From Burkholderiales bacterium (GTDB lineage: Bacteria; Pseudomonadota; Gammaproteobacteria; Burkholderiales; Methylophilaceae): a stretch of 64,000 bases of DNA. Shown in pieces: positions 1 through 64,000 of the stretch. The stretch spans positions 11 to 64,010 of the forward strand of contig JBBQLN010000010.1 in NCBI GenBank assembly GCA_038327905.1, given 5' to 3'. The number at the start of each line of letters is the position of its first letter. Positions within the stretch are counted from its first letter, which is position 1. The notes under the pieces are model-generated. The model saw nothing but the letters and a program-made list of their open reading frames with translations, was not told where the DNA came from and made no database searches. The translations under genes and the position numbers were made by a program.

Positions 1-754
1 TACTTTGTCTAAAGCGCCCTGTGAGCGGCGTTTCTAGGGTTAAATCGCCATGTGCGAAGAGCGCCCAAATCTCTTTACCATATTGCGTAGTAAGCAACTC
101 TGGCGCAAAACGACCAAAGTAATCACTTAAGTTTCTAACATCGCGCTCTAACATTTCTCGTGCGTTATTATTACCCGCCGCATCTACCGCCTGCGGTAAA
201 TCAATAATTACAGGACCATCGGCACTCATTAAAATATTAAATTCAGATAAGTCTCCATGCACAATGCCGGCACAAAGCATGCGCACCACTTCTTTAATTA
301 AAGTGCTGTGGTGAATACGGGCATCTTCTGCACTAAAAGTCACATCGTTTAAACGTGGTGCGGCATTACCATTGGCATCGGTCACCAACTCCATTAACAA
401 CACGCCTTCGTAGAAGTTATATGGCTCTGGCACGCGCACGCCTGCATTGGCAAGGCGATACAAAGCATCGACCTCTGCACTTTGCCAAGCGGCCTCTTGT
501 GACTCTCGTCCGAATTTTGAACCCTTAGCCATCGCGCGACTTTGGCGACTATTTTTAACTTTACGTCCTTCGGTATAATCTACGCTCTGACGAAAGCTAC
601 GTTTATTCGCCTCTTTATACACCTTGGCGCATCGCACATCATCGCCGCAACGCACGACGTACACGGTCGCCTCTTTACCGCTCATGAGTTGACGAACAAC
701 ATCGTCAATCAAGCCATCTTCGAGTAAAGGTTCAAGTCTTTGGGGAGTTTTCAT
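1..754 (-). CDS. RIO-type (RIO1-like) serine protein kinase, 3' end cut by window edge
   Basis: Absent from the ORF track because it runs off the window. My reverse-strand translation from the ATG (plus-strand CAT 752-754) is open to base 2: MKTPQRLEPLLEDGLIDDVVRQLMSGKEATVYVVRCG..AKVYK..LLMELV..IVHGDLSEFNILM..VIIDLPQAVDA. The ATP-binding Lys, catalytic HGDLSEFN loop and IDxxQ metal site are typical of bacterial RIO kinases. Confidence 0.75.
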   Translation of the reverse strand, partial: MKTPQRLEPLLEDGLIDDVVRQLMSGKEATVYVVRCGDDVRCAKVYKEANKRSFRQSVDYTEGRKVKNSRQSRAMAKGSKFGRESQEAAWQSAEVDALYRLANAGVRVPEPYNFYEGVLLMELVTDANGNAAPRLNDVTFSAEDARIHHSTLIKEVVRMLCAGIVHGDLSEFNILMSADGPVIIDLPQAVDAAGNNNAREMLERDVRNLSDYFGRFAPELLTTQYGKEIWALFAHGDLTLETPLTGRFRQS

Positions 755-792
755 AGCGCTATTCTAACACTCGGCATTCACTCATTTGGCAC

Positions 793-975
793 TTACTCAC
801 TTAGCAACTTTCCGCCTATCGCCCAATCTTCATAAGCGACCTCTTCAAAGGTAATGTAGGTATACGATTTTGGTTTATGCGCTACTCGCTCTATGGTCTC
901 GGTAAATTCTTTGGCGATTTGTGCTTTTTGTTCTTTAGTGACAGAACCTGCTAGCTTGATATTCACGTATGGCAT
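793..975 (-). CDS. 4-oxalocrotonate tautomerase family protein
   Basis: 60 aa, begins MP (catalytic Pro1), which is the typical 4-OT length. GGAG lies about 8 nt upstream of the ATG. Confidence 0.8.
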   Translation of the reverse strand: MPYVNIKLAGSVTKEQKAQIAKEFTETIERVAHKPKSYTYITFEEVAYEDWAIGGKLLSE

Positions 976-1020
976 CTTGAATCTCCTTTGGTTTGAGTAA
1001 TTACTAGTAATACGGTTTGT

Positions 1021-1743
1021 TTAATGCTCATGCTGACCTAGGCTAGGCGCTAATTGCCCAGGCTTTAAATGAAACGTTTTCCAGATGTCGCGTATTAGAT
1101 TCAGTGTAAAGACAAATAACAAAATTGAAATTAGCAACGATAAAATTGGATCTATTGGCATCCAACCTGTGAAATAAATAACAATACCAGCCGCCACAGC
1201 AGCCACTGAGCCTAATAAATCTCCCATCACATGTAAAAATGCTGCGCGATTATTCAGGGTTTCTGCGTGATGAGCGGCTTGGTGATGCAGTTGTTTAGCC
1301 ACCACAATATTCACAATTAAACCCAAAGTGGCAATAATAGTGAGCCCTAAACCTTGCACCTGATGCGGCTCATGAAACCGTGCAATCGCTTCAACCACGA
1401 CAAATACAATCACGACCAATAAAGAAATTGCGTTAAAAATTGAAACCCCTAGTTCCACATAAGTGACACCTGAGCGGTGACGTGCAATGTTAGGCTTTTT
1501 AGCCATCACACCAGCCATCCAAGCCAGCCCCAGCGCAGCAACGTCAGAGAACATATGTCCAGCATCACTTAATAAAGCCAATGAACCTGTGTACCAGCTA
1601 CCAACAGCCTCAACAATGGCGAAGGTGAATATCAATAAAAATGGAATCAGGTAATGATCGTGATCGTCATGATCACAGTCGTTATGATTGTGGTCGTTAT
1701 GTTGATCACTATCGTCGTGCGGGTGTTCGTGTGAGTTTGTCAT
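1021..1743 (-). CDS. Cation diffusion facilitator (CzcD/ZitB-like) metal efflux protein with His/Asp-rich N-tail and no C-terminal cytoplasmic domain
   Basis: Six hydrophobic segments. TM2 motif SDAGHMFSD and TM5 motif HVMGD (HxxxD pairs of the CDF metal site). N-terminal HEHPHDDSDQHNDHNHNDCDHDDHDH. Only 240 aa. Confidence 0.8.
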   Translation of the reverse strand: MTNSHEHPHDDSDQHNDHNHNDCDHDDHDHYLIPFLLIFTFAIVEAVGSWYTGSLALLSDAGHMFSDVAALGLAWMAGVMAKKPNIARHRSGVTYVELGVSIFNAISLLVVIVFVVVEAIARFHEPHQVQGLGLTIIATLGLIVNIVVAKQLHHQAAHHAETLNNRAAFLHVMGDLLGSVAAVAAGIVIYFTGWMPIDPILSLLISILLFVFTLNLIRDIWKTFHLKPGQLAPSLGQHEH

Positions 1744-1855
1744 AGGTGAAATGCTAACCGAAAAATTGTTTTATTTAGCATTTTTATAGTTAAAAATTTA
1801 TGGCTTGATTTGAGAAAGCTATAATGTCGCTATTCAATATTGTTAGTTAGACTTT

Positions 1856-2698
1856 ATGCTAAGTTACCGCCACGCCTTTCATGCAGGCAACCACGCCGAT
1901 GTACTTAAACACTATGTATTAGGTTTAGTGCTAGATTACATGAATCAAAAAAATAAACCCTATTGGTATATCGACACGCATGCAGGCGCTGGTTTGTATA
2001 GCTTAACTGGGGGCTATGCCACACAAAACGCAGAGTTTAAACAAGGTATTACAAAGCTTTTTTCTGCTAACAATCTACCCAAGCCGCTTGCCGACTTTGT
2101 CGCGCAGATTAAACGTTTTAATACGAATGCGCTAGATTTTTATCCTGGCTCGCCAATGGTAGCGCAAGACTTTTTGCGTGCTGATGACAAAATGCGTCTG
2201 TTTGAATTGCATCCTAGCGATTACAAATTGTTAATTGAAAATTTTAAAGGTCAAGGTAAGCAAGTTAAAATTGAAATGCAAAATGGCTTTGCTGGCATCA
2301 AAGCCTGCTTACCCCCGCCAACACGCCGCGCTGCGGTATTAATAGATCCGCCTTATGAGGACAAACAGGATTACCAGCACGTGGTCAGTATGATTAGGGA
2401 TTGCCTAACGCGCTTTCCAACTGGTACTTATATGATTTGGTATCCCATTTTACAGCGCCCAGAGCCAGCTGAAATGATAGATGATTTAATACATTTAGAT
2501 TTACCGAGCTGGCTAAACGTAGAAATGACCATACAAGAACCATCTCTAGAGGGTTTTGGCATGCATGGTAGCGGCTTATTTATTGTGAATCCACCTTGGA
2601 CGCTAGCTAAAACACTAGAAGGAACAATGCCAGTGTTAACACAGCTATTGGCTTTGGATAGAACCGCAAGTTACGTACTTGAAAGCGAAGTAACTTAA
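1856..2698 (+). CDS. rlmJ: 23S rRNA (adenine2030-N6)-methyltransferase RlmJ
   Basis: 280 aa, the same length as E. coli RlmJ. N-terminus MLSYRHAFHAGNHADVLKH and the IDPPYE motif match the recalled E. coli sequence closely. Confidence 0.9.
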   Translation: MLSYRHAFHAGNHADVLKHYVLGLVLDYMNQKNKPYWYIDTHAGAGLYSLTGGYATQNAEFKQGITKLFSANNLPKPLADFVAQIKRFNTNALDFYPGSPMVAQDFLRADDKMRLFELHPSDYKLLIENFKGQGKQVKIEMQNGFAGIKACLPPPTRRAAVLIDPPYEDKQDYQHVVSMIRDCLTRFPTGTYMIWYPILQRPEPAEMIDDLIHLDLPSWLNVEMTIQEPSLEGFGMHGSGLFIVNPPWTLAKTLEGTMPVLTQLLALDRTASYVLESEVT

Positions 2699-2707
2699 CA
2701 GATTGAC

Positions 2708-3808
2708 TTAATAAACCTTAATAACAGGTGTTAGCGCAGACGGCTCGGCTTTAACACTAAACTCTTGCACTGCAACAGTTTTATTGCTCTCTGTTTCGAC
2801 ACTTACTTTCCACTCCCCTGCTTGCAAGGCAGATTTATAAGTATAGCCACGAAAGCCATCATAACGGCCGCCAGACAGGGTGAAGCCTACTTTAGAACGT
2901 GTCTGCCAGCCTTTTTTCTTATCGTGATATTGCCACACATGGTATAGACGAGTTTTAAGCCCTTTTGGTGCAAAAACTGATGAGAAGCAATAAACACGCT
3001 GTCCAGGCGCCACATATAAATCACTACTAGCATTACGCCAAAACACCCACCAGCTAGATGGTTGCTGGCTTAATTGGTAATTACCATCGACTTTATTAAT
3101 CGCATACCCTACTGCAATATCGCGCTTCACTAGTGGTACAGGTGGAATCATATCAAATGCATAAGCGAGCATTAACAGCGAGGCAATCACACTCACTGGC
3201 CAAATGCTACCATCATGATTAGGAGTTTTTTTGTATAACAAAAATGCTGCCCCTGCACCTAACAGAGTACTTAAATAAAACCAAACAGCATGTATGCTGC
3301 CTATTAAATAAGGCAAAGCAAAATTAAAGAGCAGCGTCGCGCAAAAACCAAACTGCGCCCAGCTTAGTGTAAATTGTTTATATTTGTCTTCTAGATACTC
3401 GTTGGCCACCAGCAGGATGCCTAAGACAATAGACATCACCCAAGCCAACCAATGATTTGAGCTTTTAAAATACAGAATAAATAAAGAGCTTAATAAGTTG
3501 CCAAATAAAAACTGCAATAACAAATAAGGTAGATTCTCCCAGTACAAACGCTTATGAATTTTTGCAGCCCATGAGGGTAGTTTTGAAGCATCAGCCAAGA
3601 TAAATGTTGAGCTACCTAATGTATATAAAATAGCGGCTGCAATGCCTAAATAGAGAAAAAAAGTAATGAGATCTGAGTAGGCAACATTGCGACCAATGGT
3701 GAGCGCATCCCACAAAAATCCGCCAAAAAAGAAAATGACAGGAAATAAATCACCTAGTTTTAACACATGGTGATACAAGCGTGTTTGTTTGATTTTAGAA
3801 ATATCCAT
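2708..3808 (-). CDS. Polytopic membrane protein with soluble C-terminal domain (DUF2914-like)
   Basis: 366 aa with about 7 hydrophobic helices, then a beta-rich C-terminal domain of about 130 aa (YHVWQYHDKKKGW..). The family assignment is from memory only. Confidence 0.5.
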   Translation of the reverse strand: MDISKIKQTRLYHHVLKLGDLFPVIFFFGGFLWDALTIGRNVAYSDLITFFLYLGIAAAILYTLGSSTFILADASKLPSWAAKIHKRLYWENLPYLLLQFLFGNLLSSLFILYFKSSNHWLAWVMSIVLGILLVANEYLEDKYKQFTLSWAQFGFCATLLFNFALPYLIGSIHAVWFYLSTLLGAGAAFLLYKKTPNHDGSIWPVSVIASLLMLAYAFDMIPPVPLVKRDIAVGYAINKVDGNYQLSQQPSSWWVFWRNASSDLYVAPGQRVYCFSSVFAPKGLKTRLYHVWQYHDKKKGWQTRSKVGFTLSGGRYDGFRGYTYKSALQAGEWKVSVETESNKTVAVQEFSVKAEPSALTPVIKVY

Positions 3809-3834
3809 CTAATAGTATTCAGAAAAAATTAGAC

Positions 3835-4263
3835 TTAAGAAACAAGGCTACACAGTATATAGCCAATGACTATTCCAGTAATAAGTGCAATGGTCACTGC
3901 GCGATAGGTCAATACATCTTTAGAATAGCCACGCTTAATGGCGACATAGGAAACCAAATAACCGATGGCATTCAATAGCCAAATGACACCAATCGACAAC
4001 ACTTTTACAATGAGTGGGCCAATAATAGGAATGAGCGCAATGATGCTAACCACCCAAGCGAAAACGTGAGAAATAGTCGCAAATATCACCACGCCTGTAG
4101 TCACCGCTTTTGCATGCCAGTTAAAATACCAAGCAGCATAGACCGCTGCAGCTAGCACGATGGAAAGTGGTAGCATCCACTTCCAAGAGCCACTTTCTGC
4201 AGGCTTTGTAATTTCTTCAGGGTTAAATATGTGGTGATTATCTGGCTTTTGTTCTGAATTCAT
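3835..4263 (-). CDS. Small integral membrane protein, function unknown
   Basis: 142 aa with four hydrophobic segments. No recognisable motif. Confidence 0.55.
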   Translation of the reverse strand: MNSEQKPDNHHIFNPEEITKPAESGSWKWMLPLSIVLAAAVYAAWYFNWHAKAVTTGVVIFATISHVFAWVVSIIALIPIIGPLIVKVLSIGVIWLLNAIGYLVSYVAIKRGYSKDVLTYRAVTIALITGIVIGYILCSLVS

Positions 4264-4502
4264 AGCAAGATAATATCAGGAAAACAGAGTTTAAGTGTTA
4301 TCCCAAGAGCTGCTATAGCTGGCACTTTAGCTTCGCTAACTCTAATGCATGTAAGTTACCGGCCCAAAAAATACTATAATTTTATCAAGCTTAGCATGCA
4401 CTTTACCTTGCTCCAGAGGTGAACTCAAACAGCCTTACAACATTTGAGTCCACTTGATAACATGATTAAACTAATGTTAATTAGTAAGCTAGGTCTGCGT
4501 TA

Positions 4503-5258
4503 CTACCTTGTAGTGTAACCGCCATTTGCAAAAATAGTTTGTCCAGTAATCCACCAGCCATCTGTCACTAGAAATTTAATAAGAGGCACAATATCTTCAA
4601 TCTTTGTTAAGCCACCAAGTGCAGATGCCGACTTGTGATATGCCACAGCTTCTGCACTTTCTTGACCATAGAAGAAAGGTGTGTCCATTGGCCCTGGACC
4701 AACCGCTGTTACAGATATACCTCGTTCACCAAACTCTTTTGATGCCGCACGCGTAAAGTGCTCTACTGGGGCTTTCATGCCGCCATAAGTAGAGTACAGC
4801 CCCGTGTATGCCGCTAGCAGTGAAGTCACAACCGTGCAGATTTTACCTCCATCATTGAGCTGCTTGCCTGCTTCTTGGATAAAAAAGTAAGCAGCTCTAG
4901 AATTAATTGAAGCCATTGAGTCGTACTCCGCTTCTGTTGTTTCTGTAAATGCTTTTTTGAGCACCTTGCCAACTGTGTTAATCGCAATATCAACACTGCC
5001 ATACTGTTTCTTGGCTAGCGCAAAGACCGCTACAACATCCGCCACTTTCGTAAAGTCGCCTTGCACTGCTATTGCCTCACCGCCAGCGGATTTAATATCG
5101 GCGACCGTTTTTTCTGCATCAGCTTTTGTTGATGCACTGTTGTAGTGTACAACCACTTTGGCACCTTCTGCAGCGAAGGTGCGACTGATAAGTCCACCCA
5201 GATTTTTTGCGCCACCTGCGACAATAGCCACCTTACCATTTAATGCATGCTTTGACAT
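4503..5258 (-). CDS. Short-chain dehydrogenase/reductase (SDR) family oxidoreductase
   Basis: 251 aa. N-terminal glycine-rich Rossmann motif (VAGGAKNLGG) and catalytic YxxxK (YGGMK). Confidence 0.85.
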   Translation of the reverse strand: MSKHALNGKVAIVAGGAKNLGGLISRTFAAEGAKVVVHYNSASTKADAEKTVADIKSAGGEAIAVQGDFTKVADVVAVFALAKKQYGSVDIAINTVGKVLKKAFTETTEAEYDSMASINSRAAYFFIQEAGKQLNDGGKICTVVTSLLAAYTGLYSTYGGMKAPVEHFTRAASKEFGERGISVTAVGPGPMDTPFFYGQESAEAVAYHKSASALGGLTKIEDIVPLIKFLVTDGWWITGQTIFANGGYTTR

Positions 5259-5392
5259 TGCGTTCTCCGTTTGAATAAAAATTGACTTTCTGTGTATTAA
5301 CTGAAAATATACATTAATTATAAATTACGACAAATAGTTAGTTTTTGAATAAACTATCCGTTATCTACGAACAATTAACTACGGACACCAAT

Positions 5393-6292
5393 ATGGATCG
5401 AATTGATGCACTTAAGTTATTTTCACTCGTTGCAGAGACTGAAAGCTTTAGTAAAGCGGCAGAGATAAGTCGATTGCCACGCTCCACTGTTTCTGCAGTA
5501 ATACAGAAACTTGAATCTTCGCATAAGACTCAATTACTTTACAGAACAACCCGAAAAGTTCACCTTACCGAGGATGGCCTAGCATTATTGCAACGATGCC
5601 ATTACTTGTTAGCCGAAATGGATGAAATTGATAGTCTATTTAAACAAAATCCAAGCAAGGTCAGTGGGAAAATTAAAGTTGACGTCCCCAGCAGGATTGG
5701 CTCTCGCGTCATTGCACCTGCTTTACCTGACTTTCTAAATCAATTTCCAGAAATTGATATTGAACTGAGGGTTACAGACCGTGCTGTAGATTTGATACAA
5801 GAAGGTGTTGATTGCGTTCTGAGGGTAGGCAACCTAGTTTCGAGTAGTTTAATTGCTCGGCCTGTTGGGCGTTTTGATATTATTAATGTCGCTAGTGTGG
5901 CTTATCTGAAAAAATATGGCGCCCCAGAAAAAACAGAAGATTTATCCAACCATTTTGCAGTGAACTATATTTCGCCAACGACAGGCAAAGTGATGCCGTG
6001 GGAGTATATAAAAGACAACAAGCTTATTTCAATAACGATGAAAAGCAGAGTTATGGTTAATCATGCCGATACTTATATAGCATGCGCCTTATCTGGTATG
6101 GGGATGATCCAAGCACCTGCGTTTGACGTTATGCATCTCCTTGCCAAGGGAGAGTTAGTTGAAGTCTTGCCACATGCAAAAGCTGAGCCAATGCGGGTGA
6201 ATATCTTATATCCACATCGGCAACATTTATCACAACGTGTTCGTATTTTTATAGACTGGTTGGAAAAAACAATTAACGATATTCAACACTGA
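5393..6292 (+). CDS. LysR family transcriptional regulator, divergent from the SDR gene
   Basis: The HTH region MDRIDALKLFSLVAETESFSKAAEISRLPRSTVSAVIQKLE is typical of LysR. I prefer the in-frame ATG at 5393 over the TTG at 5345 used by the ORF track. Confidence 0.85.
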   Translation: MDRIDALKLFSLVAETESFSKAAEISRLPRSTVSAVIQKLESSHKTQLLYRTTRKVHLTEDGLALLQRCHYLLAEMDEIDSLFKQNPSKVSGKIKVDVPSRIGSRVIAPALPDFLNQFPEIDIELRVTDRAVDLIQEGVDCVLRVGNLVSSSLIARPVGRFDIINVASVAYLKKYGAPEKTEDLSNHFAVNYISPTTGKVMPWEYIKDNKLISITMKSRVMVNHADTYIACALSGMGMIQAPAFDVMHLLAKGELVEVLPHAKAEPMRVNILYPHRQHLSQRVRIFIDWLEKTINDIQH

Positions 6293-6386
6293 TGTTAACC
6301 AATAAAGTCTGTGGAAAGTTGTTTAGATCGCTTATGCTATGTTCCAGAAATAATGTTCAGGTAACCCTATGAGATTATAAATTAGA

Positions 6387-7247
6387 TTAAAAATCCTTAT
6401 CCGCAAGTGGATAATTCGCAGGTTCTGTATAGCGCCACTTTTTGCTATCGAAATGAATTACCCACGGTTTAGGATACAACTTGGCACCTTTGTCATGACC
6501 CGTCAGTGTAATTAACAAAGGATATACCTTTACATTTGAATCTTGTGTATCAATTTTTAGAGTAGATTGCACGAGTGATGACGTTTTATTACAATCTATC
6601 TCAACTTCAATTGAGTCACCGTTTTCATCTAAAACAGGGTTACCAACTTCGTCTACTTTCTCAGTCATTTCGCCACAGGCACCAGTGTCGTCGTAATCGG
6701 AAGTAATATACCCAATCTCCTTAACATCCTTACCGTAAGGTGCCAGAATGCTGTACCGACTACCGCAATAACCTTGATGGCAATCACCCCAAGCATTTTG
6801 CCACCCCCAATAATCTGCAGGGCCTAACTTCACTAGTTTCCAAGCGGTTGGCCCAGCACCACTAGCGCCCGCTGGAATCGCAGGGTTAGCCGCAATGACT
6901 TTAGATTTTCCATGCCGAGTTTCAGCGACAAATGCACCCACTGAACCAAGGCTAGCGTGTGACGTATTGGATTCACCTTGGTCATCCACTAACTCACCAG
7001 ATGCAATGACATAAAGACGCTCGCCATCTTTTAAAGTTAGCTTCTGTTCACTATCTAACTTCATGCAATAGCGTCCGCTGTCTCCATCATCTGAAATCCA
7101 ACATGCGTGCTTTTGGTCGAAGCCTGGATAGGCTTGATCTAGTATCTGCTTGGCTGTTAGGGGCTTTTGGCTGCATGCCGCGACAGCGAACAGTATAAAC
7201 AAATAAGCGGCTAGATGCCTGCACCTAGCCGTAAACAGTATCTTCAT
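6387..7247 (-). CDS. Cys-rich lipoprotein, function unknown
   Basis: Signal peptide ending in the lipobox AVAAC-S. 286 aa with several Cys pairs. No family recognised. Confidence 0.55.
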   Translation of the reverse strand: MKILFTARCRHLAAYLFILFAVAACSQKPLTAKQILDQAYPGFDQKHACWISDDGDSGRYCMKLDSEQKLTLKDGERLYVIASGELVDDQGESNTSHASLGSVGAFVAETRHGKSKVIAANPAIPAGASGAGPTAWKLVKLGPADYWGWQNAWGDCHQGYCGSRYSILAPYGKDVKEIGYITSDYDDTGACGEMTEKVDEVGNPVLDENGDSIEVEIDCNKTSSLVQSTLKIDTQDSNVKVYPLLITLTGHDKGAKLYPKPWVIHFDSKKWRYTEPANYPLADKDF

Positions 7248-7277
7248 AGAAAAGTTTCAAATAGCAAAAACTAGATA

Positions 7278-9866
7278 CTAAGCTACTTCAGCAATTGGAA
7301 TGACTTTTTTACCAGTGCTTAATGTATCCAAAGCCGCTTTATATTCCGTCATTTGATCGAAATTTAGATATTTATAAATTTCAGCGGTATTGGCAAGTTT
7401 ATTACCTATTGTTTCCAAGTATTCAGCATGCGTAGGCAAGCGGCCGAGCTTCGCACAAACTGCCGCTAATTCAGCTGAACCTAGATAAACACGGGCGTCT
7501 TTACCCATACGGTTATCAAAGTTACGCGTGCTGGTTGAGAACACGGTGGCTTTATCTGCCACGCGCGCTTGGTTACCCATACACAATGAACACCCTGGAA
7601 TCTCGGTACGTGCGCCCGCTACGCCAAAGGTTGAATACACACCCTCGTCACGCAACTGTGCTTCATCCATACGTGTTGGTGGCGCAATCCATAAACGCGT
7701 TGGAATACCGCCAGAGCCTTCTAATACTTTAGCCGCAGCACGATAATGGCCAATATTGGTCATACAGCTACCGATAAACACTTCATCAATTTTGTCACCC
7801 TGTACGGCTGACAATGGTTTGATGTCATCTGGATCGTTCGGGCAAGCCACTAGCGGCTCTTTGATTGTATTCAAATCAATTTCAATCACATGTGCATACT
7901 CAGCATCAGCATCTGGTTTAAGTAGCACTGGCTTTGCCAACCATGCCTGCATGCTTTCAATACGGCGTTGCAAGGTACGCGCATCTTCATAACCATTTTC
8001 AATCATGTTTTGCATCAGCACGATATTTGAGCTTAGAAACTCAATCACTGGCGCCTCATTTAACAACACAGTACAGCCATTAGCTGAACGCTCTGCCGAA
8101 GCATCCGCCAACTCAAAGGCTTGCTCTACTTTTAAATCTGGCAAACCTTCAATTTCTAGCACGCGCCCATTAAATACGTTCTTTTTACCTGATTTACCAA
8201 CAGTTAAAGTGCCTTCTTGAATCGCCGCATAAGGAATCGCATTCACTAAATCGCGCAAGGTAATACCTGGTTGCATTGTGCCTTTAAAGCGCACTAAGAC
8301 TGACTCTGGCATATCTAGTGGCATCGCACCTGTCGCAGCGGCAAACGCCACCAAACCAGAGCCTGCTGGAAATGAAATACCAATAGGGAAGCGCGTATGT
8401 GAATCGCCGCCCGTACCTACCGTATCTGGTAATACCATGCGGTTTAACCATGAGTGAATAACACCATCACCTGGGCGTAATGAAACGCCGCCGCGGCTAG
8501 ACATAAACTCTGGCAAGCTGTGTTGTAAATTAATATCCACAGGTTTTGGATAAGCGGCCGTATGACAGAAACTTTGCATGACTAAATCCGCACTAAAACC
8601 TAAACAAGCCAACTCTTTTAACTCATCCCGCGTCATACCGCCAGTCGTATCTTGCGAGCCAACAGTAGTCGCTTTTGGCTCACAGTAAGTATTAGGGCGT
8701 ACACCTGTGCCTTCAGGCAAGCCACATGCGCGACCCACCATTTTTTGTGCGAGCGTGTAGCCTTTTGTTGAGCTGACTGCAGGTGTCGATTTAATGAATA
8801 CGGTAGTTTCAGGCAAGCTTAGTGCTTTGCGTGCATTTGAAGTTAGCCCACGACCAATAATCAATGGAATACGCCCTCCAGCGCGCACTTCATCTGGCAT
8901 GGTGACTGGGTTTAATTCAAAGGTAGAAAGTACATCACCAGCTTCGTTTAGCACTTTGCCTTCATATGGCTGAATAACAATCACATCACCCATATTCAGT
9001 TTTGATACATCACACTGAATCGGCATTGCGCCTGAGTCTTCAGCCGTGTTAAAGAAAATAGGCGCAATTTTTCCGCCTAAAATTACACCACCAGTGCGTT
9101 TGTTTGGAATGTGAGGAATATCTTTTCCCATAAACCATTGCACTGAGTTAATTGCAGATTTTCGTGATGAACCCGTACCTACCACATCGCCCACATAAGC
9201 TAATGGCAAGCCTTTTTGTTTTAAAGTATCAATGAGCTTTAAACCATCAGGCATTTTATTTACGAGCATCGCTTTAGCGTGCAATGGAATATCTGGGCGG
9301 CTCCAAGCATCTTGTGCAGGGCTTAAATCATCCGTATTGGTTTCACCCTCTACTTTAAACACCACCATCTTGATTTCTTTTGCCAAAGCTGGCGCATTGG
9401 TAAACCACTCGGCATTCGCCCAGCTTTCTATGAGTGTTTTAGCATGCGCGTTACCTGCTTTCATTAACACATCTACATCATGAAATGCGTCAAACATCAA
9501 AATTGTGCTTCTTAAAGCTTTCACCGCATGTTCTGCCATCGGCGTTTCTAAAAGATTCACTAAGGCCTGCACGTTATAACCACCAAGCATCGTGCCTAAC
9601 AATTCCACCGCCTTTTCAGATGAAATCAAAGGTGACTTAGCTGTACCTTTAGCTACATCTGCAAGAAACGCTGCTTTTACATAGGCTGCTTGATCCACGC
9701 CCGCTGGTGTGCGATTGGCAATCAAATCAAGCAGTAAGTCAGCTTCACCTGCTGGTGGACTTTTAAGTAACTCAACTACTTGAGCAACCTGCTCAGCAGA
9801 TAGAGGCAAAGGTGGAAGTTCAACAGCATTGCGTTCTGCAACATGGGCTTGATAGGCTTTTAACAT
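7278..9866 (-). CDS. acnB: Aconitate hydratase B / 2-methylisocitrate dehydratase
   Basis: 862 aa. The AcnB-specific N-terminal HEAT-like domain ([19 protein letters not shown]) precedes the aconitase Fe-S catalytic domains. Length and order are typical of AcnB. Confidence 0.92.
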
Positions 9867-9998
9867 AGTGATTTAAGGCTCTTTTTAAAATATTGGGTTT
9901 AATTATAAACCAGCCTAAATCAGTAAGAATTTCACATTTGTAAAATTTATAATTTAAGCTAGTCGGTGCTCGCTTTATTAGAGGACATTAACAGCCCT

Positions 9999-10304
9999 TT
10001 AATTAAATAATTTATCATCTGGCGGTAATGTGCAACTTTTACCTTGGCTACGCAACTCCCATCTATCCAAGATCTCTTTTTGATAATCTGGGCCATTTTT
10101 TAGTGCTAAAAATGCGCGCACTTCAGTCACGTCAGCAAAGCCGTTTTTATCGGTATCCATCGCGGCGATATTATCTTCTACCGTTGGGCCAGAATATCGG
10201 CTTTCATTGTCAGTTAAATAGCCCAGCACATCCCCTGCACTGGCTGTTACTACATTCAAAAAACAGCCTAGCAAAACAACACTTCTTAGCAATAGTTTTA
10301 ACAT
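9999..10304 (-). CDS. Small secreted EF-hand-like calcium-binding protein
   Basis: Signal peptide (..VVTASA-GD) followed by the loop DTDKNGFADVTE, which fits the 12-residue EF-hand consensus Dx[DN]x[DN]Gxxxx xE. Confidence 0.5.
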   Translation of the reverse strand: MLKLLLRSVVLLGCFLNVVTASAGDVLGYLTDNESRYSGPTVEDNIAAMDTDKNGFADVTEVRAFLALKNGPDYQKEILDRWELRSQGKSCTLPPDDKLFN

Positions 10305-10379
10305 TTTATCTGCGCTCTCTCAGTATTCCACCATTAAGTCTGACAGAGTTTAACGCAAATAGTGCATTACTCATGTGAC

Positions 10380-11909
10380 TTAAGACACAGAGTGAATTTC
10401 TATCGCCTTGTGCTGTGCAATCTTTTCTTTCCACTCGGCTGGGCCAGTGGTATGTACTGAATTGCCCATGCTATCCACCGCCACTGTCACTGGCATATCT
10501 TGTACCGTGAACTCATAAATTGCTTCCATGCCCAAGTCTGCAAATGCAAGCACTTCGGCCTTTTTAATGGCTTTGCTCACCAAGTAAGCTGCGCCTCCCA
10601 CAGCCGTCAAATAGACTGACTTGTGTTTTGCGATTGATGCTATCGTTTCATCGCCACGCTCAGCTTTTCCGACCATACCCAGCAAACCTACATCGCTTAA
10701 CATCATGTCTGTAAAGCCATCCATGCGTGTTGCCGTAGTGGGTCCTGCTGGCCCTACGGCTTCATCTCGCACTGCATCTACTGGACCAACGTAATAAATA
10801 AAACGGTTTTTAAAATCTACTGGTAATTTCTCACCTTTAGCCAACATAGTTGCAATACGCTTATGCGCTGCATCACGGCCTGTCAGCAACTTGCCATTTA
10901 ACAGCAAGGTTTGACCTGGTTTCCAAGTTTGAATATCGGCTTGCGTAATCGCATCTAAATTCACTCTTATTGAAGCTTCACTAGGCGCCCAATGCACATC
11001 AGGCCAATCACTCAAGTTAGGCGCTTCTAATTCTGCTACGCCACTACCATCCAACTCAAAATGCACATGGCGTGTAGCCGCGCAGTTGGGAATAATAGCT
11101 ACAGGTAAAGATGCTGCATGCGTTGGATAATCTAAAATTTTCACATCCAATACGGTTGCCAAACCACCCAAGCCTTGTGCGCCTATCCCTAAGTTATTGA
11201 CCTTTTCAAAAATTTCTAATCGCAACTCCTCAATTCTATTGCTAGCTCCTTTGGCTTTAAGCTCGTGCATATCAATCGGTGCCATTAATGATTCTTTCGC
11301 CAATAACATGGCTTTTTCTGCACTACCACCAATACCGATACCTAACATGCCTGGTGGACACCAGCCTGCACCCATTTGGGGCACAACTTCCAAAATCCAA
11401 TCCACAATACTGTCATTCGGGTTGAGCATTGCCAGCTTAGCTTTATTCTCTGAGCCGCCACCTTTTGCCGCAATTTGTACGTCAACCTTATCACCTGCAA
11501 CCAAAGAAACATGCACCACCGCTGGCGTGTTATCCTTAGTATTGGCGCGCCTTCCAGCGGGATCGCTCACAATAGAAGCACGTAATTTATTCTTTGGTAA
11601 CATGTAAGCACGGCGTACGCCTTCATTCACCATTTGCTCAATATCTAGCTCTGCATCCCACTGCACGCTCATGCCTACTTTAACGAAAGCAACAACAATG
11701 CCAGTATCTTGGCAAAGCGGTCTTTTTCCTTCTGCACACATACGGGAATTGGTTAAAATCTGAGCAATGGCATCTTTCGCGGCTGGAGATTGCTCTGCTT
11801 CATAAGCACGACCCAAGGCCTGAATATAATCTACAGGGTGATAATAAGAAATATATTGCAGGGCATCGGCGATGCTTTGAATAAAGTCTTCTTGGCGTAT
11901 CGTTGTCAT
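10380..11909 (-). CDS. fumA: Class I (Fe-S dependent) fumarate hydratase
   Basis: 509 aa with fused N- and C-terminal class I fumarase domains. Cys ligand context CQDTG. Last gene of the minus-strand operon. Confidence 0.9.
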   Translation of the reverse strand: MTTIRQEDFIQSIADALQYISYYHPVDYIQALGRAYEAEQSPAAKDAIAQILTNSRMCAEGKRPLCQDTGIVVAFVKVGMSVQWDAELDIEQMVNEGVRRAYMLPKNKLRASIVSDPAGRRANTKDNTPAVVHVSLVAGDKVDVQIAAKGGGSENKAKLAMLNPNDSIVDWILEVVPQMGAGWCPPGMLGIGIGGSAEKAMLLAKESLMAPIDMHELKAKGASNRIEELRLEIFEKVNNLGIGAQGLGGLATVLDVKILDYPTHAASLPVAIIPNCAATRHVHFELDGSGVAELEAPNLSDWPDVHWAPSEASIRVNLDAITQADIQTWKPGQTLLLNGKLLTGRDAAHKRIATMLAKGEKLPVDFKNRFIYYVGPVDAVRDEAVGPAGPTTATRMDGFTDMMLSDVGLLGMVGKAERGDETIASIAKHKSVYLTAVGGAAYLVSKAIKKAEVLAFADLGMEAIYEFTVQDMPVTVAVDSMGNSVHTTGPAEWKEKIAQHKAIEIHSVS

Positions 11910-11924
11910 TTTTGTCTACAATCT

Positions 11925-13556
11925 CTATCTAGCTGATTTCGAATACGCAATTTTGTTATTGATGTCTTTACGCAAAATTTTGCCGTTTTTAGTACGCGGG
12001 AAATCTTTAGTTAAATACACCGTTTTTGGCGCTTTATAAGCCGCTAAATGCTGCTTGCCAAATGCCATTAACTCATCCGCATTGACTTCAGAATTAGGTT
12101 GCAAAATGACATAAGTCACGACTAATAATTTGTCTTTTTCAAGCTCCTCACCCACAGCGGCACAGTCGGCCACAGCAGGGTGCGATTTATACACGCGCTC
12201 AATTTCATAGGGTGATACGCGGTAGCCAAAGCTCTTAATAATGTCGTCTTTACGTCCTAAGAACCAGATATAGCCATCTTCATCATATCGCGCATAATCA
12301 CCAGAGAAAAACCAGCCATCATGCTTATATTTTGCCGTTTCTTCGTCAAGATTCCAATAACGTAAGAATAAGCCTGGGTCTGATTCTGGCACGCTAATCA
12401 TACCTTCTTCGCGTTGTTCAACTTCTTCTAAAGTGTCAGGATTCAGCAATTTAATGGCATGGCCTGGTTGTGGAAAACCTGCAGAACCTGCACGTATCGG
12501 ACGGAATATACTTTGACTTAAATAGTATGAAAACTCACTCATGCCAACGGCTTCGTAAATATCTGCACCAAAACGTTCACGCCATTGTTGTAATACTTCG
12601 TCAGACAGATGCTCACCAGCACTCATGCAGTGACGTAAGCTTGGCACATCGACTTGTTTGGCTGTCGATTTCTGAATAATTTGGCGATAGATTGTTGGTA
12701 CACCCACAAAAATCGTCGCTGAATGTTTGGCTATCAAACGTGTCCATAAATCAGCATCATTTTTGCCTTCATGCACGATGACCGTTTTGCCTAAATAGAG
12801 AGGATCCATCAAGCCTGAACCTAATACATAGGTCCAATTAAACTTACCTGAATGCATGATGCGGTCTTGCGAATTGGCATCAAAATTAAACCAGTATTTA
12901 GAAGCGGGTTCTCGGCCTATCAAAGCACGGTGCGCGTGCAGCACGCCTTTTGGATAACCAGTTGTACCTGAGGTATACACCAAATAAGCTGGATCGTCCG
13001 ATGCCGTTAAATGTGCTGGTTCGCATTTTGTAATTGCAGAAAGCTGTGCGTCTAAATCGCACACATTTAAGCTGGCATGTGGCGACACTTCACCAACACC
13101 AGACAAGAACACGTGTTTTAAATTCGGCAAACCTGTTAAATGGTCTTGCAGTGAAGGCCATGCCGCTTTGTCTGTTACCAACACTGTCGCTGTTGAGTCT
13201 TTGGCTAAATAAGCAACTTCCTCTGCGGTCAGTAATGTCGAAGTCGGTACAGAAATAGCACCACGCTTCATTGCACCCAAAAATGCGGTTGGATAATCTA
13301 GATTATTTGGCAGGCGAATAAGCACACGCTCACCAGCATCAACGTTTAAATTTCTAAGTAATTGTGCAAATTGGTCTGTACGTTTAGCTAGCTGCTCAAA
13401 GGTGATTTGTGAAGTGCCTTGTATGTCGTCTTCTACAATCATTGCAATTAATGAGGCCGCCGCTGTGTTCAAGTGCTTATCGGTACAAGCAGCGCCAATA
13501 TTGAAATGTTTAGGAACGCTCCATTTCCACTCTGGAAACTCTACTAGCTTTTGCAT
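11925..13556 (-). CDS. AMP-forming acyl-CoA synthetase/ligase, substrate unknown
   Basis: 543 aa. AMP-binding signature YTSGTTGYPKGV and a C-terminal GKIxRK-like motif (NGKILRKD). Confidence 0.8.
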   Translation of the reverse strand: MQKLVEFPEWKWSVPKHFNIGAACTDKHLNTAAASLIAMIVEDDIQGTSQITFEQLAKRTDQFAQLLRNLNVDAGERVLIRLPNNLDYPTAFLGAMKRGAISVPTSTLLTAEEVAYLAKDSTATVLVTDKAAWPSLQDHLTGLPNLKHVFLSGVGEVSPHASLNVCDLDAQLSAITKCEPAHLTASDDPAYLVYTSGTTGYPKGVLHAHRALIGREPASKYWFNFDANSQDRIMHSGKFNWTYVLGSGLMDPLYLGKTVIVHEGKNDADLWTRLIAKHSATIFVGVPTIYRQIIQKSTAKQVDVPSLRHCMSAGEHLSDEVLQQWRERFGADIYEAVGMSEFSYYLSQSIFRPIRAGSAGFPQPGHAIKLLNPDTLEEVEQREEGMISVPESDPGLFLRYWNLDEETAKYKHDGWFFSGDYARYDEDGYIWFLGRKDDIIKSFGYRVSPYEIERVYKSHPAVADCAAVGEELEKDKLLVVTYVILQPNSEVNADELMAFGKQHLAAYKAPKTVYLTKDFPRTKNGKILRKDINNKIAYSKSAR

Positions 13557-13612
13557 TTTCAGACTCTCTAAAATTCTATGTTGTTAAATTAATGAAGCAC
13601 GATTGATTAAAT

Positions 13613-14740
13613 TTACAGCAATACGCCATACGGCCAGTTTTGGCGTATTACCTGTGCTGGCAATAACTCAAGCACTTGTAGTGCAAAGTCCATATCATCT
13701 TGATTTAGTGCGCGCAAAGCATGCGCTCTCAACAAGGTTTGCAGCGCTTTTCCAAACATTGGAGGATCTAACATCTCGCCTTCAAACTTAATCGCCCCAC
13801 CATGTAACGCATCTGCTTCAATCGCGGCTTTTAAGATACGTACTTTTTGATTGACCTCAGTAGGTGACGGGGTGTATGCCGTTTTACATAAATGAATATG
13901 TCCAGGGTGAATCACTTGCTTGCCAGTCAAACCCATCGCTGCTTCTTGGCAAGCGTGTTTGTAGACAACGCGTGATTCATTATCACCATGCAAATCTAGC
14001 CAGCGGCGCACATCATGCGGCTCGACGAATTTCTCAGGCATCACATTAGCGCCAATTAATGTCTCAACGCCACCAATTACCCCTTTACCGGCAATACGTG
14101 CTTCAAACATGAGTTGATTCATATAGAACTGCAACTCTTCAATCCAGTGTTCTGGCGTAATGTGAATACCCATTGCTTTTGAGAAGTCATGAATACCAAA
14201 AACCACATGCTTTACTGTGCTGTATTGCATTAATTCTGGTGCAATTTTTAGTGATTTTGGATGTTCAATAATCGGCTGAATCGTAATATGTGGATTCAAA
14301 TCTAACAATAGACTTGATAAATCACGTACTTCAGCCGCGCCATAGGCCTCACCTGCTTTAGCGAGCATGACAACGTCGATATAGTTAGACATATCTGCAA
14401 CGAGCTGCATATCCAGCTCATACTCATCGGTACGGAATGAGTTTGCTCGGATGGCAATCGTTATACTAGGATTAACTTCGCGCAACGCTGGCAACTCTTG
14501 GCGTAATAAATCACGACTCATGGCTTTTTGACGACAGCCATCTTCCAAGTCAAAAATTAAAGTATGTGCATTGGTATGATGCGCGTGCTTTTTCATGCGC
14601 GCCGCAGCTTGAGAGACATCTTCGTAAATACCATGTGCCGGTGAATATTTAACAGGCGGATAGTAAAGCTGAATACCAGGCCAATCTTCACCCAGCATAT
14701 TACTATTGGTATAACACTTGATTTTTACAGGACCATTCAT
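13613..14740 (-). CDS. HpcH/HpaI aldolase - CitE-like acyl-CoA lyase family protein (paralog 1)
   Basis: 375 aa. Family motifs FDLEDG, IIEHPKS, GIHDF and VIHPGHI resemble malyl-CoA/citramalyl-CoA lyase-type enzymes. Confidence 0.65.
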   Translation of the reverse strand: MNGPVKIKCYTNSNMLGEDWPGIQLYYPPVKYSPAHGIYEDVSQAAARMKKHAHHTNAHTLIFDLEDGCRQKAMSRDLLRQELPALREVNPSITIAIRANSFRTDEYELDMQLVADMSNYIDVVMLAKAGEAYGAAEVRDLSSLLLDLNPHITIQPIIEHPKSLKIAPELMQYSTVKHVVFGIHDFSKAMGIHITPEHWIEELQFYMNQLMFEARIAGKGVIGGVETLIGANVMPEKFVEPHDVRRWLDLHGDNESRVVYKHACQEAAMGLTGKQVIHPGHIHLCKTAYTPSPTEVNQKVRILKAAIEADALHGGAIKFEGEMLDPPMFGKALQTLLRAHALRALNQDDMDFALQVLELLPAQVIRQNWPYGVLL

Positions 14741-14781
14741 GCTAAGGCTTTCAATAATTTTAATTATTCTTAATTAATTTT

Positions 14782-15090
14782 TTAATGACCACTTAATTTG
14801 GTCAGTACTGTTTTCATTGCATCTGCACCTAAGTGCCTGTTGCTTAATGCTTCTACATCTGCAAACTTAATTCTTGATGTCACTAAATCTAAAAATTCGT
14901 TATCTGGTAAATCTAGCAAGCTATCAAACGCCAATAACTCTGGTTTAGTGAGGGTAGCAAGGTACTTCTCAGAAAAGCGCTGCAATACAATGTCTAGCTC
15001 TAGCAAGCCACGGCGACAACGCCAACTTAAGCGGCGAACTTCTTCCTCAGTCATATTTTGCTTATCTGTCTTGAGTTCACCTAAAAACAT
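14782..15090 (-). CDS. sdhE: Succinate dehydrogenase FAD assembly factor SdhE (DUF339)
   Basis: Contains WRCRRGLLELD, matching the E. coli SdhE core WACRRGMRELD. The start is ambiguous: 15090 has an AGGGA Shine-Dalgarno sequence, while the internal ATG at 15054 gives an E. coli-like length. Confidence 0.8.
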   Translation of the reverse strand: MFLGELKTDKQNMTEEEVRRLSWRCRRGLLELDIVLQRFSEKYLATLTKPELLAFDSLLDLPDNEFLDLVTSRIKFADVEALSNRHLGADAMKTVLTKLSGH

Positions 15091-15109
15091 GTCTCATATC
15101 CCTTTATGC

Positions 15110-15850
15110 CTAAACAGGCTTAATCTCAATATGTTTTTTTGCATTGTTTTTATGCTCACGCGCTTGCTCAAATTTAAGGTCTTTGATTTTCGCAATCGCG
15201 GCATTGGGATTCAGTTTCTTAGGGCACACTTCCACGCAGTTCATAATGTTGTGGCAACGGTATAAACGATCTGGCTCTTCTAAGTTTTCTAAACGCTCAT
15301 CTAGCACCTGATCACGACTATCCACCATAAAACGATAAGCCTGCATCAAACCTGCTGGGCCGACAAACTTATCTGGATTCCACCAAAATGATGGGCAAGA
15401 AGTGGTGCAGGCACCACATAAGATACACTCATACAGACCATCAAGTTTGGCGCGGTCTTCAGGTGATTGTAGGCGCTCAGTTTCAGGTGGCGGATCGTTA
15501 TTTACCAAATAGGGTTTAACCGAATTGTAATTCTCGAAAAACTGCGTCATATCCACGACTAAGTCACGAATCACAGGCAAACCTGGCATTGGGCGAAGTA
15601 CGATAGGCTCTTCTAAATCAGACAGCTTGGTAATGCAAGCCAAGCCATTTTTACCATTGATATTCATGCTGTCAGAGCCGCATACACCCTCACGACATGA
15701 CTTACGCAGGCTTAAGCTATCATCCAATTCTTTGATGCGCAGCAGTGCATCGAGCAGCATTAAATCACTGTCTTCAAGTTGCACGTCGTAATCTTGCATG
15801 TAAGGCTTTTTGTCTTCGTCAGGGTTGAATCTGTAAATTGAGAATTTCAT
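15110..15850 (-). CDS. sdhB: Succinate dehydrogenase iron-sulfur subunit
   Basis: 246 aa. 2Fe-2S motif CREGVCGSD and ferredoxin-type motifs CILCGACTTSC and CHNIMNCVEVCP. Confidence 0.92.
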   Translation of the reverse strand: MKFSIYRFNPDEDKKPYMQDYDVQLEDSDLMLLDALLRIKELDDSLSLRKSCREGVCGSDSMNINGKNGLACITKLSDLEEPIVLRPMPGLPVIRDLVVDMTQFFENYNSVKPYLVNNDPPPETERLQSPEDRAKLDGLYECILCGACTTSCPSFWWNPDKFVGPAGLMQAYRFMVDSRDQVLDERLENLEEPDRLYRCHNIMNCVEVCPKKLNPNAAIAKIKDLKFEQAREHKNNAKKHIEIKPV

Positions 15851-15917
15851 GGTTTTGTCTCTAATTTCTAATTAATTCTGTTTAATTCCGTTTAATTCAG
15901 CGATGCGTTTATAACGC

Positions 15918-17693
15918 TTAATAAACACGTGCTTTAGGCTCAAAGCTCTCTACTGTTTGTGGTTTTAGGCGCACAGGCTTATAGGCTAGGCGATTGCCTT
16001 CACGGTAATAGAGTGAATGTGTAAGCCAGTTTTTATCGTCACGCTCGCTAAAGTCTTCACGCGCATGTGCACCGCGACTCTCAGTTCTGGCCTCTGCAGC
16101 ATGCATGGTCGCTAAAGCCACTTCCACCAAATTATCAAGCTCTAATGCCTCAATCCTTGCGGTGTTAAATACTTGGCTTTTGTCTTTAATCACGGTGTTT
16201 TTAGCGCGCTCAGCTATTTGGTCGATTTTATTCACGCCTTCTTGCAGTAACTCTGGGAAGCGGAACACACCACAATGCGTTTGCATGGTTTCACGTAAGG
16301 CCGCGCCTACATCTTTTACGCTCTCACCTTGGGCTTGCGTGTTTAGTCGATTTAATCTTACCAAAGTCTTATCAAACGCATCTGCTGGCAATGGTTTGTG
16401 ACCAGAGTGCAGCAAGTTATCTTTTCTCACTTCTTCAACCATTTTGTCACCTGCTGCGCGACCGAATACGACTAAATCTAGCAATGAATTTGAACCCAAA
16501 CGATTCGCACCATGCACTGAAACACAAGCGCACTCGCCCACTGCATATAAGCCATTCACTACCGATTGACCACCATTGCCATCTGGCACAACCACTTGAC
16601 CTTGTAGATTGGTAGGAATACCGCCCATCATATAATGCACTGTTGGCACAATAGGAATTGGGTCGTAGACCGGGTCAACATTGGCAAAAGTTTTGGCAAT
16701 TTCGCGGATGCCTGGCAATTTGTCATTAATTAAGGCTTCGCCTAAATGATCTAGCTTTAAGAAAACAGCATCTTTGTTTTTACCCACGCCACGGCCTTCT
16801 TTAATTTCAGTCGCCGTTGCACGCGAAACCACATCGCGGCTCGCTAAGTCTTTTGCATGTGGCGCATAACGCTCCATAAAGCGTTCACCTTCGCTATTGA
16901 CCAAATAACCACCTTCACCACGGACACCTTCTGTAATCAGTACGCCAGCATTCAACACCCCTGTTGGGTGAAACTGCCAAAACTCCATATCTTGCAAGGG
17001 GATATTGGCACGTGCTGCCATACCTAGGCCATCACCAGTATTGATGAACGCGTTAGTACTGGCTTTAAATATGCGGCCTGCACCGCCAGTAGCCAACATA
17101 GTGGCTTTGGCGCGTAGGCAATGCACCTCGCCTGTTTCAATCTCTAGTGCTAAAACACCTAATACGTTGCCATCAGCATCTTTTAATAAATCGAGCGCTA
17201 ACCATTCCACAAAAAATTGGGTATTCGATTGAATATTGCGCTGATAAAGCGTGTGCAACATGGCATGACCAGTTCTATCTGCCACTGCGCAGGTGCGTGA
17301 GATAGCAGTTTCACCAAAGTTTTGCGTCATGCCGCCAAATGGGCGTTGAAATATCTTGCCATTTTCTAAGCGGTCAAACGGCATACCAAAATGCTCAAGC
17401 TCGTAAATTGCCGCAGCAGCGTTTTTACACATAAACTCAATCGCATCTTGGTCGCCTAGATAGTCTGAACCTTTGATGGTGTCGTACATATGCCATAGCC
17501 ACTTATCATCCGCTACGTTACCTAGCGCGGCGGCAATGCCGCCCTGCGCCGCTACAGTGTGCGAACGCGTTGGAAATACTTTAGATAGCACCGCTACTTT
17601 TAAGCCTGATTGCGCTAATTGAAGCGAAGCACGCATGCCCGCACCGCCACCACCTACTACTAACGCATCAAATGTTTGAGTTTGTAACGCCAT
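15918..17693 (-). CDS. sdhA: Succinate dehydrogenase flavoprotein subunit
   Basis: FAD dinucleotide fold [11 protein letters not shown], the covalent-FAD His context [10 protein letters not shown], and the HGANRLG motif. I start at the ATG at 17693 rather than the TTG at 17699. Confidence 0.92.
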
Positions 17694-17760
17694 AACCAAT
17701 TAACCTTCAATAAATTTTAAATAATCTCTATCTCATCAACCGCGTCAATCAGTGCGCCAA

Positions 17761-18105
17761 TTAACCCAGCAGTAACCAAGTTGCCCAAAGCAAATAAACC
17801 CATAATGACACCACTAAAAGTTTATCTAGCACATCTCGAACACCTGGATTTGGCACGTAATCTTTAAATACATCGCGAATGCCTAGCCATGCATGTATGC
17901 ACAAGCTAATCCAAAACAACAAAGTAGCAATACGCCACCACAGTGGCTGAAAAAAATTGACCCAAGCTTCATAATGGCTCGGCTGTATGATTAAGAATCT
18001 TGCAACCGCAAAAACGCTATAAATCGCCATGACTAGCGCGCTAAGTCTTTGTGTTAACCAAGCACGCATGCCTGGGTATCGTTTAGTGAGAAGTTCAATA
18101 AGCAT
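17761..18105 (-). CDS. sdhD: Succinate dehydrogenase membrane anchor subunit
   Basis: 114 aa with three TM helices, located between sdhC and sdhA. Confidence 0.8.
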   Translation of the reverse strand: MLIELLTKRYPGMRAWLTQRLSALVMAIYSVFAVARFLIIQPSHYEAWVNFFQPLWWRIATLLFWISLCIHAWLGIRDVFKDYVPNPGVRDVLDKLLVVSLWVYLLWATWLLLG

Positions 18106-18111
18106 AAACTG

Positions 18112-18525
18112 TTAAATCCAAATTTTTACGGCTAATACCAAAGTAGCTAAGACACCTAACACGAGTACAACTTTGCTGGTATAACGCGCTTTCATCAGCG
18201 TAGTCATCCAGTGCACATCCATTGCAAGATGACGAATTCCCGCAAAAAAATGATGAAAAAAAGCCCACGCCAACCCTAAAACCATGAGCTTTATAAAAGG
18301 CGAATGTAAAATTGTAATCACCGTTTCATAGTGCTGAGCTGAGCTAAGTGAAAACTGCAATAATAGTAAAATAACAGGCAAGATTAAAAACAAAGCGCAA
18401 CCTGTGGCTCGGTGCAGTATCGACACTAAAGCATTAATAGGCAGGCGAATGGTGAATAGGTTCAGGTTTTTTGGTCGAGTCATTTGACCAGGTCTTAGCT
18501 TTGCTTTTTGGCTATTTTTTTCCAT
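18112..18525 (-). CDS. sdhC: Succinate dehydrogenase cytochrome b556 subunit
   Basis: RPKNLNL..LPINALVSILHRATG is the SdhC signature. I start at the ATG at 18525; the ORF track starts at the TTG at 18531. Confidence 0.8.
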   Translation of the reverse strand: MEKNSQKAKLRPGQMTRPKNLNLFTIRLPINALVSILHRATGCALFLILPVILLLLQFSLSSAQHYETVITILHSPFIKLMVLGLAWAFFHHFFAGIRHLAMDVHWMTTLMKARYTSKVVLVLGVLATLVLAVKIWI

Positions 18526-18536
18526 TATCAAAAACC

Positions 18537-19763
18537 TTACTTAGCCTGTTGTGCTAATTTGTCTTGTTGTAACCGTGCAGCATCCGCCACTGCACCAGAC
18601 ACTCTTGATAACAAGCGCTTGTCGAATGGTTTTGGAATAATGTAATCCTTACCAAAACTTAAGCTCTTTAAGTTATATGCGGCCAGCACATCTTCTGGCA
18701 CAGGCTCTCTAGCTAACGCTGCTAAAGCCCGCGCTGCGGCGATTTGCATTTCATCAGTAATTTGTTTAGCTTTAGCGTCTAAAGCGCCGCGGAATAAATA
18801 AGGGAAGCACAAGGCGTTATTCACTTGATTTGGAAAGTCTGAACGACCAGTTGCCATTAAAATATCATCACGAACCGCATGCGCTAAACTAGGCAAAATC
18901 TCTGGGTCAGGGTTCGCCAAGGCAAACACTACAGGCTTTGCTGCCATCAATTTAAGCAAATCTGGTGATAAAGTATTGGCGGCTGAAACACCAATAAACA
19001 CATCTGCATTTGGCATCACATCAGCCAACGTTTTAGCATTACTTGGCGCTACAGCTAAATGACGATTATTGTCATGCAAGTCAGTACGCGAAGTATCTAA
19101 AACTCCAGACTTATCAACCATAGTGATATTAGTTGCACCCATTAATTTAAGCAATCGAGCACATGAACAACCCGCCGCACCCGCTCCTAAAAATACGATT
19201 TTTGCTGTGGGTAATGTTTTGCCTTGCAACTCTAAAGCATTAGTCAAAGCTGCAGAGACGATCACCGCCGTGCCATGTTGGTCATCATGAAACACTGGAA
19301 TATCTAAACGTGCGCGCAATTCATTTTCGATTCTGAAACAATGTGGCGCCGCAATATCTTCTAAATTAATACCACCAAATGTTGGGGCAATATTCACTAC
19401 CGTTTCAATAAACGCCTCGATACTTGGCGCATTGATTTCTATATCGAATACGTCAATGCCCGCAAAGTGTTTGAACAAAACGGCTTTGCCTTCCATGACT
19501 GGTTTACTGGCCAATGGGCCCATATTACCTAAACCTAATACCGCAGTTCCGTCAGTAATTACTGCAACTAAATTACCTTTATTTGTATAGTTATATGCTA
19601 AAGCAGGGTCACGGTTTATTTCTCGCACAGGTACAGCCACGCCTGGCGTGTAAGCCAAGGATAAATCATCTTGTGTGGCACATGGCTTAGATGACTCCAC
19701 AGAAAGCTTACCTGGTTTAGGAAACTCGTGATAATCAAGTGCGCGTTTTTTTAGATCGTCCAT
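18537..19763 (-). CDS. NAD(P)-dependent malic enzyme (short form, no PTA-like domain)
   Basis: 408 aa. N-terminus ..ALDYHEFPKPGKLSV.. and LSLAYTPGVA are typical of prokaryotic malic enzymes. Confidence 0.88.
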   Translation of the reverse strand: MDDLKKRALDYHEFPKPGKLSVESSKPCATQDDLSLAYTPGVAVPVREINRDPALAYNYTNKGNLVAVITDGTAVLGLGNMGPLASKPVMEGKAVLFKHFAGIDVFDIEINAPSIEAFIETVVNIAPTFGGINLEDIAAPHCFRIENELRARLDIPVFHDDQHGTAVIVSAALTNALELQGKTLPTAKIVFLGAGAAGCSCARLLKLMGATNITMVDKSGVLDTSRTDLHDNNRHLAVAPSNAKTLADVMPNADVFIGVSAANTLSPDLLKLMAAKPVVFALANPDPEILPSLAHAVRDDILMATGRSDFPNQVNNALCFPYLFRGALDAKAKQITDEMQIAAARALAALAREPVPEDVLAAYNLKSLSFGKDYIIPKPFDKRLLSRVSGAVADAARLQQDKLAQQAK

Positions 19764-19802
19764 TTAATACTGCCTTTCATCGGCTTTTTTATTTAGATAT
19801 TG

Positions 19803-20540
19803 TTACTCAAGCTCATTCATATAGTGATGATTGTCGGTCACACACAGCCCTAAGCGCCATTCCATGGGTTTGTCACCATAGGTAAATGACACACGCTCAA
19901 TACTTAAAATTGGTTCACCCTCTTTTAACCCTAAGGCCTTAGCTACTTCACCTTTAGCCCCTACCGCTTTCAAGCGCTCTTCAGCACGTACCATGCGCAC
20001 ACCAAATTCAGACTCATACATGCTATACATCGAACCATTATTCTCTTCTACACGCACACCATTCAAACCTTTAAATGCTGCAGCGGGGACTACAATGTGA
20101 TCAAATATTAACGGCCTGCCAGAGAATGTAAGTAATCGCTTTATTTCTATGGTTGAAGCACCTGCTTTTAAATCTAATATTTGCCCCATGCGCACATCGG
20201 CTTTGCCTTTGGTGCATGAAATAAACTCGTTTTGTAACAGCTCTTTTTGGCCATCTATAGAAGTCAGTCTTAAAAACCGCAACTTCATGCCTTCAGCACT
20301 ATGCGTTGCTACAAAGGTACCCTTGCCTTGGCGGCGAATAAGAATGTTTTCTGTAGCTAATGCATCTATGGCTTTGCGCACAGTACCTTGGCTGACTTTA
20401 TAACGACCGGCCAACTCAATTTCGCTTGGAATCATATCGCCAGGGCGCCATTCGCCGCCAATCAAGCTTTGCGTAAGCAGCACTTTAATCTGATCATATA
20501 AAGGCTTGTAGCTTGGGGAATTGTAGTGTTTATCTATCAT
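19803..20540 (-). CDS. GntR family (HutC/UTRA-type) transcriptional regulator
   Basis: wHTH motif PSEIELAGRYKVSQGTVRKAIDAL plus a C-terminal UTRA-like domain. First gene of the minus-strand operon, divergent from the CitE/prp operon. Confidence 0.85.
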   Translation of the reverse strand: MIDKHYNSPSYKPLYDQIKVLLTQSLIGGEWRPGDMIPSEIELAGRYKVSQGTVRKAIDALATENILIRRQGKGTFVATHSAEGMKLRFLRLTSIDGQKELLQNEFISCTKGKADVRMGQILDLKAGASTIEIKRLLTFSGRPLIFDHIVVPAAAFKGLNGVRVEENNGSMYSMYESEFGVRMVRAEERLKAVGAKGEVAKALGLKEGEPILSIERVSFTYGDKPMEWRLGLCVTDNHHYMNELE

Positions 20541-20667
20541 GATCTTTGCTTCTCGCTTTAAGTTGAAAAAGTGGCTGAACGGGCTTAATGCTTATTTAAC
20601 CGCAATTTAACGTTGAACTTCATTACCGATATTTATATCACGAGTATTTACAATAGTCTAGCATTTT

Positions 20668-20692
20668 ATATCTTATATAAGACATAAGATAT
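20668..20692. promoter_or_regulatory. Candidate operator made of nested palindromes
   Basis: ATATCTTAT(20668-76)-N7-ATAAGATAT(20684-92). Inside it lies the perfect 12-bp palindrome TCTTATATAAGA (20671-82). It sits in the 223-bp divergent region next to the GntR gene. Confidence 0.45.
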
Positions 20693-20695
20693 ATA

Positions 20696-20725
20696 TTGAC
20701 ATTTTTTTATTTCTCTCTATATAAT
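20696..20725 (+). promoter_or_regulatory. Sigma70-like promoter for the CitE-like/MaoC/prpBCD operon
   Basis: TTGACA (20696-701), an 18-bp spacer, then TATAAT (20720-25), about 38 nt upstream of the ATG at 20764. Confidence 0.5.
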
Positions 20726-20763
20726 CGTCTAGCTTTAAAACAATTAAAACTAAAGGCAATACA

Positions 20764-21645
20764 ATGGCTCAATACTTCCGCCCTAGGCGTTCTATGCTTT
20801 ATGTACCCAGTTGCAACACGCACTACCTTGAGCGTGCGCGGACGCTTCACGCCGATTCCGTCATACTAGATCTGGGCGACCCTATATTGGTTGAATGCAA
20901 AGAAGAGTCGCGCGACAACGTAGTGCGCTTTGTAAATGAAGGGGGCTATGGCTCACGTGAAGTAGTGGTACGCGTTAATGATCTTATTTCTCAATGGGGT
21001 CCTGACGATATTAAGGCGATTGCAAAAACCAAAGTGGATGCTGTTTTATTTCCAAACATCGAATCTCGTGAAGATGTGCTTACTGCACTTTCATTGCTAG
21101 ATGCTGCGGGCGGCAGCCACTTACCGATTATGGTGATGATTGAAAGCCCGATTGCCGTGTTGAACGCAAAAGAAATTGCAGCAGCATCAGATCGTATCGT
21201 GTGCATTGTCATGGCAACCTCTGACTTAATTTCTCAATTACATGCACGCGTTACACACGAACGCTCAGCGATTTTAACTTCGCTTTCCTTAGTGATACTT
21301 GCCGCTCGCGCTTATGGCCATGCTGTGGTGGATGGCATCACTAGCGACTTCAGAAATATGCACTCTTTTGAATATGCCTGCCGCTTGGGGCGCGATATGG
21401 GTTTTGATGGCAAATCGTTAGTGCACCCTGCACAATTAGCTTACAGCAACGATGCTTACACACCGCAAGCTTTAGAAGTGACACATGCACAAGAAATTAT
21501 CGCCGCGTTAAAAGAGGCTAACGAGCAAGGTAAAGGTACGGTAGTAGTTAACGATAAGCTTGTAGAACGCCATCACGTGAGGGCTGCAGAGCGCTTATTA
21601 AGACTCAGTGAAATGATTAAGACTTTGGAAGAAAGCCATGTCTAA
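20764..21645 (+). CDS. CitE-like acyl-CoA lyase family protein (paralog 2), variant DLGD motif
   Basis: 293 aa. RRSMLYVPS..ADSVILDLGDP, MIESP and SLVHPAQL are CitE/HpcH family motifs. The usual DLED is DLGD here (Gly codon 20875-77). Confidence 0.7.
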   Translation: MAQYFRPRRSMLYVPSCNTHYLERARTLHADSVILDLGDPILVECKEESRDNVVRFVNEGGYGSREVVVRVNDLISQWGPDDIKAIAKTKVDAVLFPNIESREDVLTALSLLDAAGGSHLPIMVMIESPIAVLNAKEIAAASDRIVCIVMATSDLISQLHARVTHERSAILTSLSLVILAARAYGHAVVDGITSDFRNMHSFEYACRLGRDMGFDGKSLVHPAQLAYSNDAYTPQALEVTHAQEIIAALKEANEQGKGTVVVNDKLVERHHVRAAERLLRLSEMIKTLEESHV

Positions 21646-22735
21646 TACTAAAAGTAAAATCAACGTAGGTAAAGTTAATACGGGCAATTTCTTTGAGGAC
21701 TTTCACCTCAATCAAGTGATTCAGCACGCGACACCACGCACCATCACCGAAGGTGAAATGGCGCTGTACATCGCCTTAACTGGTGCTCGCCAAGTTTTGC
21801 ATTCGGCTGATACGGTGGCTCAATCGTTAGGTTACAACGCTAGGCCTGTCGATGATTTACTCGCATTTCATATTGCCTTTGGTAAAACTGTACCTGATAT
21901 TTCCGTTAACGCAATTGCAAATCTTGGTTATGCGGATGTCCGTTTTTTACAACCTGTGCATATTGGCGATACGCTGAGCACTTGTTCAGCCGTCATTGGC
22001 TTGAAACAAAACTCCAATGGCAAATCTGGTGTTGTTTATGTGCGCTCTGTATCTACCAATCAACTACAACAGCCTGTACTTTCATGGGTGCGCTGGGTAA
22101 TGGTGCACAAAAATAATTTGGATGCGCCAGCGCCAGAAACCCTAGTGCCAAACTTGCCCAGCCATGTGCCAGCTGAAGAACTAAACGTACCTAATTTTCT
22201 GGATGCCAGAAAATTCAATACCACAGTCACTGGTGGACAATATTTATGGAACGACTATGCCGTGGGGGAGCGCATCAACCACCCAGCAGGCATGACAATT
22301 AGTGACACTGACCATACCCTCGCGACCAAACTTTATCAAAACAATGCGCGCTTGCATTTTGATGATGTGATGATGAAAAAGACTGCATTTGGTAGACGCT
22401 TAATGTACGGCGGCCACATTATTTCGTTGTGTCGTGCGCTGTCGAATGATGGCCTAGAGAATGCACTGTGCATTGTTGCCATAAACGGTGGTACGCACTG
22501 CAACCCATCATTTGGTGACGACACTATTTACACATGGACAGAGGTTTTGGATAAATGGGATGTGCCAAACCGTAACGATGTTGGCGCATTAAGATTGCGT
22601 ATGGTTGGTGTAAAAAATATGTCTGCAGACGCATTAGAAAGCACGCACATTAACGCTGACGGTAAACAATCTTACCACCCAAATGTAGTGTTGGATTTAG
22701 ATTACACCGTGCTAATGCCACGGAAACCAAATTAA
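21638..22735 (+). CDS. Double hot-dog MaoC-family enoyl-CoA hydratase (mesaconyl-CoA / itaconyl-CoA hydratase-like)
   Basis: 365 aa, the size of fused two-MaoC-domain hydratases (Mch/Ich type). Overlaps the upstream gene by 8 nt. Specificity is not determinable by eye. Confidence 0.6.
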   Translation: MSNTKSKINVGKVNTGNFFEDFHLNQVIQHATPRTITEGEMALYIALTGARQVLHSADTVAQSLGYNARPVDDLLAFHIAFGKTVPDISVNAIANLGYADVRFLQPVHIGDTLSTCSAVIGLKQNSNGKSGVVYVRSVSTNQLQQPVLSWVRWVMVHKNNLDAPAPETLVPNLPSHVPAEELNVPNFLDARKFNTTVTGGQYLWNDYAVGERINHPAGMTISDTDHTLATKLYQNNARLHFDDVMMKKTAFGRRLMYGGHIISLCRALSNDGLENALCIVAINGGTHCNPSFGDDTIYTWTEVLDKWDVPNRNDVGALRLRMVGVKNMSADALESTHINADGKQSYHPNVVLDLDYTVLMPRKPN

Positions 22736-22771
22736 TAAATTTTTTTTAGATTAGCACCTTAGGAAGATACG

Positions 22772-23773
22772 ATGTCAAGCACACAACAATTAGTTCACCC
22801 TAGAGACGCATTATTTGGCGGTGAAAAATCATTTCCCATCATCCCATCATGCGAGCATTTTGCTGGCAGTGAAAAATTAATACTTAAAGCCCTCTCTATG
22901 CAAGACACGGTCGGGGCTGTATTTGACATTACTTGCGACTGCGAAGATGGCGCACAAGCCGGTCAAGAGCGTGAACATGCAGCAATGATAGTGCGCGTTT
23001 TAACAAGCGATGCCAATAAACACAAAATGGCAGGCGCACGAATTCACGACTACACCAATAGTTACTGGAAACAAGATGTGGATATTTTGGTGGCCGGTGC
23101 TGGCAAAGTTTTAAGCTATATCACCATTCCAAAATGTACCACTTACGCACAAGCCAGCGAAATGATTGCCTATATTCAGAAAACGGCTACTTTCAATGGC
23201 GTTGAGCGCGTGATTCCAGTGCATATCCTCATTGAAACGCACGGTGCATTAAAAGCCGTGCATGAAATCGCGACCTTGCCTTGGGTGCAAGTGTTGGACT
23301 TTGGCTTAATGGACTTTGTCAGTGGTCATCACGGCGCTATTCCAGCTTCCGCTATGCGAAGCCCAGGTCAGTTTGACCACAGATTACTCGCACGTGCAAA
23401 AGCAGAGCTAGTCGCAGCTGCGCTCGCTAATGGCGTGGTACCTGCACATAACGTCACACTAGATCTTAAAAATGTAAAAACGACGCATTCAGATGCCTCA
23501 CGTGCGCGCAACGAATTTGGCTTTTTACGTATGTGGAGTATTTACCCAACGCAAATCGAAGCTATTGTCGATGCCATGAAACCAAACTTTGATGAAGTGC
23601 AAGATGGCGCCAACATTCTACTCGCTGCTCAAAAGGCCGACTGGGGACCAATTCAGTACGATGGCGAACTACATGACAGAGCGACCTATCGTTATTTCTG
23701 GGAAATTCTACAAAAAGCCAAACTGACCAAAGTCGCTATTCCAGCTGAAGCAACACAAGCCTTCTTCAGTTAA
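22772..23773 (+). CDS. HpcH/HpaI aldolase - CitE-like acyl-CoA lyase family protein (paralog 3)
   Basis: 333 aa. Motifs DCEDG, ILIETHGAL, GLMDF and WSIYPTQI parallel the malyl-CoA lyase motifs (LDLEDA, LIET, WAIHPSQI) that I recall. Confidence 0.65.
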   Translation: MSSTQQLVHPRDALFGGEKSFPIIPSCEHFAGSEKLILKALSMQDTVGAVFDITCDCEDGAQAGQEREHAAMIVRVLTSDANKHKMAGARIHDYTNSYWKQDVDILVAGAGKVLSYITIPKCTTYAQASEMIAYIQKTATFNGVERVIPVHILIETHGALKAVHEIATLPWVQVLDFGLMDFVSGHHGAIPASAMRSPGQFDHRLLARAKAELVAAALANGVVPAHNVTLDLKNVKTTHSDASRARNEFGFLRMWSIYPTQIEAIVDAMKPNFDEVQDGANILLAAQKADWGPIQYDGELHDRATYRYFWEILQKAKLTKVAIPAEATQAFFS

Positions 23774-23825
23774 TTTTATTAAATCTAAGATATACATTTA
23801 AATACATAATATTCAGGTACTCCAT

Positions 23826-24713
23826 ATGACACAAGCAGCCACAGCAGGGGCAAGATTTCGTGCCGCTCTAATCGCCGAAAAACCACTACAAATCATCGGT
23901 GCAATCAATGCATACCACGCCATGCTCGCTACCCAAAGTGGTTTTAAAGCACTTTATTTATCTGGCGGCGGTGTTGCTGCAGGCTCGCTTGGATTACCAG
24001 ATTTAGGTATATCCACTTTAGAAGATGTGTTAATTGACGTGCGCCGCATTACAGATGCCGTTGATACACCTTTACTCGTGGATATCGATACTGGCTGGGG
24101 CGGCGCTTTTAACATTGCACGCAGCGTAAAAAGTATTGCCAAAGCTGGCGCAGCGGCGGTACATATTGAAGACCAAGTGTCAGCAAAGCGCTGCGGCCAT
24201 CGCCCAAACAAAGCTATTGTGAGCTTAGAAGAAATGGTCGACCGTGTAAAAGCTGCAGTTGACGCAAAACCTTACGATGATTTCGTTATCATGGCGCGCA
24301 CTGATGCATTGGCTGTAGAAGGTTTGCAATCAGCCATAGACCGCGCTTGCGCCTGCGCTGAGGCGGGTGCTGACATGATTTTCCCTGAGGCGATTACAGA
24401 GCTCAGCATGTACAAGCAATTTGCAGCCGCTGTAAAAGTGCCCGTGTTGGCCAATATTACTGAATTTGGCAGCACGCCATTGTTTACTGTGGATGAGCTA
24501 CGCATTGCGGATGTGAGCATGGTGCTCTACCCACTGTCAGCTTTCCGTGCGATGAATCAAGCGGCGTTAACCGTTTACCAAGCAGTGAAAAAAGATGGTT
24601 CACAAAAAAATGTAGTCGACATCATGCAAACCCGCATGGATCTTTACGACCACTTGGGCTACCACGCTTTTGAGCAAAAGTTAGATGCTCTATTTAATCA
24701 AAATAAAGCTTAA
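23826..24713 (+). CDS. prpB: 2-methylisocitrate lyase
   Basis: 295 aa, near-collinear with the recalled E. coli PrpB (..[22 protein letters not shown].., [29 protein letters not shown]). Confidence 0.93.
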
Positions 24714-24727
24714 AGGAGAAAAGCAGC

Positions 24728-25903
24728 ATGAATGCAAACACTCAAAACACCATTCAAACAAGCGGTATCGAAGCCCCTAAAAAGAAAAAAGGCGTAGCGC
24801 TAGCAGGTGTTTCTGCGGGAACCACAGCCATTTGTACAGTAGGCCATACGGGCAACGATTTGCATTATCGTGGTTACGACATTATTGAGCTGGCTAAAAG
24901 TGCAACGTTTGAAGAAGTCGCTTATTTATTGATTCATGGTGAATTACCAAATAAAGCTGAGCTAGCCGCTTATCACGCCAAACTTAAAAAGTTACGCGAT
25001 ATACCTGCCGCACTCAAAACCGTGTTGGAACAAATTCCAAAAAATACACACCCAATGGATGTGATGCGCACAGGTTGTGCAATGCTAGGTACCTTAGAAC
25101 CTGAAGCGGCTGACCGTAATATCAAAGCAGCGCAAGATTTAGGCGACAAGCTAATTTCGTGTTTCGGCTCAATTTTGTTGTATTGGTACCACTTTAGTCA
25201 CCATGGTAAACGCGTGAATTTAGAAACTGACGACGATAGCATTGCAGCTCACTTTCTACATGTGCTTCATAACAAGGCGCCAAGCCAATTACATATTGAT
25301 GCGATGAATACATCTCTCGTGTTATACGCAGAGCATGAATTCAATGCCTCAACATTCACCGCGCGTGTGATTGCAGGCACATTGTCTGACATGTATAGCT
25401 GCATCACTGGCGCAATTGGTGCTTTACGTGGCGCTAAACACGGTGGTGCAAATGAAGCGGCAATGGAAATCATTGAGCGCTATAAAAATGCCGACGAAGC
25501 AGAAGCTGACATTTTAGCGCGCATGGCACGCAAAGAAATCATCATTGGTTTTGGTCACCCAGTTTATACGATCGCTGACCCACGAAATGAGTCAATCAAA
25601 GCTGTTAGCCGCAAATTATGCGAAGATGCAGGCAATATGACGCTTTTTGAAGTATCAGCTCGTATTGAAGAAGTGATGTGGCGTGAGAAAAAAATGTTCC
25701 CAAACTTAGATTGGTACAGCGCCTCTAGCTATCACATGATGGGCATTCCTACGGGCATGTTCACACCGATTTTTGTAGTCTCACGCACGACAGGCTGGGT
25801 TGCGCATGTAATTGAGCAACGTATTGATAACAAAATCATACGCCCAAATGCCGAGTACATTGGCCCAGATAATCGCGCTTATGTACCTTTAGAAAAACGT
25901 TAA
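24728..25903 (+). CDS. prpC: 2-methylcitrate synthase
   Basis: 391 aa of the citrate synthase family (GFGHPVY, catalytic His/Asp context). Located between prpB and prpD. Confidence 0.9.
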
Positions 25904-25935
25904 TTTAAAAATAGTTCAATTATAGAAAGTGTCTC

Positions 25936-27396
25936 ATGTCATCTCATATATCAAACGTACGTCCTGCGCCAGACCAAGTGATTGTCGATATCGCCAATTA
26001 TGTGGCTGATTTCGAAATCAAATCTGATGAAGCATTCGACACTGCGCGCAACTGCTTAATGGATACGCTAGGTTGCGGTTTTGAGGCCTTAGATTATCCT
26101 GCTTGCACCAAATTATTAGGCCCAGTGATTGCTGGCACAGTCGTGCCAAACGGCGCAAAAGTGCCAGGCACTTCATTTCAGCTAGACCCAATCTTAGCCG
26201 CCTTCAACATCGGCGCGATGATACGTTGGTTAGACTTTAACGACACATGGTTAGCTGCTGAATGGGGTCACCCATCAGATAACTTAGGCGGCATTTTGGC
26301 CACTGCAGATTATATTTCACGTAAAAATGTAGCTGAAGGTAAAGCTGCACTGACTATTAAAGACGTGCTGACAGCGATGATTAAAGCACACGAAATTCAA
26401 GGGGTATTAGCGCTAGAAAACAGCTTTAACCGCGTAGGTTTAGACCATGTGATTTTAGTTAAAATCGCCTCTACAGCGGTAGTGACCAAACTACTAGGCG
26501 GCAATAAAGAAGATATTATCAACGCTGTTTCTAATGCCTTTGTTGATGGTCAAAGTTTACGCACTTATCGCCATTCGCCCAACACAGGCTCACGTAAATC
26601 ATGGGCAGCGGGTGATGCGACAAGCCGTGCAGTGCGTTTGGCGTGGATGACCATGCAAGGTGAAATGGGCTACCCAAGCGCACTCACAGCCAAAACATGG
26701 GGTTTCTACGATGTACTATTTAAAGGCAACGCATTTAGGTTTCAACGTGGTTATGGCTCGTATGTGATGGAACAAGTATTGTTCAAAATCTCTTTTCCAG
26801 CTGAATTCCATGCACAGACCGCTGTAGAGTGTGCAATTCAATTACACGCACAAGTGGGCAAAGAAATTCAAACATTAGAACAAATCGCGCAAATTGATAA
26901 AATCGTCATTACAACCCACGAATCAGCCATTCGCATTATCGATAAAACTGGCCCTTTAGATAACCCAGCTGACCGTGACCACTGTATTCAATACATGTCT
27001 GCCATTGGCTTGTTAAAAGGCAACTTAACCGCACAAGATTATGAAAATTCAGCTGCGGCAGACCCTCGCATCGACGCCATTCGCGCAAAAATGGTCTGTG
27101 TAGAAAAAGCCGAATACACTGCAGATTATCTAAACCCAGAAAAGCGCTCAATTGCTAACGCAATTCAAGTGTTCTTTAAAGACCATACAAGCTCAGACAA
27201 TATCGCCGTGGAATATCCAATCGGCCACCGCCGTCGTCGTGGTCAGGGCATCCCAGAACTTGTGAAAAAGTTCCAAGTGAACTTAGCACGCCGTTTTGAT
27301 GCTAAAAAACAATCAGAAATTTTAGCGCTTTGTTTAGATCAAACTAAATTGGAAGCAACGCCTGTCAACGTATTTGTGGATATGCTAGTAGCTTAA
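25936..27396 (+). CDS. prpD: 2-methylcitrate dehydratase
   Basis: 486 aa of the MmgE/PrpD family, about the length of E. coli PrpD. Last gene of the operon. Confidence 0.9.
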
Positions 27397-27422
27397 ATTA
27401 TTAGTCGCTTAGATTAATAAAA

Positions 27423-27452
27423 ATACGCGTACACCTGCGTATATTTTTATTT
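27423..27452. terminator. Weak bidirectional terminator-like hairpin between prpD and the MocR gene
   Basis: ATACGC(27423-28)-N8-GCGTAT(27437-42), flanked by an A-run upstream and ATTTTTATTT downstream. The stem is only 6 bp. Confidence 0.3.
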
Positions 27453-27454
27453 GA

Positions 27455-28939
27455 CTAATTTTTACTCAGCGTCTGGAAAGCAACTTTCAGTCGCTGAACC
27501 CCTTGCGACAACTCATCATTACCCAAGCTTCCAAATCCCATTCTAATTGCCTGTACAGTAAAACCATTATCCATAAAAAGTGAGCCCAGTAATATCTGTA
27601 CTCTTTCTTTGCTCGCACATACCACTAAGTTTTCTAAATTGACGTTCTTAGTCAGCCTTAGCCAGAATGCCAAGCCACCTTGCGGCATATCAAAATTCAC
27701 AAACTCTGATAGCTCACTTAGTAAAAGCTTTTCCAGTAAATTACGTCGCTCATGATAGATTTTAAATGTTCTGCGGATGTGACGCTTTACTTCACCAGTA
27801 TCAATCAACTCCGAAACAACCATCTCCGTGACGGAGTTACCTTGACGATCTATCAGCATAATTTCTGTGGCACATCGATCAACAAACTCTGGCGATGCAA
27901 CAAGATAACCTATGCGTAAACCAGGCGCCAATACTTTAGACATAGACCCTACGTAAACTACTCTGCCCGAGCTATCTGTGCTTGCTAGCGGCAAAGCTGG
28001 ATGATGCTCAAAGTGAAACTCGTGATCGTAATCATCTTCAATAATTACAAAATCATATTGCTCGGCTAGCATAAGAAGTTTTAATCTGCGCTCTGCAGTC
28101 ATCATTACGGTAGTAGGAAACTGATGATGCGGTGTCACATAAACCGCACGTATTTTTTGATCCTTACAGAGCAACTCGAGCTCATCCACCTTTAGACCAT
28201 ACTCATCAACACCCACACTTAATACGGTTGCGCCACATGATCTAAACGCATCTCTTGCAGGCGGATAAGTTAGATTTTCTAACACAACGACATCATTGGG
28301 ACGTACTAACACTCGTGCTGCCAGAAATATACCCATCTGGCTTCCACGTACTATGCAGATGCTATCAACATCCACATTTAAGCCTCTTTCTATATTAAGC
28401 ATGTTGGCGATTGATTGCCGTAATGACAACATCCCTCTTGGGCTGTCATAGCCCAGACAATTCACGCGTGAAGTACCGACTAAGGCATGGCGAAATGCTC
28501 GTGATAACACTTCAAACGGAATCAAACGCGCATCTGGAAGCCCATCGTTGAAGTCAATCACCTTGCTAGTTAATGTTTTCGCTTTTTGGCGCACTGGCTG
28601 CTGTGTATAAAGGCTGGATGATGTTGCTAAGTCAGCTTCAAAACGAGGACTAGGCAATTGCTCTAGGATTGTAAATTTAGGTAGTCTAGCTGAAACAAAC
28701 GTACCCCTTCGCTTTTCAGTGCTAAGCCAACCTTGGGCCACCAGCTCCTCATACGCCAGCATCACAGTTTTTCTATTCACTTTTAGGCTCGCGGCCAAAT
28801 CACGGGTACTTGGCATTGCTGTTGATGACTTTAATCGTCCAACTTTAATTTCTTCGATAATTTTTTGCACAATTTGCATGTATACCGCCATACCAGAATT
28901 CTGGCTAAGCGAGATATTTAACGCCCACAGTCGCAACAT
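27455..28939 (-). CDS. MocR/PdxR-type GntR regulator with fused aminotransferase-like (fold type I PLP) domain
   Basis: 494 aa. N-terminal wHTH (MPSTRDLAASLKVNRKTVMLAYEEL) plus a large aminotransferase class I/II-like domain (..SMSKVLAPGLRIGY.. with the PLP Lys context). Confidence 0.85.
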   Translation of the reverse strand: MLRLWALNISLSQNSGMAVYMQIVQKIIEEIKVGRLKSSTAMPSTRDLAASLKVNRKTVMLAYEELVAQGWLSTEKRRGTFVSARLPKFTILEQLPSPRFEADLATSSSLYTQQPVRQKAKTLTSKVIDFNDGLPDARLIPFEVLSRAFRHALVGTSRVNCLGYDSPRGMLSLRQSIANMLNIERGLNVDVDSICIVRGSQMGIFLAARVLVRPNDVVVLENLTYPPARDAFRSCGATVLSVGVDEYGLKVDELELLCKDQKIRAVYVTPHHQFPTTVMMTAERRLKLLMLAEQYDFVIIEDDYDHEFHFEHHPALPLASTDSSGRVVYVGSMSKVLAPGLRIGYLVASPEFVDRCATEIMLIDRQGNSVTEMVVSELIDTGEVKRHIRRTFKIYHERRNLLEKLLLSELSEFVNFDMPQGGLAFWLRLTKNVNLENLVVCASKERVQILLGSLFMDNGFTVQAIRMGFGSLGNDELSQGVQRLKVAFQTLSKN

Positions 28940-28961
28940 AATGACTCCAACCTCATTTTAA

Positions 28962-29152
28962 TTTTTGAATTCAAAAACAATCTCTGGACCATGTAACTTT
29001 ATTTTTCTGGCTCTTTTAAGAACCAGTAACAAATGGTTACACTTCGTTACAGTAATGTAAAGGGAAAATATTTCCCACAGATTCATTTAAGCAATAGCCC
29101 TTTAATCTCGCATTGAAATTAGAGGTTGAAATTAAATCTCTGAATATGTAAC
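28962..29152. promoter_or_regulatory. Motif-dense divergent control region (MocR gene <-> MoxR operon)
   Basis: 16-bp perfect palindrome TTTTTGAATTCAAAAA (28962-77). Hexamers GTTACA 29036, GTTACA 29046 and TGTAAA 29056 are phased at exactly 10 bp, with extra TGTAAC at 28992 and 29147. GGGAAA-ATA-TTTCCC lies at 29062-76. Direct repeat TTGAAATTA occurs twice (29113-21, 29126-34). Confidence 0.45.
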
Positions 29153-29181
29153 AACCAATTTTAAATTTTGTTGGGAATTTT

Positions 29182-30240
29182 ATGAACACTGCAACCGCAC
29201 CCCTTGGTACAAACAATATAGATGCTCAATTGAGCGATATGCGTGCACATGCCATTAAGTTAGAAAACGAAGTTAAAGGTGTCATCGTGGGTCAAGATAA
29301 GGCCATTCGTTTGATGAATACTGCCATCTTTGCACGTGGCCATGTGTTACTTGATGGTGGCGTGGGGGTTGGTAAAACAACGTTACTGCAAGCCATCGCA
29401 CGTGGTATTGGTGGTGCTTATGAGCGTATTGAGGGCACGGTTGACTTAATGCCAAACGACTTGATTTACCATACGTTTCTGGGGCCAGATGGTCGCCCGC
29501 AAATTGATGAAGGCCCTTTACTACGCGCTGGTGAAAATTTATCCGTATTCTTTTTTAACGAGATTAATCGCGCCCGCCCTCAAGTGCATGCGTTGATGTT
29601 ACGCGTGATGGCAGAACGCCATATTAGCGCGTTCAAAAAAGAATACCGCATGCCACACATGATTGTGTTTGCAGACCGTAACCAAGTTGAAAAGAACGAG
29701 ACATTCGAAATTCCTTCAGCTGCACGTGACCGTTTTATGATGGAAATTCCAATTGAGATTCCAACCGATCGTGAATTAAAGAAATCATTAGTATTTAACA
29801 CTAAATTTCAACATGCAGAAAAACTCACACAGCAAGTTGAAAGTAATATTTTACAGTTTGACCAACTCAATGCGTTTTCGGATATGTTGCAAAACCATAT
29901 TCAATCTAGCGACGTATTAGAAGAATACGCTTTGGACTTGTGGGAAGCTACACAACACCCTGAGAAATTTGGCGTAAAAATGGAAAGCGTAGACGTGGCC
30001 AGAGTCATTCAAACAGGCTCAAGTCCACGTGGTATGGGTATGTTGCTGAAAACGGCTCGCGTTAATGCTTGGTTAAACAACCGTGATAGCATGTTCCCTG
30101 AAGATATTCATGCGGTATTCCATGAAGTCATTTCACACCGTTTAGTATTTAACTCTATGTACGAAAATCGTAGAACAGCACTAGCACGCGAACTCACGGC
30201 AAATATCATGAGTACAGTAGCTGTACCTGCGGCCAAATAA
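29182..30240 (+). CDS. MoxR-family AAA+ ATPase (mxaR-like)
   Basis: 352 aa. Walker A GGVGVGKT. Walker B region FFFNEINRA (usually DEINRA). Sensor/Arg region ..SSPRG.. . First gene of the coupled operon. Confidence 0.88.
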   Translation: MNTATAPLGTNNIDAQLSDMRAHAIKLENEVKGVIVGQDKAIRLMNTAIFARGHVLLDGGVGVGKTTLLQAIARGIGGAYERIEGTVDLMPNDLIYHTFLGPDGRPQIDEGPLLRAGENLSVFFFNEINRARPQVHALMLRVMAERHISAFKKEYRMPHMIVFADRNQVEKNETFEIPSAARDRFMMEIPIEIPTDRELKKSLVFNTKFQHAEKLTQQVESNILQFDQLNAFSDMLQNHIQSSDVLEEYALDLWEATQHPEKFGVKMESVDVARVIQTGSSPRGMGMLLKTARVNAWLNNRDSMFPEDIHAVFHEVISHRLVFNSMYENRRTALARELTANIMSTVAVPAAK

Positions 30241-30247
30241 GCCTGTT

Positions 30248-31135
30248 ATGCAAACAGATTCACAGAAAACGCGGGAAGACTCCTACGCAAAGCCATTTGA
30301 ATACATTATCCCGTGGAAGTCGGCGAGCATTCATTTAGGTAGTCATCGCGGCACGCAACGCGGGTTGGGCTTTGACTACCGTGGCAATGTTAACTTGGTG
30401 GACCACCCAGATGCGCGCCGCATGGACATTCGTGAAACCATGCGCGACCCGTTTGAACAGGTGCAGGTGCGGCAATTTAATCAAGAAAGCACTACGCCAA
30501 TTTATGCAGTCTGTGATTTATCTAGCTCAATGCAATTTAAGGGTCGCCAACGTAAGTTAGATAAGGCCATAGAAATTGCAACGGCAGTGGCAAATTCAGC
30601 CTATCACACTGGCGATGTATTCAGCTTTATTGGCTACAACCAACATGTTATTGAAGATTTCACCTTGCCGCTCAGTCGTAACTTGCATCAAACAAAAGAG
30701 GTGATTGCGCAACTGCATGACTATCATAAAACACGCGTTGGCTCTGATGGCATTTTGGAGGTTCCTGGCTTTTTAGGACAAAACAAAAGCTTGGTGTTTT
30801 GGATTTCGGACTTTCATATGCCACTAGCGGTGATTGAACAAACACTTAACGCCATGTCTGCACACTGCGTGATCCCTGTAGTGCTATGGGATGATCAAGA
30901 GTACAAAAAATTACCGAAATTTGGCTTTGGCTCCCTGATTGACCCTGAAACTGGCATGAACCGTACCATCTTTTTTAGATATGAAGTACGAGCCAAATTC
31001 ATTACCTCGTTTAACGACCGCAGACATACCTTAGAGAAGCTGTTTCTAAAGTTTGACTCGCCTGCGCTATTTATGCATGCCGACTACAAACCTGAAACCA
31101 TGACGCATTATTTTGAACATTACATGAGCATGTGA
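30248..31135 (+). CDS. DUF58 family protein with VWA-like fold (mxaS-like)
   Basis: 295 aa. The GSHRGTQRGLGFDYRGNV..D.RRMDIRETMR stretch resembles the DUF58 signature, followed by the MIDAS-like CDLSSSM. Canonical partner of MoxR. Confidence 0.75.
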   Translation: MQTDSQKTREDSYAKPFEYIIPWKSASIHLGSHRGTQRGLGFDYRGNVNLVDHPDARRMDIRETMRDPFEQVQVRQFNQESTTPIYAVCDLSSSMQFKGRQRKLDKAIEIATAVANSAYHTGDVFSFIGYNQHVIEDFTLPLSRNLHQTKEVIAQLHDYHKTRVGSDGILEVPGFLGQNKSLVFWISDFHMPLAVIEQTLNAMSAHCVIPVVLWDDQEYKKLPKFGFGSLIDPETGMNRTIFFRYEVRAKFITSFNDRRHTLEKLFLKFDSPALFMHADYKPETMTHYFEHYMSM

Positions 31136-31145
31136 GTTTAACGCT

Positions 31146-32093
31146 ATGAAAAAATTAATTAACAATACATTTACCCCTGTTTTCTATTTACTCAGCTTGA
31201 GTTTAATCGCTTTAACGTCAAGCACCAGCATGACTTTTGCAGCAGACATCGTGCAAGGTAAGCTGATTTCAACTATTAACCCAAGCAAAAATAATGGGAT
31301 ATTGATTGGCGATGTATTAAGCAGAAAACTGGTACTAGAGACTCAAGATCCCTTTAGGTTATCCAAAACCAAATTACCTAAAGTTGGCGGAAAAACCAAT
31401 GGTATAGAGCTTGTTAACCTTAAAGTAGAAGAGTCAAAAACAAGTAAAAAACTACGCTATACCATCACGCTTGATTATCAAGTATTTGCTACGGCAGAGG
31501 TGCCAACGGTGATGTCGCTGCCTGCAGAAAAATTCACACTGACAGATGGTACCAATACTAATGTGCTCAACACGCCCGCTTGGTCGTTCTGGTTTGCGCC
31601 ATTGGTGACTGGAGGTGTGAATGCTGCAGACAAAAATATACAGCCACAACTAAGTACGCCGCTGATAGGTGTTGGTATGCACCAAAATCGCTTTTATATC
31701 TTTCTTGGTTTGTTGCTGTCTAGCGTTATAGCTTTAATTTATATTAACGCCGATAGACAGTGGATGCCATTCATGGGTGGCCCATTTGCGCAGGCGCATC
31801 GAAAACTTAAACGTTTGGCTAAAGGTAATGCTGAATTAGGAAGCCAGAAAAAAGCACTCATCACGATGCATCAAGCATTCAACCGAACTTTTGGGGTCAA
31901 TTTATTTGCAAGTGACATTCCTACCTTGGTGGCATCGCGTTCTAATTTCAGCAATATGCAAGGTGAAATCCAACAGTTTTTTAATGATTCAAACCAATCG
32001 CTCTACGCTAGAAATGCTCAAGACAACAGTAATACAATTGAAAAACTCGTGCAATTAAGTAAGCAATTGCGTGATTGTGAGCGGAGAGTTTAA
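31146..32093 (+). CDS. Exported protein with one late TM helix (position and size of MxaA; family not verified)
   Basis: 315 aa. Signal peptide ..TSSTSMTFA-AD, a hydrophobic helix FYIFLGLLLSSVIALIYI near residue 185, and a C-terminal tail of about 110 aa. Confidence 0.45.
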   Translation: MKKLINNTFTPVFYLLSLSLIALTSSTSMTFAADIVQGKLISTINPSKNNGILIGDVLSRKLVLETQDPFRLSKTKLPKVGGKTNGIELVNLKVEESKTSKKLRYTITLDYQVFATAEVPTVMSLPAEKFTLTDGTNTNVLNTPAWSFWFAPLVTGGVNAADKNIQPQLSTPLIGVGMHQNRFYIFLGLLLSSVIALIYINADRQWMPFMGGPFAQAHRKLKRLAKGNAELGSQKKALITMHQAFNRTFGVNLFASDIPTLVASRSNFSNMQGEIQQFFNDSNQSLYARNAQDNSNTIEKLVQLSKQLRDCERRV

Positions 32094-33064
32094 TGGTATT
32101 GCTTAACCCTTGGGCATTATTGTTACTGCCTTTCATACTTGTACCGTTTTGGCTTAAAAGCCATCAAGGCCAAATGTATTCTTGGCTAGAGATGATGCCA
32201 GAAGATCAGTTTTCTGATCGAGTGAATTTTGCGGTTAAAGTTATCACAGCCCTGCTACTAGCTTGCATTGTGCTAGCGTTAGTCTCACCTCGCGGGCCAG
32301 ATGAAAAAGTGCAGCGCGTTGGTAAAGGCGCGCAAACGGTTATGGTGATAGACCGCAGTGTAAGTATGGATCACCCCTTTGCAGGTGACAGTTCTGGTCA
32401 TGCATCTGAAATAAAATCAGGAGCGGCACGTCGCCTGATTACCAAGTTTATTGACTCTAGACCAGACGATATGATGGGTGTGGTGGGATTCACAAACTCA
32501 GCACTGTACGGCATCAAGATAACTAATAATCGTGAGGCAATTCATGCAGCTATTAATGCTGCAACCAGCCCATCTTTAAATCAAACCAATATTGGCTCTG
32601 GTTTAACCGAGGCTGTAGGGCTGTTTGATGGCATTGCAAGTACTGGCTCTAGAGCAATTATTTTGCTATCTGACGGTGCAGGTAAAATTAGTCCGCGTGT
32701 TAAGTTTTTATTAAGTGAAAGCCTTAAAAAACGCAACTTGAGTATCTATTGGATTGTATTGCGTGAGCCTGATGACGTGAGTATTTTCTCAGGCATGAAG
32801 TATGAAGCAGACCGCATTCCAGCCGCCATTGAACTGGATGAGTACTTCAAATCATTAGGGCTTAAGTACAAGGCTTATGAAGCAGACAATCCCGAAACAT
32901 TGCAGTCGGCAATTGCTGATATTGACTCACGTGAGAGAAAAATTATTCAGTACACCGAAATCATCGCAGGGTATGACTATTCAAGGGTATTTATTATCAT
33001 TGCTTTAGTTTTAAGCTTGATTATTTTAATCGTTAAGAATTTGAGAGTGCATGAAAATGACTAG
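32093..33064 (+). CDS. Membrane VWA-domain protein with BatA-type N-terminus (mxaC-like)
   Basis: 323 aa. N-terminus MVLLNPWALLLLPFILVPFWL is BatA_N-like. MIDAS elements DRSVS, T(NIGSGL) and LLSDGAG. C-terminal TM helix. The start overlaps the upstream stop (TAATG). Confidence 0.75.
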   Translation: MVLLNPWALLLLPFILVPFWLKSHQGQMYSWLEMMPEDQFSDRVNFAVKVITALLLACIVLALVSPRGPDEKVQRVGKGAQTVMVIDRSVSMDHPFAGDSSGHASEIKSGAARRLITKFIDSRPDDMMGVVGFTNSALYGIKITNNREAIHAAINAATSPSLNQTNIGSGLTEAVGLFDGIASTGSRAIILLSDGAGKISPRVKFLLSESLKKRNLSIYWIVLREPDDVSIFSGMKYEADRIPAAIELDEYFKSLGLKYKAYEADNPETLQSAIADIDSRERKIIQYTEIIAGYDYSRVFIIIALVLSLIILIVKNLRVHEND

Positions 33065-33638
33065 TCATAAAGTATCTCACAGTGTTAAACGTAAAAACCA
33101 ATTACTGGCCTTGGCTGTGCTAGCTGGTTTATTAGGAACGGCTTATGAAGCCTATGAGCTACATAAAATCAACAATGCAAATAGCGCTTTGCTAAAGGGT
33201 CAATTACTGACTAATGACGAATTTCCATTCAATAAAAAATTTGCAGAAGCTTATCACCAAGGTAAAACGGGTAACTACAAGCTTGCTGTGCAAGGTTATA
33301 CCCAGCTTCTTGAGTCGCCAAAAAGCAAGCAGAAAGAAGCTAGCCCAACCATTAATGCAGAGCAGCAATCGAAAATCCACTTCAATATTGCGACTAATTT
33401 GTTCCGCTCTGGCTTAGTAAGGCTGGTCAACGCTGATGGCACACTTCAAGATGACGCAGTATTTTCTTATAAACAGGCCGTATCTTCTTATGAGCAGGCT
33501 TTAAGGCTAGTGCCTACCTCTCAAGTCGTTAAATTCAATTTAAGCTTATTGCATTCCGTCATACCAAAAAATATGAGAGCCGCCGAAAAAGATCAAGCAG
33601 GCATGGCACTTAGCAACTTACCTCAAGGTTTGCCATGA
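33051..33638 (+). CDS. TM-anchored TPR-like protein (mxaK-like position)
   Basis: 195 aa. N-terminal anchor LLALAVLAGLLGTAY, then helical repeats (..YKLAVQGYTQLLE.., ..AVSSYEQALRLVP..). 14-nt overlap with the upstream gene. Confidence 0.5.
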   Translation: MKMTSHKVSHSVKRKNQLLALAVLAGLLGTAYEAYELHKINNANSALLKGQLLTNDEFPFNKKFAEAYHQGKTGNYKLAVQGYTQLLESPKSKQKEASPTINAEQQSKIHFNIATNLFRSGLVRLVNADGTLQDDAVFSYKQAVSSYEQALRLVPTSQVVKFNLSLLHSVIPKNMRAAEKDQAGMALSNLPQGLP

Positions 33639-34600
33639 GTAAATTATTAACCTTATTGAAACAAAATTATGAAACAGTTTTGCTGCTTTTTGCGGCTGTG
33701 TTTCTGCTACTAGCTTTGTTTAAACCAGACATTCAGTTAAAGCAGAATGTGCATAATTACTTGTTGCTTGCAGATGTTTCGCAAAGTATGAACGCCATCG
33801 ACATGAAAGTGGATAACAAAGCGAGTAGTCGCTTAGCTTATACACAGCACTTGATGAAAAAAGTGGTTGAAACCTCGCCTTGTGGTACCTATGTGAGCGT
33901 AGCGGTGTTTGCGGCAGAAAATGCAGCGCTATTGTTTATGCCGCTAGAAGTATGTAGCAATTATGATGTGATTTCAGACACCATAGACCATTTAGAGTGG
34001 CGTATGGCATGGAGTGGCAATAGCCGCATGACGTTTGGTGTAAAGGCCGCAGAAGGTGTATTTGATTACTTAAACATTCCAGCACAAATGCTATTTTTTA
34101 CTGATGGTGATGAGTCACCTAAATCCAATGGTATTAACAAGCTAGACATTAGCGATGTGACTATCGGTAAAAATGTGATTTTTGTCGGTGTTGGTGGGCA
34201 TGAACCCTCCCCTATTCCTCGCTATAACGCCAACAACGGCTTTGTTGGATATTGGGGAACGGATGCTGCTGCAGAAAGCGCGGGCGGCGGCATTATGTAC
34301 AACGATGCAAGTAAAGATGATCCAGACCCTCCTGTAGCCTACGCAGAATTCGATCGTTATTTGTCTAAGTTAGATGTAGATCACTTAAAAGATATGGCAA
34401 ACGAGATTAAAGGTCAGTATGTAGAGGGGCTTGATAAACCTGAGTTTTATGATTTTATTCAAACACAAAAACCAGCGGCAAAATTTGTGACGGGTTACTC
34501 TGTGCGTTGGATCTATTTAAGTCTAGCCGCATTGCTTATACTTTCAACCTTTCTACCAAACTTGTTATCTTTATGGGCGGGCAAACGGTTAGCAGGCTAA
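33635..34600 (+). CDS. Membrane VWA-domain protein (mxaL-like)
   Basis: 321 aa. N-terminal TM helix, MIDAS DVSQS and FFTDGDE, C-terminal TM helix. ATGA overlap with the upstream gene. Confidence 0.7.
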   Translation: MSKLLTLLKQNYETVLLLFAAVFLLLALFKPDIQLKQNVHNYLLLADVSQSMNAIDMKVDNKASSRLAYTQHLMKKVVETSPCGTYVSVAVFAAENAALLFMPLEVCSNYDVISDTIDHLEWRMAWSGNSRMTFGVKAAEGVFDYLNIPAQMLFFTDGDESPKSNGINKLDISDVTIGKNVIFVGVGGHEPSPIPRYNANNGFVGYWGTDAAAESAGGGIMYNDASKDDPDPPVAYAEFDRYLSKLDVDHLKDMANEIKGQYVEGLDKPEFYDFIQTQKPAAKFVTGYSVRWIYLSLAALLILSTFLPNLLSLWAGKRLAG

Positions 34601-34832
34601 CTTAACCTAAACACAATACCCTTCATCAACAACAGCTTGAGTAGTGACTATTAAGAACATGTGGATACTTTAGCATTGTGTTTAGACCTGATTAAGTTAG
34701 AAACAACGACTGTAAATTTGTTTGCAAATATACTTGTCACTTAGTTCTAGCGGCTACAAATTGGGTTTTTTTCCCCAACAAGCTGTCACATTTAAATAAT
34801 GTGCAAAATAAGTCATCGTATTCACCAGCCAT

Positions 34833-35774
34833 CTATTCGGATTTATGAATAAACAAGAAATTTAAATCATGTGTTGGTTTAAAGTTTTGCTGATGAAACT
34901 CAAAAGTCAGCGGGTCTATTTTTTTTAACTCACCATCAAAACAAAAACTGACGATGTCTTTCGGACGCAGCTTTTTCACAGTTAACTTAAAATCTTTAAT
35001 TGCACCCTGCCAATTGTTGGCTGTCACTAATATATAACTAATATCCGCCCAATATAAGCCGTATTCTTTCTCTAAATTTTTCATTTGCAGCTGTGTACTT
35101 TTGTCTATACAGGCAACTTTTGCGTAATCATCAATCAAGTATTTAGCTGGCTGCGGCACGCCCGTGCTGATGCTAGGTGAGTAAGAATGTTGAATAGCGA
35201 CTGGCTTACCAGCTGGGAAATTTTGCTGCCAAGTAAAATATTCATTCAACGTAAATAATGGCACACCATCATTATCAAACCACGCATTAGGCAACGGCTT
35301 CTTACCTTTAGGTGGCTCATCCGCTACAAACCCATCACCAATATAGCCAATTAAATCTTTTTCACTCCATCCGTTCTCTGCAACTTTTTTAGAAATATCG
35401 GTTTTACCATCAAGCAATATCACAAGCTTACGTTCGGTTTTAATAGGCTTACTATCAACCCAAAGTTTAAAGTCCTTAATTTGCCCATGGTCAGAAGAGC
35501 CAAAATACATAGCAGGCATTGGAAACGCGATAGGCACAACTAAATCTTGGTGGCTTGTATTGGTAAACACATAATCCACTTTAACTTTTTCTTCACTGAT
35601 ATAGAGCGACTCTTTATCCATGCTGATATTGCGCTGATGCTTAAAAGTAATAGTGCCATTATCATCGCCAATGCTGCTGTCATTGGCGTAAGCAAATACG
35701 TTGTGGAATAGCGCGGTAATTAAAAAACTAATTTTTAAAGTTTGAATACAAGTCATATAAAACCACATTAACAT
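34833..35774 (-). CDS. Secreted protein of unknown function (possibly DUF4424-like)
   Basis: 313 aa. Signal peptide ..LFHNVFAYA-ND, beta-rich. The family is recalled only loosely. Alternative ATG starts exist at 35768 and 35756. Confidence 0.4.
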   Translation of the reverse strand: MLMWFYMTCIQTLKISFLITALFHNVFAYANDSSIGDDNGTITFKHQRNISMDKESLYISEEKVKVDYVFTNTSHQDLVVPIAFPMPAMYFGSSDHGQIKDFKLWVDSKPIKTERKLVILLDGKTDISKKVAENGWSEKDLIGYIGDGFVADEPPKGKKPLPNAWFDNDGVPLFTLNEYFTWQQNFPAGKPVAIQHSYSPSISTGVPQPAKYLIDDYAKVACIDKSTQLQMKNLEKEYGLYWADISYILVTANNWQGAIKDFKLTVKKLRPKDIVSFCFDGELKKIDPLTFEFHQQNFKPTHDLNFLFIHKSE

Positions 35775-35908
35775 TAGTGACCTTCAATTGTGCAATAGTA
35801 CGCCAACCCTAACAAGTCGTTTGTTAATTACGATACTTAATACAGATGAGTTAAATAATTGGCATGCAAATAAATCCTTTTTGCGCACCTTCTACTAAGG
35901 TAAAATAG

Positions 35909-37315
<1,407 letters not shown>

Positions 37316-37375
37316 CTGCAGCACTCGCGCAATACTGCACAGACAAGTCAGGCAATTAAATACGGTAGCCTACAC

Positions 37376-39124
37376 TTGAGAAAAATCCTTTTAATGTGTT
37401 TTTTGTGGCTATTTTGGACTCTGCCTGCACAGGCAGAGTCAGCACTTTATCAGGTTGAAATCACTGCCCCAGCGCCACTCAAAGACTTACTACAAAAACA
37501 TCTAGACATGCTGAAGTGGCGAGATAATCCACGGATGAATCCAGCAGAGTGGCAGCGCTTATTTTCTCTAGCGCCACAAAACATCAAAGACTTAATCGCA
37601 ACCGAAGGCTACTTCGCATCCAAAATTAAGTCAACGTTTGAAAATCAAAGTGGTGTCTACCTTGCAAAGTTTGTGGTCGAGGCTGGAGAACCTGTTTTAG
37701 TCAGTAATGTGGCGTTAAAATTTACCGGGGAGATTGCCACGCAACCAGCAGATGCCAAGCCTAGCGTAGAAAAACTGCGTGAAACATGGCCATTGAAACA
37801 AGGTGAGCCTTTCCGCCAAGCGGACTGGAACCAAGCCAAACGCAAATTATTGACTGAATTCTTAGTCGAGCGCTATCCCAATGCCAGCATCAGCAATAGC
37901 AAGGCAGAAGTTAATATTGAAACGCAGACTGTCGCACTCAGTGTCGAGATTGATAGCGGCGCAGCGATTAGGTTTGGTGATACTACAATAGAAGGGTTAA
38001 AACGCTATAAACCTAGAGTGGTTGAAAACCTAAACCCAATTAAACCAGGTCGTATTTACAACCAATCTGACATGTTGACTTTTCAAACACGCTTGCAGGA
38101 AAGTGGTTACTTTCAAAGTGTAGAAGTATCCGCTGATACACTTAACTCAAGTAACAGTGCTGAGCCGAATATCGCGCCAATTAAAGTCACCGCCGTTGAA
38201 AATCGTAGCATTAAAATGGGCATAGGTGCTGGCTTTAGTACCAACACGGGGCCTCGCGTTCAGCTATCAGTATATGATTTAAACTTGCTTAATTTAGGCT
38301 GGAGACTGTCCAGCAATCTCAAATTAGAAAAAAATGCGCAGGTACTTACTAGCGAAATTCATTTACCAATCACCAAAGCAGGTTTCCGAGATAGCCTAAA
38401 CGCAGATGTGTCTCATACCTTGATAGAAGGCTTGGATTTAACCATTGTGCAAACTGGCGTTAAACGTGCTTGGGGAGACAGAAAACGTGAGCAATACGTG
38501 ACTGCAAACTTACTCACGGAGCACTCATCGCCTGAAGGTGCAAGCTCTGACAGCACTTACGCAGGCACACTCGGCTATGGCATTATACTTAGGCATACTG
38601 ATAACGATCTTAATCCAACGCGGGGCTATCTACTAAATGTGCAATTTACTGGCGCGCCACTAACCTCTACAGCTAACGGTATTTTTTTGCAAAGCCATGT
38701 TAAAGCGCAGGCTTATTATCCAATTACGTCCAGCACCCAGTTTATAGCACGCGCTGAAATTGGCTTGGTGAATGGCAAAAACAGCGCCCCAGAATTATAT
38801 TTATTTCGTGCAGGCGGTGACCAATCGGTGCGTGGTTACGCCTTCCAAAGCTTGGGTATAAAAGAAGGTGATGCCATTGTTGGTGGGCGTTACATTGCAA
38901 CAGGTAGCGTTGAAGTGGTGCAGTGGCTCACCAGCCAGTGGGGAGCAGCAGTGTTTGTGGATGCAGGCAATGCGGCAAACTCATTACAAGACTTATCACC
39001 CGTGTATGGCTATGGTTTAGGCGCGCGCTGGAAAAGCCCGTTAGGGCCGATTGGTGCTGATATTGCTTATGGTGAAGCCACTGGAGAGTATCGATTTCAC
39101 TTTAATATAGGCGTAGCTTTCTGA
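37376..39124 (+). CDS. tamA: Omp85-family outer membrane protein TamA (translocation and assembly module)
   Basis: 582 aa. A TTG start gives the signal peptide MRKILLMCFLWLFWTLPAQA. POTRA-like N-terminal region and a C-terminal beta-barrel ending ..FHFNIGVAF. Immediately followed by tamB. Confidence 0.8.
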   Translation: MRKILLMCFLWLFWTLPAQAESALYQVEITAPAPLKDLLQKHLDMLKWRDNPRMNPAEWQRLFSLAPQNIKDLIATEGYFASKIKSTFENQSGVYLAKFVVEAGEPVLVSNVALKFTGEIATQPADAKPSVEKLRETWPLKQGEPFRQADWNQAKRKLLTEFLVERYPNASISNSKAEVNIETQTVALSVEIDSGAAIRFGDTTIEGLKRYKPRVVENLNPIKPGRIYNQSDMLTFQTRLQESGYFQSVEVSADTLNSSNSAEPNIAPIKVTAVENRSIKMGIGAGFSTNTGPRVQLSVYDLNLLNLGWRLSSNLKLEKNAQVLTSEIHLPITKAGFRDSLNADVSHTLIEGLDLTIVQTGVKRAWGDRKREQYVTANLLTEHSSPEGASSDSTYAGTLGYGIILRHTDNDLNPTRGYLLNVQFTGAPLTSTANGIFLQSHVKAQAYYPITSSTQFIARAEIGLVNGKNSAPELYLFRAGGDQSVRGYAFQSLGIKEGDAIVGGRYIATGSVEVVQWLTSQWGAAVFVDAGNAANSLQDLSPVYGYGLGARWKSPLGPIGADIAYGEATGEYRFHFNIGVAF

Positions 39125-42100
39125 TGATGCAACGCTACTTTTCAATGCGCTATTTAATGCTAATCGTGATGAGTCTCACGCTACTCATCTCGTCCGCACA
39201 TAGTGCAATGTCAATTAATGCCAATACCAGCCTTGATACTTTCAGTTACGATCTTGATAACATTCATCTAAAACTTGAAAAACTAGAGGCTAATTGGCAA
39301 CTCTCCCCATTAAACGGCGGTAAGTTAATGGTGGATAAAATGCGCGCAAGACGGCTTATTATCACGGTAGGTGACGGTACGGCAAAAGCTAAAGATTCAG
39401 GTCTGCCTGAGCATATTAAACCACCCTTTCCTATTCAAATTAATCAGGCTGAAATTAGCGAAATACTCGTCATTAAAAATGGTGAAACTCAAACCTATAA
39501 AAATCTAAAAATTAATCTTGAAGCTGATGCTAAAACTATCAAGATAAATACGTTAGACCTTAGTACGCCTTGGGGAGAAGCTTCGACAACATTACAGATG
39601 AGTACCGCAAAACCGTTTATGCTGAATGGTCTAACCAGCCTCAAAAAAACTGATGCCAGCACGCCTTACGATGTAAAAGTAGCGCTATCTGGCGACTTGC
39701 ACTCATTAGGCTTTAATAGCAACTTAGCACTCGTTAAAGACAACAAGCAGCTAGCCATACTCCAATCTCAACAAGCCAATACATCCCCAGTGGCTCTTTT
39801 AAATATTAAAGGGCAACTCGTTTTAAGCGATGATTATCCACTCTCGGCTAATATCACGATTGACGAACTCAAACCTGAAAACATAGGCAGCTATCCCGCA
39901 GCAAAACTCAACGTTGACATCGCAGTAAAGGGAAAACTTTTACCTACTTTAAGCACCTCTATTCAGTTTGCAGCACGCGATAGCCAATGGCAAAATCAAA
40001 CCTTGCTTAGCAAAGGCAACATCACTATTGAAGGTAAAAAAATCCAAAATATCGACCTACAAGCGAGTATCGCCAACAATACCATTCAAGCCAATGGCAG
40101 CCTTGGACAAGCAGACAGTGAGCTTAATTGGCAGATAGATTTGGCTGATTTAAAGAAATTTGGTGCAGAGTATTCTGGTCAGGCAAATGTGAGTGGTACG
40201 ATGACAGGGGCTTTTGATAATTTAGCACTTCAGCTCAAATTGCTGGCAAACAATCTCAAGCTAGCAGGTGGCTTAAAAGTCGACAAGCTAGAAGGTCAGG
40301 CCTCGATAATGGCGGATGAAAATGGCCAAGTGAAAGGTGAATTTACCGCCAGCAATCTACAATACGGCAAACATCCTGTGATGAATTCTAATCTGACTTT
40401 GCAGGGGTCGCGAGCACAGCATCAGCTAAACCTAACAGCACAAGGCAAAGCGTTTAAATTCGCGAGTACGCTGCAAGGCGGCTTAATCGCTGCAACAAAT
40501 CGCTGGCAAGGGGTATTGCAGAATCTTAATTTGGAAGGAACATCACCTGTCAAACTTGCCGCACCTGCCCCCCTAATAGTTGACACTCAAGGTGCCTCAC
40601 TGGCACAAGCGCACCTACAATTAAATAAAGGCAATCTGTTGATTGACTTTATAAAATATGACGCTAAGGGCTTTGAAACTGCAGGTCATGCAGAGCAATT
40701 AACGCTTGATGACTTACCAGCAGAGCTATTTATATTGCCATCCACGCTCCAAGGTAGCCCTACGTTTTCTGCAAAATGGGATATTAAAGCGACGGATAGC
40801 TTAAATGGTAACCTCAACTTATGGCGCGATAGTGGCGACTTCATGATGACCACAGCCGATGGCTCCAAAAAACCGTTGGGTTTGCAAGAGGCTAAATTTG
40901 ATGCCAAGTTTGTCAATAATCAAGCTGAGATTAGCACTAGCCTTAAAGGGCAGAATATTGGCTTTTTAGAGGCTAATTTAAGCACCATGCTCACCAAAGT
41001 GAATGCTGGCTTTGCCTTGCTTGGCAGCGCGCCACTTACCTTAAATGGCAAAGCACAATTACAAACACTGGCATGGCTACCAATGCCAACATCTCTAATG
41101 GACGCCAGCTTTGATGGTCTTTTGAATATGACCGTTTCGGCTAACGGCACGCTAGCCGCACCTAATTTAAACGGCAATTTAGATGGTAAGAATCTGCAAT
41201 TTTCACTACCAACAGAAGGCGTAGCCTTTACCAATGGCGAAGTACAAGCAAGCTTTGAACATGATAAGTTGCTGATAACAAAAGCCTCATGGCAAGGCGG
41301 CGATGGAAAATTACAGACAACTGGATCTTTATTGCTAAATGAAGGTAAACCACAAGTAGATTTAGATTGGTCTGCACAAAACTTCACAGCAATCTCACGT
41401 GCGGATCGCCTACTCACATTAAATGGCACGGGCAAAACCACATTAGCTAATGGCCTACTCATGATTTCAGGTAACTTCAATGTAGCAAAAGGGCTCGTTG
41501 AACTGTCTGATGAAGACACGCCAGTACTGGGTGACGACGTGGTCATTATCGGGCAAACCGACAGCACTCCTGAACCTGCACTCAAAATATTATTGAACGG
41601 ATTACGTATCAGTTTAGGCAAAGAGTTTACCTTGCGTGGTCGAGGGCTAGACGCGCAACTCACAGGCGCGTTAACCTTAACAGGCCTAACGCAATATCAG
41701 CCACACACCGAAGGCGTCATTGAAGTAAAAGATGGCTCTTTCTCCGCTTACGGACAAAAATTAATCATAGATCGTGGCATCATTAATTTTAACGGCACAG
41801 TAGAAAATCCAGCACTCAATATCAGAGCCATGCGCAATAGCACACCAGTCAATGCGGGTATCGAGGTCACAGGGACGGCGCTGATTCCTATTACGAAATT
41901 AGTGTCTGACCCAACCGTCGCAGACAGCGAGAAGTTGTCATGGCTAGTACTAGGTCACGGCTTAGACCAAACTAGCAAAGGTGACTATGGCTTATTATCA
42001 TTAGCTGCAGGCGTATTGCTGTCGCAAGGACAATCCGTACCATTACAAACTCAATTAGCGCGCGCTGCTGGCCTAGATGAGTTTAGCTTCTCTGGCGGTG

Positions 42101-42291
42101 ATGCAGACAGCGCCGCTGTAGTATTTGGCAAACGCCTTTCTTCAAGACTCTATCTCAGCTACCAAAAAAGCATCAGCGGACTTTTAGACGTCGCCAGACT
42201 CACCTATAACATGACATCGCGCTGGTCGCTGCGCGGACAGGCTGGCACAGAAAGCGCCGTGGATGTGCTGTATACTTTTAGCTTCAAATAA
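39124..42291 (+). CDS. tamB: Translocation and assembly module protein TamB (DUF490 C-terminus)
   Basis: 1055 aa. N-terminal signal anchor, a long beta-rich repetitive body and a conserved C-terminal region (..LSWLVLG.., ..RLSSRLYLSYQKSI..). The ATG overlaps the tamA stop (TGATG). Confidence 0.8.
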   Translation: MMQRYFSMRYLMLIVMSLTLLISSAHSAMSINANTSLDTFSYDLDNIHLKLEKLEANWQLSPLNGGKLMVDKMRARRLIITVGDGTAKAKDSGLPEHIKPPFPIQINQAEISEILVIKNGETQTYKNLKINLEADAKTIKINTLDLSTPWGEASTTLQMSTAKPFMLNGLTSLKKTDASTPYDVKVALSGDLHSLGFNSNLALVKDNKQLAILQSQQANTSPVALLNIKGQLVLSDDYPLSANITIDELKPENIGSYPAAKLNVDIAVKGKLLPTLSTSIQFAARDSQWQNQTLLSKGNITIEGKKIQNIDLQASIANNTIQANGSLGQADSELNWQIDLADLKKFGAEYSGQANVSGTMTGAFDNLALQLKLLANNLKLAGGLKVDKLEGQASIMADENGQVKGEFTASNLQYGKHPVMNSNLTLQGSRAQHQLNLTAQGKAFKFASTLQGGLIAATNRWQGVLQNLNLEGTSPVKLAAPAPLIVDTQGASLAQAHLQLNKGNLLIDFIKYDAKGFETAGHAEQLTLDDLPAELFILPSTLQGSPTFSAKWDIKATDSLNGNLNLWRDSGDFMMTTADGSKKPLGLQEAKFDAKFVNNQAEISTSLKGQNIGFLEANLSTMLTKVNAGFALLGSAPLTLNGKAQLQTLAWLPMPTSLMDASFDGLLNMTVSANGTLAAPNLNGNLDGKNLQFSLPTEGVAFTNGEVQASFEHDKLLITKASWQGGDGKLQTTGSLLLNEGKPQVDLDWSAQNFTAISRADRLLTLNGTGKTTLANGLLMISGNFNVAKGLVELSDEDTPVLGDDVVIIGQTDSTPEPALKILLNGLRISLGKEFTLRGRGLDAQLTGALTLTGLTQYQPHTEGVIEVKDGSFSAYGQKLIIDRGIINFNGTVENPALNIRAMRNSTPVNAGIEVTGTALIPITKLVSDPTVADSEKLSWLVLGHGLDQTSKGDYGLLSLAAGVLLSQGQSVPLQTQLARAAGLDEFSFSGGDADSAAVVFGKRLSSRLYLSYQKSISGLLDVARLTYNMTSRWSLRGQAGTESAVDVLYTFSFK

Positions 42292-42308
42292 TATTGGGGG
42301 TCTATGTA

Positions 42309-43717
<1,409 letters not shown>

Positions 43718-43776
43718 TTATTTGTCTTATAACCTGTCTCAGTGAATTGTCTTAGAAATTATTTGAAAGTAAAACA

Positions 43777-44502
43777 ATGAGTTTAGCTAAAGAAGCATTA
43801 CAGTTTTTGCGCAGTACACGCAGCGGTGTTCTTTCTACTTTTTCTACAAAGTTCGCTGGCTATCCATTTGGTTCAGTGGCGCCATTTGTGTTGGACCATA
43901 GTGGTCAACCTGTTATTTTAATCAGCACCATTGCTGAACACACCCATAACATCATCGCCAATCCAAAAGTATCATTACTCGTATTTGCTGGCGATGAAGA
44001 TTTACAAGCTAGCGGACGCCTCACGTTGATGGGTGAAGCAAAACAAATAGATAAAGAAGATGCTGATTTGCGTACACGCTATTTGCGGTATCTGCCACAA
44101 GCAGAAAGCTATTTCGACATGCATGACTTTAGTTTTTACCGTATCGAAATCGCACAAGCACGTTATATTGCTGGCTTTGGTAAAATGGGCTGGATTTCGC
44201 GAGATGCCATGCTATCTGCGGAACTTACAGATAGCTCGCCACTTGCTGCACAAGAAACCGCCATTATCGAACACATGAATGCAGACCACGTGCATAGCTT
44301 AATTGCCTACAGCCAACATTTTCATCATGTAAGCGCAACGCATGCGGAAATGTTAGGCATCGATGCAGATGGTTTTGATGCAAAAGTGACTATTGCAGAT
44401 GGAAAAACTCAGATACTCAGGTTCAACTTTGAGCAGCCCATTCAAGATGCTCAATCTGCCAGAATGGCACTAGTTAGCATGTCGAAAGCTGCAAAAGCAT
44501 GA
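43777..44502 (+). CDS. PNPOx-like FMN-binding split-barrel protein with DUF2470 (HugZ/heme-utilisation-like)
   Basis: 241 aa. N-terminal ..SGVLSTFS..GYPFGSVAPFVLD.. split-barrel pattern and C-terminal ..IIEHMNADH.. (DUF2470-like). Confidence 0.6.
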   Translation: MSLAKEALQFLRSTRSGVLSTFSTKFAGYPFGSVAPFVLDHSGQPVILISTIAEHTHNIIANPKVSLLVFAGDEDLQASGRLTLMGEAKQIDKEDADLRTRYLRYLPQAESYFDMHDFSFYRIEIAQARYIAGFGKMGWISRDAMLSAELTDSSPLAAQETAIIEHMNADHVHSLIAYSQHFHHVSATHAEMLGIDADGFDAKVTIADGKTQILRFNFEQPIQDAQSARMALVSMSKAAKA

Positions 44503-44867
44503 TGCAAAAACTTGATATTCGAAAGCCGAGCATTCAACAGTTGCAACTGGGCGCTAGCATCAGCTTAATCGCGCTCATCATGCTTTGTTTGGCATGGGAA
44601 ACTGTTCTCGCGCCTTTTAAACCAGGTGGCTCATTACTCATACTCAAAACGCTACCATTGTTACTGCCTTTATTTGGCATTTTGAATGGCAAGCGCTACA
44701 CCTACAAATGGGCCAGTATGTTTATTTTGTTGTACTTTACGGAAGGTGTGGTGCGCGCTTGGTCAGACGTCGGACTTTCTGCCAAGTTAGCGCTGCTAGA
44801 AGTGTTGCTCACAGTGATATTTTTTGGATGTGCTATTTATTATGCAAAGTTTACACGTGCAAAATAG
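44499..44867 (+). CDS. Small membrane protein (DUF2069-like)
   Basis: 122 aa with four hydrophobic helices. ATGA overlap with the upstream gene. Family recalled from conserved wrbA neighbourhoods. Confidence 0.5.
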   Translation: MMQKLDIRKPSIQQLQLGASISLIALIMLCLAWETVLAPFKPGGSLLILKTLPLLLPLFGILNGKRYTYKWASMFILLYFTEGVVRAWSDVGLSAKLALLEVLLTVIFFGCAIYYAKFTRAK

Positions 44868-44878
44868 GACAAATCAAA

Positions 44879-46243
44879 TTACTTTGGAAACAACTTACCC
44901 GGATTTAAAATATTATTTGGGTCAAACGTTAACTTAACTGCCTTCATTAAGTTAATGGTTGTTTCATCAATCTCGCGCGAAATAAATGGACGTTTTGCCA
45001 TGCCTACACCATGCTCGCCAGACAACGTGCCTTGTAACGAAAGCACTAAGCTAAACACTTCATCTAAGCATTCATAAGCACGCTTCATTTCATCGGCATT
45101 GTCAGGATTTACCAATAAATTTACATGAATATTGCCGTTGCCTGCATGCCCAAAATTTACGTTCGAAATTTTGTATTGCGCGGCCAATTTCTCTAAACCT
45201 GTTAACAATTCAGGCAAATGCGACACGGGTACGGCAATATCTTCGTTGATTTTCTTAGGCGCAATGTCTTTAAGCAATGGCGACAAAGCCTTGCGTGCTG
45301 CCCATAAAGCTTTGGTATCTTCTGCGGGCTTTGCCTCAATCAAGCCATCCACTTGGCAAGCTTGCAAGATTGCCTCTGTGGCTTCAATAATCTCTTGCTG
45401 GGCGCCATCGACTTCTATCATCAAGTAAGCACGCGCATTTTCTGGCAACAAGTTTTTATGACGTCCACGAATTAAATTCAATGCGCCGTTATCTAAAAAC
45501 TCCAAAGCACTTGGTGTATAAGGTTGCGCCATAATCGCGGCAATCGCGCGCGCGCAACTGGCTGTATCGGCAAACTCGGCGGTAATGCCGCCCGTATGTT
45601 TTGGCAAAGGTGTGAGCTTGAGTGTTGCTTCGACAATTACAGCCAACGTGCCTTCTGAGCCAACCAACAGTCGAGTTAAGTCGTAACCAACTACACCTTT
45701 GCTGGTGTAGCAACCCGTTTTTATAATATCGCCATTGCCGGTCACCGCTTTTAAACCAAGTACATGGTCACGCGCAACACCATACTTCACGGCATGCGGC
45801 CCAGCGGCACAAGTCGCGAGATTACCGCCGATACTACAATAAGCCGCACTCGATGGATCTGGCGGCCAAAAGAAACCAACGCCTTTAATGGCATCTTGTA
45901 ACTCTTGATTCAGCACCCCTGGCTCAATAATCGCCATACGGTTATCTGGGTCTACACTAATAATTTTATTCATGCGCTCTAAAGACAACGCCACGCCACC
46001 CGCTTCTGGCACGCTTCCACCCGCGGTACCTGTGCCGCGACCACGCGGCACTACTGGCACTTGATGCGCATTGCAAAGCTTAATTACAGCTTGTACTTCT
46101 TCGGCATTCAGCGGGAAAACTACTGCGATAGGTGCATGAAAGATACGCGAATTATCATAAGCATAGGCGTAGCAGTCAACGGGGTCGGTGAAAACTCTAT
46201 CTTGTGGCAGGAGTTGTGAAAGTAAGGAAATAAATGTTTGCAT
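44879..46243 (-). CDS. FAD-linked oxidase (GlcD / D-2-hydroxyacid dehydrogenase family)
   Basis: 454 aa. FAD-binding PCMH-type domain (..PVVPRGRGTGTAGGSVP..) and a C-terminal GTLSGEHGVG motif. No glcE/glcF nearby. Confidence 0.8.
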   Translation of the reverse strand: MQTFISLLSQLLPQDRVFTDPVDCYAYAYDNSRIFHAPIAVVFPLNAEEVQAVIKLCNAHQVPVVPRGRGTGTAGGSVPEAGGVALSLERMNKIISVDPDNRMAIIEPGVLNQELQDAIKGVGFFWPPDPSSAAYCSIGGNLATCAAGPHAVKYGVARDHVLGLKAVTGNGDIIKTGCYTSKGVVGYDLTRLLVGSEGTLAVIVEATLKLTPLPKHTGGITAEFADTASCARAIAAIMAQPYTPSALEFLDNGALNLIRGRHKNLLPENARAYLMIEVDGAQQEIIEATEAILQACQVDGLIEAKPAEDTKALWAARKALSPLLKDIAPKKINEDIAVPVSHLPELLTGLEKLAAQYKISNVNFGHAGNGNIHVNLLVNPDNADEMKRAYECLDEVFSLVLSLQGTLSGEHGVGMAKRPFISREIDETTINLMKAVKLTFDPNNILNPGKLFPK

Positions 46244-46536
46244 TAGTTTTTAAGCATCCTCTTTATGCGGGTTGGCTTCGCTCTGCAATCTAGTATATGC
46301 CACACAATCACGCTCTCAGCTTCAGTTTTGTAATAGATTGCATAAGGAAATATTTTTGAGAGCGCACGATAAAATCCAAAAATCTGCGAATGAACACCTG
46401 CGTAAACAATCAGTGAGTCAATGTCGGCAAATATTGCATCTTGAAAATAAACCCCTAAACCCTTTTGCTGCTGCTCATAAAACATTTGAGCCTATGCTAT
46501 ATCAGCAAAAGCGGTGCTTAATAGCTGAATTTTCAT
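46243..46536 (-). pseudogene. ParE/RelE-family toxin gene interrupted by an in-frame amber codon
   Basis: The ATG at 46536 overlaps the antitoxin stop (ATGA). The frame reads MKIQLLSTAFADIA-TAG(46494-46492)-AQ-MFYEQQQKGLGVYF..FPYAIYYKTE..VIVWHILDCRAKP. The 80-aa ORF in the track is only the part after the stop. Confidence 0.7.
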
Positions 46537-46742
46537 TTAAGTTGATTGCGCAATAGTTGCTTAGCTTTTTCCCAATCTAAGGTTTCAATTTCACCGTTGG
46601 TGACACGCTGTTGCGTTTCCCTTAAGACATCTTCATGCCAAGCTGGCGATTGAAACGGCTCTATATCGTGCGTTAAATCATCCCAAAGCGCATCCATCAT
46701 GCGCAACTTCTCAGCTCTCGTTAAATCGCTTAAAGATTGCAT
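46533..46742 (-). CDS. Addiction-module antitoxin (TIGR02574 / Unstab_antitox-like)
   Basis: 69 aa. LTRAEKLRMMDALWDDL..WHEDVLRET..R matches the recalled 'putative addiction module component' pattern. Directly upstream of and overlapping the ParE-like frame. Confidence 0.7.
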   Translation of the reverse strand: MQSLSDLTRAEKLRMMDALWDDLTHDIEPFQSPAWHEDVLRETQQRVTNGEIETLDWEKAKQLLRNQLK

Positions 46743-46793
46743 AGTGTTATATCCTATTCAACTTAATTCAGTAAAATCTAGACTCAGTAAATC

Positions 46794-48587
46794 CTAGCGC
46801 TTTTTGATGTAGAGGTCAGTGATAGTACCCTCCTTCATCTCGGCTGCAAAACATATAGTTTCAGACAATGTTGGATGTGCATGAATGGTTAATCCTAAAT
46901 CATGAGCATCTGCGCCCATTTCAATGGCCAACACGGCTTCGGCTAGTAACTCACCTGCATTAACACCCACAATGCCCGCACCAATCACGCGATGTGTATT
47001 TTTATCAAAAATCAACTTGGTCAACCCTTCTGTACGTGCCACTGATATTGCACGACCACTAGCCGCCCAAGGGAATGAGGCTTTTTCAATCTCAAGGCCT
47101 TTGGCCTTAGCTTCTATTTCTGTCACGCCAACCCAAGCCACTTCAGGATCTGTGTATGCGACGGATGGAATGACTGAAGCAACAAACTCTACTTTTTCAC
47201 CAGCAATCACTTCTGCAGCAACTTTAGCTTCATGCGTCGCTTTATGTGCCAACATTGGTTGACCGACAATATCACCAATTGCAAAAATGTGCGGCACATT
47301 CGTGCGCATTTGTTTATCTACCGCGATAAAACCGTAATCATCGACAGCCACACCTGCGTTTTCTGCACCAATATTTTTACCATTTGGACGGCGGCCGATA
47401 GACACCAATACGCGGTCATATACTTCAACGCCTTTGGGTGCATCAGCGTTACCGTTTACGCCTTCAAACACCACGTGAATACCATCTTTTTTAGGTTCAA
47501 TACTTGCCACTTTGGTATTGAGCATAATACTTTCAAAACGTTTTTCCATACGTTTTTGCAATGGGCGCACCAAATCACGGTCGCAACCTTGAATTAAGCC
47601 GTCAGTAAATTCAACCACGCTGACTTTAGAGCCTAGCGCATCATAAACAGTACCCATTTCCAAGCCAATAATACCGCCGCCAATTACTAACATGCGCTTA
47701 GGTATATCAGCCAACGCTAATGCGCCTGTGGAGTCCATAATGCGCTCGTCATTAGCAAATTCTGGGGCAACATTAGGGAATTTAGTCGCTTGTGAGCCTG
47801 CTGCAATAATTGCATTATCAAATGATATAGTGGTCACTTTGCCATCAGCAGCGGTCACAGCGATTTGATTAGGGCTGGTAAATTTACCCACACCTTGCAA
47901 TATAGTCACATTACGCTGCTTAGCCATCGCTGCTAAACCACCTGTCAATTTGCCAACGACGTCATTGGCTTTCCAATTTCGCAATCGCTCTAAATCTACT
48001 TTTGGCGCGCCAAAAGTCACACCATGATGCGCGGTTTCTTCAGCTTCAGTAATCACTTTTGCAGTGTGCAACAAAGCTTTTGAAGGAATACATCCGACGT
48101 TTAGACAAACTCCACCAAGTGTTGAGTAACGCTCAATTAGCACCACTTTTTTTCCTAAATCTGCAGCGCGGAAAGCCGCAGTATAGCCGCCAGGGCCAGA
48201 ACCTAAAACAACAACTTCGGTATGCAAATCTGCAGCCCCAACATTAGCAATTGCCGCTACTGCTGCAATAGCTGGCTTTACTTCAACAGCAGCAGTTTCA
48301 GCAGCTACTTCTTGCTTAGTTGGCGCTTCTGCGGCCGTGTCTGCAACCGCGGCCTCAACCATTAAAATCAAGCTATCTTTAGCGACTTTATCACCCACTT
48401 TTACCTTGAGTTCTTTTACTGTACCTGCCACTGCTGATGGAATTTCCATTGAGGCCTTGTCTGACTCCACCGTGATTAATGAGTCTTCCATGGCAATGAC
48501 ATCACCTACTTTTACTAATACTTCGATGACATCAACGCTATCAAAATTGCCAATATCAGGTACCAAAACTTCCAATAAATTACTCAT
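46794..48587 (-). CDS. lpdA: Dihydrolipoyl dehydrogenase (E3) with N-terminal lipoyl domain
   Basis: 597 aa. Lipoyl domain with ..[11 protein letters not shown].., an Ala-rich linker, FAD fold [10 protein letters not shown] and the redox disulfide [13 protein letters not shown]. Confidence 0.92.
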
Positions 48588-48754
48588 GTCGACCCTTTGT
48601 TAAAACCATAGTTATTTATTGTGATTTTATCATCAAAAAGCGCATAAATACCTTCAAAATAGTTGAATCAGTAGTATGATTTATGCATTAAAAATTTAAG
48701 CCTGTTACTGACAGGGTTTTACAAAAAAGTGCTTTTCAGAAAAAAGGGTAGTTC

Positions 48755-51700
48755 ATGTCTTTCGTCCGTTCAGGTTTGCAGTTTGTTCAAATGGTATTAG
48801 CGCGATTATGGTCACTTGCTAGTACGATACTCGGCTTTTTCTTTGGCTCTGTGAACTATCAAGCACCTGCGTGGATGAAGTGGTGCGGGGACAAACTAAA
48901 TAACCTGCGCTTATCGATGATTCAAAAGCCAATTAAAGGCTTAGGCATACTTGCTTTAGTTGCTGCACTTGGCGCTGGGGGCTGGCATGGCTGGGAATGG
49001 TACAAAGCTAGACCGCAACCAGTCACTGTAAAAGTCACTGTAACCGTTCCAACTAGAACACAAATCGAAGATAATTTACCGCCAAACCCACTCAAAATAA
49101 GCTTTGATGCATCAGTAGCGCCCATTGAGCAAGTGGGGAAAGTGATCTCGGCTAATGTTAATATCATGCCGAAAATTGATGGCGTATGGAAATGGGATGC
49201 TGAAAACGAATTGTCATTTCAGCCAAAAGCTGACTGGCCTGTGGGCACTGACTTCAAAGTTAGTCTGAATGCCAAAGCATTGACACCTAAGACACTGCTA
49301 GACAAGTGGGATGTAGAATTCACCTCGCCATTATTTATTGCAGCCATTACTAACAGCGAGTTTTATCAAGATCCAATTAACGCCGCAATGAAAAAAGTGG
49401 TAGTTAACCTTAACTTTAGTCACCCAGTTGATACAGCAAAACTAGAAAAAAGTATTACGCTAAAAATGCGTAGTAACAAAACTAGCTTACTTAATTTTGG
49501 CTCAGACACGATACCCTTTGTTGTAAGTTACGATAAATTAAAACTCAACGCTTACATCCACTCTGCACCGCTAGACATTCCAAAGGATGACAGCATATTA
49601 GAAGTGACGGTAGATGAAGGCTTAAAAGCTGCAACTGGCGGCAAACCATTTGCAACGTCTTTAACACAAAGCGTGAATGTGCCTGGCTTATATAGCTTGT
49701 TGATAAATGAAGTTAGCCCGATTGTAGTTTCTAATGAGCAAAATGAGCCTGAGCAAATCCTATTGCTTAACGCTTCAGCTGCAGTCAATGAAAAAGACAT
49801 GGCGAGCCATATTAAAGCATGGGTATTGCCACGCAATAAATTGGTCAGTACGCCAGAAGAGTTAAAATATCCACACGCATGGTCTAATACAAAAGACATT
49901 ACTGAAGCTGTTCTTGCTGCTGGCAAGCCGCTTTCACTAGAAGCCATTCCAGCTGAACGTGAAAATATAGAAACACACTCGTTTAAATATAAAGCGGATG
50001 TTGGCAGCTATATTTATGTGCAAATTGACAAAGGCTTAAAATCTTTTGGCGGTTATCAATTAGGCGCAACAACACAACGTATTTTACAAGTACCAGTATT
50101 TCCTGCAGAAGTTAAAATTCTCAGCCAAGGTTCATTGCTGGCTTTAAGTGGTGAACGCAAAGTGGCGGTATTAGCGCGCGATTTACCAGGTTTAAAAATG
50201 GAAATTGGGCGTATTCTGCCAGGTCAGTTGCAACATCTTATTACGCAAACCAGTGGCAGCTTTAGCAATCCATCATTCTATTACTCTATTGATGGTGATA
50301 ATTTGAGTGAACGTTTTGAGAAAAACATTCCCTTGCATTTAGAGGCGGGGGAAGCGCATTACGAAGCACTAGATTTGAGTGAATACTTAAGCAAAACTGA
50401 GGGCTTAGATAAAAATCAAAACAAACGCGGTGTTTTCTTGCTTACAGTGCGCGGTTACAAACCTAAGAAAGAAGCCAATGCTGACGGTAGCGAGCAGACT
50501 GATGATGGCAGTGATTACAACCCATCAGAAAACCAAAATCCAGAAGCATTTGTTGATAAACGTCTAATCCTTGTCACCGATTTAGGCTTAATCGCCAAAA
50601 AAGAACTCGATGGCAGCCAAGTGGTTTATGTACAGTCTATTCATACAGGTTTGCCAGTGGCTGGCGCTACGGTTGAGGTGATTGCAAAAAATGGTCAAGC
50701 CATCTTCAGTCAAACAACGGATGCCAATGGACGTGTTAACTTTACCAAGCTAGATGGCTTACAGCGTGAACGCTCACCTATTTTATATATCGTGAAAAAA
50801 GCGGGTGATTTAAGCTTCCTGCCGATTAATCACTATGACAGAAACCTAGACTATTCACGCTTTGACGTAGGTGGCATTGCCAATGCGGCCAGTTCAGATA
50901 GCTTAAATGCTTATCTATTCTCAGACCGTGGCATTTATCGCCCTGGCGATACCATGCATATCGGTATGATAGTCAAAACTGCTACTTGGGCTAAAGCATT
51001 AGACGGCTTACCGTTGCAAGCGGAAGTGCTTGATGCGCGTGGCCTAGTGGTAAAAACTCAAATGGTTAAGCTGGGTGCAGGCGGCTTTAATGAGCTGGAA
51101 TATAAAACTTTAGAAACCTCGCCTACTGGTACTTACAATATTAATCTTTACTCAGTTAAAGATGGCAATGCTTACCAGCAATTAGGCTCTGTCAGTGTAA
51201 AAGTGCAGGAGTTTCAGCCTGATCGCATGAAGGTAAAAGCCTTGTTTGCAAAAGATGCAACGCTTTACCCTGAAACCACTGAGGGCTGGCTAAATCCTAA
51301 AGATTTAAAAGCCAACATCAATGTGCAAAATCTGTTTGGCACACCCGCTGAAAATAGACGCGTGACAGCCAAAATGATGCTCAGCCCAGCATATCCAGCA
51401 TTTAGCCAATATGCAGACTTTGCATTCTACGACCCCTTACGCGCAAAAGAAGGCTATAGCGAGAAATTGAGCGATGCTACCAGTAACGCGCAAGGCGTGG
51501 CTGAGTTTGCCTTAGGTTTAGAAAAGTACACCAAAGCGACTTACAGACTCAACATTGTCGCTCAAGCCTATGAAGCTGGCGGCGGACGCAGTGTTTCCGC
51601 AGAAGTTGCAACGCTGATTTCAGAACAACCTTATTTGATAGGTTTTAAAGCCGATGGCGATTTAAATTACGTCAGCAAAGCTAGCAAACGTAACGTTAAT

Positions 51701-54700
51701 CTGATTGCAGTCAATTCAACCCTGCAAAAAGTAGCCGCCGAAGACTTGAGCTTGAATCTGATTGAGCGCAAATACGTTTCTGTGTTGACCAAACAAGGTA
51801 GCGGCACATTTAAATATGAATCGCGCAAAAAAGAAGTGCTCATCAAAGAGTCGCCTTATAGCATCAAAGCTACAGGCAACAGCCTAGCGCTTGCCTCAGA
51901 AACACCGGGTGATTTTGCTTACGTGCTTAAAAACAAAGATGGCTTAGAGCTAAACCGCGTGGAATACAGCGTGGCTGGCTTAGGTAATGTAAGCCGCTCA
52001 CTAGAGCGTAATGCGGAGCTAAAACTAGCACTAGATAAAAAAGACTATGCCGCCGGCCAAGAGATTAGTATCAGCATTCGCGCACCTTATGTGGGCGCTG
52101 GCTTGATTACCATTGAGCGCGATAAAGTGTATGCACAACAATGGTTTAAAGCTGACTCTCAAGCATCTGTGCAAAAAATCAAATTGCCTGCAGACTTTGA
52201 AGGTAACGGCTATGTGAGCGTGCAGTTTGTGCGCGATCCAAGTTCAGATGAAATTTTCACCAGCCCGCTATCATATGGTGTAGTGCCGTTTGTAACGAGC
52301 TTATCGCAGCGCACCAATACGTTGAAACTCAGTAGTCAGCCGCTCATCAAACCTGGCCAAGTGCTGAAGATGAAATTGAATGCAGCTAAACCTGGCCGTG
52401 CTGTGGTATTTGCGGTGGATGAAGGTATCTTACAAGTCGCAAGATATAAAAACCCCGATGCGCTTGGTTTCTTCTTCCAAAAACGACAATTAGAAGTTTC
52501 AACTTCACAAATTTTGGATTTAATCTTACCTGAGTTCAAAAAGATTATGGCTGCAACCGCACCTGGCGGCGATGCTGATGGTGCTTTGGGTAAACACTTA
52601 AATCCATTCAAACGTAAAACTGACAAGCCAGCCGTTTATTGGTCTGGCATTGTCGATGTGACTGATAGCAAAGAATTTAGTTATACAGTGCCAGAAACAT
52701 TCAACGGTAAAATGCGCATTATCGCTGTGATGGTGAGCGATGCCAGCATTGGCATTACCACTAGTGACGCCTTAGTTCGTGGTGACTTTGTACTGTCACC
52801 CAACGCGCCACTCACAGTCACTCCAGGTGATACTTTTGACGTCAGCGTTGGCGTCTCTAACAATGTCAAAGGTTCTGGTAAAGAGGCCGCGGTAACGCTT
52901 AACCTTGCACCTTCACCCGCCTTTGAACTCGTTGGTGCAGCTAAACAAGTGTTAAAAATCGGCGAGTTGCGAGAAGGCACGGGTCTTTACAAGCTTAAAG
53001 TTAAAGAAGGTGCAGCCGCTAAATTAGGCTCCGCTAGAATTGAATTCACCGCAAATATCGGTGATAAGTTTGCAAAACTGGGTACTGAGATTAGTGTGCG
53101 TCCATCCACACCTCACATGACCATTATGCAAACAGGTAGCTTTAAAGGCGACACGCAAGTCAGCGTGAAGCGCACCATGTTTGCAGAGTATCGCAAACAG
53201 CAAGCAAGTGTTTCACCATTGCCTTTAGTGGCCGCTGGCGGTTTGCTTGATTACTTAGCTAACTATGAGCATAGCTGTACTGAGCAATTGGTCAGTCAAG
53301 TCATGCCTATCATCGTACTTAAAAAACGTCCAGAACTCTTGGCGAGTGTCAGCACTAAAAAAAGTAATTTCGAAAACGCCTTAAGCGTATTACGTACACG
53401 CCAAAATGCTGAAGGTGGCTTTGGCTTGTGGGATGCCAGTGTAGGGGCAGACGAGTTCGCCAGCGTTTATGCGGTTCACATGATGCTAGAAGCCCGTGAC
53501 CATGCGAATGTTGGTGAAGAGATCCCTGCTGACATGCTAAAAAAAGGCTTGGAGTATTTGCAAACCTTAGCGGCCAGCCCAGCAACAAACCTAGATGCTG
53601 CTCGTGTGAGGGCTTACGCAACGTACTTGCTGACGCGCGAAGGCACGGTCACCACACCGTTGTTAGCAAGCTTGCGCAGTACGCTAGATGCTAAAACTTT
53701 AACTGACAATAGTTTCAAAGAGTGGCGCTCAGACTTAACTGCGGCTTATCTTGCAGCGAGCTATCAGCTATTGCAGCAGCATGCCGTAGCCAGCGACTTA
53801 ATCACTAAGCCTGTAAAATTGTTGAACGCAAGGAGCCAACAAGCTATCTATGGGCATTATTACGATGATGTGGTGCGAAATGCACAAACGCTTTACTTAG
53901 TGTCACGCCACTTTCCAGAAAAAGTGAAAGAGGTATCAAGCGACGCGTTAAATAACATCATGAAGCCTATTTCGGAAGGTCGCTTCAATACCTTGTCATC
54001 GTCTTATGCGTTACTTGGATTTGATGCTTATGCTAACGTTGCTGGGATAAAAGTCGCAGGTCAAATGGGTATTAGCGCGATAGATAAGCAAGGCAAAGTC
54101 ACAACGCTGAAATTAGCAGAAAACAGTATTGCACCTTCGGCGAACTTTTCACCAGAGACCGCACGTTTGAAGCTACAAGGACCAAGTGGCTTGCCATTAT
54201 TCTACGCAGTCACAGAGTCTGGTTTTGACATAAAACCACCAGCTACTGCATTAAAACAAGGCATGGAAATCATCCGTGAATATACGGACGATAAAGGCGC
54301 TGCGTTAAAATCAATCACCATGGGTGACGAAATCACCGTGCACATCAAAATCCGCGCGATTGACGGTAATGTAGATGACGTGGCGATTGTAGATTTGCTA
54401 CCAGGTGGCTTCGAGCCTGTGTTGCAAGCTGCCGTAAGCGAAACAGATAGCAGCATTTCTCAAGGAGGTGAAGAAGGCTACAATGAAGGTGAAGGCCAAG
54501 CGCCAGAAATTTCCAGCTGGACTAGTCCGCTTGGCATTGGGGGTGGTTGGCAACCAAGCTATGCAGATATTCGTGAAGACCGTGTAGTTTTTTACGGCGC
54601 AGTCACCAACACGATTACAGAGTTCACTTACAAAATCAAGGCCACAAACAGTGGCCAATTTGTAGTGCCGCCAGCTTATGCAGAGTCAATGTATAACCGC

Positions 54701-54757
54701 TTGCTGCAAGCGCGCTCATTACCCGCTAACCTTACCGTGGGTCGTGCTGGAAAATAA
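48755..54757 (+). CDS. Bacterial alpha-2-macroglobulin family protein, thioester-containing, N-terminally TM-anchored
   Basis: 2000 aa. Thioester motif CTEQ at residues 1508-1511 (nt 53276-53287). N-terminal hydrophobic segments (..LGILALVAALGAGGW..) and no lipobox. Immediately followed by pbpC, as in class-1 bacterial A2M loci. Confidence 0.85.
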   Translation: MSFVRSGLQFVQMVLARLWSLASTILGFFFGSVNYQAPAWMKWCGDKLNNLRLSMIQKPIKGLGILALVAALGAGGWHGWEWYKARPQPVTVKVTVTVPTRTQIEDNLPPNPLKISFDASVAPIEQVGKVISANVNIMPKIDGVWKWDAENELSFQPKADWPVGTDFKVSLNAKALTPKTLLDKWDVEFTSPLFIAAITNSEFYQDPINAAMKKVVVNLNFSHPVDTAKLEKSITLKMRSNKTSLLNFGSDTIPFVVSYDKLKLNAYIHSAPLDIPKDDSILEVTVDEGLKAATGGKPFATSLTQSVNVPGLYSLLINEVSPIVVSNEQNEPEQILLLNASAAVNEKDMASHIKAWVLPRNKLVSTPEELKYPHAWSNTKDITEAVLAAGKPLSLEAIPAERENIETHSFKYKADVGSYIYVQIDKGLKSFGGYQLGATTQRILQVPVFPAEVKILSQGSLLALSGERKVAVLARDLPGLKMEIGRILPGQLQHLITQTSGSFSNPSFYYSIDGDNLSERFEKNIPLHLEAGEAHYEALDLSEYLSKTEGLDKNQNKRGVFLLTVRGYKPKKEANADGSEQTDDGSDYNPSENQNPEAFVDKRLILVTDLGLIAKKELDGSQVVYVQSIHTGLPVAGATVEVIAKNGQAIFSQTTDANGRVNFTKLDGLQRERSPILYIVKKAGDLSFLPINHYDRNLDYSRFDVGGIANAASSDSLNAYLFSDRGIYRPGDTMHIGMIVKTATWAKALDGLPLQAEVLDARGLVVKTQMVKLGAGGFNELEYKTLETSPTGTYNINLYSVKDGNAYQQLGSVSVKVQEFQPDRMKVKALFAKDATLYPETTEGWLNPKDLKANINVQNLFGTPAENRRVTAKMMLSPAYPAFSQYADFAFYDPLRAKEGYSEKLSDATSNAQGVAEFALGLEKYTKATYRLNIVAQAYEAGGGRSVSAEVATLISEQPYLIGFKADGDLNYVSKASKRNVNLIAVNSTLQKVAAEDLSLNLIERKYVSVLTKQGSGTFKYESRKKEVLIKESPYSIKATGNSLALASETPGDFAYVLKNKDGLELNRVEYSVAGLGNVSRSLERNAELKLALDKKDYAAGQEISISIRAPYVGAGLITIERDKVYAQQWFKADSQASVQKIKLPADFEGNGYVSVQFVRDPSSDEIFTSPLSYGVVPFVTSLSQRTNTLKLSSQPLIKPGQVLKMKLNAAKPGRAVVFAVDEGILQVARYKNPDALGFFFQKRQLEVSTSQILDLILPEFKKIMAATAPGGDADGALGKHLNPFKRKTDKPAVYWSGIVDVTDSKEFSYTVPETFNGKMRIIAVMVSDASIGITTSDALVRGDFVLSPNAPLTVTPGDTFDVSVGVSNNVKGSGKEAAVTLNLAPSPAFELVGAAKQVLKIGELREGTGLYKLKVKEGAAAKLGSARIEFTANIGDKFAKLGTEISVRPSTPHMTIMQTGSFKGDTQVSVKRTMFAEYRKQQASVSPLPLVAAGGLLDYLANYEHSCTEQLVSQVMPIIVLKKRPELLASVSTKKSNFENALSVLRTRQNAEGGFGLWDASVGADEFASVYAVHMMLEARDHANVGEEIPADMLKKGLEYLQTLAASPATNLDAARVRAYATYLLTREGTVTTPLLASLRSTLDAKTLTDNSFKEWRSDLTAAYLAASYQLLQQHAVASDLITKPVKLLNARSQQAIYGHYYDDVVRNAQTLYLVSRHFPEKVKEVSSDALNNIMKPISEGRFNTLSSSYALLGFDAYANVAGIKVAGQMGISAIDKQGKVTTLKLAENSIAPSANFSPETARLKLQGPSGLPLFYAVTESGFDIKPPATALKQGMEIIREYTDDKGAALKSITMGDEITVHIKIRAIDGNVDDVAIVDLLPGGFEPVLQAAVSETDSSISQGGEEGYNEGEGQAPEISSWTSPLGIGGGWQPSYADIREDRVVFYGAVTNTITEFTYKIKATNSGQFVVPPAYAESMYNRLLQARSLPANLTVGRAGK

Positions 54758-54770
54758 AAGGCTATGCCTT

Positions 54771-54799
54771 CCGTCATTCCCAGTTATTGGGAATGACGG
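54771..54799 (+). other. Perfect 12-bp stem / 5-nt loop hairpin in the A2M-pbpC spacer
   Basis: CCGTCATTCCCA(54771-82) GTTAT TGGGAATGACGG(54788-99). It starts 14 nt after the A2M stop. A short T-run (GGTTTT) lies 7 nt downstream. Confidence 0.6.
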
Positions 54800-54826
54800 A
54801 GCTAGGTTTTAAGTTATATAACATTC

Positions 54827-57148
54827 ATGCTCAGGTTAAAACTACCAAAGAAGACATTCGTTGCTGCTATTCTAATTGTCACCGTCTTAGCCGTATTACG
54901 ACTCTATGAGAAACCTGCACTTTTAAGCTTAATCCCCCACTCCACCGCTATTTATGCCGTTGATGGCAGCTTGCTACGAATCACTTTGGCATCCGACGCA
55001 CAGTATCAACTTTGGGTGCCATTAAAAGATATCAACCCTAATGCAGCTGAGGCGGTTAAGCTATATGAAGATCGTTATTTTGACTGGCACTTGGGTGTTA
55101 ACCCGCTGGCGTTATTACGGGGCATGGTGCGCACTTATACTGGGGGTTCTCGCCAAGGCGCCTCCACCATCACAATGCAGCTGGCACGCGGTTTATACGG
55201 CATAGATTCACGCACGGTAAGCGGAAAACTAAAGCAAATATTGGCGGCAGTATGGCTAGAGTCCCAATACTCAAAGCATGACATTCTCGAAGCTTATTTG
55301 AATATTGCGCCTTACGGCGGCAACATTAAAGGCATTGCCACTGCTAGTCTGTTTTACTTTAATAAACCTGCCAGCAGGCTTAACTTGCCTGAAGCCATGA
55401 CGCTGGCGGTAATTCCGCAAAACCCTAATAGACGCCTTAGTATCAGCAATAAAAATGCTCAGCTTAATGAAGCTAGAAACCGCTTGTGGCAAGACTGGTT
55501 AGCACTACATCCGCAAGATGCAAAATACACTGCTGATATGCGCTTACCTGCTCAATCTTTACAAGAGGCAAAACGTTTAAGTAGCCAAAACTTACCCTTT
55601 TTGGCACCTCACTTTACCGATGCATTATTGGCCGAACACCGCAATCAAGCAACTATACATACGGGCTTAAATATTCATGCACAAGCTACACTTGAACGCA
55701 TGATTGCCAGCTATATTGAAAACAATAAAAACCTAGGTATTAATAATGCCAGTGCTGTTTTGTATGATGCAAAAACCATGCAAGTCAAAGCCTTAGTCGG
55801 CTCTGCTGATTACTTCAATGCTGCGATTGATGGGCAAGTCAACGGCACAGCGGCTAAGCGTTCACCTGGCTCCACCTTAAAGCCATTTATATACGGCTTG
55901 GCAATGGATCAAAGTTTGATTCACCCTGCGAGTATATTAAAAGATGCGCCGACTAGCTTCGGCCCTTACAGTCCAGAGAATTTTGACGGTCGTTTTATTG
56001 GTCCAATCACAGCTGCAGACGCTCTGATACGCTCACGCAATGTGCCTGCGGTGAGTTTAGCCTCTAGGCTCACTCAGCCTAGCTTATACGATTTTTTAAA
56101 AAATGCGGGGGTGGCTAATTTAAAAAGTGAATCTCATTATGGCCTAGCGCTGGCATTAGGTGGTGGCGAGCTCACAATGGAGGAACTCGTCAGCTTATAC
56201 GCTATGCTGGCTAACCATGGTCGTTTTGCCCCCTATAGCCTCACAAAACAAAATTCAGCGACATTTCCACTACTAAGTGAAGAGTCGGCCTATATCACTT
56301 TAGATATGTTGCGGCAAAATCCTAGACCAGACACTGGTGAACCTGACCACTACAATACCGCGTGGAAAACTGGCACCTCTTGGGGTTTTCACGATGCATG
56401 GACGGTAGGCGTAAGCGGTAACAATGTATTAGCCGTGTGGGTGGGGAATTTTGATGGCAAACCTAACCCAGCTTTTATCGGCATTAAAACTGCTGCGCCT
56501 TTATTTTTTCAGATTCTAGATAGCCTGCGCCATCAACGTTTACTAAATCGAAAAACGGAAGTCGAAGCCATGCCGCCGCGCACCTTAACCAAAGTAAAGG
56601 TGTGTACTGCAAGTGGCGACTTGCCCAACAAGTACTGTAAGAATCTCAGTGAAACATGGTTTATTCCAGGTAAGTCTCCCATTAAAATCAGCACCTTGCA
56701 CAGACCCGTCTATTTCGATAACGCAACAAATCAAGTGGTATGCAGTGCAGGAGCCAATACACGTGAAGAAATCATCGAGTTTTGGAACTCAGATATGTTA
56801 CGGCTATTCCGTGAGGCAGGTATGCCACGCCGTATACCGCCAACGCTGCCAGTAGGGTGTAGTAACAAACTCAGCCAAGTGATTGATGATAAGCCGCAAA
56901 TCACCTCGCCGCTTAGAGGTGTGTCTTACACCATTCGCTTAAGTAAGCCAGAAACCATCGCACTAAGAGCCAGCCGTGGCGGTCAAGGTAGTATTTACTG
57001 GTTTGCGGATAATAGCTTTATTGCCAAAAGTGAGGCTGGCGCAGGCATTGCATGGACACCCCAAAAAGCGGCACATTACTTGTTACGAGCGGTTGATGAT
57101 GCAGGACAATCCGATAGCCGTGAGGTGGTAGTAGAGTTTGTGCCTTAA
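54827..57148 (+). CDS. pbpC: Penicillin-binding protein 1C (glycosyltransferase + transpeptidase)
   Basis: 773 aa. GT51 motif EDRYFDWHLGVNP, transpeptidase SxxK (STLK) and a C-terminal PBP1C-type domain. Paired with A2M. Confidence 0.88.
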   Translation: MLRLKLPKKTFVAAILIVTVLAVLRLYEKPALLSLIPHSTAIYAVDGSLLRITLASDAQYQLWVPLKDINPNAAEAVKLYEDRYFDWHLGVNPLALLRGMVRTYTGGSRQGASTITMQLARGLYGIDSRTVSGKLKQILAAVWLESQYSKHDILEAYLNIAPYGGNIKGIATASLFYFNKPASRLNLPEAMTLAVIPQNPNRRLSISNKNAQLNEARNRLWQDWLALHPQDAKYTADMRLPAQSLQEAKRLSSQNLPFLAPHFTDALLAEHRNQATIHTGLNIHAQATLERMIASYIENNKNLGINNASAVLYDAKTMQVKALVGSADYFNAAIDGQVNGTAAKRSPGSTLKPFIYGLAMDQSLIHPASILKDAPTSFGPYSPENFDGRFIGPITAADALIRSRNVPAVSLASRLTQPSLYDFLKNAGVANLKSESHYGLALALGGGELTMEELVSLYAMLANHGRFAPYSLTKQNSATFPLLSEESAYITLDMLRQNPRPDTGEPDHYNTAWKTGTSWGFHDAWTVGVSGNNVLAVWVGNFDGKPNPAFIGIKTAAPLFFQILDSLRHQRLLNRKTEVEAMPPRTLTKVKVCTASGDLPNKYCKNLSETWFIPGKSPIKISTLHRPVYFDNATNQVVCSAGANTREEIIEFWNSDMLRLFREAGMPRRIPPTLPVGCSNKLSQVIDDKPQITSPLRGVSYTIRLSKPETIALRASRGGQGSIYWFADNSFIAKSEAGAGIAWTPQKAAHYLLRAVDDAGQSDSREVVVEFVP

Positions 57149-57191
57149 GCAAACCTTAGCTAACTAGCGCTGAAGTTCATGAGTTTTGGGC

Positions 57192-57212
57192 TTGTAACTA
57201 GCTCTGTTACAA
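57192..57212. promoter_or_regulatory. Palindromic operator candidate upstream of the MscS gene
   Basis: TTGTAAC(57192-98)-N7-GTTACAA(57206-12). It overlaps a possible -10 TACAAT (57208-13), 35 nt before the ATG at 57248. Confidence 0.35.
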
Positions 57213-57247
57213 TCAATGTCCCGCATTACCCATACAAATAGCTAACC

Positions 57248-58330
57248 ATGGACTTTAAAGCAATATCAACCCAATTAAAATTTTCATCAATAACTGAACC
57301 TTGGTTTCCTCAAGTCTTTTTTGTGATTTTGGCAGTCTTGTTAGCCTATTTTCTTTCTCAATTAATACTTCGACTTTTTCAAAAAATGGCACTTCGCAGC
57401 GAAAGTCTTTGGGATGATGCGATTATCGATGCTGCAAGGCTGCCAATACCAATCATCATACTTATTTTAGGCATTGCTATTACCGTAAAAATAATTAGCA
57501 AGCATTTTGACTTCGAAATTGTGGAATATATAGCACCATTGCGTACAGTAGGCATTGTGATGTGTGTGTCATGGTTTTTTATTCGACTTGTTCGCAGCTT
57601 CTCTCACAATTTAATTGAAATTAACAAAAAACAAGGCGCTGAAATAGACTTCACCACAATAGATGCGCTTTCAAAACTAGCCAAACTCGTTATAACGATT
57701 GTCTCTATGCTAGTGATATTTGAGTCAATAGGATTTAGTATTTCAGGATTATTAGCGGCTGGTGGTATTGGTGGCTTGGCTGTAGCATTTGCAGCGAAAG
57801 ATCTATTAGCAAATTTCTTCGGTGGATTGACCATCTATTTAGATAGACCTTTCAGCATTGGTGACTGGATTCGCTCACCCGATAGCGAAATCGAAGGTAC
57901 CGTAGAGTATATTAGCTGGAGGCATACTCGTATTCGCGCCTTTAACAAAAATCCAATTTATGTGCCAAACGCATTATTTACCACCATCGTAGTAGAAAAT
58001 CCGTCTAGGATGACTAACCGTCGCATTAAAGAAACTGTAGGTATCCGCTATGACGATATCAAAGTAATGGATGCTATCGTGGCTGACGTGAAGGATATGC
58101 TTCGAAACCATGTAGAAATCGACACCTCACAAACACTCATCGTCAATTTTAATGCATTTGGGCCCTCTTCACTTGATTTCATCATCTACACCTTTACAAA
58201 AACCACAGACTGGACGCACTACCATGAAGTCAAACAGGACATATTACTAAAAACAGCGGACATCATCAGCAGCCATCATGCAGAAATAGCTTTCCCTACG
58301 CGAACTTTACATATTGGTAGCGCAGGATAG
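57248..58330 (+). CDS. MscS-family small-conductance mechanosensitive channel
   Basis: 360 aa. N-terminal TM helices, the pore-lining helix region ..GGIGGLAVAFAAKDLLANFFGG.. followed by ..RPFSIGDWI.., typical of MscS. Confidence 0.85.
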   Translation: MDFKAISTQLKFSSITEPWFPQVFFVILAVLLAYFLSQLILRLFQKMALRSESLWDDAIIDAARLPIPIIILILGIAITVKIISKHFDFEIVEYIAPLRTVGIVMCVSWFFIRLVRSFSHNLIEINKKQGAEIDFTTIDALSKLAKLVITIVSMLVIFESIGFSISGLLAAGGIGGLAVAFAAKDLLANFFGGLTIYLDRPFSIGDWIRSPDSEIEGTVEYISWRHTRIRAFNKNPIYVPNALFTTIVVENPSRMTNRRIKETVGIRYDDIKVMDAIVADVKDMLRNHVEIDTSQTLIVNFNAFGPSSLDFIIYTFTKTTDWTHYHEVKQDILLKTADIISSHHAEIAFPTRTLHIGSAG

Positions 58331-58486
58331 TGAGGCGAAAACAACATTAAATTTAGAGTTCTTCTATCAAACGAAAGCTTAGATAAACCATTGAGATAAA
58401 TAGTTTACAAGCTATTCTAAAGATATTGCTGAAGTATCACTACTCTCGCTGGGGCTCAATTTGAGAACTTTTAAATAATTAGGCTA

Positions 58487-59464
58487 TTACAGCAGGCTTG
58501 TTAAATGTTGGCCTAACGTCTTTGTATTCACGAAGGTCATACCGTACATTGCAGTCACGCCTTTGCATTGCTCATTATCTAAGTCTGCAACACAAAGAAT
58601 GAAGTATCTTTGGTCTATCGCCAAGCGTTTACGCAAAGCCACATATTTGTCTAAGTCTTGTCTAAAATCGCCAGTTTTACATTCAATATAAAGCGGTTGA
58701 CTATTGTTAACGAGGAAGAAAACATCAAGCTCCCTGTTTTCGTTTGATGGGAAAGCTAGCGTCATATTTCGAGCGCAAGAGAAATTGATGTTACGCTCTT
58801 TGCATATTCTTAAACCAATCATTAATGCAAACCACTCAAGCCAATCACCAGCAAAAAAACGTCTGACACTAGGCGCATTTTGCAAAACCACGCGAATATT
58901 TTTCTCTTTTTTGTTACTAATGCAACGAGCAATAAGCGAGTGGTCGTAAAGTTGCTGCACAAAGCCCTCAATGGCTTTAGCATCTTCTTTAGTTTTTTTA
59001 TCAAGATGCACTAGATTGCTGGTGTACTCTTTGAGCTGAGCATAGCGAATTCGCTCACATACTTCACCAAGGAGTTCGTAATCAGAACCAATCGCTACAG
59101 CAGCTTCGTCAAAAAATCCTGTAGTATCAACTGCATTAATACTGGCTGTAGCGATGATATTTTTTGATTTAAACCACTGAATAATGGGTGCATGTTGTGC
59201 GTCAGAACTCAAAGAATCCGAATTATGAATGTCGAAACTATCGTCACTCTTTTTCGACTGCGTTTGACTCTCTTTTGAAGAATCTGGGGTAAGCGCATTA
59301 AACTCTTTGCGCAATGCAAAGTACATTTCAGAAAGCTTATTAACGAAATACGTAGTGTCATAAACTGCGGTACTAGCACCACATTGACAAACTAACGATG
59401 TACCTACTAGCTCTCGCCCATGTTCAGTAACATTTCCGCACTTATTACATCGAGAAATTGCCAT
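58487..59464 (-). CDS. Zinc-ribbon protein with C-terminal PD-(D/E)xK nuclease domain (Card1/DUF1887-like), no sensor domain recognised
   Basis: 325 aa. Zinc ribbon C6-x2-C9-x16-C26-x-C28, a Ser/Asp/Gln-rich linker, then GDWLEWF..ELD-x13-ECKTG (the D..ExK nuclease core). Confidence 0.6.
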   Translation of the reverse strand: MAISRCNKCGNVTEHGRELVGTSLVCQCGASTAVYDTTYFVNKLSEMYFALRKEFNALTPDSSKESQTQSKKSDDSFDIHNSDSLSSDAQHAPIIQWFKSKNIIATASINAVDTTGFFDEAAVAIGSDYELLGEVCERIRYAQLKEYTSNLVHLDKKTKEDAKAIEGFVQQLYDHSLIARCISNKKEKNIRVVLQNAPSVRRFFAGDWLEWFALMIGLRICKERNINFSCARNMTLAFPSNENRELDVFFLVNNSQPLYIECKTGDFRQDLDKYVALRKRLAIDQRYFILCVADLDNEQCKGVTAMYGMTFVNTKTLGQHLTSLL

Positions 59465-59547
59465 CTAGGATTACACCTATTAAATTGAATGATTTTAGCA
59501 GTAATCTTTACTACTGTAACTTCTAGGTGTTATTCATTAAGTTGAGT

Positions 59548-59580
59548 TTCACCAACCCTACAAAAATTAGGATTGGTGAA
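59548..59580 (-). other. 13-bp stem-loop just downstream of aceF (possible terminator/attenuator)
   Basis: Arms 59548-60 and 59568-80 with a 7-nt loop. On the minus-strand RNA it forms 12 Watson-Crick pairs plus one G-U. On the plus-strand RNA the same position is a C-A mismatch, which favours the aceF sense. No U-tract follows. Confidence 0.4.
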
Positions 59581-59590
59581 GTAAATTAGA

Positions 59591-60931
59591 CTACAGCAAT
59601 AACCTACGCACATCACTCAACATCATACGCATGTGGCTAGTGAAACGTGCGCCATCAGCACCATCAACCACGCGGTGGTCATATGACAATGACATAGGCA
59701 ACATCAAGCGCGGCTCGAATGCTTTAGTTTTAGGATCATATACAGGCTGCATGCTTGAACGTGAAACGCCTAGAATAGCAACTTCTGGACAGTTGATAAT
59801 GGGTGTAAAAATCGTACCACCAATGCCACCTAAGCTAGAAATGGTAAAGCAACCGCCTTGCATCTCTTCAATTTTCAACTTACGTTCACGCGCTTTGGTT
59901 GAAAGTTCAGCTAGATCACGGGCAATATCCAGTACATCTTTTTGCTGCACATCTTTAACGACTGGCACGACTAAACCATCAGGCGTGTCGCAAGCAAAGC
60001 CGATGTTGAAATAATTTTTCAAGATCAAGCTATCACCATCAGGTGACAGTGATGCGTTAAAGTTTGGATAAGCTTTAAGCGCATTCACTGAGGCTTTAAT
60101 TAAAAATGCCAACATAGTCAGTTTAACGCCACGTTTCTCGGCATCAGCTTGCATAGACTTTCTAAAGTCTTCCAAGTCAGTAATATCAGCCTCGTCAAAC
60201 TGTGTGACATGTGGAGCCGTTACCCAGTTGCGATGTAAATTCGCACCTGACAATTTTTTAATGCGCGAGAGTGGCTTATTCTCAATGGCGCCAAATTGAC
60301 TAAAATCAATCACTGGCATAGGTAAAGCCGCGAAGCCACTTACGCCAGCACCCATGTTTTCAGTACGCGGTTTAGCCAACTCACTTTTTACGTAAGACTG
60401 CACATCAGCTTGTACAATACGATTCTTTGGTGCGCTGCCTTTTACAAAAGCTAAATTGACTCCCAACTCACGTGCAAACTTACGTACTGATGGGCTAGCA
60501 TGTGATAACTTGCCTGCGTCAACCACCGCGCTAGCTCCCACTGGCACTGGCTGTTGCGCTGGGGCAATTGTTTTTGGTGGTTCTGGCGCTGGGCGGCTGG
60601 GCTCAGGAATCGCTACTGCGGCAACCACTGGCTTTTCTGCAGCAGGTTGAGGTGCGACAGCTTTTATCTGTTCAAGCGATACAGCAGTTGAATCGCTTAC
60701 GTCCATTGTTAAAATTAAACTACCTTGAGCAGCTTTATCGCCCACTTTCATTTTTAGTTCTTTAACCACACCTGAAAAGGGTGATGGAATATCCATAGAA
60801 GCTTTGTCAGATTCTACCGTAATGAGCGAATCTTCTTCAGCAACTGTGTCACCTACTTTAACTAAAATTTCAATAACATCAACACTATCAAAATTGCCGA
60901 TGTCGGGGACAAGTATGTCTTGAATTGCCAT
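59591..60931 (-). CDS. aceF: Dihydrolipoamide acetyltransferase (PDH E2) with a single lipoyl domain
   Basis: 446 aa. One lipoyl domain (..[11 protein letters not shown]..), a Pro/Ala linker, the E3-binding domain (..ASPSVRKFARELGV..) and the catalytic DHRVVDGA. Confidence 0.9.
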   Translation of the reverse strand: MAIQDILVPDIGNFDSVDVIEILVKVGDTVAEEDSLITVESDKASMDIPSPFSGVVKELKMKVGDKAAQGSLILTMDVSDSTAVSLEQIKAVAPQPAAEKPVVAAVAIPEPSRPAPEPPKTIAPAQQPVPVGASAVVDAGKLSHASPSVRKFARELGVNLAFVKGSAPKNRIVQADVQSYVKSELAKPRTENMGAGVSGFAALPMPVIDFSQFGAIENKPLSRIKKLSGANLHRNWVTAPHVTQFDEADITDLEDFRKSMQADAEKRGVKLTMLAFLIKASVNALKAYPNFNASLSPDGDSLILKNYFNIGFACDTPDGLVVPVVKDVQQKDVLDIARDLAELSTKARERKLKIEEMQGGCFTISSLGGIGGTIFTPIINCPEVAILGVSRSSMQPVYDPKTKAFEPRLMLPMSLSYDHRVVDGADGARFTSHMRMMLSDVRRLLL

Positions 60932-60943
60932 GTCTGCGTGTCC

Positions 60944-63628
60944 TTAAACTGTCGTTGGGTTAGGCTTGTTAGCATCTAACTTGTATTTTTTAATCGCCTC
61001 AGCCGCTTTGCTTGCTGGCAATTTGCCATCATCTGCCAGCGCTTTAAGTGCAGCCAACACCACGTAATATCTATCCACTTCAAAGAAGCTTCGTAATGCT
61101 TCACGGCTATCTGAACGACCATAACCATCAGTACCTAAAGCAACAAAGCGCTGCGGTACAAAGTTCTGAATTTGGTCCGCAAATGAACGCATATAATCTG
61201 TTGATGCAATTACTGGGCCTTCAGCTTTTTGTAAACACTGAGCCACATAGCTTAGTCTTGGTTTAGCTTCTGGATTCAGCAAGTTTTGACGTTCTGCATC
61301 AATGCCTTCACGGCGTAACTCGGTAAAGCTAGTCACACTCCAAACGTCAGCGGATACACCCCAGTCTTTTTCTAGCAACTCACCCGCAGCAATCACTTCG
61401 CGCAAGATCACACCAGAACCCATCAATTGCACTTTAGGGCCTTTCGCTTTAGATTTGCTAAAGCTGTACATGCCTTTCAAAATACCTTCGGCAGAATCTT
61501 TAGGCATTTCAGGATGCGTGTAGTTTTCATTCATCAAGGTAATGTAGTAATACACATCTTCTTGATTTTGCACCATACGACGCAAACCTTCTTGAATAAT
61601 TACAGCAAGCTCATAAGCAAATGTTGGGTCGTAAGACACACAGTTAGGAATCGTTGCAGACATCAAGTGACTATGACCATCTTCGTGTTGTAAGCCTTCG
61701 CCATTCAATGTGGTACGACCTGCGGTAGCCCCTAACAAGAACCCACGCGCACGGCTATCGCCAGCTGCCCAAGCAAAGTCACCAATGCGTTGGAAACCAA
61801 ACATTGAGTAGTAGATATAAAACGGAATCATTTGCGTGCCTGTGACGCTGTATGACGTTGCAGCAGCTAGCCAGCTGGCGAATGAACCTGCTTCGTTAAT
61901 CCCTTCTTCTAAAATCTGACCAGTTTTTGACTCTTTGTAATACATCACTTGGTCAGAATCTTGTGGATCGTACAACTGGCCTACTGAAGAATAAATACCG
62001 AGTTGTCGGAACATGCCTTCCATACCGAAAGTACGCGCTTCATCTGGCACGATAGGCACCACAAACTTGCCAATTTCTTTATCGCGTACCAAGGTTGAAA
62101 GAATACGCACAAACGCCATTGTTGTTGATATTTCACGCTCGCCTGTTGAGACTAGCATATTCTCAAATGCCGAAAGTTCAGGCACTACAAGTTCATTCCC
62201 TTTAGTGCGACGTTGTGGCACAAAGCCACCCATCGCATTACGACGCTCAGCCAAGTATTTCATTTCGGGGCTATCGTCTGCTGGTTTGTAGAACGACAAG
62301 CTTTCAACTTGTTCGTTTGTTAATGGCAAGTCGAAGCGGTCACGGAATTTTTTAAGTGACTCAATATCCATACTTTTTTGTTGGTGTGTGGTATTTTGAC
62401 CTTCACCCGCATCACCCATGCCGTAACCTTTTACAGTTTTAGCTAAAATGACAGTCGGCTGACCTTTATGATTTACCGCTGAATGATACGCTGCATAAAC
62501 TTTGTGAGGGTCATGACCACCGCGATTTAAGCGCCAAATATCAGCATCAGACATGGCCGCAACCATTTCTTTTAGCTCAGGATATTTACCAAAGAAGTGT
62601 TCGCGTGTATAGGCGCCACCCTTTTGTTTAAAGTTTTGATACTCACCATCTACGCACTCTTCCATGCGTTTTTTGAGCAAACCATCTTTATCCATGGCAA
62701 GTAATGGATCCCAATACGAACCCCACACCACTTTAAGTGCATTCCAGCCCGCACCACGGAAGTTAGACTCAAGCTCTTGAATGATTTTGCCATTACCGCG
62801 CACTGGGCCATCCAAACGTTGCAAGTTACAGTTAATGACGAAAATAAGGTTATCTAAACCTTCACGCGCTGCGAGTGAAATCGCACCCTGTGATTCAGGC
62901 TCATCCATTTCACCATCACCACAGAACACCCAGACCTTGCGGTCGCTGGTATCCGCAATACCGCGGTTATGCATGTATTTTAAGAAGCGCGCTTGATAAA
63001 TGCCTGCCAAAGGGCCTAAACCCATAGACACAGTGGGAAATTGCCAGAAATCTGGCATTAACCAAGGATGTGGGTAGCTAGATAAACCATTACCGCCCGT
63101 TTCTTGGCGGAAGTTATCCATTTGCTCTTCAGTAAATCGACCTTCTAAGAAAGCTCGTGCGTACACACCTGGTGAAGAGTGACCTTGAAAGTAGATGCAA
63201 TCACCTCCAAAGTTTTCATTTGGTGCACGGAAGAAATAGTTGAAGCCAGTATCATACAAAGTAGCCGCAGACTGAAAACTAGCAATATGTCCACCCACAC
63301 CTGGTGATTTTTCATTTGCACGAAGTACCGTCATAATCGCATTCCAGCGAACTAGCGCTCTTACACGGCGCTCCATTTCAGGATCACCAGGTAATTTAGA
63401 CTGCAAATGCGTCGGTATAGTGTTAACGTAAGCTGTAGTGGCTTTATACGGCAAATTACTACCTGAGCGACGTGCTTTATCAATCATAGCCTCGAGCAAA
63501 AAGTGTGCTCGCTCAGTGCCTTCGTTTTCAATAACAGCTGTCAGCGCATCAAGCCATTCTTGTGTTTCTATTGGGTCTGTTTCACTTAAGCCGTTGTCTT
63601 GAATAGTAGCGTTTTGATTCGTTGCCAT
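60944..63628 (-). CDS. aceE: Pyruvate dehydrogenase E1 component (homodimeric type)
   Basis: From the ATG at 63628 (GGAG about 10 nt upstream) the product is 894 aa, similar to E. coli AceE. The N-terminus is MATNQ..DPIETQEWLDAL. The 24-aa extension in the ORF track is probably not translated. Confidence 0.92.
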   Translation of the reverse strand: MATNQNATIQDNGLSETDPIETQEWLDALTAVIENEGTERAHFLLEAMIDKARRSGSNLPYKATTAYVNTIPTHLQSKLPGDPEMERRVRALVRWNAIMTVLRANEKSPGVGGHIASFQSAATLYDTGFNYFFRAPNENFGGDCIYFQGHSSPGVYARAFLEGRFTEEQMDNFRQETGGNGLSSYPHPWLMPDFWQFPTVSMGLGPLAGIYQARFLKYMHNRGIADTSDRKVWVFCGDGEMDEPESQGAISLAAREGLDNLIFVINCNLQRLDGPVRGNGKIIQELESNFRGAGWNALKVVWGSYWDPLLAMDKDGLLKKRMEECVDGEYQNFKQKGGAYTREHFFGKYPELKEMVAAMSDADIWRLNRGGHDPHKVYAAYHSAVNHKGQPTVILAKTVKGYGMGDAGEGQNTTHQQKSMDIESLKKFRDRFDLPLTNEQVESLSFYKPADDSPEMKYLAERRNAMGGFVPQRRTKGNELVVPELSAFENMLVSTGEREISTTMAFVRILSTLVRDKEIGKFVVPIVPDEARTFGMEGMFRQLGIYSSVGQLYDPQDSDQVMYYKESKTGQILEEGINEAGSFASWLAAATSYSVTGTQMIPFYIYYSMFGFQRIGDFAWAAGDSRARGFLLGATAGRTTLNGEGLQHEDGHSHLMSATIPNCVSYDPTFAYELAVIIQEGLRRMVQNQEDVYYYITLMNENYTHPEMPKDSAEGILKGMYSFSKSKAKGPKVQLMGSGVILREVIAAGELLEKDWGVSADVWSVTSFTELRREGIDAERQNLLNPEAKPRLSYVAQCLQKAEGPVIASTDYMRSFADQIQNFVPQRFVALGTDGYGRSDSREALRSFFEVDRYYVVLAALKALADDGKLPASKAAEAIKKYKLDANKPNPTTV

Positions 63629-63892
63629 GCGTGAGATTTCTCCGTGTTGTGGTTCCTGCGCGTATAATTTATCAGTTAAGTATACAAAATGGCACAGCAA
63701 CTAAACGTGATTAGATTGTTCAATACGATTAGAATATTCAAATCGTCGAACTTGCCTTTAAAAATTAATTTTGAGGCTATAGTGTGTCTTTTTTAGGCTT
63801 TTTGGTCAAGTTAAACCGTGCGGAATAGCCCGTAAATTATTGATATCTGCTACGATAGTCTTAGATATCATATAAGAGTTAGAGGGAAATAA

Positions 63893-64000
63893 ATGTCATT
63901 AAAATTAAGTCAATTTTCTGAAATTGGTAGTGAAAATACGCTAACTTCGTATAAGCATATGCTTTTTGTTCTAACCGAAAATGAAGCTGAAAACATTCCT
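63893..64000 (+). CDS. 5' end of an unidentified ORF (runs off the window)
   Basis: ATG at 63893 preceded by AGAGGGA. 36 codons are open to the window edge (MSLKLSQFSEIGSENTLTSYKHMLFVLTENEAENIP). No family recognised. Confidence 0.35.
   Translation, partial: MSLKLSQFSEIGSENTLTSYKHMLFVLTENEAENIP

Follow-up and report, generated by a model that had tools for sequence, protein, structure and literature searches.

Why should genes for two CitE-like proteins and a double-MaoC hydratase stand ahead of the methylcitrate genes prpB, prpC and prpD in a member of the Methylophilaceae? In the 64,000-nucleotide stretch that was analysed (the window), six open reading frames run along the + strand from 20764 to 27396 in the order CitE-like, double-MaoC, CitE-like, prpB, prpC and prpD, spaced by an 8-nt overlap and then by gaps of 36, 52, 14 and 32 nt. 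The initial annotation had described this row with gaps of 52 nt or less and one 8-nt overlap, and every ORF was found where it had been placed. Its family assignments also held: HpcH_HpaI/CitE-like for the 293- and 333-aa proteins, in which its DLGD and DCEDG motifs were located, and MaoC plus MC_hydratase for the 365-aa protein. The methylcitrate genes, prpB (methylisocitrate lyase; 23826–24713, +; NF008455, 535 bits against a cut-off of 353), prpC (2-methylcitrate synthase; 24728–25903, +; NF009006, 678 against 550) and prpD (2-methylcitrate dehydratase; 25936–27396, +; NF006943, 881 against 575), each exceed their NCBIfam equivalog cut-offs.

The row is bracketed by one perfect sigma-70 promoter and one terminator hairpin. 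The promoter-like site (TTGACA-N18-TATAAT; 20696–20725, +) lies ahead of the six genes and is the sole 12/12 match in 9800–27700. The hairpin after prpD (27423–27442), readable on both strands, is the first + strand terminator-like site past this promoter, and none was found inside 20764–27396. Together with published RNA-seq of the orthologous genes, these signals fit the single operon that had been proposed.

Is the gene set new? The initial annotation knew of no characterised pathway with these genes, but the six-gene row corresponds to the promoter-proximal half of a divergon that has been published for Methylophilaceae under the name "methylcitric acid cycle" (MCC) and is tabulated as Mmol_0748–0766 in Methylotenera mobilis and M301_0686–0703 in M. 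versatilis (PMC3728764, PMC4109929, PMC6794327). The proteins of the cluster are 90–97% identical to Methylotenera sequences; the genes, their order, the divergent layout and the GntR regulator are the same, and nothing of substance differs. The literature uses the gene names cyl1, maoC, cyl2, cyl3 and prpE; in the MCC papers, which leave the role open, "prpE" denotes the ligase and "mdh" the malic enzyme, and the CitE genes are termed "citrate lyase-like". Expression of the cluster in situ is high. All of its genes are transcribed in M. mobilis and M. versatilis, most of them at higher levels in situ, with prpD and acnB as exceptions. The expression of M. mobilis prpD is 10–20 times below that of the first gene, without co-variation, which counts against the explanation that we favour below. 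In OM43 bacteria, the homologues of CitE-C and the ligase (both described below) rise ~10-fold on natural DOM.

On the opposite strand, a HutC-type GntR regulator (GntR plus UTRA domains; 19803–20540, −) is divergent from the six-gene operon, and few genes are induced in situ as strongly as its orthologue, Mmol_0754. The palindrome TCTTATATAAGA (20671–20682), with no second exact copy in the window, is a candidate operator of this regulator. Its 10-bp core, CTTATATAAG, was found in 38 of 80 related loci, including Gallionellales loci without prp genes, and sits in the gntR/CitE-A spacer at the loci compared with gene maps (L016, L011, L043 and L024). Beyond the regulator, the − strand carries an NADP-type malic enzyme of 408 aa that lacks a PTA domain (literature name "mdh"; 18537–19763; Pfam malic and Malic_M; NF009501 over residues 4–396), followed by sdhC, sdhD, sdhA and sdhB with a 102-aa ORF (14782–18531). 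The sdh genes are above NCBIfam equivalog cut-offs, and the 102-aa ORF, assigned by position, takes the place of the DUF339 (SdhE-type) gene Mmol_0761 of M. mobilis. The third CitE-like gene (CitE-C; 13613–14740, −) and the AMP-forming ligase (11925–13556, −) of the facing operon, both noted earlier, were confirmed. A class I Fe-S hydro-lyase (10380–11909, −) and acnB, encoding aconitase 2/2-methylisocitrate dehydratase (7278–9866, −; TIGR00117, 1486 bits against 1287), follow.

Do the CitE and MaoC genes belong to the methylcitrate cycle? In a gene-neighbourhood comparison of the 80 related loci, the same gene order was seen in dozens and is therefore not a chance arrangement. The conserved module consists of CitE-A, Mch, CitE-B, CitE-C and the ligase, usually with a class I fumarase, and its conservation is independent of prp. 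Among 52 loci assessable on both sides, the full module occurs without nearby prp genes in 18 and with prpB in at least 15. It occurs without prp genes in Gallionellales (where the GntR regulator accompanies it), Thiobacillus, Kangiella and Sulfurospirillum, whereas the CitE/MaoC genes are kept together with prp in Methylophilaceae, Methylophaga and Usitatibacter. Judging by the 18 loci, coupling to the methylcitrate cycle is either lineage-specific or made in trans, which counts against the explanation favoured below. Obligate chemolithoautotrophs also carry the module, as do OM43 bacteria with streamlined genomes of 1.3 Mb. The trees of the three CitE proteins have congruent sub-topologies, and each protein forms its own deep clade outside Mcl, CLYBL, RipC and M. 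tuberculosis CitE.

Among the members of the module is the 365-aa double hot-dog hydratase (21638–22735, +), an orthologue of Mch (mesaconyl-C1-CoA hydratase/beta-methylmalyl-CoA dehydratase) by its sequence matches. It aligns over its full length with PDB 4e3e (E = 7e-128, 57% identity) and 8hgn, "Beta-methylmalyl-CoA dehydratase" (E = 1.5e-111, 50% identity), and exceeds the Pfam MC_hydratase cut-off. Both structures are presumably of Chloroflexi proteins. The protein thus falls with Mch and not with the fatty-acid hydratases that the initial annotation had named as the competing placement.

CitE-B (333 aa; "cyl1"/Mmol_0751; 22772–23773, +) is a canonical CitE-like lyase with 68% and 50% identity to two structures without assigned function (PDB 3qqw and 3r4i), and all its catalytic and metal residues are kept unchanged across 25 sequences. 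Its gene is the neighbour of Mch in 52 of the 56 loci that could be assessed. CitE-B is probably a beta-methylmalyl-CoA (and malyl-CoA) lyase, because elsewhere it is grouped with Mch-like and methylsuccinyl-CoA dehydrogenase genes: at L078 with a (2S)-methylsuccinyl-CoA dehydrogenase (Mcd; 8ciw, 1.4e-156) and an MC_hydratase-family gene, at L079 with an Mcd-sized acyl-CoA dehydrogenase and a partial Mch-like gene, and in Cupriavidus with Mch, acyl-CoA dehydrogenases and a CoA-transferase.

On the other hand, the initial annotation was probably wrong in calling the 293-aa protein a lyase as well. CitE-A ("cyl2"/Mmol_0753; 20764–21645, +; Pfam HpcH_HpaI, 137 bits) scores 200 bits with CitE TIGR01588, under the cut-off of 443. 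DLGD replaces DLED, the lid Asp is replaced by the Glu that the literature reports only from the malyl-CoA thioesterase cluster, and the Mg-binding Asp is gone from the orthologues in four loci. In L067, L071 and L075, CitE-A and the ligase form a single protein of 839–852 aa, as in A. butzleri AB1918 (PMC2147049). Because of the lid Glu, the broken DLED and the fusions in these three loci, CitE-A is probably an Mcl2-type acyl-CoA thioesterase, an assignment based mainly on one residue; the ligase-fused forms have the Asp back, which counts against it.

CitE-C (375 aa; "cyl3") is a divergent, catalytically complete CitE-like lyase in a clade of its own (100% support); all 17 orthologues compared keep DLED, Arg, Glu, Asp and the lid Asp. 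Its CitE and RipC matches are weak, its PDB matches cover parts of the chain only, and it is a candidate (S)-citramalyl-CoA lyase. The 543-aa ligase ("prpE" in the literature) reached no cut-off in the NCBIfam search. In the PDB it comes closest to benzoate-CoA ligases (9e-65), whereas true acetyl-CoA synthetases reach only 1e-40 to 1e-48. We therefore rejected its identity as a PrpE orthologue, in keeping with the earlier statement that prpE is absent. It accompanies the CitE/Mch module, not prp, and is a candidate mesaconate- or citramalate-CoA ligase. The hydro-lyase (509 aa, fused alpha and beta; PRK06246, PRK06842 and TIGR00722/00723 matches) adjoins the module in Thiobacillus, Tepidiphilus and Sulfurospirillum loci. 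It is a fumarase and a candidate mesaconase; mesaconase activity is documented for class I fumarases.

What could such a set of enzymes do together? From the gene identities and residue patterns observed, we infer the substrates of each CitE protein and of the ligase, the mesaconase activity and the direction of flux. CitE-C would condense acetyl-CoA and pyruvate to (S)-citramalyl-CoA, CitE-A would release citramalate, and the fumarase, acting as a mesaconase, would convert it to mesaconate. The ligase would then form mesaconyl-C1-CoA with ATP, Mch would hydrate it to beta-methylmalyl-CoA, and CitE-B would cleave this to propionyl-CoA and glyoxylate. PrpC, PrpD, AcnB and PrpB would take the propionyl-CoA directly, regenerating pyruvate and yielding succinate, which Sdh, fumarase and a malate-oxidising enzyme encoded outside the cluster would return to oxaloacetate. 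The net reaction would be acetyl-CoA plus oxaloacetate to glyoxylate plus succinate, and both operons would be under the one GntR regulator via the conserved palindrome. As a whole, this best explanation has, in our view, an even chance of being correct. It retains the mesaconyl-CoA, beta-methylmalyl-CoA and citramalyl-CoA chemistry and the methylcitrate coupling of the initial annotation, and drops its undescribed gene set and its 293-aa lyase. The forward route would cost one thioester and two ATP equivalents, which counts against it, and sequence does not fix the direction. A further point against it is that no malate synthase, which could take up the glyoxylate, is known in the Methylophilaceae.

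The idea itself has been in print since 2007. Arcobacter butzleri ab1917–ab1921 encodes CitE, ligase, CitE, hydratase, CitE and a class I fumarase, for which a citramalate/3-hydroxypropionate-like segment with the same chemistry, tied to the methylcitrate pathway, was proposed on paper (Miller et al. 2007, PMC2147049). There, however, a single fused protein combines ligase and CitE-A, the prp genes are of AcnD/PrpF type and lie elsewhere, and another regulator is present; an IclR-type regulator is found in the related Sulfurospirillum locus (L075). A. butzleri carries the module, yet grows on neither acetate nor propionate (PMC2147049), a point against the favoured explanation. The citramalate cycle of Rhodospirillum rubrum (Ivanovsky 1997; Berg & Ivanovsky 2009; reviewed in PMC8307300), itself contested, likewise leads from acetyl-CoA and pyruvate through citramalate, mesaconate, mesaconyl-CoA and beta-methylmalyl-CoA to glyoxylate and propionyl-CoA. 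Propionyl-CoA returns there by carboxylation, methylmalonyl-CoA and succinyl-CoA; here, the methylcitrate cycle would take that part. Rhodobacter sphaeroides Mcl1/Mch/Mcl2 (ethylmalonyl-CoA pathway) and Chloroflexus Mcl/Mch/Mct/Meh (3-hydroxypropionate bi-cycle) share the orthologous Mch, a CitE-fold lyase that would use beta-methylmalyl-CoA and a CitE-fold thioesterase with the lid Glu. In contrast, the present set has no Mct, Meh, crotonyl-CoA carboxylase/reductase or mutases, and in their stead it has an ATP-dependent ligase and a free-acid hydratase.

Could the module run in reverse? Glyoxylate and propionyl-CoA would then pass through beta-methylmalyl-CoA, mesaconyl-CoA, mesaconate, citramalate and citramalyl-CoA to pyruvate and acetyl-CoA, a ligase-driven stand-in for the Mct/Meh steps in the second cycle of the 3-hydroxypropionate bi-cycle that would assimilate or detoxify glyoxylate alongside the methylcitrate cycle rather than upstream of it. 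The structures nearest to Mch, which we take to be from Chloroflexi, would suit this direction, as would the ligase–CitE-A fusion if the ligase product were citramalyl-CoA for immediate use, and the hot-dog thioesterase following CitE-B in Kangiella (L051) could hydrolyse mesaconyl-CoA. Miller et al. favoured it for Arcobacter (PMC2147049). However, stoichiometric propionyl-CoA would be required, with no obvious source in the obligate autotrophs and methylotrophs carrying the module, and the two branches in one operon would compete for it. Moreover, hydrolysis of an enoyl-CoA would be demanded of a CitE-fold, Mcl2-like enzyme, whereas hydrolysis of beta-methylmalyl-CoA instead would make Mch redundant. 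We consider this reading unlikely.

No more probable is the catabolism of external branched C5-dicarboxylates (mesaconate, citramalate and possibly methylsuccinate), in which the ligase would activate mesaconate, Mch and CitE-B would yield propionyl-CoA and glyoxylate, and the methylcitrate cycle would burn the former while CitE-C and CitE-A, as an "apparent malate synthase" like Rhodobacter Mcl1/Mcl2, would remove the latter. In its favour, Mch and CitE-B of Cupriavidus lie in plainly catabolic clusters with acyl-CoA dehydrogenases, a CoA-transferase, an MFS transporter and a GntR/UTRA regulator, at L078 the pair stands with Mcd, induction is strong in situ and on natural DOM, and a malyl-CoA lyase plus thioesterase provides a published precedent. 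Yet no annotated full-module locus has a module-linked transporter, obligate chemolithoautotrophs and streamlined OM43 genomes carry the module, and entry at mesaconate would make the (S)-citramalate/mesaconate hydratase needless.

Recent papers still present the cluster as an ordinary propionate-oxidising methylcitrate operon, with the CitE/MaoC genes as unrelated passengers. This is very improbable, as these genes are promoter-proximal, more highly transcribed than prpBCD, kept with prp in three lineages and share a regulator and operator with them, and a PrpE orthologue is absent. Itaconate degradation (Ich plus Ccl), which the initial annotation had allowed for, or true citrate lyase is scarcely credible, since the weak matches to RipB/Ich, RipC/Ccl and CitE (101 against 340; 122 and 49 against 375; 200 against 443) are far below the equivalog cut-offs, the hydratase is the Mch orthologue, and family scans found no Ict CoA-transferase, citD, citF, citC, citX or citG in the cluster.

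Methylophilaceae are described as having no glyoxylate shunt, EMC pathway or 2-oxoglutarate dehydrogenase, which speaks for the favoured explanation. If the module does turn acetyl-CoA and pyruvate into glyoxylate and into propionyl-CoA for the methylcitrate cycle, it would do for these bacteria, without isocitrate lyase, what the glyoxylate cycle does in its first half.

All six open reading frames of the operon at 20764–27396 (+) were found where the initial annotation had placed them: CitE-A (20764–21645, +, 293 aa; 'cyl2' in the literature), the 365-aa hydratase (21638–22735, +), CitE-B (22772–23773, +, 333 aa; 'cyl1'), prpB, prpC and prpD, with an 8-nt overlap followed by gaps of 36, 52, 14 and 32 nt. 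The prpB, prpC and prpD products each exceed the NCBIfam equivalog cut-offs, and Pfam assigns CitE-A and CitE-B to the HpcH_HpaI family and finds MaoC and MC_hydratase in the 365-aa protein. The six genes look like a single transcription unit, because the sole 12/12 sigma-70 consensus within 9800–27700 lies in front of them (20696–20725) and the first terminator-like hairpin on this strand, with none earlier, lies immediately 3' of prpD (27423–27442). The same hairpin is common to a convergent MocR/PdxR-like GntR-aminotransferase fusion regulator (27455–28939, −), which probably belongs to the adjoining MoxR operon and not to this cluster.

In the facing operon, gntR is followed by malic enzyme, sdhCDAB with a 102-aa ORF, CitE-C (13613–14740, −, 375 aa; 'cyl3'), an AMP-forming acyl-CoA ligase (11925–13556, −) and a class I fumarase (10380–11909, −), with acnB after a short gap; CitE-C and the ligase are the third CitE-like gene and the acyl-CoA synthetase already noticed there. 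The 102-aa ORF occupies the position of the DUF339 (SdhE-type) gene in M. mobilis. Between the fumarase gene and acnB, a small ORF (9999–10304) sits at the position of Mmol_0765 ('hypothetical protein'), the transcription of which is very high in M. mobilis (1863–3131 RPKM in situ).

The initial annotation knew of no characterised pathway with this gene set. Its content and order, however, match the published table of the Methylophilaceae 'methylcitric acid cycle' (MCC) cluster (prpD-prpC-prpB-cyl-maoC-cyl <> gntR-mae-sdhCDAB-orf-cyl-ligase-fum-(orf)-acnB), and the idea of the pathway goes back about two decades. The window proteins are 94–97% identical to Methylotenera sequences, the nearest named relatives come from Methylotenera sp. 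(93–94% identity), and the closest loci are those of Methylophilaceae and Methylotenera MAGs, which places the host in the Methylophilaceae. The cluster has been described by Beck et al., among others; Vorobev et al. (2013) found it (Mmol_0748–0766, M301_0686–0703) transcribed above the RuMP cycle in situ, and Salcher et al. (2019) reported that it is kept in OM43. In papers published between 2011 and 2025, the substrate is given as unknown or the cluster is labelled 'propionate oxidation', and one 2025 paper describes it simply as such. Our literature search found no paper tying the Methylophilaceae cluster to mesaconyl- or beta-methylmalyl-CoA.

The 365-aa hydratase aligns over its full length with two solved structures, PDB 4e3e (57% identity, E = 7e-128) and 8hgn, deposited as a beta-methylmalyl-CoA dehydratase (50% identity, E = 1.5e-111). 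These alignments cover residues 11–363, in keeping with the ~350-aa fused double hot-dog form of mesaconyl-C1-CoA hydratase/beta-methylmalyl-CoA dehydratase (Mch), and Pfam PF19315 is matched with 51.9 bits (cut-off 26.5). From its sequence, we read the protein, which the initial annotation had put in the size class of mesaconyl-CoA and itaconyl-CoA hydratases, as a putative Mch and not as an itaconyl-CoA or fatty-acid hydratase.

Could the operon instead serve itaconate degradation? The RipB/Ich model gives the hydratase 101 bits against a cut-off of 340, the RipC/Ccl model gives CitE proteins 122 and 49 bits against 375, and the MCC cluster contains no family III CoA-transferase that could act as the Ict partner. 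A true citrate lyase is likewise rejected, as the CitE model TIGR01588 (cut-off 443 bits) scores CitE-A at 200, CitE-B at 25 and CitE-C at 55, and neither citD/citF nor citC/X/G occurs among the cluster genes at 7278–28939. HMM cut-offs, missing partner genes and Mch orthology thus argue against both alternatives, and the combination of a fatty-acid hydratase with true citrate lyase beta subunits, raised at the outset as the case against the present reading, was not what we found.

None of the three CitE-like proteins reaches the cut-off of the CitE, RipC/Ccl or haloarchaeal Mcl model. We placed them in a tree with Mcl fragments of R. sphaeroides and M. extorquens, CLYBL, RipC, the CitE proteins of M. 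tuberculosis and D. radiodurans, 3qqw and 3r4i as references. They form three separate deep clades with 99–100% support, none within a characterised clade, and the internal branching orders of these clades agree, indicating that the three proteins evolved as a set. CitE-B has its own clade (100% support) on a stem of 2.6 substitutions per site, the join of which to the Mcl clade has 0% support; it is no member of the Mcl clade, though an Mcl-like action is possible. Its identity is 68% to 3qqw and 50% to 3r4i, two structural-genomics entries that have no assigned function.

According to Zarzycki and Kerfeld (PMC3832036), the universal residues of these enzymes are an ExD pair, an Arg, a Mg-binding Glu and Asp, and a lid Asp, and replacement of the lid Asp (Asp299 in R. 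sphaeroides Mcl1) by Glu marks the malyl-CoA thioesterase (Mcl2-type) cluster. The full catalytic set shows no variation among 25 CitE-B and 17 CitE-C sequences. CitE-A, on the other hand, lacks the complete lyase set: its ExD pair is replaced by GD, QE, HD or EE, the motif at the lid is KLVERH, with the Glu of the Mcl2-type cluster, and among 19 orthologues the lid residue is Glu in 15, Gln in 1 and Asp in 3, the last being only ligase-fused forms. Furthermore, four loci have Ala, Lys, Gln or Thr in place of the Mg-binding Asp, and in one of them the Mg-binding Glu is also replaced, by Ala. The lid Glu and the altered ExD and Mg-binding residues indicate that CitE-A is most likely a hydroxyacyl-CoA thioesterase, hydrolyzing its substrate instead of cleaving it. 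Of the two lyases originally assigned to the operon, CitE-B therefore keeps a complete catalytic set, but CitE-A appears thioesterase-like.

Three contexts in which CitE-B stands outside the full module make a case for its substrate. In Cupriavidus, it follows Mch, and its neighbors are acyl-CoA dehydrogenases, a family III CoA-transferase, an ADP-forming CoA ligase, an MFS transporter and a GntR/UTRA regulator. In one further locus (L078), it accompanies an MC_hydratase-family gene and a 546-aa dehydrogenase whose match to (2S)-methylsuccinyl-CoA dehydrogenase 8ciw reaches 1.4e-156, and in another (L079), a dehydrogenase of Mcd size (556 aa) together with a partial Mch-like gene. Such sets correspond to the part of the ethylmalonyl-CoA pathway that leads from methylsuccinyl-CoA via mesaconyl-CoA and beta-methylmalyl-CoA to cleavage, where CitE-B takes the position of Mcl1. 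From this context, CitE-B is probably the beta-methylmalyl-CoA lyase. CitE-B homologues that are 68–69% identical also occur in Leptospira and other Leptospiraceae (L059, L063, L057), where they are solitary, among unrelated genes and without Mch or other module genes nearby (neighbors annotated only in L059).

To survey the cluster across genomes, one genome per species was scanned with a CitE-B alignment, which yielded 80 loci; ORFs were called with a GC3-weighted caller and the window proteins were mapped on. CitE-C, the ligase, CitE-A, Mch and CitE-B recur together as a module, often with the class I fumarase. The module stands without prp or sdh nearby in Gallionellales and Sideroxydans (with the same GntR), Thiobacillus, Tepidiphilus, Hydrogenophilaceae, Kangiella, Colwelliaceae, Thalassotalea, Chromatiaceae and Sulfurospirillum, and it is linked to prpBCD, whether or not sdh and malic enzyme are present, in Methylophilaceae, Methylophaga, Usitatibacter and some Burkholderiales MAGs. 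Among the 52 loci assessable on both sides, the full module occurs without prp in 18 and together with prpB in at least 15. The flanks in Thiobacillus, Tepidiphilus, Gallionellales, Kangiella, Chromatiaceae and Leptospira hold mostly unrelated housekeeping genes and no transporter. An apparent Mch-CitE-B fusion (a 701-aa ORF in L048) proved to be an ORF-calling artefact, as its match to CitE-B is confined to residues 371–701 and the part before them is not in the reading frame of Mch.

Some loci carry additional genes. In Kangiella, a hot-dog (4HBT) thioesterase gene begins at the CitE-B stop codon (L051:10981–11481) and may serve the pathway as a second thioesterase. A Chromatiaceae MAG has a full-length malic enzyme (759 aa) in the module operon (L049:2417–4696) and, after CitE-B, a HAD hydrolase (L049:11191–11931) that is a weak match to phosphoglycolate phosphatase (99 bits against a cut-off of 225); a tie to glycolate/glyoxylate metabolism is possible but unproven. 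The gammaproteobacterial Methylophaga (L023, L029, L030) have a prp-linked version without sdh. Their CitE proteins fall together with those of Methylophilaceae and Gallionellales, which are betaproteobacterial, and this grouping points to a transfer of the entire cluster among methylotrophs.

The ligase has been labelled 'prpE' in the literature. We reject this assignment, since its best structural relatives are benzoate-CoA ligases (9e-65), ahead of Acs proteins (1e-40 to 1e-48), and no PrpE model is among the best 25 of 98 NCBIfam matches. The presence of the full module without prp nearby likewise assigns the ligase to the module. In three loci, it is fused to CitE-A in a single 839–852-aa protein (L067:6344–8866, L071:4986–7544, L075:6400–8919), as in Arcobacter; the fused CitE-A domains have lost the Mg-binding Asp (to Lys, Gln or Thr) and regained Asp at the lid. 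A 10-bp palindrome, CTTATATAAG, which is a candidate operator, is present in 38 loci, including loci without prp, and lies in the gntR/CitE-A spacer where its position was checked against gene maps. In the three Methylophaga loci, it is found in two copies. These results demonstrate that the ligase, regulator and operator are parts of a mobile module and not of the prp genes.

A search for RNA runs of the MAG found none, the window appearing in sediment-metagenome DNA runs only, and the expression evidence is the published RNA-seq of the orthologous M. mobilis and M. versatilis genes. In M. mobilis in situ, RPKM declines along the operon: 2575–3106 for CitE-A, 825–1164 for Mch, 1309–1675 for CitE-B, 565–759 for prpB, 560–792 for prpC and 127–171 for prpD, which fits one promoter with downstream decay. 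For most MCC genes, with the exception of prpD and acnB, in situ levels exceed those on methanol or methylamine. These data do not contradict co-expression with prpBCD, the lack of which had been named at the outset as refuting the reading. In the OM43 strain NB0046, homologues of CitE-C and the ligase were up approximately ten-fold on natural dissolved organic matter.

How might these enzymes work together? In citramalyl-CoA, the CoA is on the acetyl-derived carboxyl, and in beta-methylmalyl-CoA, it is on the propionyl-derived carboxyl. With two complete lyases, one thioesterase-like CitE, an ATP-dependent ligase, Mch and a free-acid hydratase, the module would be exactly the set to interconvert the two, and it would dispense with both the CoA-transferase Mct and the hydratase Meh that do so in Chloroflexus. 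In this scheme, CitE-B is predicted to prefer beta-methylmalyl-CoA, and CitE-C citramalyl-CoA. Exactly the same chemistry was proposed by Miller et al. (2007; PMC2147049) for Arcobacter butzleri ab1917–ab1921 (CitE, ligase-CitE fusion, hydratase, CitE and anaerobic fumarase), drawn beside its methylcitrate pathway. The mesaconyl-, beta-methylmalyl- and citramalyl-CoA chemistry considered initially is the best reading.

We favor the direction from acetyl-CoA + pyruvate to propionyl-CoA + glyoxylate, because hydroxyacyl-CoA hydrolysis suits an Mcl2-like enzyme, the module occurs in organisms without an obvious propionyl-CoA source, and in this genome the product would enter PrpC of the same operon. 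Together with PrpCDB, AcnB, Sdh and fumarase, the net conversion would be acetyl-CoA + oxaloacetate to glyoxylate + succinate, for which the malate to oxaloacetate step would need an enzyme outside the cluster. Methylophilaceae are without isocitrate lyase, the EMC pathway and 2-oxoglutarate dehydrogenase. It is possible, though on balance unlikely, that the divergent operons (~20 kb, acnB to prpD) constitute a complete 'citramalate-methylcitrate bicycle' that converts acetyl-CoA to glyoxylate without isocitrate lyase, or even oxidizes acetyl-CoA fully to CO2 without isocitrate dehydrogenase and 2-oxoglutarate dehydrogenase, via the cluster malic enzyme and the CitE lyase/thioesterase pair acting as a malate synthase, and that this is the C2-handling route so far missing for 'obligate' methylotrophs and some chemolithoautotrophs.

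The gene set and the pathway idea were already known; new here are the residue-level case for CitE-A as a thioesterase, the context-based case for CitE-B as a beta-methylmalyl-CoA lyase, and the assignment of the ligase, regulator and operator to the mobile module. Methylophilaceae, marine OM43 included, rank with the most abundant methylotrophs of aquatic habitats, and the MCC cluster is among their most strongly induced gene sets in natural conditions. Concrete roles for six unexplained genes reduce the question to a short list of enzyme assays and labelling. If the bicycle is true, it would give nature one more way to assimilate or oxidize acetyl-CoA beside the glyoxylate, ethylmalonyl-CoA and methylaspartate cycles, and it would account for the retention of the cluster in the streamlined OM43 genomes and for its switch-on in situ.

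Follow-up and report, generated by a model that had tools for sequence, protein, structure and literature searches.

A conserved mxaRSACKL paralogue of Methylophilaceae with a divergent MocR-type regulator and a possible link to XoxF

The closest described relative of the locus reported here is the accessory part of the canonical methanol dehydrogenase operon, mxaFJGIRSACKLD. All six canonical accessory genes are needed for Ca2+ incorporation into the periplasmic MxaFI (PMC12276312), a role that is known for the canonical set only. Beck et al. (2014; PMC4109929) reported additional clusters: a Methylophilaceae genome has two to four sets of mxaRSACKL that lie ‘elsewhere on the chromosomes’, and the strains JLW8 and 301, which are devoid of mxaFJGI, have two each. 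Both MxaRSACKL and XoxF are listed there in the Methylophilaceae core genome. The maturation of XoxF ‘remains to be elucidated’, in the words of a 2025 assembly study (PMC12276312). A further system for comparison, known from Bacteroides and Leptospira, is the Bat (aerotolerance) operon with the arrangement moxR-DUF58-x-batA-batB-batC-batD.

The window, that is the whole 64-kb stretch of Methylophilaceae DNA that was analysed, carries a six-gene module with the same gene types, in the same order and with the same tight coupling as canonical mxaRSACKL(D). It is one of the additional clusters of Beck et al. (PMC4109929): it has six accessory genes and no mxaD, and it lies away from mxaFJGI. It is orthologous to the cluster of Methylotenera mobilis 13 that the paper places behind the canonical operon, with ‘one gene’ in between; the intervening gene is the MocR regulator. 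The ‘orphan’ status assigned to the module in an initial annotation is thus not unusual, since extra mxaRSACKL clusters remote from mxaFJGI have been published. The available part of the paper describes no regulator, operator or xoxF adjacency for the additional clusters, and a regulatory link between an mxaRSACKL paralogue, MocR and xoxF was not found in the literature searched. The module itself is already of a known kind.

Gene content and homology of the module

The module comprises the following genes.

29182..30240, + strand: mxaR-like MoxR AAA+ ATPase, 352 aa (ORF1; Pfam AAA_3 9.9e-25, AAA_lid_2 1.5e-12)
30248..31135, + strand: mxaS-like DUF58 protein, 295 aa, MIDAS-like motif DLSSS (ORF2; DUF58 1.2e-18)
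31146..32093, + strand: mxaA-like bitopic protein, 315 aa (ORF3; BLASTP against canonical MxaA, and orthologue names)
32093..33064, + strand: mxaC-like VWA protein, 323 aa, three TM segments, MIDAS motif DRSVS (ORF4; VWA_2 2.9e-10)
33051..33638, + strand: mxaK-like membrane-anchored TPR-like protein, 195 aa (ORF5; BLASTP against canonical MxaK)
33635..34600, + strand: mxaL-like TM-VWA-TM protein, 321 aa, MIDAS motif DVSQS (ORF6; VWA_2 3.6e-9)

The first three genes are separated by gaps of 7 and 10 nt; from ORF3 onwards each gene overlaps the next, by 1 nt (TAATG), 14 nt and 4 nt (ATGA) in turn. The initial annotation had described six coupled same-strand ORFs at 29182-34600, and its coordinates, sizes and junctions were all reproduced; its domain and motif calls were likewise borne out, with AAA_3, DUF58 and two VWA_2 domains recognised by Pfam and all three MIDAS-type motifs present. 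The arrangement is not due to chance: the R-S-A-C-K-L order is kept in 59/59 related loci fetched. All 59 relatives found come from methylotrophic Methylophilaceae; the genome of the window itself falls outside the species representatives searched. A scan for consensus promoters and terminators returned fewer sites than did shuffled sequence and was therefore uninformative.

The assignment to the mxa family draws on the two products that carry no clear domain. ORF3 has no family match in Pfam or NCBIfam, and TPR matches to ORF5 are all below the Pfam threshold. In BLASTP, ORF3 aligns over its full length with the canonical MxaA of M. mobilis 13 (E = 8e-16, 22% identity over ∼ 300 aa), a 79%-identical homologue of which sits within the mxaFJGIRSACKLD operon of Methylotenera sp. 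L2L1. ORF5 gives a weak but position-consistent alignment with MxaK of the canonical operon (E = 3e-5, 26% over 137 aa). The L2L1 operon encodes a PQQ dehydrogenase, an SBP_bac_3 protein, a cytochrome c, the MDH small subunit, R-S-A-C-K-L and an SRPBCC protein, and its MxaF carries the Ca-type WDFAG motif; as this gene order is that of a full mxaFJGIRSACKLD, the cluster used for comparison is truly canonical. Identities of the module to the family's canonical set are 49% for R, 30% for S, 22-23% for A, 34% for C and 27% for L. The module is thus, by the alignment of ORF3 and ORF5 to MxaA and MxaK, a true mxaRSACKL paralogue and not a Bat operon.

The two systems do have in common a MoxR ATPase, DUF58 and TPR proteins, and membrane VWA proteins that include a BatA-like TM hairpin. 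However, the TPR gene of the module lies between its two VWA genes, whereas the VWA genes of the Bat operon are adjacent, and the module has no BatD or BatE, with no ORF matching the BatD family. The NCBIfam Bat models score far below their cutoffs, at roughly one tenth of them (BatA 42.9/380, BatB 33.1/350, BatC 15.8/175). The view in the initial annotation that mxaRSACKL fits better than Bat is therefore upheld, and neither of the outcomes that it had named as refuting it was seen. The bridge to MxaA was sought beyond the family as well. The canonical M. mobilis 13 MxaA retrieved only seven close relatives, and a profile of the divergent MxaA-like paralogues retrieved 102 matches, mostly unnamed 287-aa proteins, in a word-indexed search of limited reach; the proteins in both sets are unnamed or labelled ‘hypothetical’, none being named MxaA, and the few organism-named matches are from Methylotenera. 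Within the same type of search, ORF3 showed no sequence bridge to the experimentally studied MxaA of Alpha- and Gammaproteobacteria, among them Methylorubrum extorquens.

The individual products are conserved to very different degrees. ORF1, with the Walker A motif GGVGVGKT, is 90-95% identical to its Methylotenera orthologues, whereas the orthologues of ORF3 are unusually divergent at 45-52%. An Asn-for-Asp change in Walker B of ORF1 was considered as a sign of decay and rejected, because the canonical MxaR copies checked carry the same change. The DxSxS motif is present in 56/56 homologues of ORF2. Many of the 211 homologues of ORF3 are labelled ‘mxaA protein’ by JGI. The ORF3 sequence has a signal-like N-terminus and a TM segment at 183-201, and its AlphaFold2 model (pLDDT 75.8) contains a β-sandwich at residues 38-150 with pLDDT 85-91; the predicted layout is a signal sequence, a periplasmic β-sandwich, one TM helix and a cytoplasmic helical domain. 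A fold search of this model against the PDB returned only generic Ig-like and TRAP-beta-like matches (best E = 3.4e-4; TM-scores 0.24 normalised to the query length and 0.42 to the target length), and no functional inference was therefore drawn for ORF3.

The predicted topology uses three criteria only: hydropathy, cysteine counts and the positive-inside rule. In ORF4 two TM segments lie at the N-terminus and a third at the C-terminus; the flanks of its VWA domain are Lys/Arg-rich, Cys is absent in 45/59 homologues, and the domain is probably cytoplasmic. ORF6 has one N-terminal and one C-terminal TM segment with Lys/Arg-rich tails at both ends, and 46/64 homologues contain exactly two Cys; its VWA domain is probably periplasmic. 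The N-terminus of ORF5 is Lys/Arg-rich ahead of a hydrophobic segment.

The MocR-type regulator and the repeat array

The region upstream of the module contains the following features.

27455..28939, - strand: MocR-type regulator, divergent from the module (Pfam GntR 1.9e-14, Aminotran_1_2 1.5e-20)
28984..29011, + strand: array core CTGGACCA-N15-CTGGC, read from the sequence, with an upstream third repeat that is degenerate here and seen in many orthologues
29036..29051, + strand: two GTTACA copies in direct repeat, 10 bp apart, following the CTGG repeats

The regulator has the architecture of its family, with an N-terminal GntR HTH, a C-terminal PLP-dependent aminotransferase-fold domain and a PLP lysine in the motif SMSK; SxSK is found in 41/41 homologues. 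With the PdxR-type MocR model of NCBIfam it reaches 363.9 bits (cutoff 320), and NCBIfam would accordingly name it PdxR, after the regulator of vitamin B6 synthesis. What is conserved on its divergent side, however, is mxaR or xoxF and no pdx gene. The initial annotation correctly recognised the divergent MocR-type gene and a convergent gene, the latter encoding a DUF4424 protein, but took the regulator to be an incidental neighbour. It is in fact the one conserved partner of the module, lying divergently upstream of mxaR in 36/59 related loci at 58-66% identity; the arrangement MocR(-) then RSACKL(+) is constant, and both outer flanks vary between genomes.

Between the two transcription units lies an array of the form CTGGACCA-N15-CTGG followed by GTTACA (28984-29051). 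The distance of GTTACA from the last CTGG repeat is conserved (∼ 28 bp in orthologues, 29 bp here), and the core occurs once in the window against 0.10 occurrences expected by chance. In 1.04 Mb of related loci together with the window there are 39 matches to the array, 37 of them upstream of mxaR of this paralogue and two upstream of xoxF. All 36 MocR loci have the array, and none of the 13 loci without MocR that have enough upstream sequence does. In one locus (L006) other genes are inserted beside MocR, and the array remains with mxaR. Among the related loci it was never found before the canonical, mxaD-linked sets, which have neither MocR nor array, whereas the module has its own of both. 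A sigma-54 promoter reading of CTGGACCA was dropped, no fitting -12 element being visible by eye.

The layout resembles that of the MocR/GabR/PdxR family: a GntR HTH and an aminotransferase fold are combined, the regulator gene diverges from the operon that it presumably controls, and direct repeats with a spacing of two to three helical turns lie between the two. Direct repeats are arranged in a similar way in GabR operators. Family targets are GABA, vitamin B6, taurine and ectoine genes, whereas the presumed target here is a metal-chaperone operon, together with xoxF in relatives; no relevant paper on MocR with methanol dehydrogenase or with Methylophilaceae genera was found in the literature searched. 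What is shown is that the array goes together with MocR, mxaR and xoxF; MocR probably acts on this CTGGACCA-N15-CTGG(A)/GTTACA array to set expression.

Possible clients of the module

The initial annotation had reported no dehydrogenase partner in 64 kb, and this stands. No PQQ domain was detected in any ORF of at least 446 aa outside the module, three XoxF proteins of related loci reached a best E of 2.9 against the whole window in tblastn, and no gene for an MDH small subunit, cytochrome cL, MxaJ or MxaD lies near the module, which, unlike the canonical operon, has no mxaF, J, G, I or D nearby. As the window is without xoxF, the link to XoxF rests on relatives.

In three of the 59 genome loci (L048, L023 and L015) the gene immediately upstream of the orthologous module is xoxF, and the first two of these have two copies of the array, one ahead of xoxF and the other ahead of mxaR. 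A MocR, array, xoxF arrangement occurs in a further four contigs, from metagenomes, and in all the array precedes xoxF in six related contigs. About 96 of the 120 loci returned by the metagenome array scan were chance matches in unrelated GC backgrounds, and the 24 loci used are those with MocR plus mxaR or xoxF. All five xoxF-linked dehydrogenases that reach the motif carry the lanthanide-type WDYDG, and also CCD (the L104 sequence ends before the motif, and L092 is outside the count), and the L023 dehydrogenase, the one scanned, passes TIGR03075. Adjacency to xoxF is confined to a minority, namely these three genome loci and four metagenome contigs, which counts against XoxF.

Because cis-elements are held in common and the genes adjoin in relatives, XoxF is the likely client. 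The earlier statement that the client is open thus holds in part: the window is without xoxF, but the array and the gene adjacency in relatives point to XoxF. Against this reading stands a 2024 review, according to which neither mxaACKLD nor mxaRSEH is required by XoxF (PMC11845868).

A different role would be that of a spare or condition-specific Ca2+-insertion set for a classical MxaFI encoded elsewhere in the genome. The module is homologous to the canonical set, and two genomes, those of Methylotenera sp. L2L1 and M. mobilis 13, have the MocR unit next to mxaFJGIRSACKLD, on its immediate downstream side, an adjacency that also fits a role with MxaFI. However, the canonical operon already has a complete RSACKL(D) of its own, strains without mxaFJGI keep two such clusters (PMC4109929), and the array is missing from canonical sets and common to xoxF instead; this role is decidedly unlikely. 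Slightly less so, though still improbable, is a general Bat-like MoxR/VWA chaperone acting on another periplasmic or membrane metalloprotein, or in stress tolerance, with no PQQ dehydrogenase involved. MoxR/DUF58/VWA operons are widespread, the BatA, BatB and BatC models show weak similarity, no client gene lies within the window, and a regulator that scores as PdxR-type has no obvious tie to methanol oxidation. The Bat scores are nevertheless far below cutoff, ORF3 and ORF5 match MxaA and MxaK specifically, all relatives found are methylotrophic Methylophilaceae, and the operator is common to xoxF only. A MoxR-VWA system for anti-phage defence or conflict has in its favour a secondary Pfam match of ORF1 to bpMoxR, the MoxR domain of the MoxR-vWA-beta-propeller ternary systems (2.2e-11), but we consider it most improbable: this match overlaps the stronger AAA_3 match, PADLOC gave two sub-threshold AAA matches and none for the remaining five products, genes for a beta-propeller or an effector are absent, and the unit is a family-wide core feature of conserved order and not a variable island.

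A working model and its meaning for the family

We lean, with some caution, towards the reading that the module and MocR form a MocR-controlled, envelope-spanning metal-loading chaperone whose client is XoxF, encoded elsewhere in the genome. The locus is a seven-gene conserved unit of Methylophilaceae, comprising MocR and the divergent mxaRSACKL paralogue. By homology with the canonical set, the six proteins would form a machine that spans the envelope. On its cytoplasmic side would be R as the MoxR AAA+ ATPase and S as the DUF58 adaptor, together with the C VWA domain and the helical A tail, and the A β-sandwich, the K TPR-like domain and the MIDAS-bearing VWA domain of L on the periplasmic side. 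Driven from the cytoplasmic side, the periplasmic parts would load a metal ion into an apo PQQ dehydrogenase, and MocR would control expression through the array between the two transcription units. A bolder proposal, which we hold as a real possibility short of calling it probable, is that the module is the missing maturation system of the lanthanide-dependent XoxF in Methylophilaceae, an ATP-driven MoxR/VWA machine across the envelope loading lanthanide and not calcium, with module and xoxF co-regulated by a PLP-dependent MocR sensor through a triple-repeat operator common to both.

Lanthanide insertion into XoxF is an unsolved problem, and the prevailing view in reviews is that the mxa accessory genes are not needed for it (PMC11845868). 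Methylophilaceae without MxaFI still keep mxaRSACKL copies (PMC4109929), which is a puzzle. With one paralogue now connected to a regulator family and to a highly specific operator common to xoxF, this puzzle becomes genetically testable.

Identity of the six-gene module

The module comprises six genes on the forward strand, in the order R-S-A-C-K-L.

Genes of the module, with Pfam matches and the identity of each window protein to its closest orthologs
29182–30240, +, ORF1 (R, MoxR): AAA_3 plus AAA_lid_2, Walker A GGVGVGKT; 90–95%
30248–31135, +, ORF2 (S): DUF58; 80–86%
31146–32093, +, ORF3 (A, MxaA-like): no Pfam match; 45–52%
32093–33064, +, ORF4 (C): VWA_2; 74–81%
33051–33638, +, ORF5 (K, MxaK-like): sub-threshold TPR matches only; 50–62%
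33635–34600, +, ORF6 (L): VWA_2; 77–82%

The first two junctions are gaps (7 and 10 nt); at the other three the reading frames overlap, by 1 nt (TAATG), 14 nt and 4 nt (ATGA). These junction sizes agree with the initial annotation, as do the coordinates and strand of all six ORFs, the transmembrane (TM) segments and the MIDAS-like DxSxS motifs, of which there are three.

The discriminating protein of the module is ORF3. It has 211 homologs, many of them labelled ‘mxaA protein’ by JGI, and those from named organisms belong to Methylotenera, Methylophilus and unclassified (Beta)proteobacteria. Searching a single representative genome of each species gave 59 related loci. From the uneven identities listed above, the window comes from a Methylotenera-like organism outside these representatives. 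The R-S-A-C-K-L order is kept in 59/59, and every locus with a family assignment is from the Methylophilaceae (Methylotenera, Methylophilus, Methylovorus, Methylobacillus and uncultured lineages). Judged by their identities to orthologs alongside that of R, MxaA and MxaK are the fast-evolving subunits. Divergence within the MxaA-like protein is greatest in its periplasmic domain, which is 43% identical to orthologs as against 56% for the cytoplasmic domain.

The canonical references were Methylotenera mobilis 13 (locus L036) and Methylotenera sp. L2L1 (locus L060). The L060 operon reads PQQ dehydrogenase, SBP_bac_3 protein, cytochrome c, MDH small subunit (PF02315), R, S, A, C, K, L and SRPBCC protein; it is a textbook mxaFJGIRSACKLD operon, and its MxaF large subunit carries the calcium-type WDFAG motif. 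Compared with the canonical set, the window proteins are only 49% (R), 30% (S), 34% (C) and 27% (L) identical. ORF3 aligns end to end with canonical MxaA (E = 8e-16), and ORF5 aligns with canonical MxaK (E = 3e-5). Scores on the NCBIfam Bat models reach roughly one tenth of the cutoffs, and PADLOC returned no defence-system match on it. Taken together, these sequence comparisons indicate that the module is almost certainly a genuine but distant mxaRSACKL paralog, in keeping with the kinship originally proposed and the poorer fit to Bat.

The Walker B motif of the window MoxR reads FFFNEINR, with Asn (N126-E127, window 29557–29562) at the position where the AAA_3/MoxR consensus has Asp. The same motif is present in 46/56 MxaR sequences in which a motif search found the site, canonical mxaFJGI-linked copies included, and is therefore a family trait; decay of the window copy was considered and ruled out.

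The initial annotation had treated the module as a peculiar orphan. Beck et al. (2014; PMC4109929), however, report 2–4 mxaRSACKL clusters in each Methylophilaceae genome, one downstream of mxaFJGI and the others at other chromosomal sites. They count two each in the mxaFJGI-less strains JLW8 and 301, and assign MxaRSACKL, along with XoxF, to the core genome of the family. The ‘orphan’ state is thus a documented and ordinary property of the family.

A MocR-type partner and a candidate operator

The MocR-type gene (27455–28939), divergent from mxaR, had been regarded as a mere neighbour. It is instead a conserved partner, placed likewise in 36 loci at 58–66% identity. Mapping of clustered ORFs showed an invariant MocR(-)–RSACKL(+) arrangement whose outer flanks, past MocR and past L, vary by genome. 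The ‘one gene’ lying between the canonical operon and the second accessory cluster in L036 and L060 is this MocR gene. The protein combines a GntR helix-turn-helix with an aminotransferase fold, and 41/41 homologs keep its PLP lysine. Its score exceeds the cutoff of the NCBIfam PdxR-type MocR model, even though no pdx gene lies close by.

Alignment of the MocR–mxaR intergenic regions revealed three CTGGA elements spaced by 36 and 23 bp, the middle one being CTGGACCA, with one or two copies of GTTACA about 28 bp past the last. In the window the first repeat is degenerate, and the remaining elements are as follows.

Elements of the candidate operator array in the window
28984–29011: array core, CTGGACCA-N15-CTGGC, found once in the window (0.10 expected by chance)
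29036 and 29046: GTTACA

The pattern CTGGNCCA-N15-CTGG, searched on both strands of 1.04 Mb, matched 39 times against about 0.5 expected (an estimate from the 11 fixed bases); 37 matches lie upstream of the mxaR of this paralog, two upstream of xoxF and none elsewhere. The array is present in 36/36 loci with MocR (33 exact, three with small variants) and in 0/13 MocR-less loci having enough upstream sequence, counts that come from related loci and are not independent events. In most of those 13, a TetR gene and an uncharacterized one take the place of MocR. In L006, where genes are inserted beside MocR, the array is still with mxaR. This co-presence is consistent with MocR acting via the array, and we consider it likely that MocR controls the module through it.

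Several other features of this region were seen. Relative to orthologs, the window has some 60–100 extra bases between the array and the mxaR start (29052–29181), within which lies the palindrome GGGAAAATATTTCCC (29062–29076). Five Methylotenera MAG loci (L006, positions 5027–7658; L009, L014, L021 and L026) carry extra genes upstream of mxaR, between it and MocR where the contig includes MocR, and the array remains adjacent to mxaR. Each insertion includes an extra mxaL-like VWA gene; its companion differs between loci and is a 147-aa membrane protein, an AraC-type regulator, or TetR with an unknown 250-aa protein.

A possible link to XoxF

No PQQ dehydrogenase was found among the large ORFs of the 64-kb window, and three XoxF queries taken from related loci gave a best E of 2.9 in tblastn against the window, so the reported lack of a dehydrogenase partner holds. 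The large ORFs include lipoamide dehydrogenase, pyruvate dehydrogenase E1 and E2, an FAD oxidase and, from the gene groups described next, TamA, TamB, alpha-2-macroglobulin, PbpC, aconitase B, class I fumarase, the AMP-dependent ligase and SdhA. Downstream of purB is a TamA (Omp85/POTRA)–TamB pair (37376–42291), and 48755–57148 holds a known periplasmic defence pair, a bacterial alpha-2-macroglobulin (2000 aa) and then a PbpC-type penicillin-binding protein. Convergent with the module is a DUF4424 protein (34833–35774, -; 2.6e-86) with a signal-like N-terminus, for which tblastn found no homolog in the 59 related loci. Upstream, 7278–27396 encodes prpB, prpC, prpD, aconitase B, class I fumarase, sdhA, sdhB, an AMP-dependent ligase, malic enzyme, four HpcH/HpaI-type lyases, a mesaconyl-CoA hydratase-like protein and a GntR/UTRA regulator. 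This block resembles the ‘methylcitric acid cycle’ island, whose high transcription has been reported in Methylotenera (PMC3728764).

Three related loci (L048, L023 and L015), whose MoxR proteins are 91–93% identical to that of the window, carry a 597–627-aa PQQ dehydrogenase between MocR and mxaR, on the strand of the module. The L023 enzyme matches Pfam PQQ (4e-41) and scores 597 bits on TIGR03075 (cutoff 480). Two complete copies of the array are present in each of L048 and L023, one ahead of xoxF and the other ahead of mxaR. A metagenome scan for the array, in which chance matches were the majority, gave 24 genuine loci: 20 with MocR, array and mxaR, and four with MocR, array and xoxF. The array-linked dehydrogenases have a vicinal CC motif and WDYDG in the five whose sequence reaches the motif, a count that leaves out L104 (sequence ends before the motif) and L092. 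WDYDG differs from the WDFAG of canonical MxaF, and its extra Asp is the lanthanide-type signature. Among the related loci and the window, the array was never seen before canonical mxaD-linked accessory sets.

Some further loci deserve mention. Fourteen metagenome matches (L069, L075, L089, L099, L109, L111, L115, L126, L135, L137, L141, L147, L150 and L174) share an identical 30-nt gap and a GC of 0.52–0.58 and lack mxa, xox and MocR genes; they probably represent an unrelated conserved sequence of a single abundant taxon. The xoxF-paired MocR of L066 and L104 is 49–54% identical to that of the window, where mxaR-paired MocR proteins from genome loci are 58–66% identical, which suggests a second MocR paralog that may use a similar operator. 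In L036, a TonB-dependent receptor (13472–15682, -) separates the MocR-linked cluster from a third accessory cluster in inverted orientation, and could possibly be tied to lanthanide uptake.

The shared array and the gene adjacency in relatives make XoxF a plausible candidate client of the module, at about even odds. Against it stand the 64-kb window without xoxF, the fact that the unit adjoins the canonical operon in some genomes, and a review according to which the mxa accessory genes are dispensable for XoxF (PMC11845868). The module might alternatively be a spare set for MxaFI, or a Bat-like chaperone acting on a different client; both explanations leave unaccounted for the array that is common to the module and xoxF.

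Predicted topology and a working model

All six canonical proteins are required for Ca2+ incorporation into MxaFI, and a MoxR/VWA complex has been proposed for them by the authors of that study (PMC12276312). The AlphaFold2 model of ORF3 (59-sequence alignment, pLDDT 75.8) has a signal helix, a confident β-sandwich (38–150), a TM helix (176–202) and a C-terminal helical bundle; a fold search with it returned generic Ig-like, TM-anchored folds only. Analysis of some 60 orthologs by hydropathy and the positive-inside rule predicts a cytoplasmic VWA domain for C (Lys/Arg-rich flanks, no cysteine in 45/59 sequences), a periplasmic one for L (both tails Lys/Arg-rich, exactly two cysteines in 46/64) and a periplasmic location for the TPR-like part of K.

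With this topology the six proteins would form an envelope-spanning machine. ATP hydrolysis by R in the cytoplasm would be relayed by S, the C VWA domain and the A tail to the other side of the membrane. There the apo-dehydrogenase would be held, and its metal delivered, by the L MIDAS domain, the K TPR domain and the A β-sandwich.

Neither the conserved MocR partner nor the array shared with xoxF was found in the literature searched. Together, they offer a concrete, testable route into the question of how XoxF is loaded with metal.

Follow-up and report, generated by a model that had tools for sequence, protein, structure and literature searches.

A candidate stand-alone nuclease of the Can2/Card1 type with a predicted N-terminal zinc ribbon in place of the CARF domain

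A single gene located next to aceF codes for a 325-aa protein that, in our reading (probability about 0.6), is a stand-alone nuclease of the Can2/Card1/VC1899 lineage in which a Cys4 zinc ribbon, followed by a helix and a linker, takes the place of the CARF domain, and which is carried as an accessory single-gene cassette. Judging from its residues and predicted structure, the protein is very probably catalytically competent, and its sequence makes it most likely that the nuclease is independent of cyclic oligoadenylate (cOA) and is controlled or targeted by its N-terminal module; without CARF, it would have no cA4 switching through that domain. Nucleases of the Can2/Card1 type are so far understood only as cOA-gated CRISPR helpers. 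The present family keeps a complete Can2-type nuclease domain with a conserved active site, while the sensor is gone and the heads are swapped (zinc ribbon, TerD, TPR, S1). Finding what switches or aims the nuclease would show the reuse of a CRISPR effector module outside CRISPR, and could also explain the long-standing orphan VC1899; its occurrence in about 500 species genomes, among them those of cultured strains, makes the family experimentally tractable.

Domain organization and active site

A sequence-only reading of the window (the whole stretch of 64,000 nucleotides that was analysed) had placed a 325-aa ORF at 58487-59464, with the motifs C6-x2-C9-x16-C26-x-C28, GDWLEWF and ELD-x13-ECKTG and a Ser/Asp/Gln-rich linker. 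The ORF is indeed present on the minus strand with an ATG start, and reading the sequence directly confirmed the motifs, with GDWLEWF at residues 206-212 and ELD at 245-247, followed after 13 residues by ECKTG at 261-265, as well as the linker, which occupies residues 59-87. The coding region is divided as follows.

58487..59464, minus strand: whole ORF, zinc-ribbon/Can2-type nuclease, 325 aa plus stop, ATG start (ORF list)
59357..59464, minus strand: four-strand Cys4 zinc ribbon (C6, C9, C26, C28), residues 1-36, predicted from conservation and the AlphaFold model
59291..59356, minus strand: long helix after the zinc ribbon, residues 37-58 (model helix H37-58, pLDDT about 91-95)
59204..59290, minus strand: Ser/Asp/Gln-rich linker of variable length, residues 59-87, ending in a conserved D-I-H-N-S-D motif
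59114..59203, minus strand: family-specific N-terminal element of the conserved module, residues 88-117 (Q90, H91, W97, D113, G116)
58874..59113, minus strand: helix/beta-hairpin (winged-helix-like) subdomain, residues 118-197, as in Can2 and VC1899
58490..58873, minus strand: PD-(D/E)xK nuclease core, residues 198-325, from alignment to Can2, Card1 and VC1899
58835-58837, 58730-58732 and 58724-58726, minus strand: catalytic-candidate codons E210, E245 and D247
58682-58684 and 58676-58678, minus strand: catalytic-candidate codons E261 and K263

By sequence, active-site residues and modelled fold, the protein belongs to the Card1/Can2-type endonuclease domain (PF09002, DUF1887), as the sequence-only reading had proposed. 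Pfam PF09002 (Card1_endonuc) matched the single sequence with E=4.8e-5 and 23.4 bits, just below the gathering score of 26.4 bits, and the PADLOC CARF_PDDEXK profile matched it with E=7e-13. Searching the PDB with a family profile yielded Can2 (7BDV) with E=7e-9, and Card1 and VC1899 with E-values of about 1e-5. An AlphaFold model built on a 53-sequence alignment reached a pLDDT of 92, as opposed to only 35 for the single-sequence version; a Foldseek search with the better model, a check suggested at the outset, pointed to the Can2/Card1/VC1899-type fold, with 1XMX, 9U49, 7BDV and 6XL1 (VC1899, Cdn1, Can2 and Card1) as best matches at E=6e-11 to 4e-7, each with a probability of 1.00 over 240-258 aligned columns. 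Viral structures yielded only weak generic restriction-endonuclease matches.

Alignment with Can2, Card1 and VC1899 places E210, E245, D247, E261 and K263 on the GGWFE, ELD and IECK motifs of these proteins. All five are invariant in 23 close homologues (alignment A1), and E210, D247, E261 and K263 are conserved in at least 90% of 53 diverse homologues (alignment A2), so that the D..ExK signature, loss of which among homologues would have argued against the assignment, is retained. The columns matching E210, D247 and E261 are invariant even in relatives of other architectures (alignment A3). Such conservation would be unexpected if catalysis were dispensable, and it speaks against a non-catalytic DNA-binding or regulatory protein that would use the winged-helix-like subdomain and the nuclease fold for binding only, as has been suggested for VC1899. 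This alternative, which we consider improbable, draws on the presence of that subdomain and on the top structural match: VC1899, an orphan with no CRISPR linkage and conserved nuclease residues, exhibited in vitro no DNase activity and only a weak residual RNase activity unregulated by cA4 (PMC7969007). As the closest structural match is only weakly active, an intact motif is no guarantee of robust activity.

If the protein is indeed a nuclease, it would cut DNA and/or RNA using Mg2+ or Mn2+ held by E210, D247 and E261, with the participation of K263, and by analogy with Can2 it would probably act as a dimer.

The region preceding the core and the N-terminal head

The sequence-only reading had left about 110 aa ahead of the core as an unassigned helical region, and had suspected a new sensor architecture there. 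Only the first part of this region, residues 88-117, still answers to the former description. Residues 118-197 (about 80 aa) appear to be equivalent to the helix/beta-hairpin subdomain of Can2 and VC1899, and therefore do not constitute a new sensor. This can be seen from the offsets of the PADLOC CARF_PDDEXK-type alignments, in which residues 154-280 fall on profile positions 197-311 (of 361) and residues 153-305 on positions 193-340 (of 364), from the lengths of the Foldseek alignments, and from the published structure, in which the nuclease domain of Can2 comprises residues 166-366 and includes an additional element where two antiparallel strands are flanked by four helices (PMC7969007). 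Structure and profile searches also gave weak matches of this subdomain to winged-helix proteins of the MarR/SarA type. The conserved module appears to start around residue 95, as judged from the A3 consensus and from the starts of phmmer matches to TerD-, TPR- and other-headed architectures, and the only family-specific parts appear to be residues 88-117 and the zinc ribbon with its helix (residues 1-58).

The CARF_PDDEXK and CARF4 profiles are matched from position ~193-197 onwards, past their CARF part. By sequence and model, the protein has no CARF domain, and opens with a zinc ribbon and a helix, followed by a disordered linker. Residues 1-36 form a zinc ribbon in the sense that two conserved Cys knuckles are placed on beta-hairpins, with zinc binding being predicted: C6, C9, C26 and C28 are conserved in at least 90% of the 53 diverse homologues, and the segment is modelled as four beta-strands with pLDDT 94-96. 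The second knuckle is CxxC in most homologues and CxC in the clade of the window protein, via a one-residue deletion. While a Pfam scan of the 325-aa protein matched no zinc-ribbon model, its relatives match Zn_ribbon_4, Zn_ribbon_5 and Zn_ribbon_8, and profile comparison gave weak matches to the zinc ribbons of the RNA polymerase subunits Rpo12, RPA12 and RPB9. A search with residues 1-60 alone found only the same family, and thus provides no evidence that other effectors share this zinc-ribbon head.

Helix 37-58 might serve in dimerisation or as a docking arm. The linker varies in length and sequence among homologues, although I79 and H80 are invariant in the close family, and its residues 60-74 are disordered in the model (pLDDT <50). 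In the mechanism that we favour, the zinc-ribbon module would control or target the nuclease, whether through contacts with nucleic acid or with a partner, or by keeping the dimer together.

Insertion at the aceF/lpdA junction

The gene adjoins aceF within the pyruvate dehydrogenase gene cluster of a Methylotenera bacterium. Among 57 close relatives, aceF is directly followed by lpdA in 43 and by the nuclease gene in two, and one of these two (L096) has the order aceF-gene-lpdA with nothing else inserted. This synteny backs the earlier proposal of an acquired single gene. The compositional argument for acquisition, which had relied on G+C contents of 38-39% for the gene and 48% for aceF, holds only in part: the gene is indeed lower (39.8%, at the 8th percentile of equal-sized windows, with a window mean of 43.3%), but the value for aceF is 44.7%, and the neighbouring mscS is similarly low (39.1%). 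Because the GC3 of the gene (35.3%) equals that of aceF (36.5%), G+C is weak evidence of acquisition, and recent horizontal import was rejected on compositional grounds; any acquisition would be an old one, followed by amelioration. Repeats flanking the insert, in the window as well as in L096, did not exceed the chance level, and no other signature of mobility was found there.

Two putative signals lie between aceF and the start codon.

59492..59520, minus strand: promoter-like site, GTTACA, 17 nt, TG-n-TAAAAT (extended -10), from a consensus scan
59548..59580, minus strand: 13-bp hairpin that immediately follows the stop codon of aceF, between aceF and the inserted gene

The promoter-like site fits a generic consensus and is therefore only suggestive of a promoter belonging to the nuclease gene itself; in orthologues located after aceF, uvrA or mfd, that is, in unrelated contexts, a TGnTAnAAT element precedes the start codon by 30-45 nt. 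The hairpin has a predicted RNA folding energy of -19.2 kcal/mol (z = -4.55), and recurs, with an altered sequence, in L001, L007, L008, L096 and L099. It has no U-tract, so that we only infer its function as a putative terminator. An Rfam scan of the gene flanks yielded no matches. A toxin-antitoxin arrangement was considered and rejected: the flanks, 126 bp and 156 bp, are too small for a conserved small partner ORF, and no neighbour is constant.

Taken together with the distribution described below, these observations would fit a self-promoted one-gene cassette which settled at a variable aceF/lpdA junction in one Methylotenera clade, with other Betaproteobacteria carrying it elsewhere on the chromosome, and which has been retained under strong purifying selection.

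Distribution, genomic context and possible roles

Homologues of the 325-aa protein number 598 at E<=1e-3, and the family extends to about 500 species genomes. The best 80 are mostly from Betaproteobacteria, and carriers include cultured strains of Azonexus, Dechloromonas, Azovibrio and Zoogloea. Virtually all sequencing runs holding the gene sequence are DNA metagenomes; the sole RNA-labelled run shares only 6% of the sampled words. Comparison of related loci revealed no constant partner gene, as the neighbour differs from clade to clade.

The conserved module, residues ~95-325, is also found with other N-termini. A scan of 55 longer relatives, 41 of which have a detectable PF09002 domain, identified TerD in six, TPR in two, and S1 and ANTAR in one each, and several carry zinc ribbons as well. 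The contigs of the more distant homologues and of the TerD and TPR forms were too short or uninformative with regard to gene context.

It had been claimed that the window lacks a CARF or SAVED sensor domain, a cas gene and a cyclase, and this was borne out by a PADLOC scan of its 50 ORFs, none of which matched at E<=1e-5 except the nuclease gene itself. The models matched by the latter were only the CARF-nuclease/Csx1-named and generic PD_DExK ones, in all cases through the nuclease part. Among the Pfam matches of other window ORFs, the 25 families listed out of 74 belong to central metabolism, the cell envelope or housekeeping. Neither the 64-kb window nor the 12-kb flanks of related loci contained a type III CRISPR-Cas (Cas10) locus.

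What such a protein might do is best considered in terms of two roles, of which we would place a conflict or defence nuclease at somewhat below even odds and a repair or stress nuclease at little more than one in three, with about a quarter left for something else. In the first, tentative explanation, it would be a single-gene anti-phage or anti-plasmid nuclease, in which the zinc ribbon and linker sense infection and the freed nuclease breaks down the nucleic acid of invader or host in a manner resembling abortive infection. Every structural relative that has been characterised is an ancillary effector of type III CRISPR, and recombination of the effector module with TerD, TPR, S1, ANTAR and zinc ribbons is the kind of shuffling typical of conflict systems. 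The presence/absence polymorphism at a variable junction, consistent with movement of a one-gene cassette, points in the same direction, as does the patchy occurrence in Methylophilaceae, where only about 13 species genomes are represented among the best loci and named isolates are not among them. The surroundings, however, offer little encouragement: defence-island context is absent from the window and from most of the roughly 70 related loci, gene-family representatives within 5 kb of the related loci include only two or three matches to methyltransferase or mads models, and none of the described stand-alone defence systems in PADLOC v2 matches the 325-aa protein. Moreover, a search of 72,556 plasmids and 50,697 phage records returned no copies, dN/dS relative to the nearest orthologues is about 0.06-0.09, indicating strong purifying selection, and the family tree largely follows taxonomy at the family level.

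Purifying selection, the chromosomal location and the suggested promoter would suit the second possibility, a chromosomal nuclease of repair or of transcription/replication conflicts, which would partner translocases such as Mfd, UvrA, DinG, RecQ or HrpA. In one Methylotenera clade (L012, L014, L016, L017) uvrA lies immediately upstream on the same strand, as does mfd in Gallionellaceae (L004 and L021; in L020 and L023 another gene intervenes); a DinG-type helicase is located two genes upstream in L056, L058 and L077, from Sterolibacteriaceae- and Rhodocyclaceae-labelled MAGs, and hrpA is divergent from the gene in many Rhodocyclales loci. Yet by a rough count such neighbours occur in 4-5 of about 25 independent contexts, compared with about 2.5 by chance, which is not significant, and the other contexts are aceF, purB-DUF2322, glnS, crcB and nitroreductase. 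Inspection by eye did not reveal any LexA-box-like element upstream: a CAGTA-N8-TACTG repeat overlapping the promoter, tried as a LexA/SOS box, is of the opposite polarity to one, and orthologues do not conserve it. The patchy distribution in Methylophilaceae also argues against a repair role, and the variable N-terminal domains are unlike those of a fixed repair enzyme.

A bolder generalization, which at present seems rather unlikely to us, is that the Can2-type module of residues ~95-325 is an effector cassette widely reused outside CRISPR, with the zinc-ribbon form being a one-protein immune or conflict system in which ribbon and linker would be the trigger, and TerD, TPR, S1 and ANTAR alternative triggers.

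Comparison with known systems

The closest characterised counterparts are Can2, Card1 and Cdn1 (PDB 7BDV, 6WXW/6XL1, 8Q3Y and 9U49), which have the same extended nuclease domain, composed of the helix/beta-hairpin subdomain and the PD-(D/E)xK core, and the same order of motifs, GxWxE ... ELD ... (I/V)ECK (Foldseek E=8e-11 to 4e-7), although sequence identity to the window protein is only 10-18%. Can2, which functions as a dimer, nicks DNA and cleaves RNA in a metal-dependent manner when activated by cA4 (PMC7969007). In contrast to these enzymes, the window protein has no CARF domain, and hence no cA4 sensor, carrying the zinc ribbon, helix and disordered linker instead, and its gene is a lone chromosomal one, with no type III CRISPR in the window. 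VC1899 from Vibrio cholerae (PDB 1XMX), the founding member of DUF1887, is the best structural match (E=6e-11), but it keeps a CARF domain, albeit a degenerate one, and has no zinc ribbon.

In this respect, it is worth considering TieA (HP0986) of H. pylori, a DUF1887-annotated endonuclease characterised outside CRISPR, which is reported to bind and cleave DNA non-specifically (PMC5100599). It differs in being a strain-variable gene product studied as a host-interacting factor; the passage describing it mentions no zinc-ribbon N-terminus, and its likeness to the window protein is one of annotation. EndoMS/NucS and other PD-(D/E)xK repair nucleases share the general fold, but their Foldseek matches (E about 0.04) are far weaker than those to Can2 and VC1899, and their accessory domains do not correspond. 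The TerD-, TPR-, S1- and ANTAR-fused relatives, which are metagenomic (for example, P0135, P0147 and P0218), share the ~95-325 module, the TerD-fused ones with 38-43% identity, and differ in having another N-terminal domain in the place of the zinc ribbon.

Structure and family of the nuclease protein

The nuclease gene and all of the motifs that had been picked out in the sequence-only reading are present on direct reading of the DNA:

58487-59464, minus strand: nuclease gene, 325 aa, ATG start
Protein residues 6-28: Cys4 motif, C6-x2-C9-x16-C26-x-C28
Protein residues 59-87: Ser/Asp/Gln-rich stretch
Protein residues 206-212: GDWLEWF
Protein residues 245-247: ELD, 13 residues ahead of ECKTG
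Protein residues 261-265: ECKTG

On sequence and profile comparison, the C-terminal part is assigned to the Card1/Can2-type nuclease-domain family. The sole Pfam match was Card1_endonuc (PF09002; residues 200-274, E=4.8e-5), the single sequence scoring 23.4 bits, just under the 26.4-bit gathering score, while the PADLOC CARF_PDDEXK models aligned residues 154-280 with profile positions 197-311 of 361 (E=7e-13). A family profile of 53 homologues, run against solved structures, matched Can2 (7BDV) at E=7e-9; for Card1, VC1899 and T. brockii Can2 the E-values were near 1e-5. In these alignments GxWLEW, ELD and IECK fall opposite the GGWFE, ELD and IECK motifs of the enzymes with known structures. 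The AlphaFold2 model built on the 53-homologue alignment had a mean pLDDT of 92, with disorder limited to residues 60-74, and Foldseek searches of the PDB returned 22 matches at E<=1e-4, over 230-300 columns, every one of them to VC1899 (1XMX, E=6e-11), Cdn1 (9U49, E=8e-11), Can2 (7BDV and 8Q3Y-8Q44) or Card1 (6XL1, 6WXW). The next matches were orders of magnitude weaker: an unrelated protein (E=2.5e-4), followed by generic PD-(D/E)xK enzymes, EndoMS among them (E about 0.04). The Pfam, PADLOC, profile and structural matches thus confirm the Card1-like PD-(D/E)xK core proposed earlier, and place it in the Can2/Card1/VC1899/Cdn1 family rather than in a housekeeping one.

The nuclease domain of Can2 (residues 166-366) consists of a PD-(D/E)xK core and an extra motif, common to VC1899, in which four helices flank two antiparallel strands (PMC7969007). 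The elements of our model (helices 118-127, 129-144, 159-174 and 198-223, and a hairpin of strands 178-184 and 189-194) fit this description, and the shift of about 40 residues in the PADLOC profile alignment points the same way. Judged from the lengths of the alignments and the profile offsets, residues 118-197 thus appear to form the accessory, winged-helix-like subdomain seen in nuclease domains of the Can2 type, and not a novel sensor. The label “unassigned helical region” would therefore fall for these residues and stand for residues 88-117, which have no known counterpart, as is also the case for the zinc ribbon (1-36), helix 37-58 and the linker; conserved positions in 88-117 are Q90, H91, W97, D113 and G116. 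In line with the earlier claim, the nuclease protein contains no CARF domain, and residues 1-60 used as the sole query found matches confined to the zinc-ribbon nuclease family itself.

We found 598 homologues at E<=1e-3 in a 90%-clustered collection (58-92% identity for the best 120) and 691 clusters at the same threshold in a 50%-clustered library. E210, E245, D247, E261, K263, C9, C26 and C28 are invariant in 23 close homologues; in 53 diverse full-length homologues, conservation reaches 90% or more at C6, C9, C26, C28, E210, D247, E261 and K263; and the columns matching E210, D247 and E261 are invariant in 55 longer relatives of other architectures. The catalytic residues proposed earlier are thus conserved across the homologues. 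A non-catalytic role, for which VC1899, an orphan Can2-type nuclease outside CRISPR signalling with only weak residual RNase activity in vitro (PMC7969007), might be taken as a model, is unlikely because the active site is conserved. The protein thus has a nuclease domain of the Can2 type, whose active site is intact and conserved, and a conserved Cys4 ribbon, but no CARF. By analogy with Can2, its dimer would cut DNA and/or RNA in a metal-dependent manner, and the N-terminal ribbon, helix and linker would stand in for CARF in regulation or targeting.

Among the 55 longer relatives, the module corresponding to residues ~95-325 is preceded by N-terminal domains of other kinds: TerD in six (E down to 4e-48), TPR in two, S1 and ANTAR in one each, as well as various zinc ribbons. 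A full TerD domain together with the same Can2-type nuclease module is seen in the representative proteins P0135 (loci L087/L088), P0147, P0156 and P0196. Our literature search found no published description of the zinc-ribbon, TerD or TPR forms.

Insertion at the aceF/lpdA junction

The neighbors of the nuclease gene are:

46794-48587: lpdA
57248-58330, plus strand: MscS-type channel gene (mscS), convergent with the nuclease gene
59591-60931, minus strand: aceF, with the nuclease gene 126 bp downstream

The longest aceE ORF starts with a TTG at 63700; since the aceE products of relatives start at an internal ATG (MATNQ...) near 63628, the latter is probably the true start, which places 63629-63700 (minus strand) in question.

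The G+C content of the nuclease gene is 39.8%, versus a window mean of 43.3% (8th percentile), 44.7% for aceF and 39.1% for mscS, and its GC3 is 35.3% versus 36.5% for aceF. Its composition is mildly unusual, no more; given the small G+C gap, the nearly equal GC3 and the low value for mscS, the compositional case made earlier for acquisition is weak. Synteny, on the other hand, supports the view that the gene is wedged in behind aceF. We compared 57 metagenomic contigs from close relatives, which carry an aceF of 74-94% identity and at least 1.2 kb of sequence beyond it. In 43 of them lpdA directly follows aceF, with 12 bp to ~1.5 kb in between (all but two of these gaps measure 12-330 bp); the nuclease gene occupies the site in two, and 12 carry other inserts, including pbpC/alpha-2-macroglobulin without the nuclease gene. 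Some relatives have unrelated 1-3 kb inserts at this junction. The relative L096 has a clean single-gene insert, in the order aceF, nuclease gene, 611 bp of non-coding DNA, lpdA; in the window, lpdA is preceded by the nuclease gene, mscS, pbpC and a 2000-aa alpha-2-macroglobulin gene, and the aceE-aceF ... lpdA pyruvate dehydrogenase cluster (46794-63700) is split by ~11 kb of cargo. Searches around the insert turned up neither flanking repeats nor mobility genes. Because lpdA adjoins aceF in those 43 contigs and the inserts elsewhere differ, the aceF/lpdA junction of Methylotenera is a hot spot for accessory genes. In L001, L008, L009 and L011, mscS is absent from this position and pbpC directly follows the nuclease gene; mscS looks like a further lineage-specific insertion.

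A 13-bp hairpin (z = -4.55) lies just 3′ of the aceF stop codon, and an extended -10 promoter-like element is found upstream of the nuclease gene (59492-59520). Irrespective of the upstream gene, this element, in the form TGATGATAAAAT, TGCTAAAAT or TGATAGAAT, is found 30-45 nt ahead of the start codon in the window and in L001, L007-L009, L011, L014, L015, L017, L019 and L021, orthologues with unrelated contexts among them. In the “empty-site” relatives L108, L111 and L118, lpdA too has a very similar element in front of it, and the element may simply be the common promoter form of the lineage.

Distribution, neighborhoods and possible role

Members of the family turned up in 499 species-representative genomes; nearly all of the best 80 belong to the Betaproteobacteria (Methylophilaceae, Gallionellaceae, Rhodocyclaceae/Azonexaceae, Sterolibacteriaceae, Zoogloeaceae and Thiobacillaceae). 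The source organism is a Methylotenera, its nuclease protein being 92% identical to a Methylotenera sp. protein. The best loci include only ~13 Methylophilaceae species, even though orthologues from that group would all be expected to score >60% in this pattern-based scan, which suggests a patchy distribution within the Methylophilaceae. A maximum-likelihood tree built from 66 members contains a Methylophilaceae clade (100/99) with a Gallionellaceae-type sister group, as well as a large Rhodocyclales clade; a few rows are misplaced. Against the nearest orthologues dN/dS is 0.06-0.09, with dS unsaturated, and the protein is 71-92% identical to its relatives, a little below aceE/aceF/pbpC on the same contigs (81-98%). 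The gene is accessory, self-contained and under purifying selection, and the existence of cultured carriers makes the zinc-ribbon nuclease family testable.

None of the other 49 ORFs in the window has a PADLOC match at E<=1e-5, and their Pfam matches (25 of 74 families listed) are to central metabolism, cell-envelope or housekeeping families, bearing out the earlier statement that the window holds no cas gene, cyclase or partner gene. Elsewhere the nuclease gene follows uvrA in a second Methylotenera clade (L012, L014, L016, L017) and mfd in Gallionellaceae (L004, L021), is divergent from hrpA at many Rhodocyclales loci, lies two genes after a DinG-type helicase in the L056/L058/L077 group, and in other clades is found after purB-DUF2322 or next to glnS, with no constant partner gene across the clade contexts compared. 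The Sideroxydans contig L004 also carries (13931-16975) a ribonucleotide reductase large-subunit gene with an intein containing a LAGLIDADG endonuclease domain (Pfam). A role in repair or stress, only slightly less probable than one in defence or conflict, is hinted at by the uvrA, mfd, dinG-like and hrpA neighbors in separate clades; such neighbors account for 4-5 of ~25 independent contexts versus ~2.5 expected, a rough count and not a significant excess.

Defence contexts proved rare: only two or three of the 82 gene-family representatives within 5 kb of the nuclease gene match methyltransferase or mads models. An Eco57I-type N6-adenine methyltransferase gene is present in the 12-kb loci of eight Rhodocyclales relatives (e.g., L079, 10131-11309), three of which have it no more than 5 kb from the nuclease gene, and a few neighbors match mads (methylation-associated defence) models; no other defence-like context was seen for the family, and this one is confined to a minority of loci. 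We put the probability of a role in defence or conflict at roughly 40%: the identity of all characterised relatives, the shuffling of N-terminal domains and the cassette-like presence/absence pattern speak for it, but there are no defence neighbors in general, the tree tracks taxonomy, and tblastn searches of plasmid and phage collections gave no match to the nuclease protein.

Comparison with known systems

The nuclease protein shares its nuclease-domain family with Can2 and Card1, but lacks their CARF feature, and no CRISPR association was seen for its gene in the 64-kb window or in the 12-kb flanks of related loci; functionally, it therefore does not count as an effector of the Can2/Card1 kind. 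Nucleases of the Can2 type that stand apart from CRISPR signalling have precedents in VC1899 and in TieA of H. pylori, the latter a DUF1887-annotated nuclease characterised outside the CRISPR context (PMC5100599).
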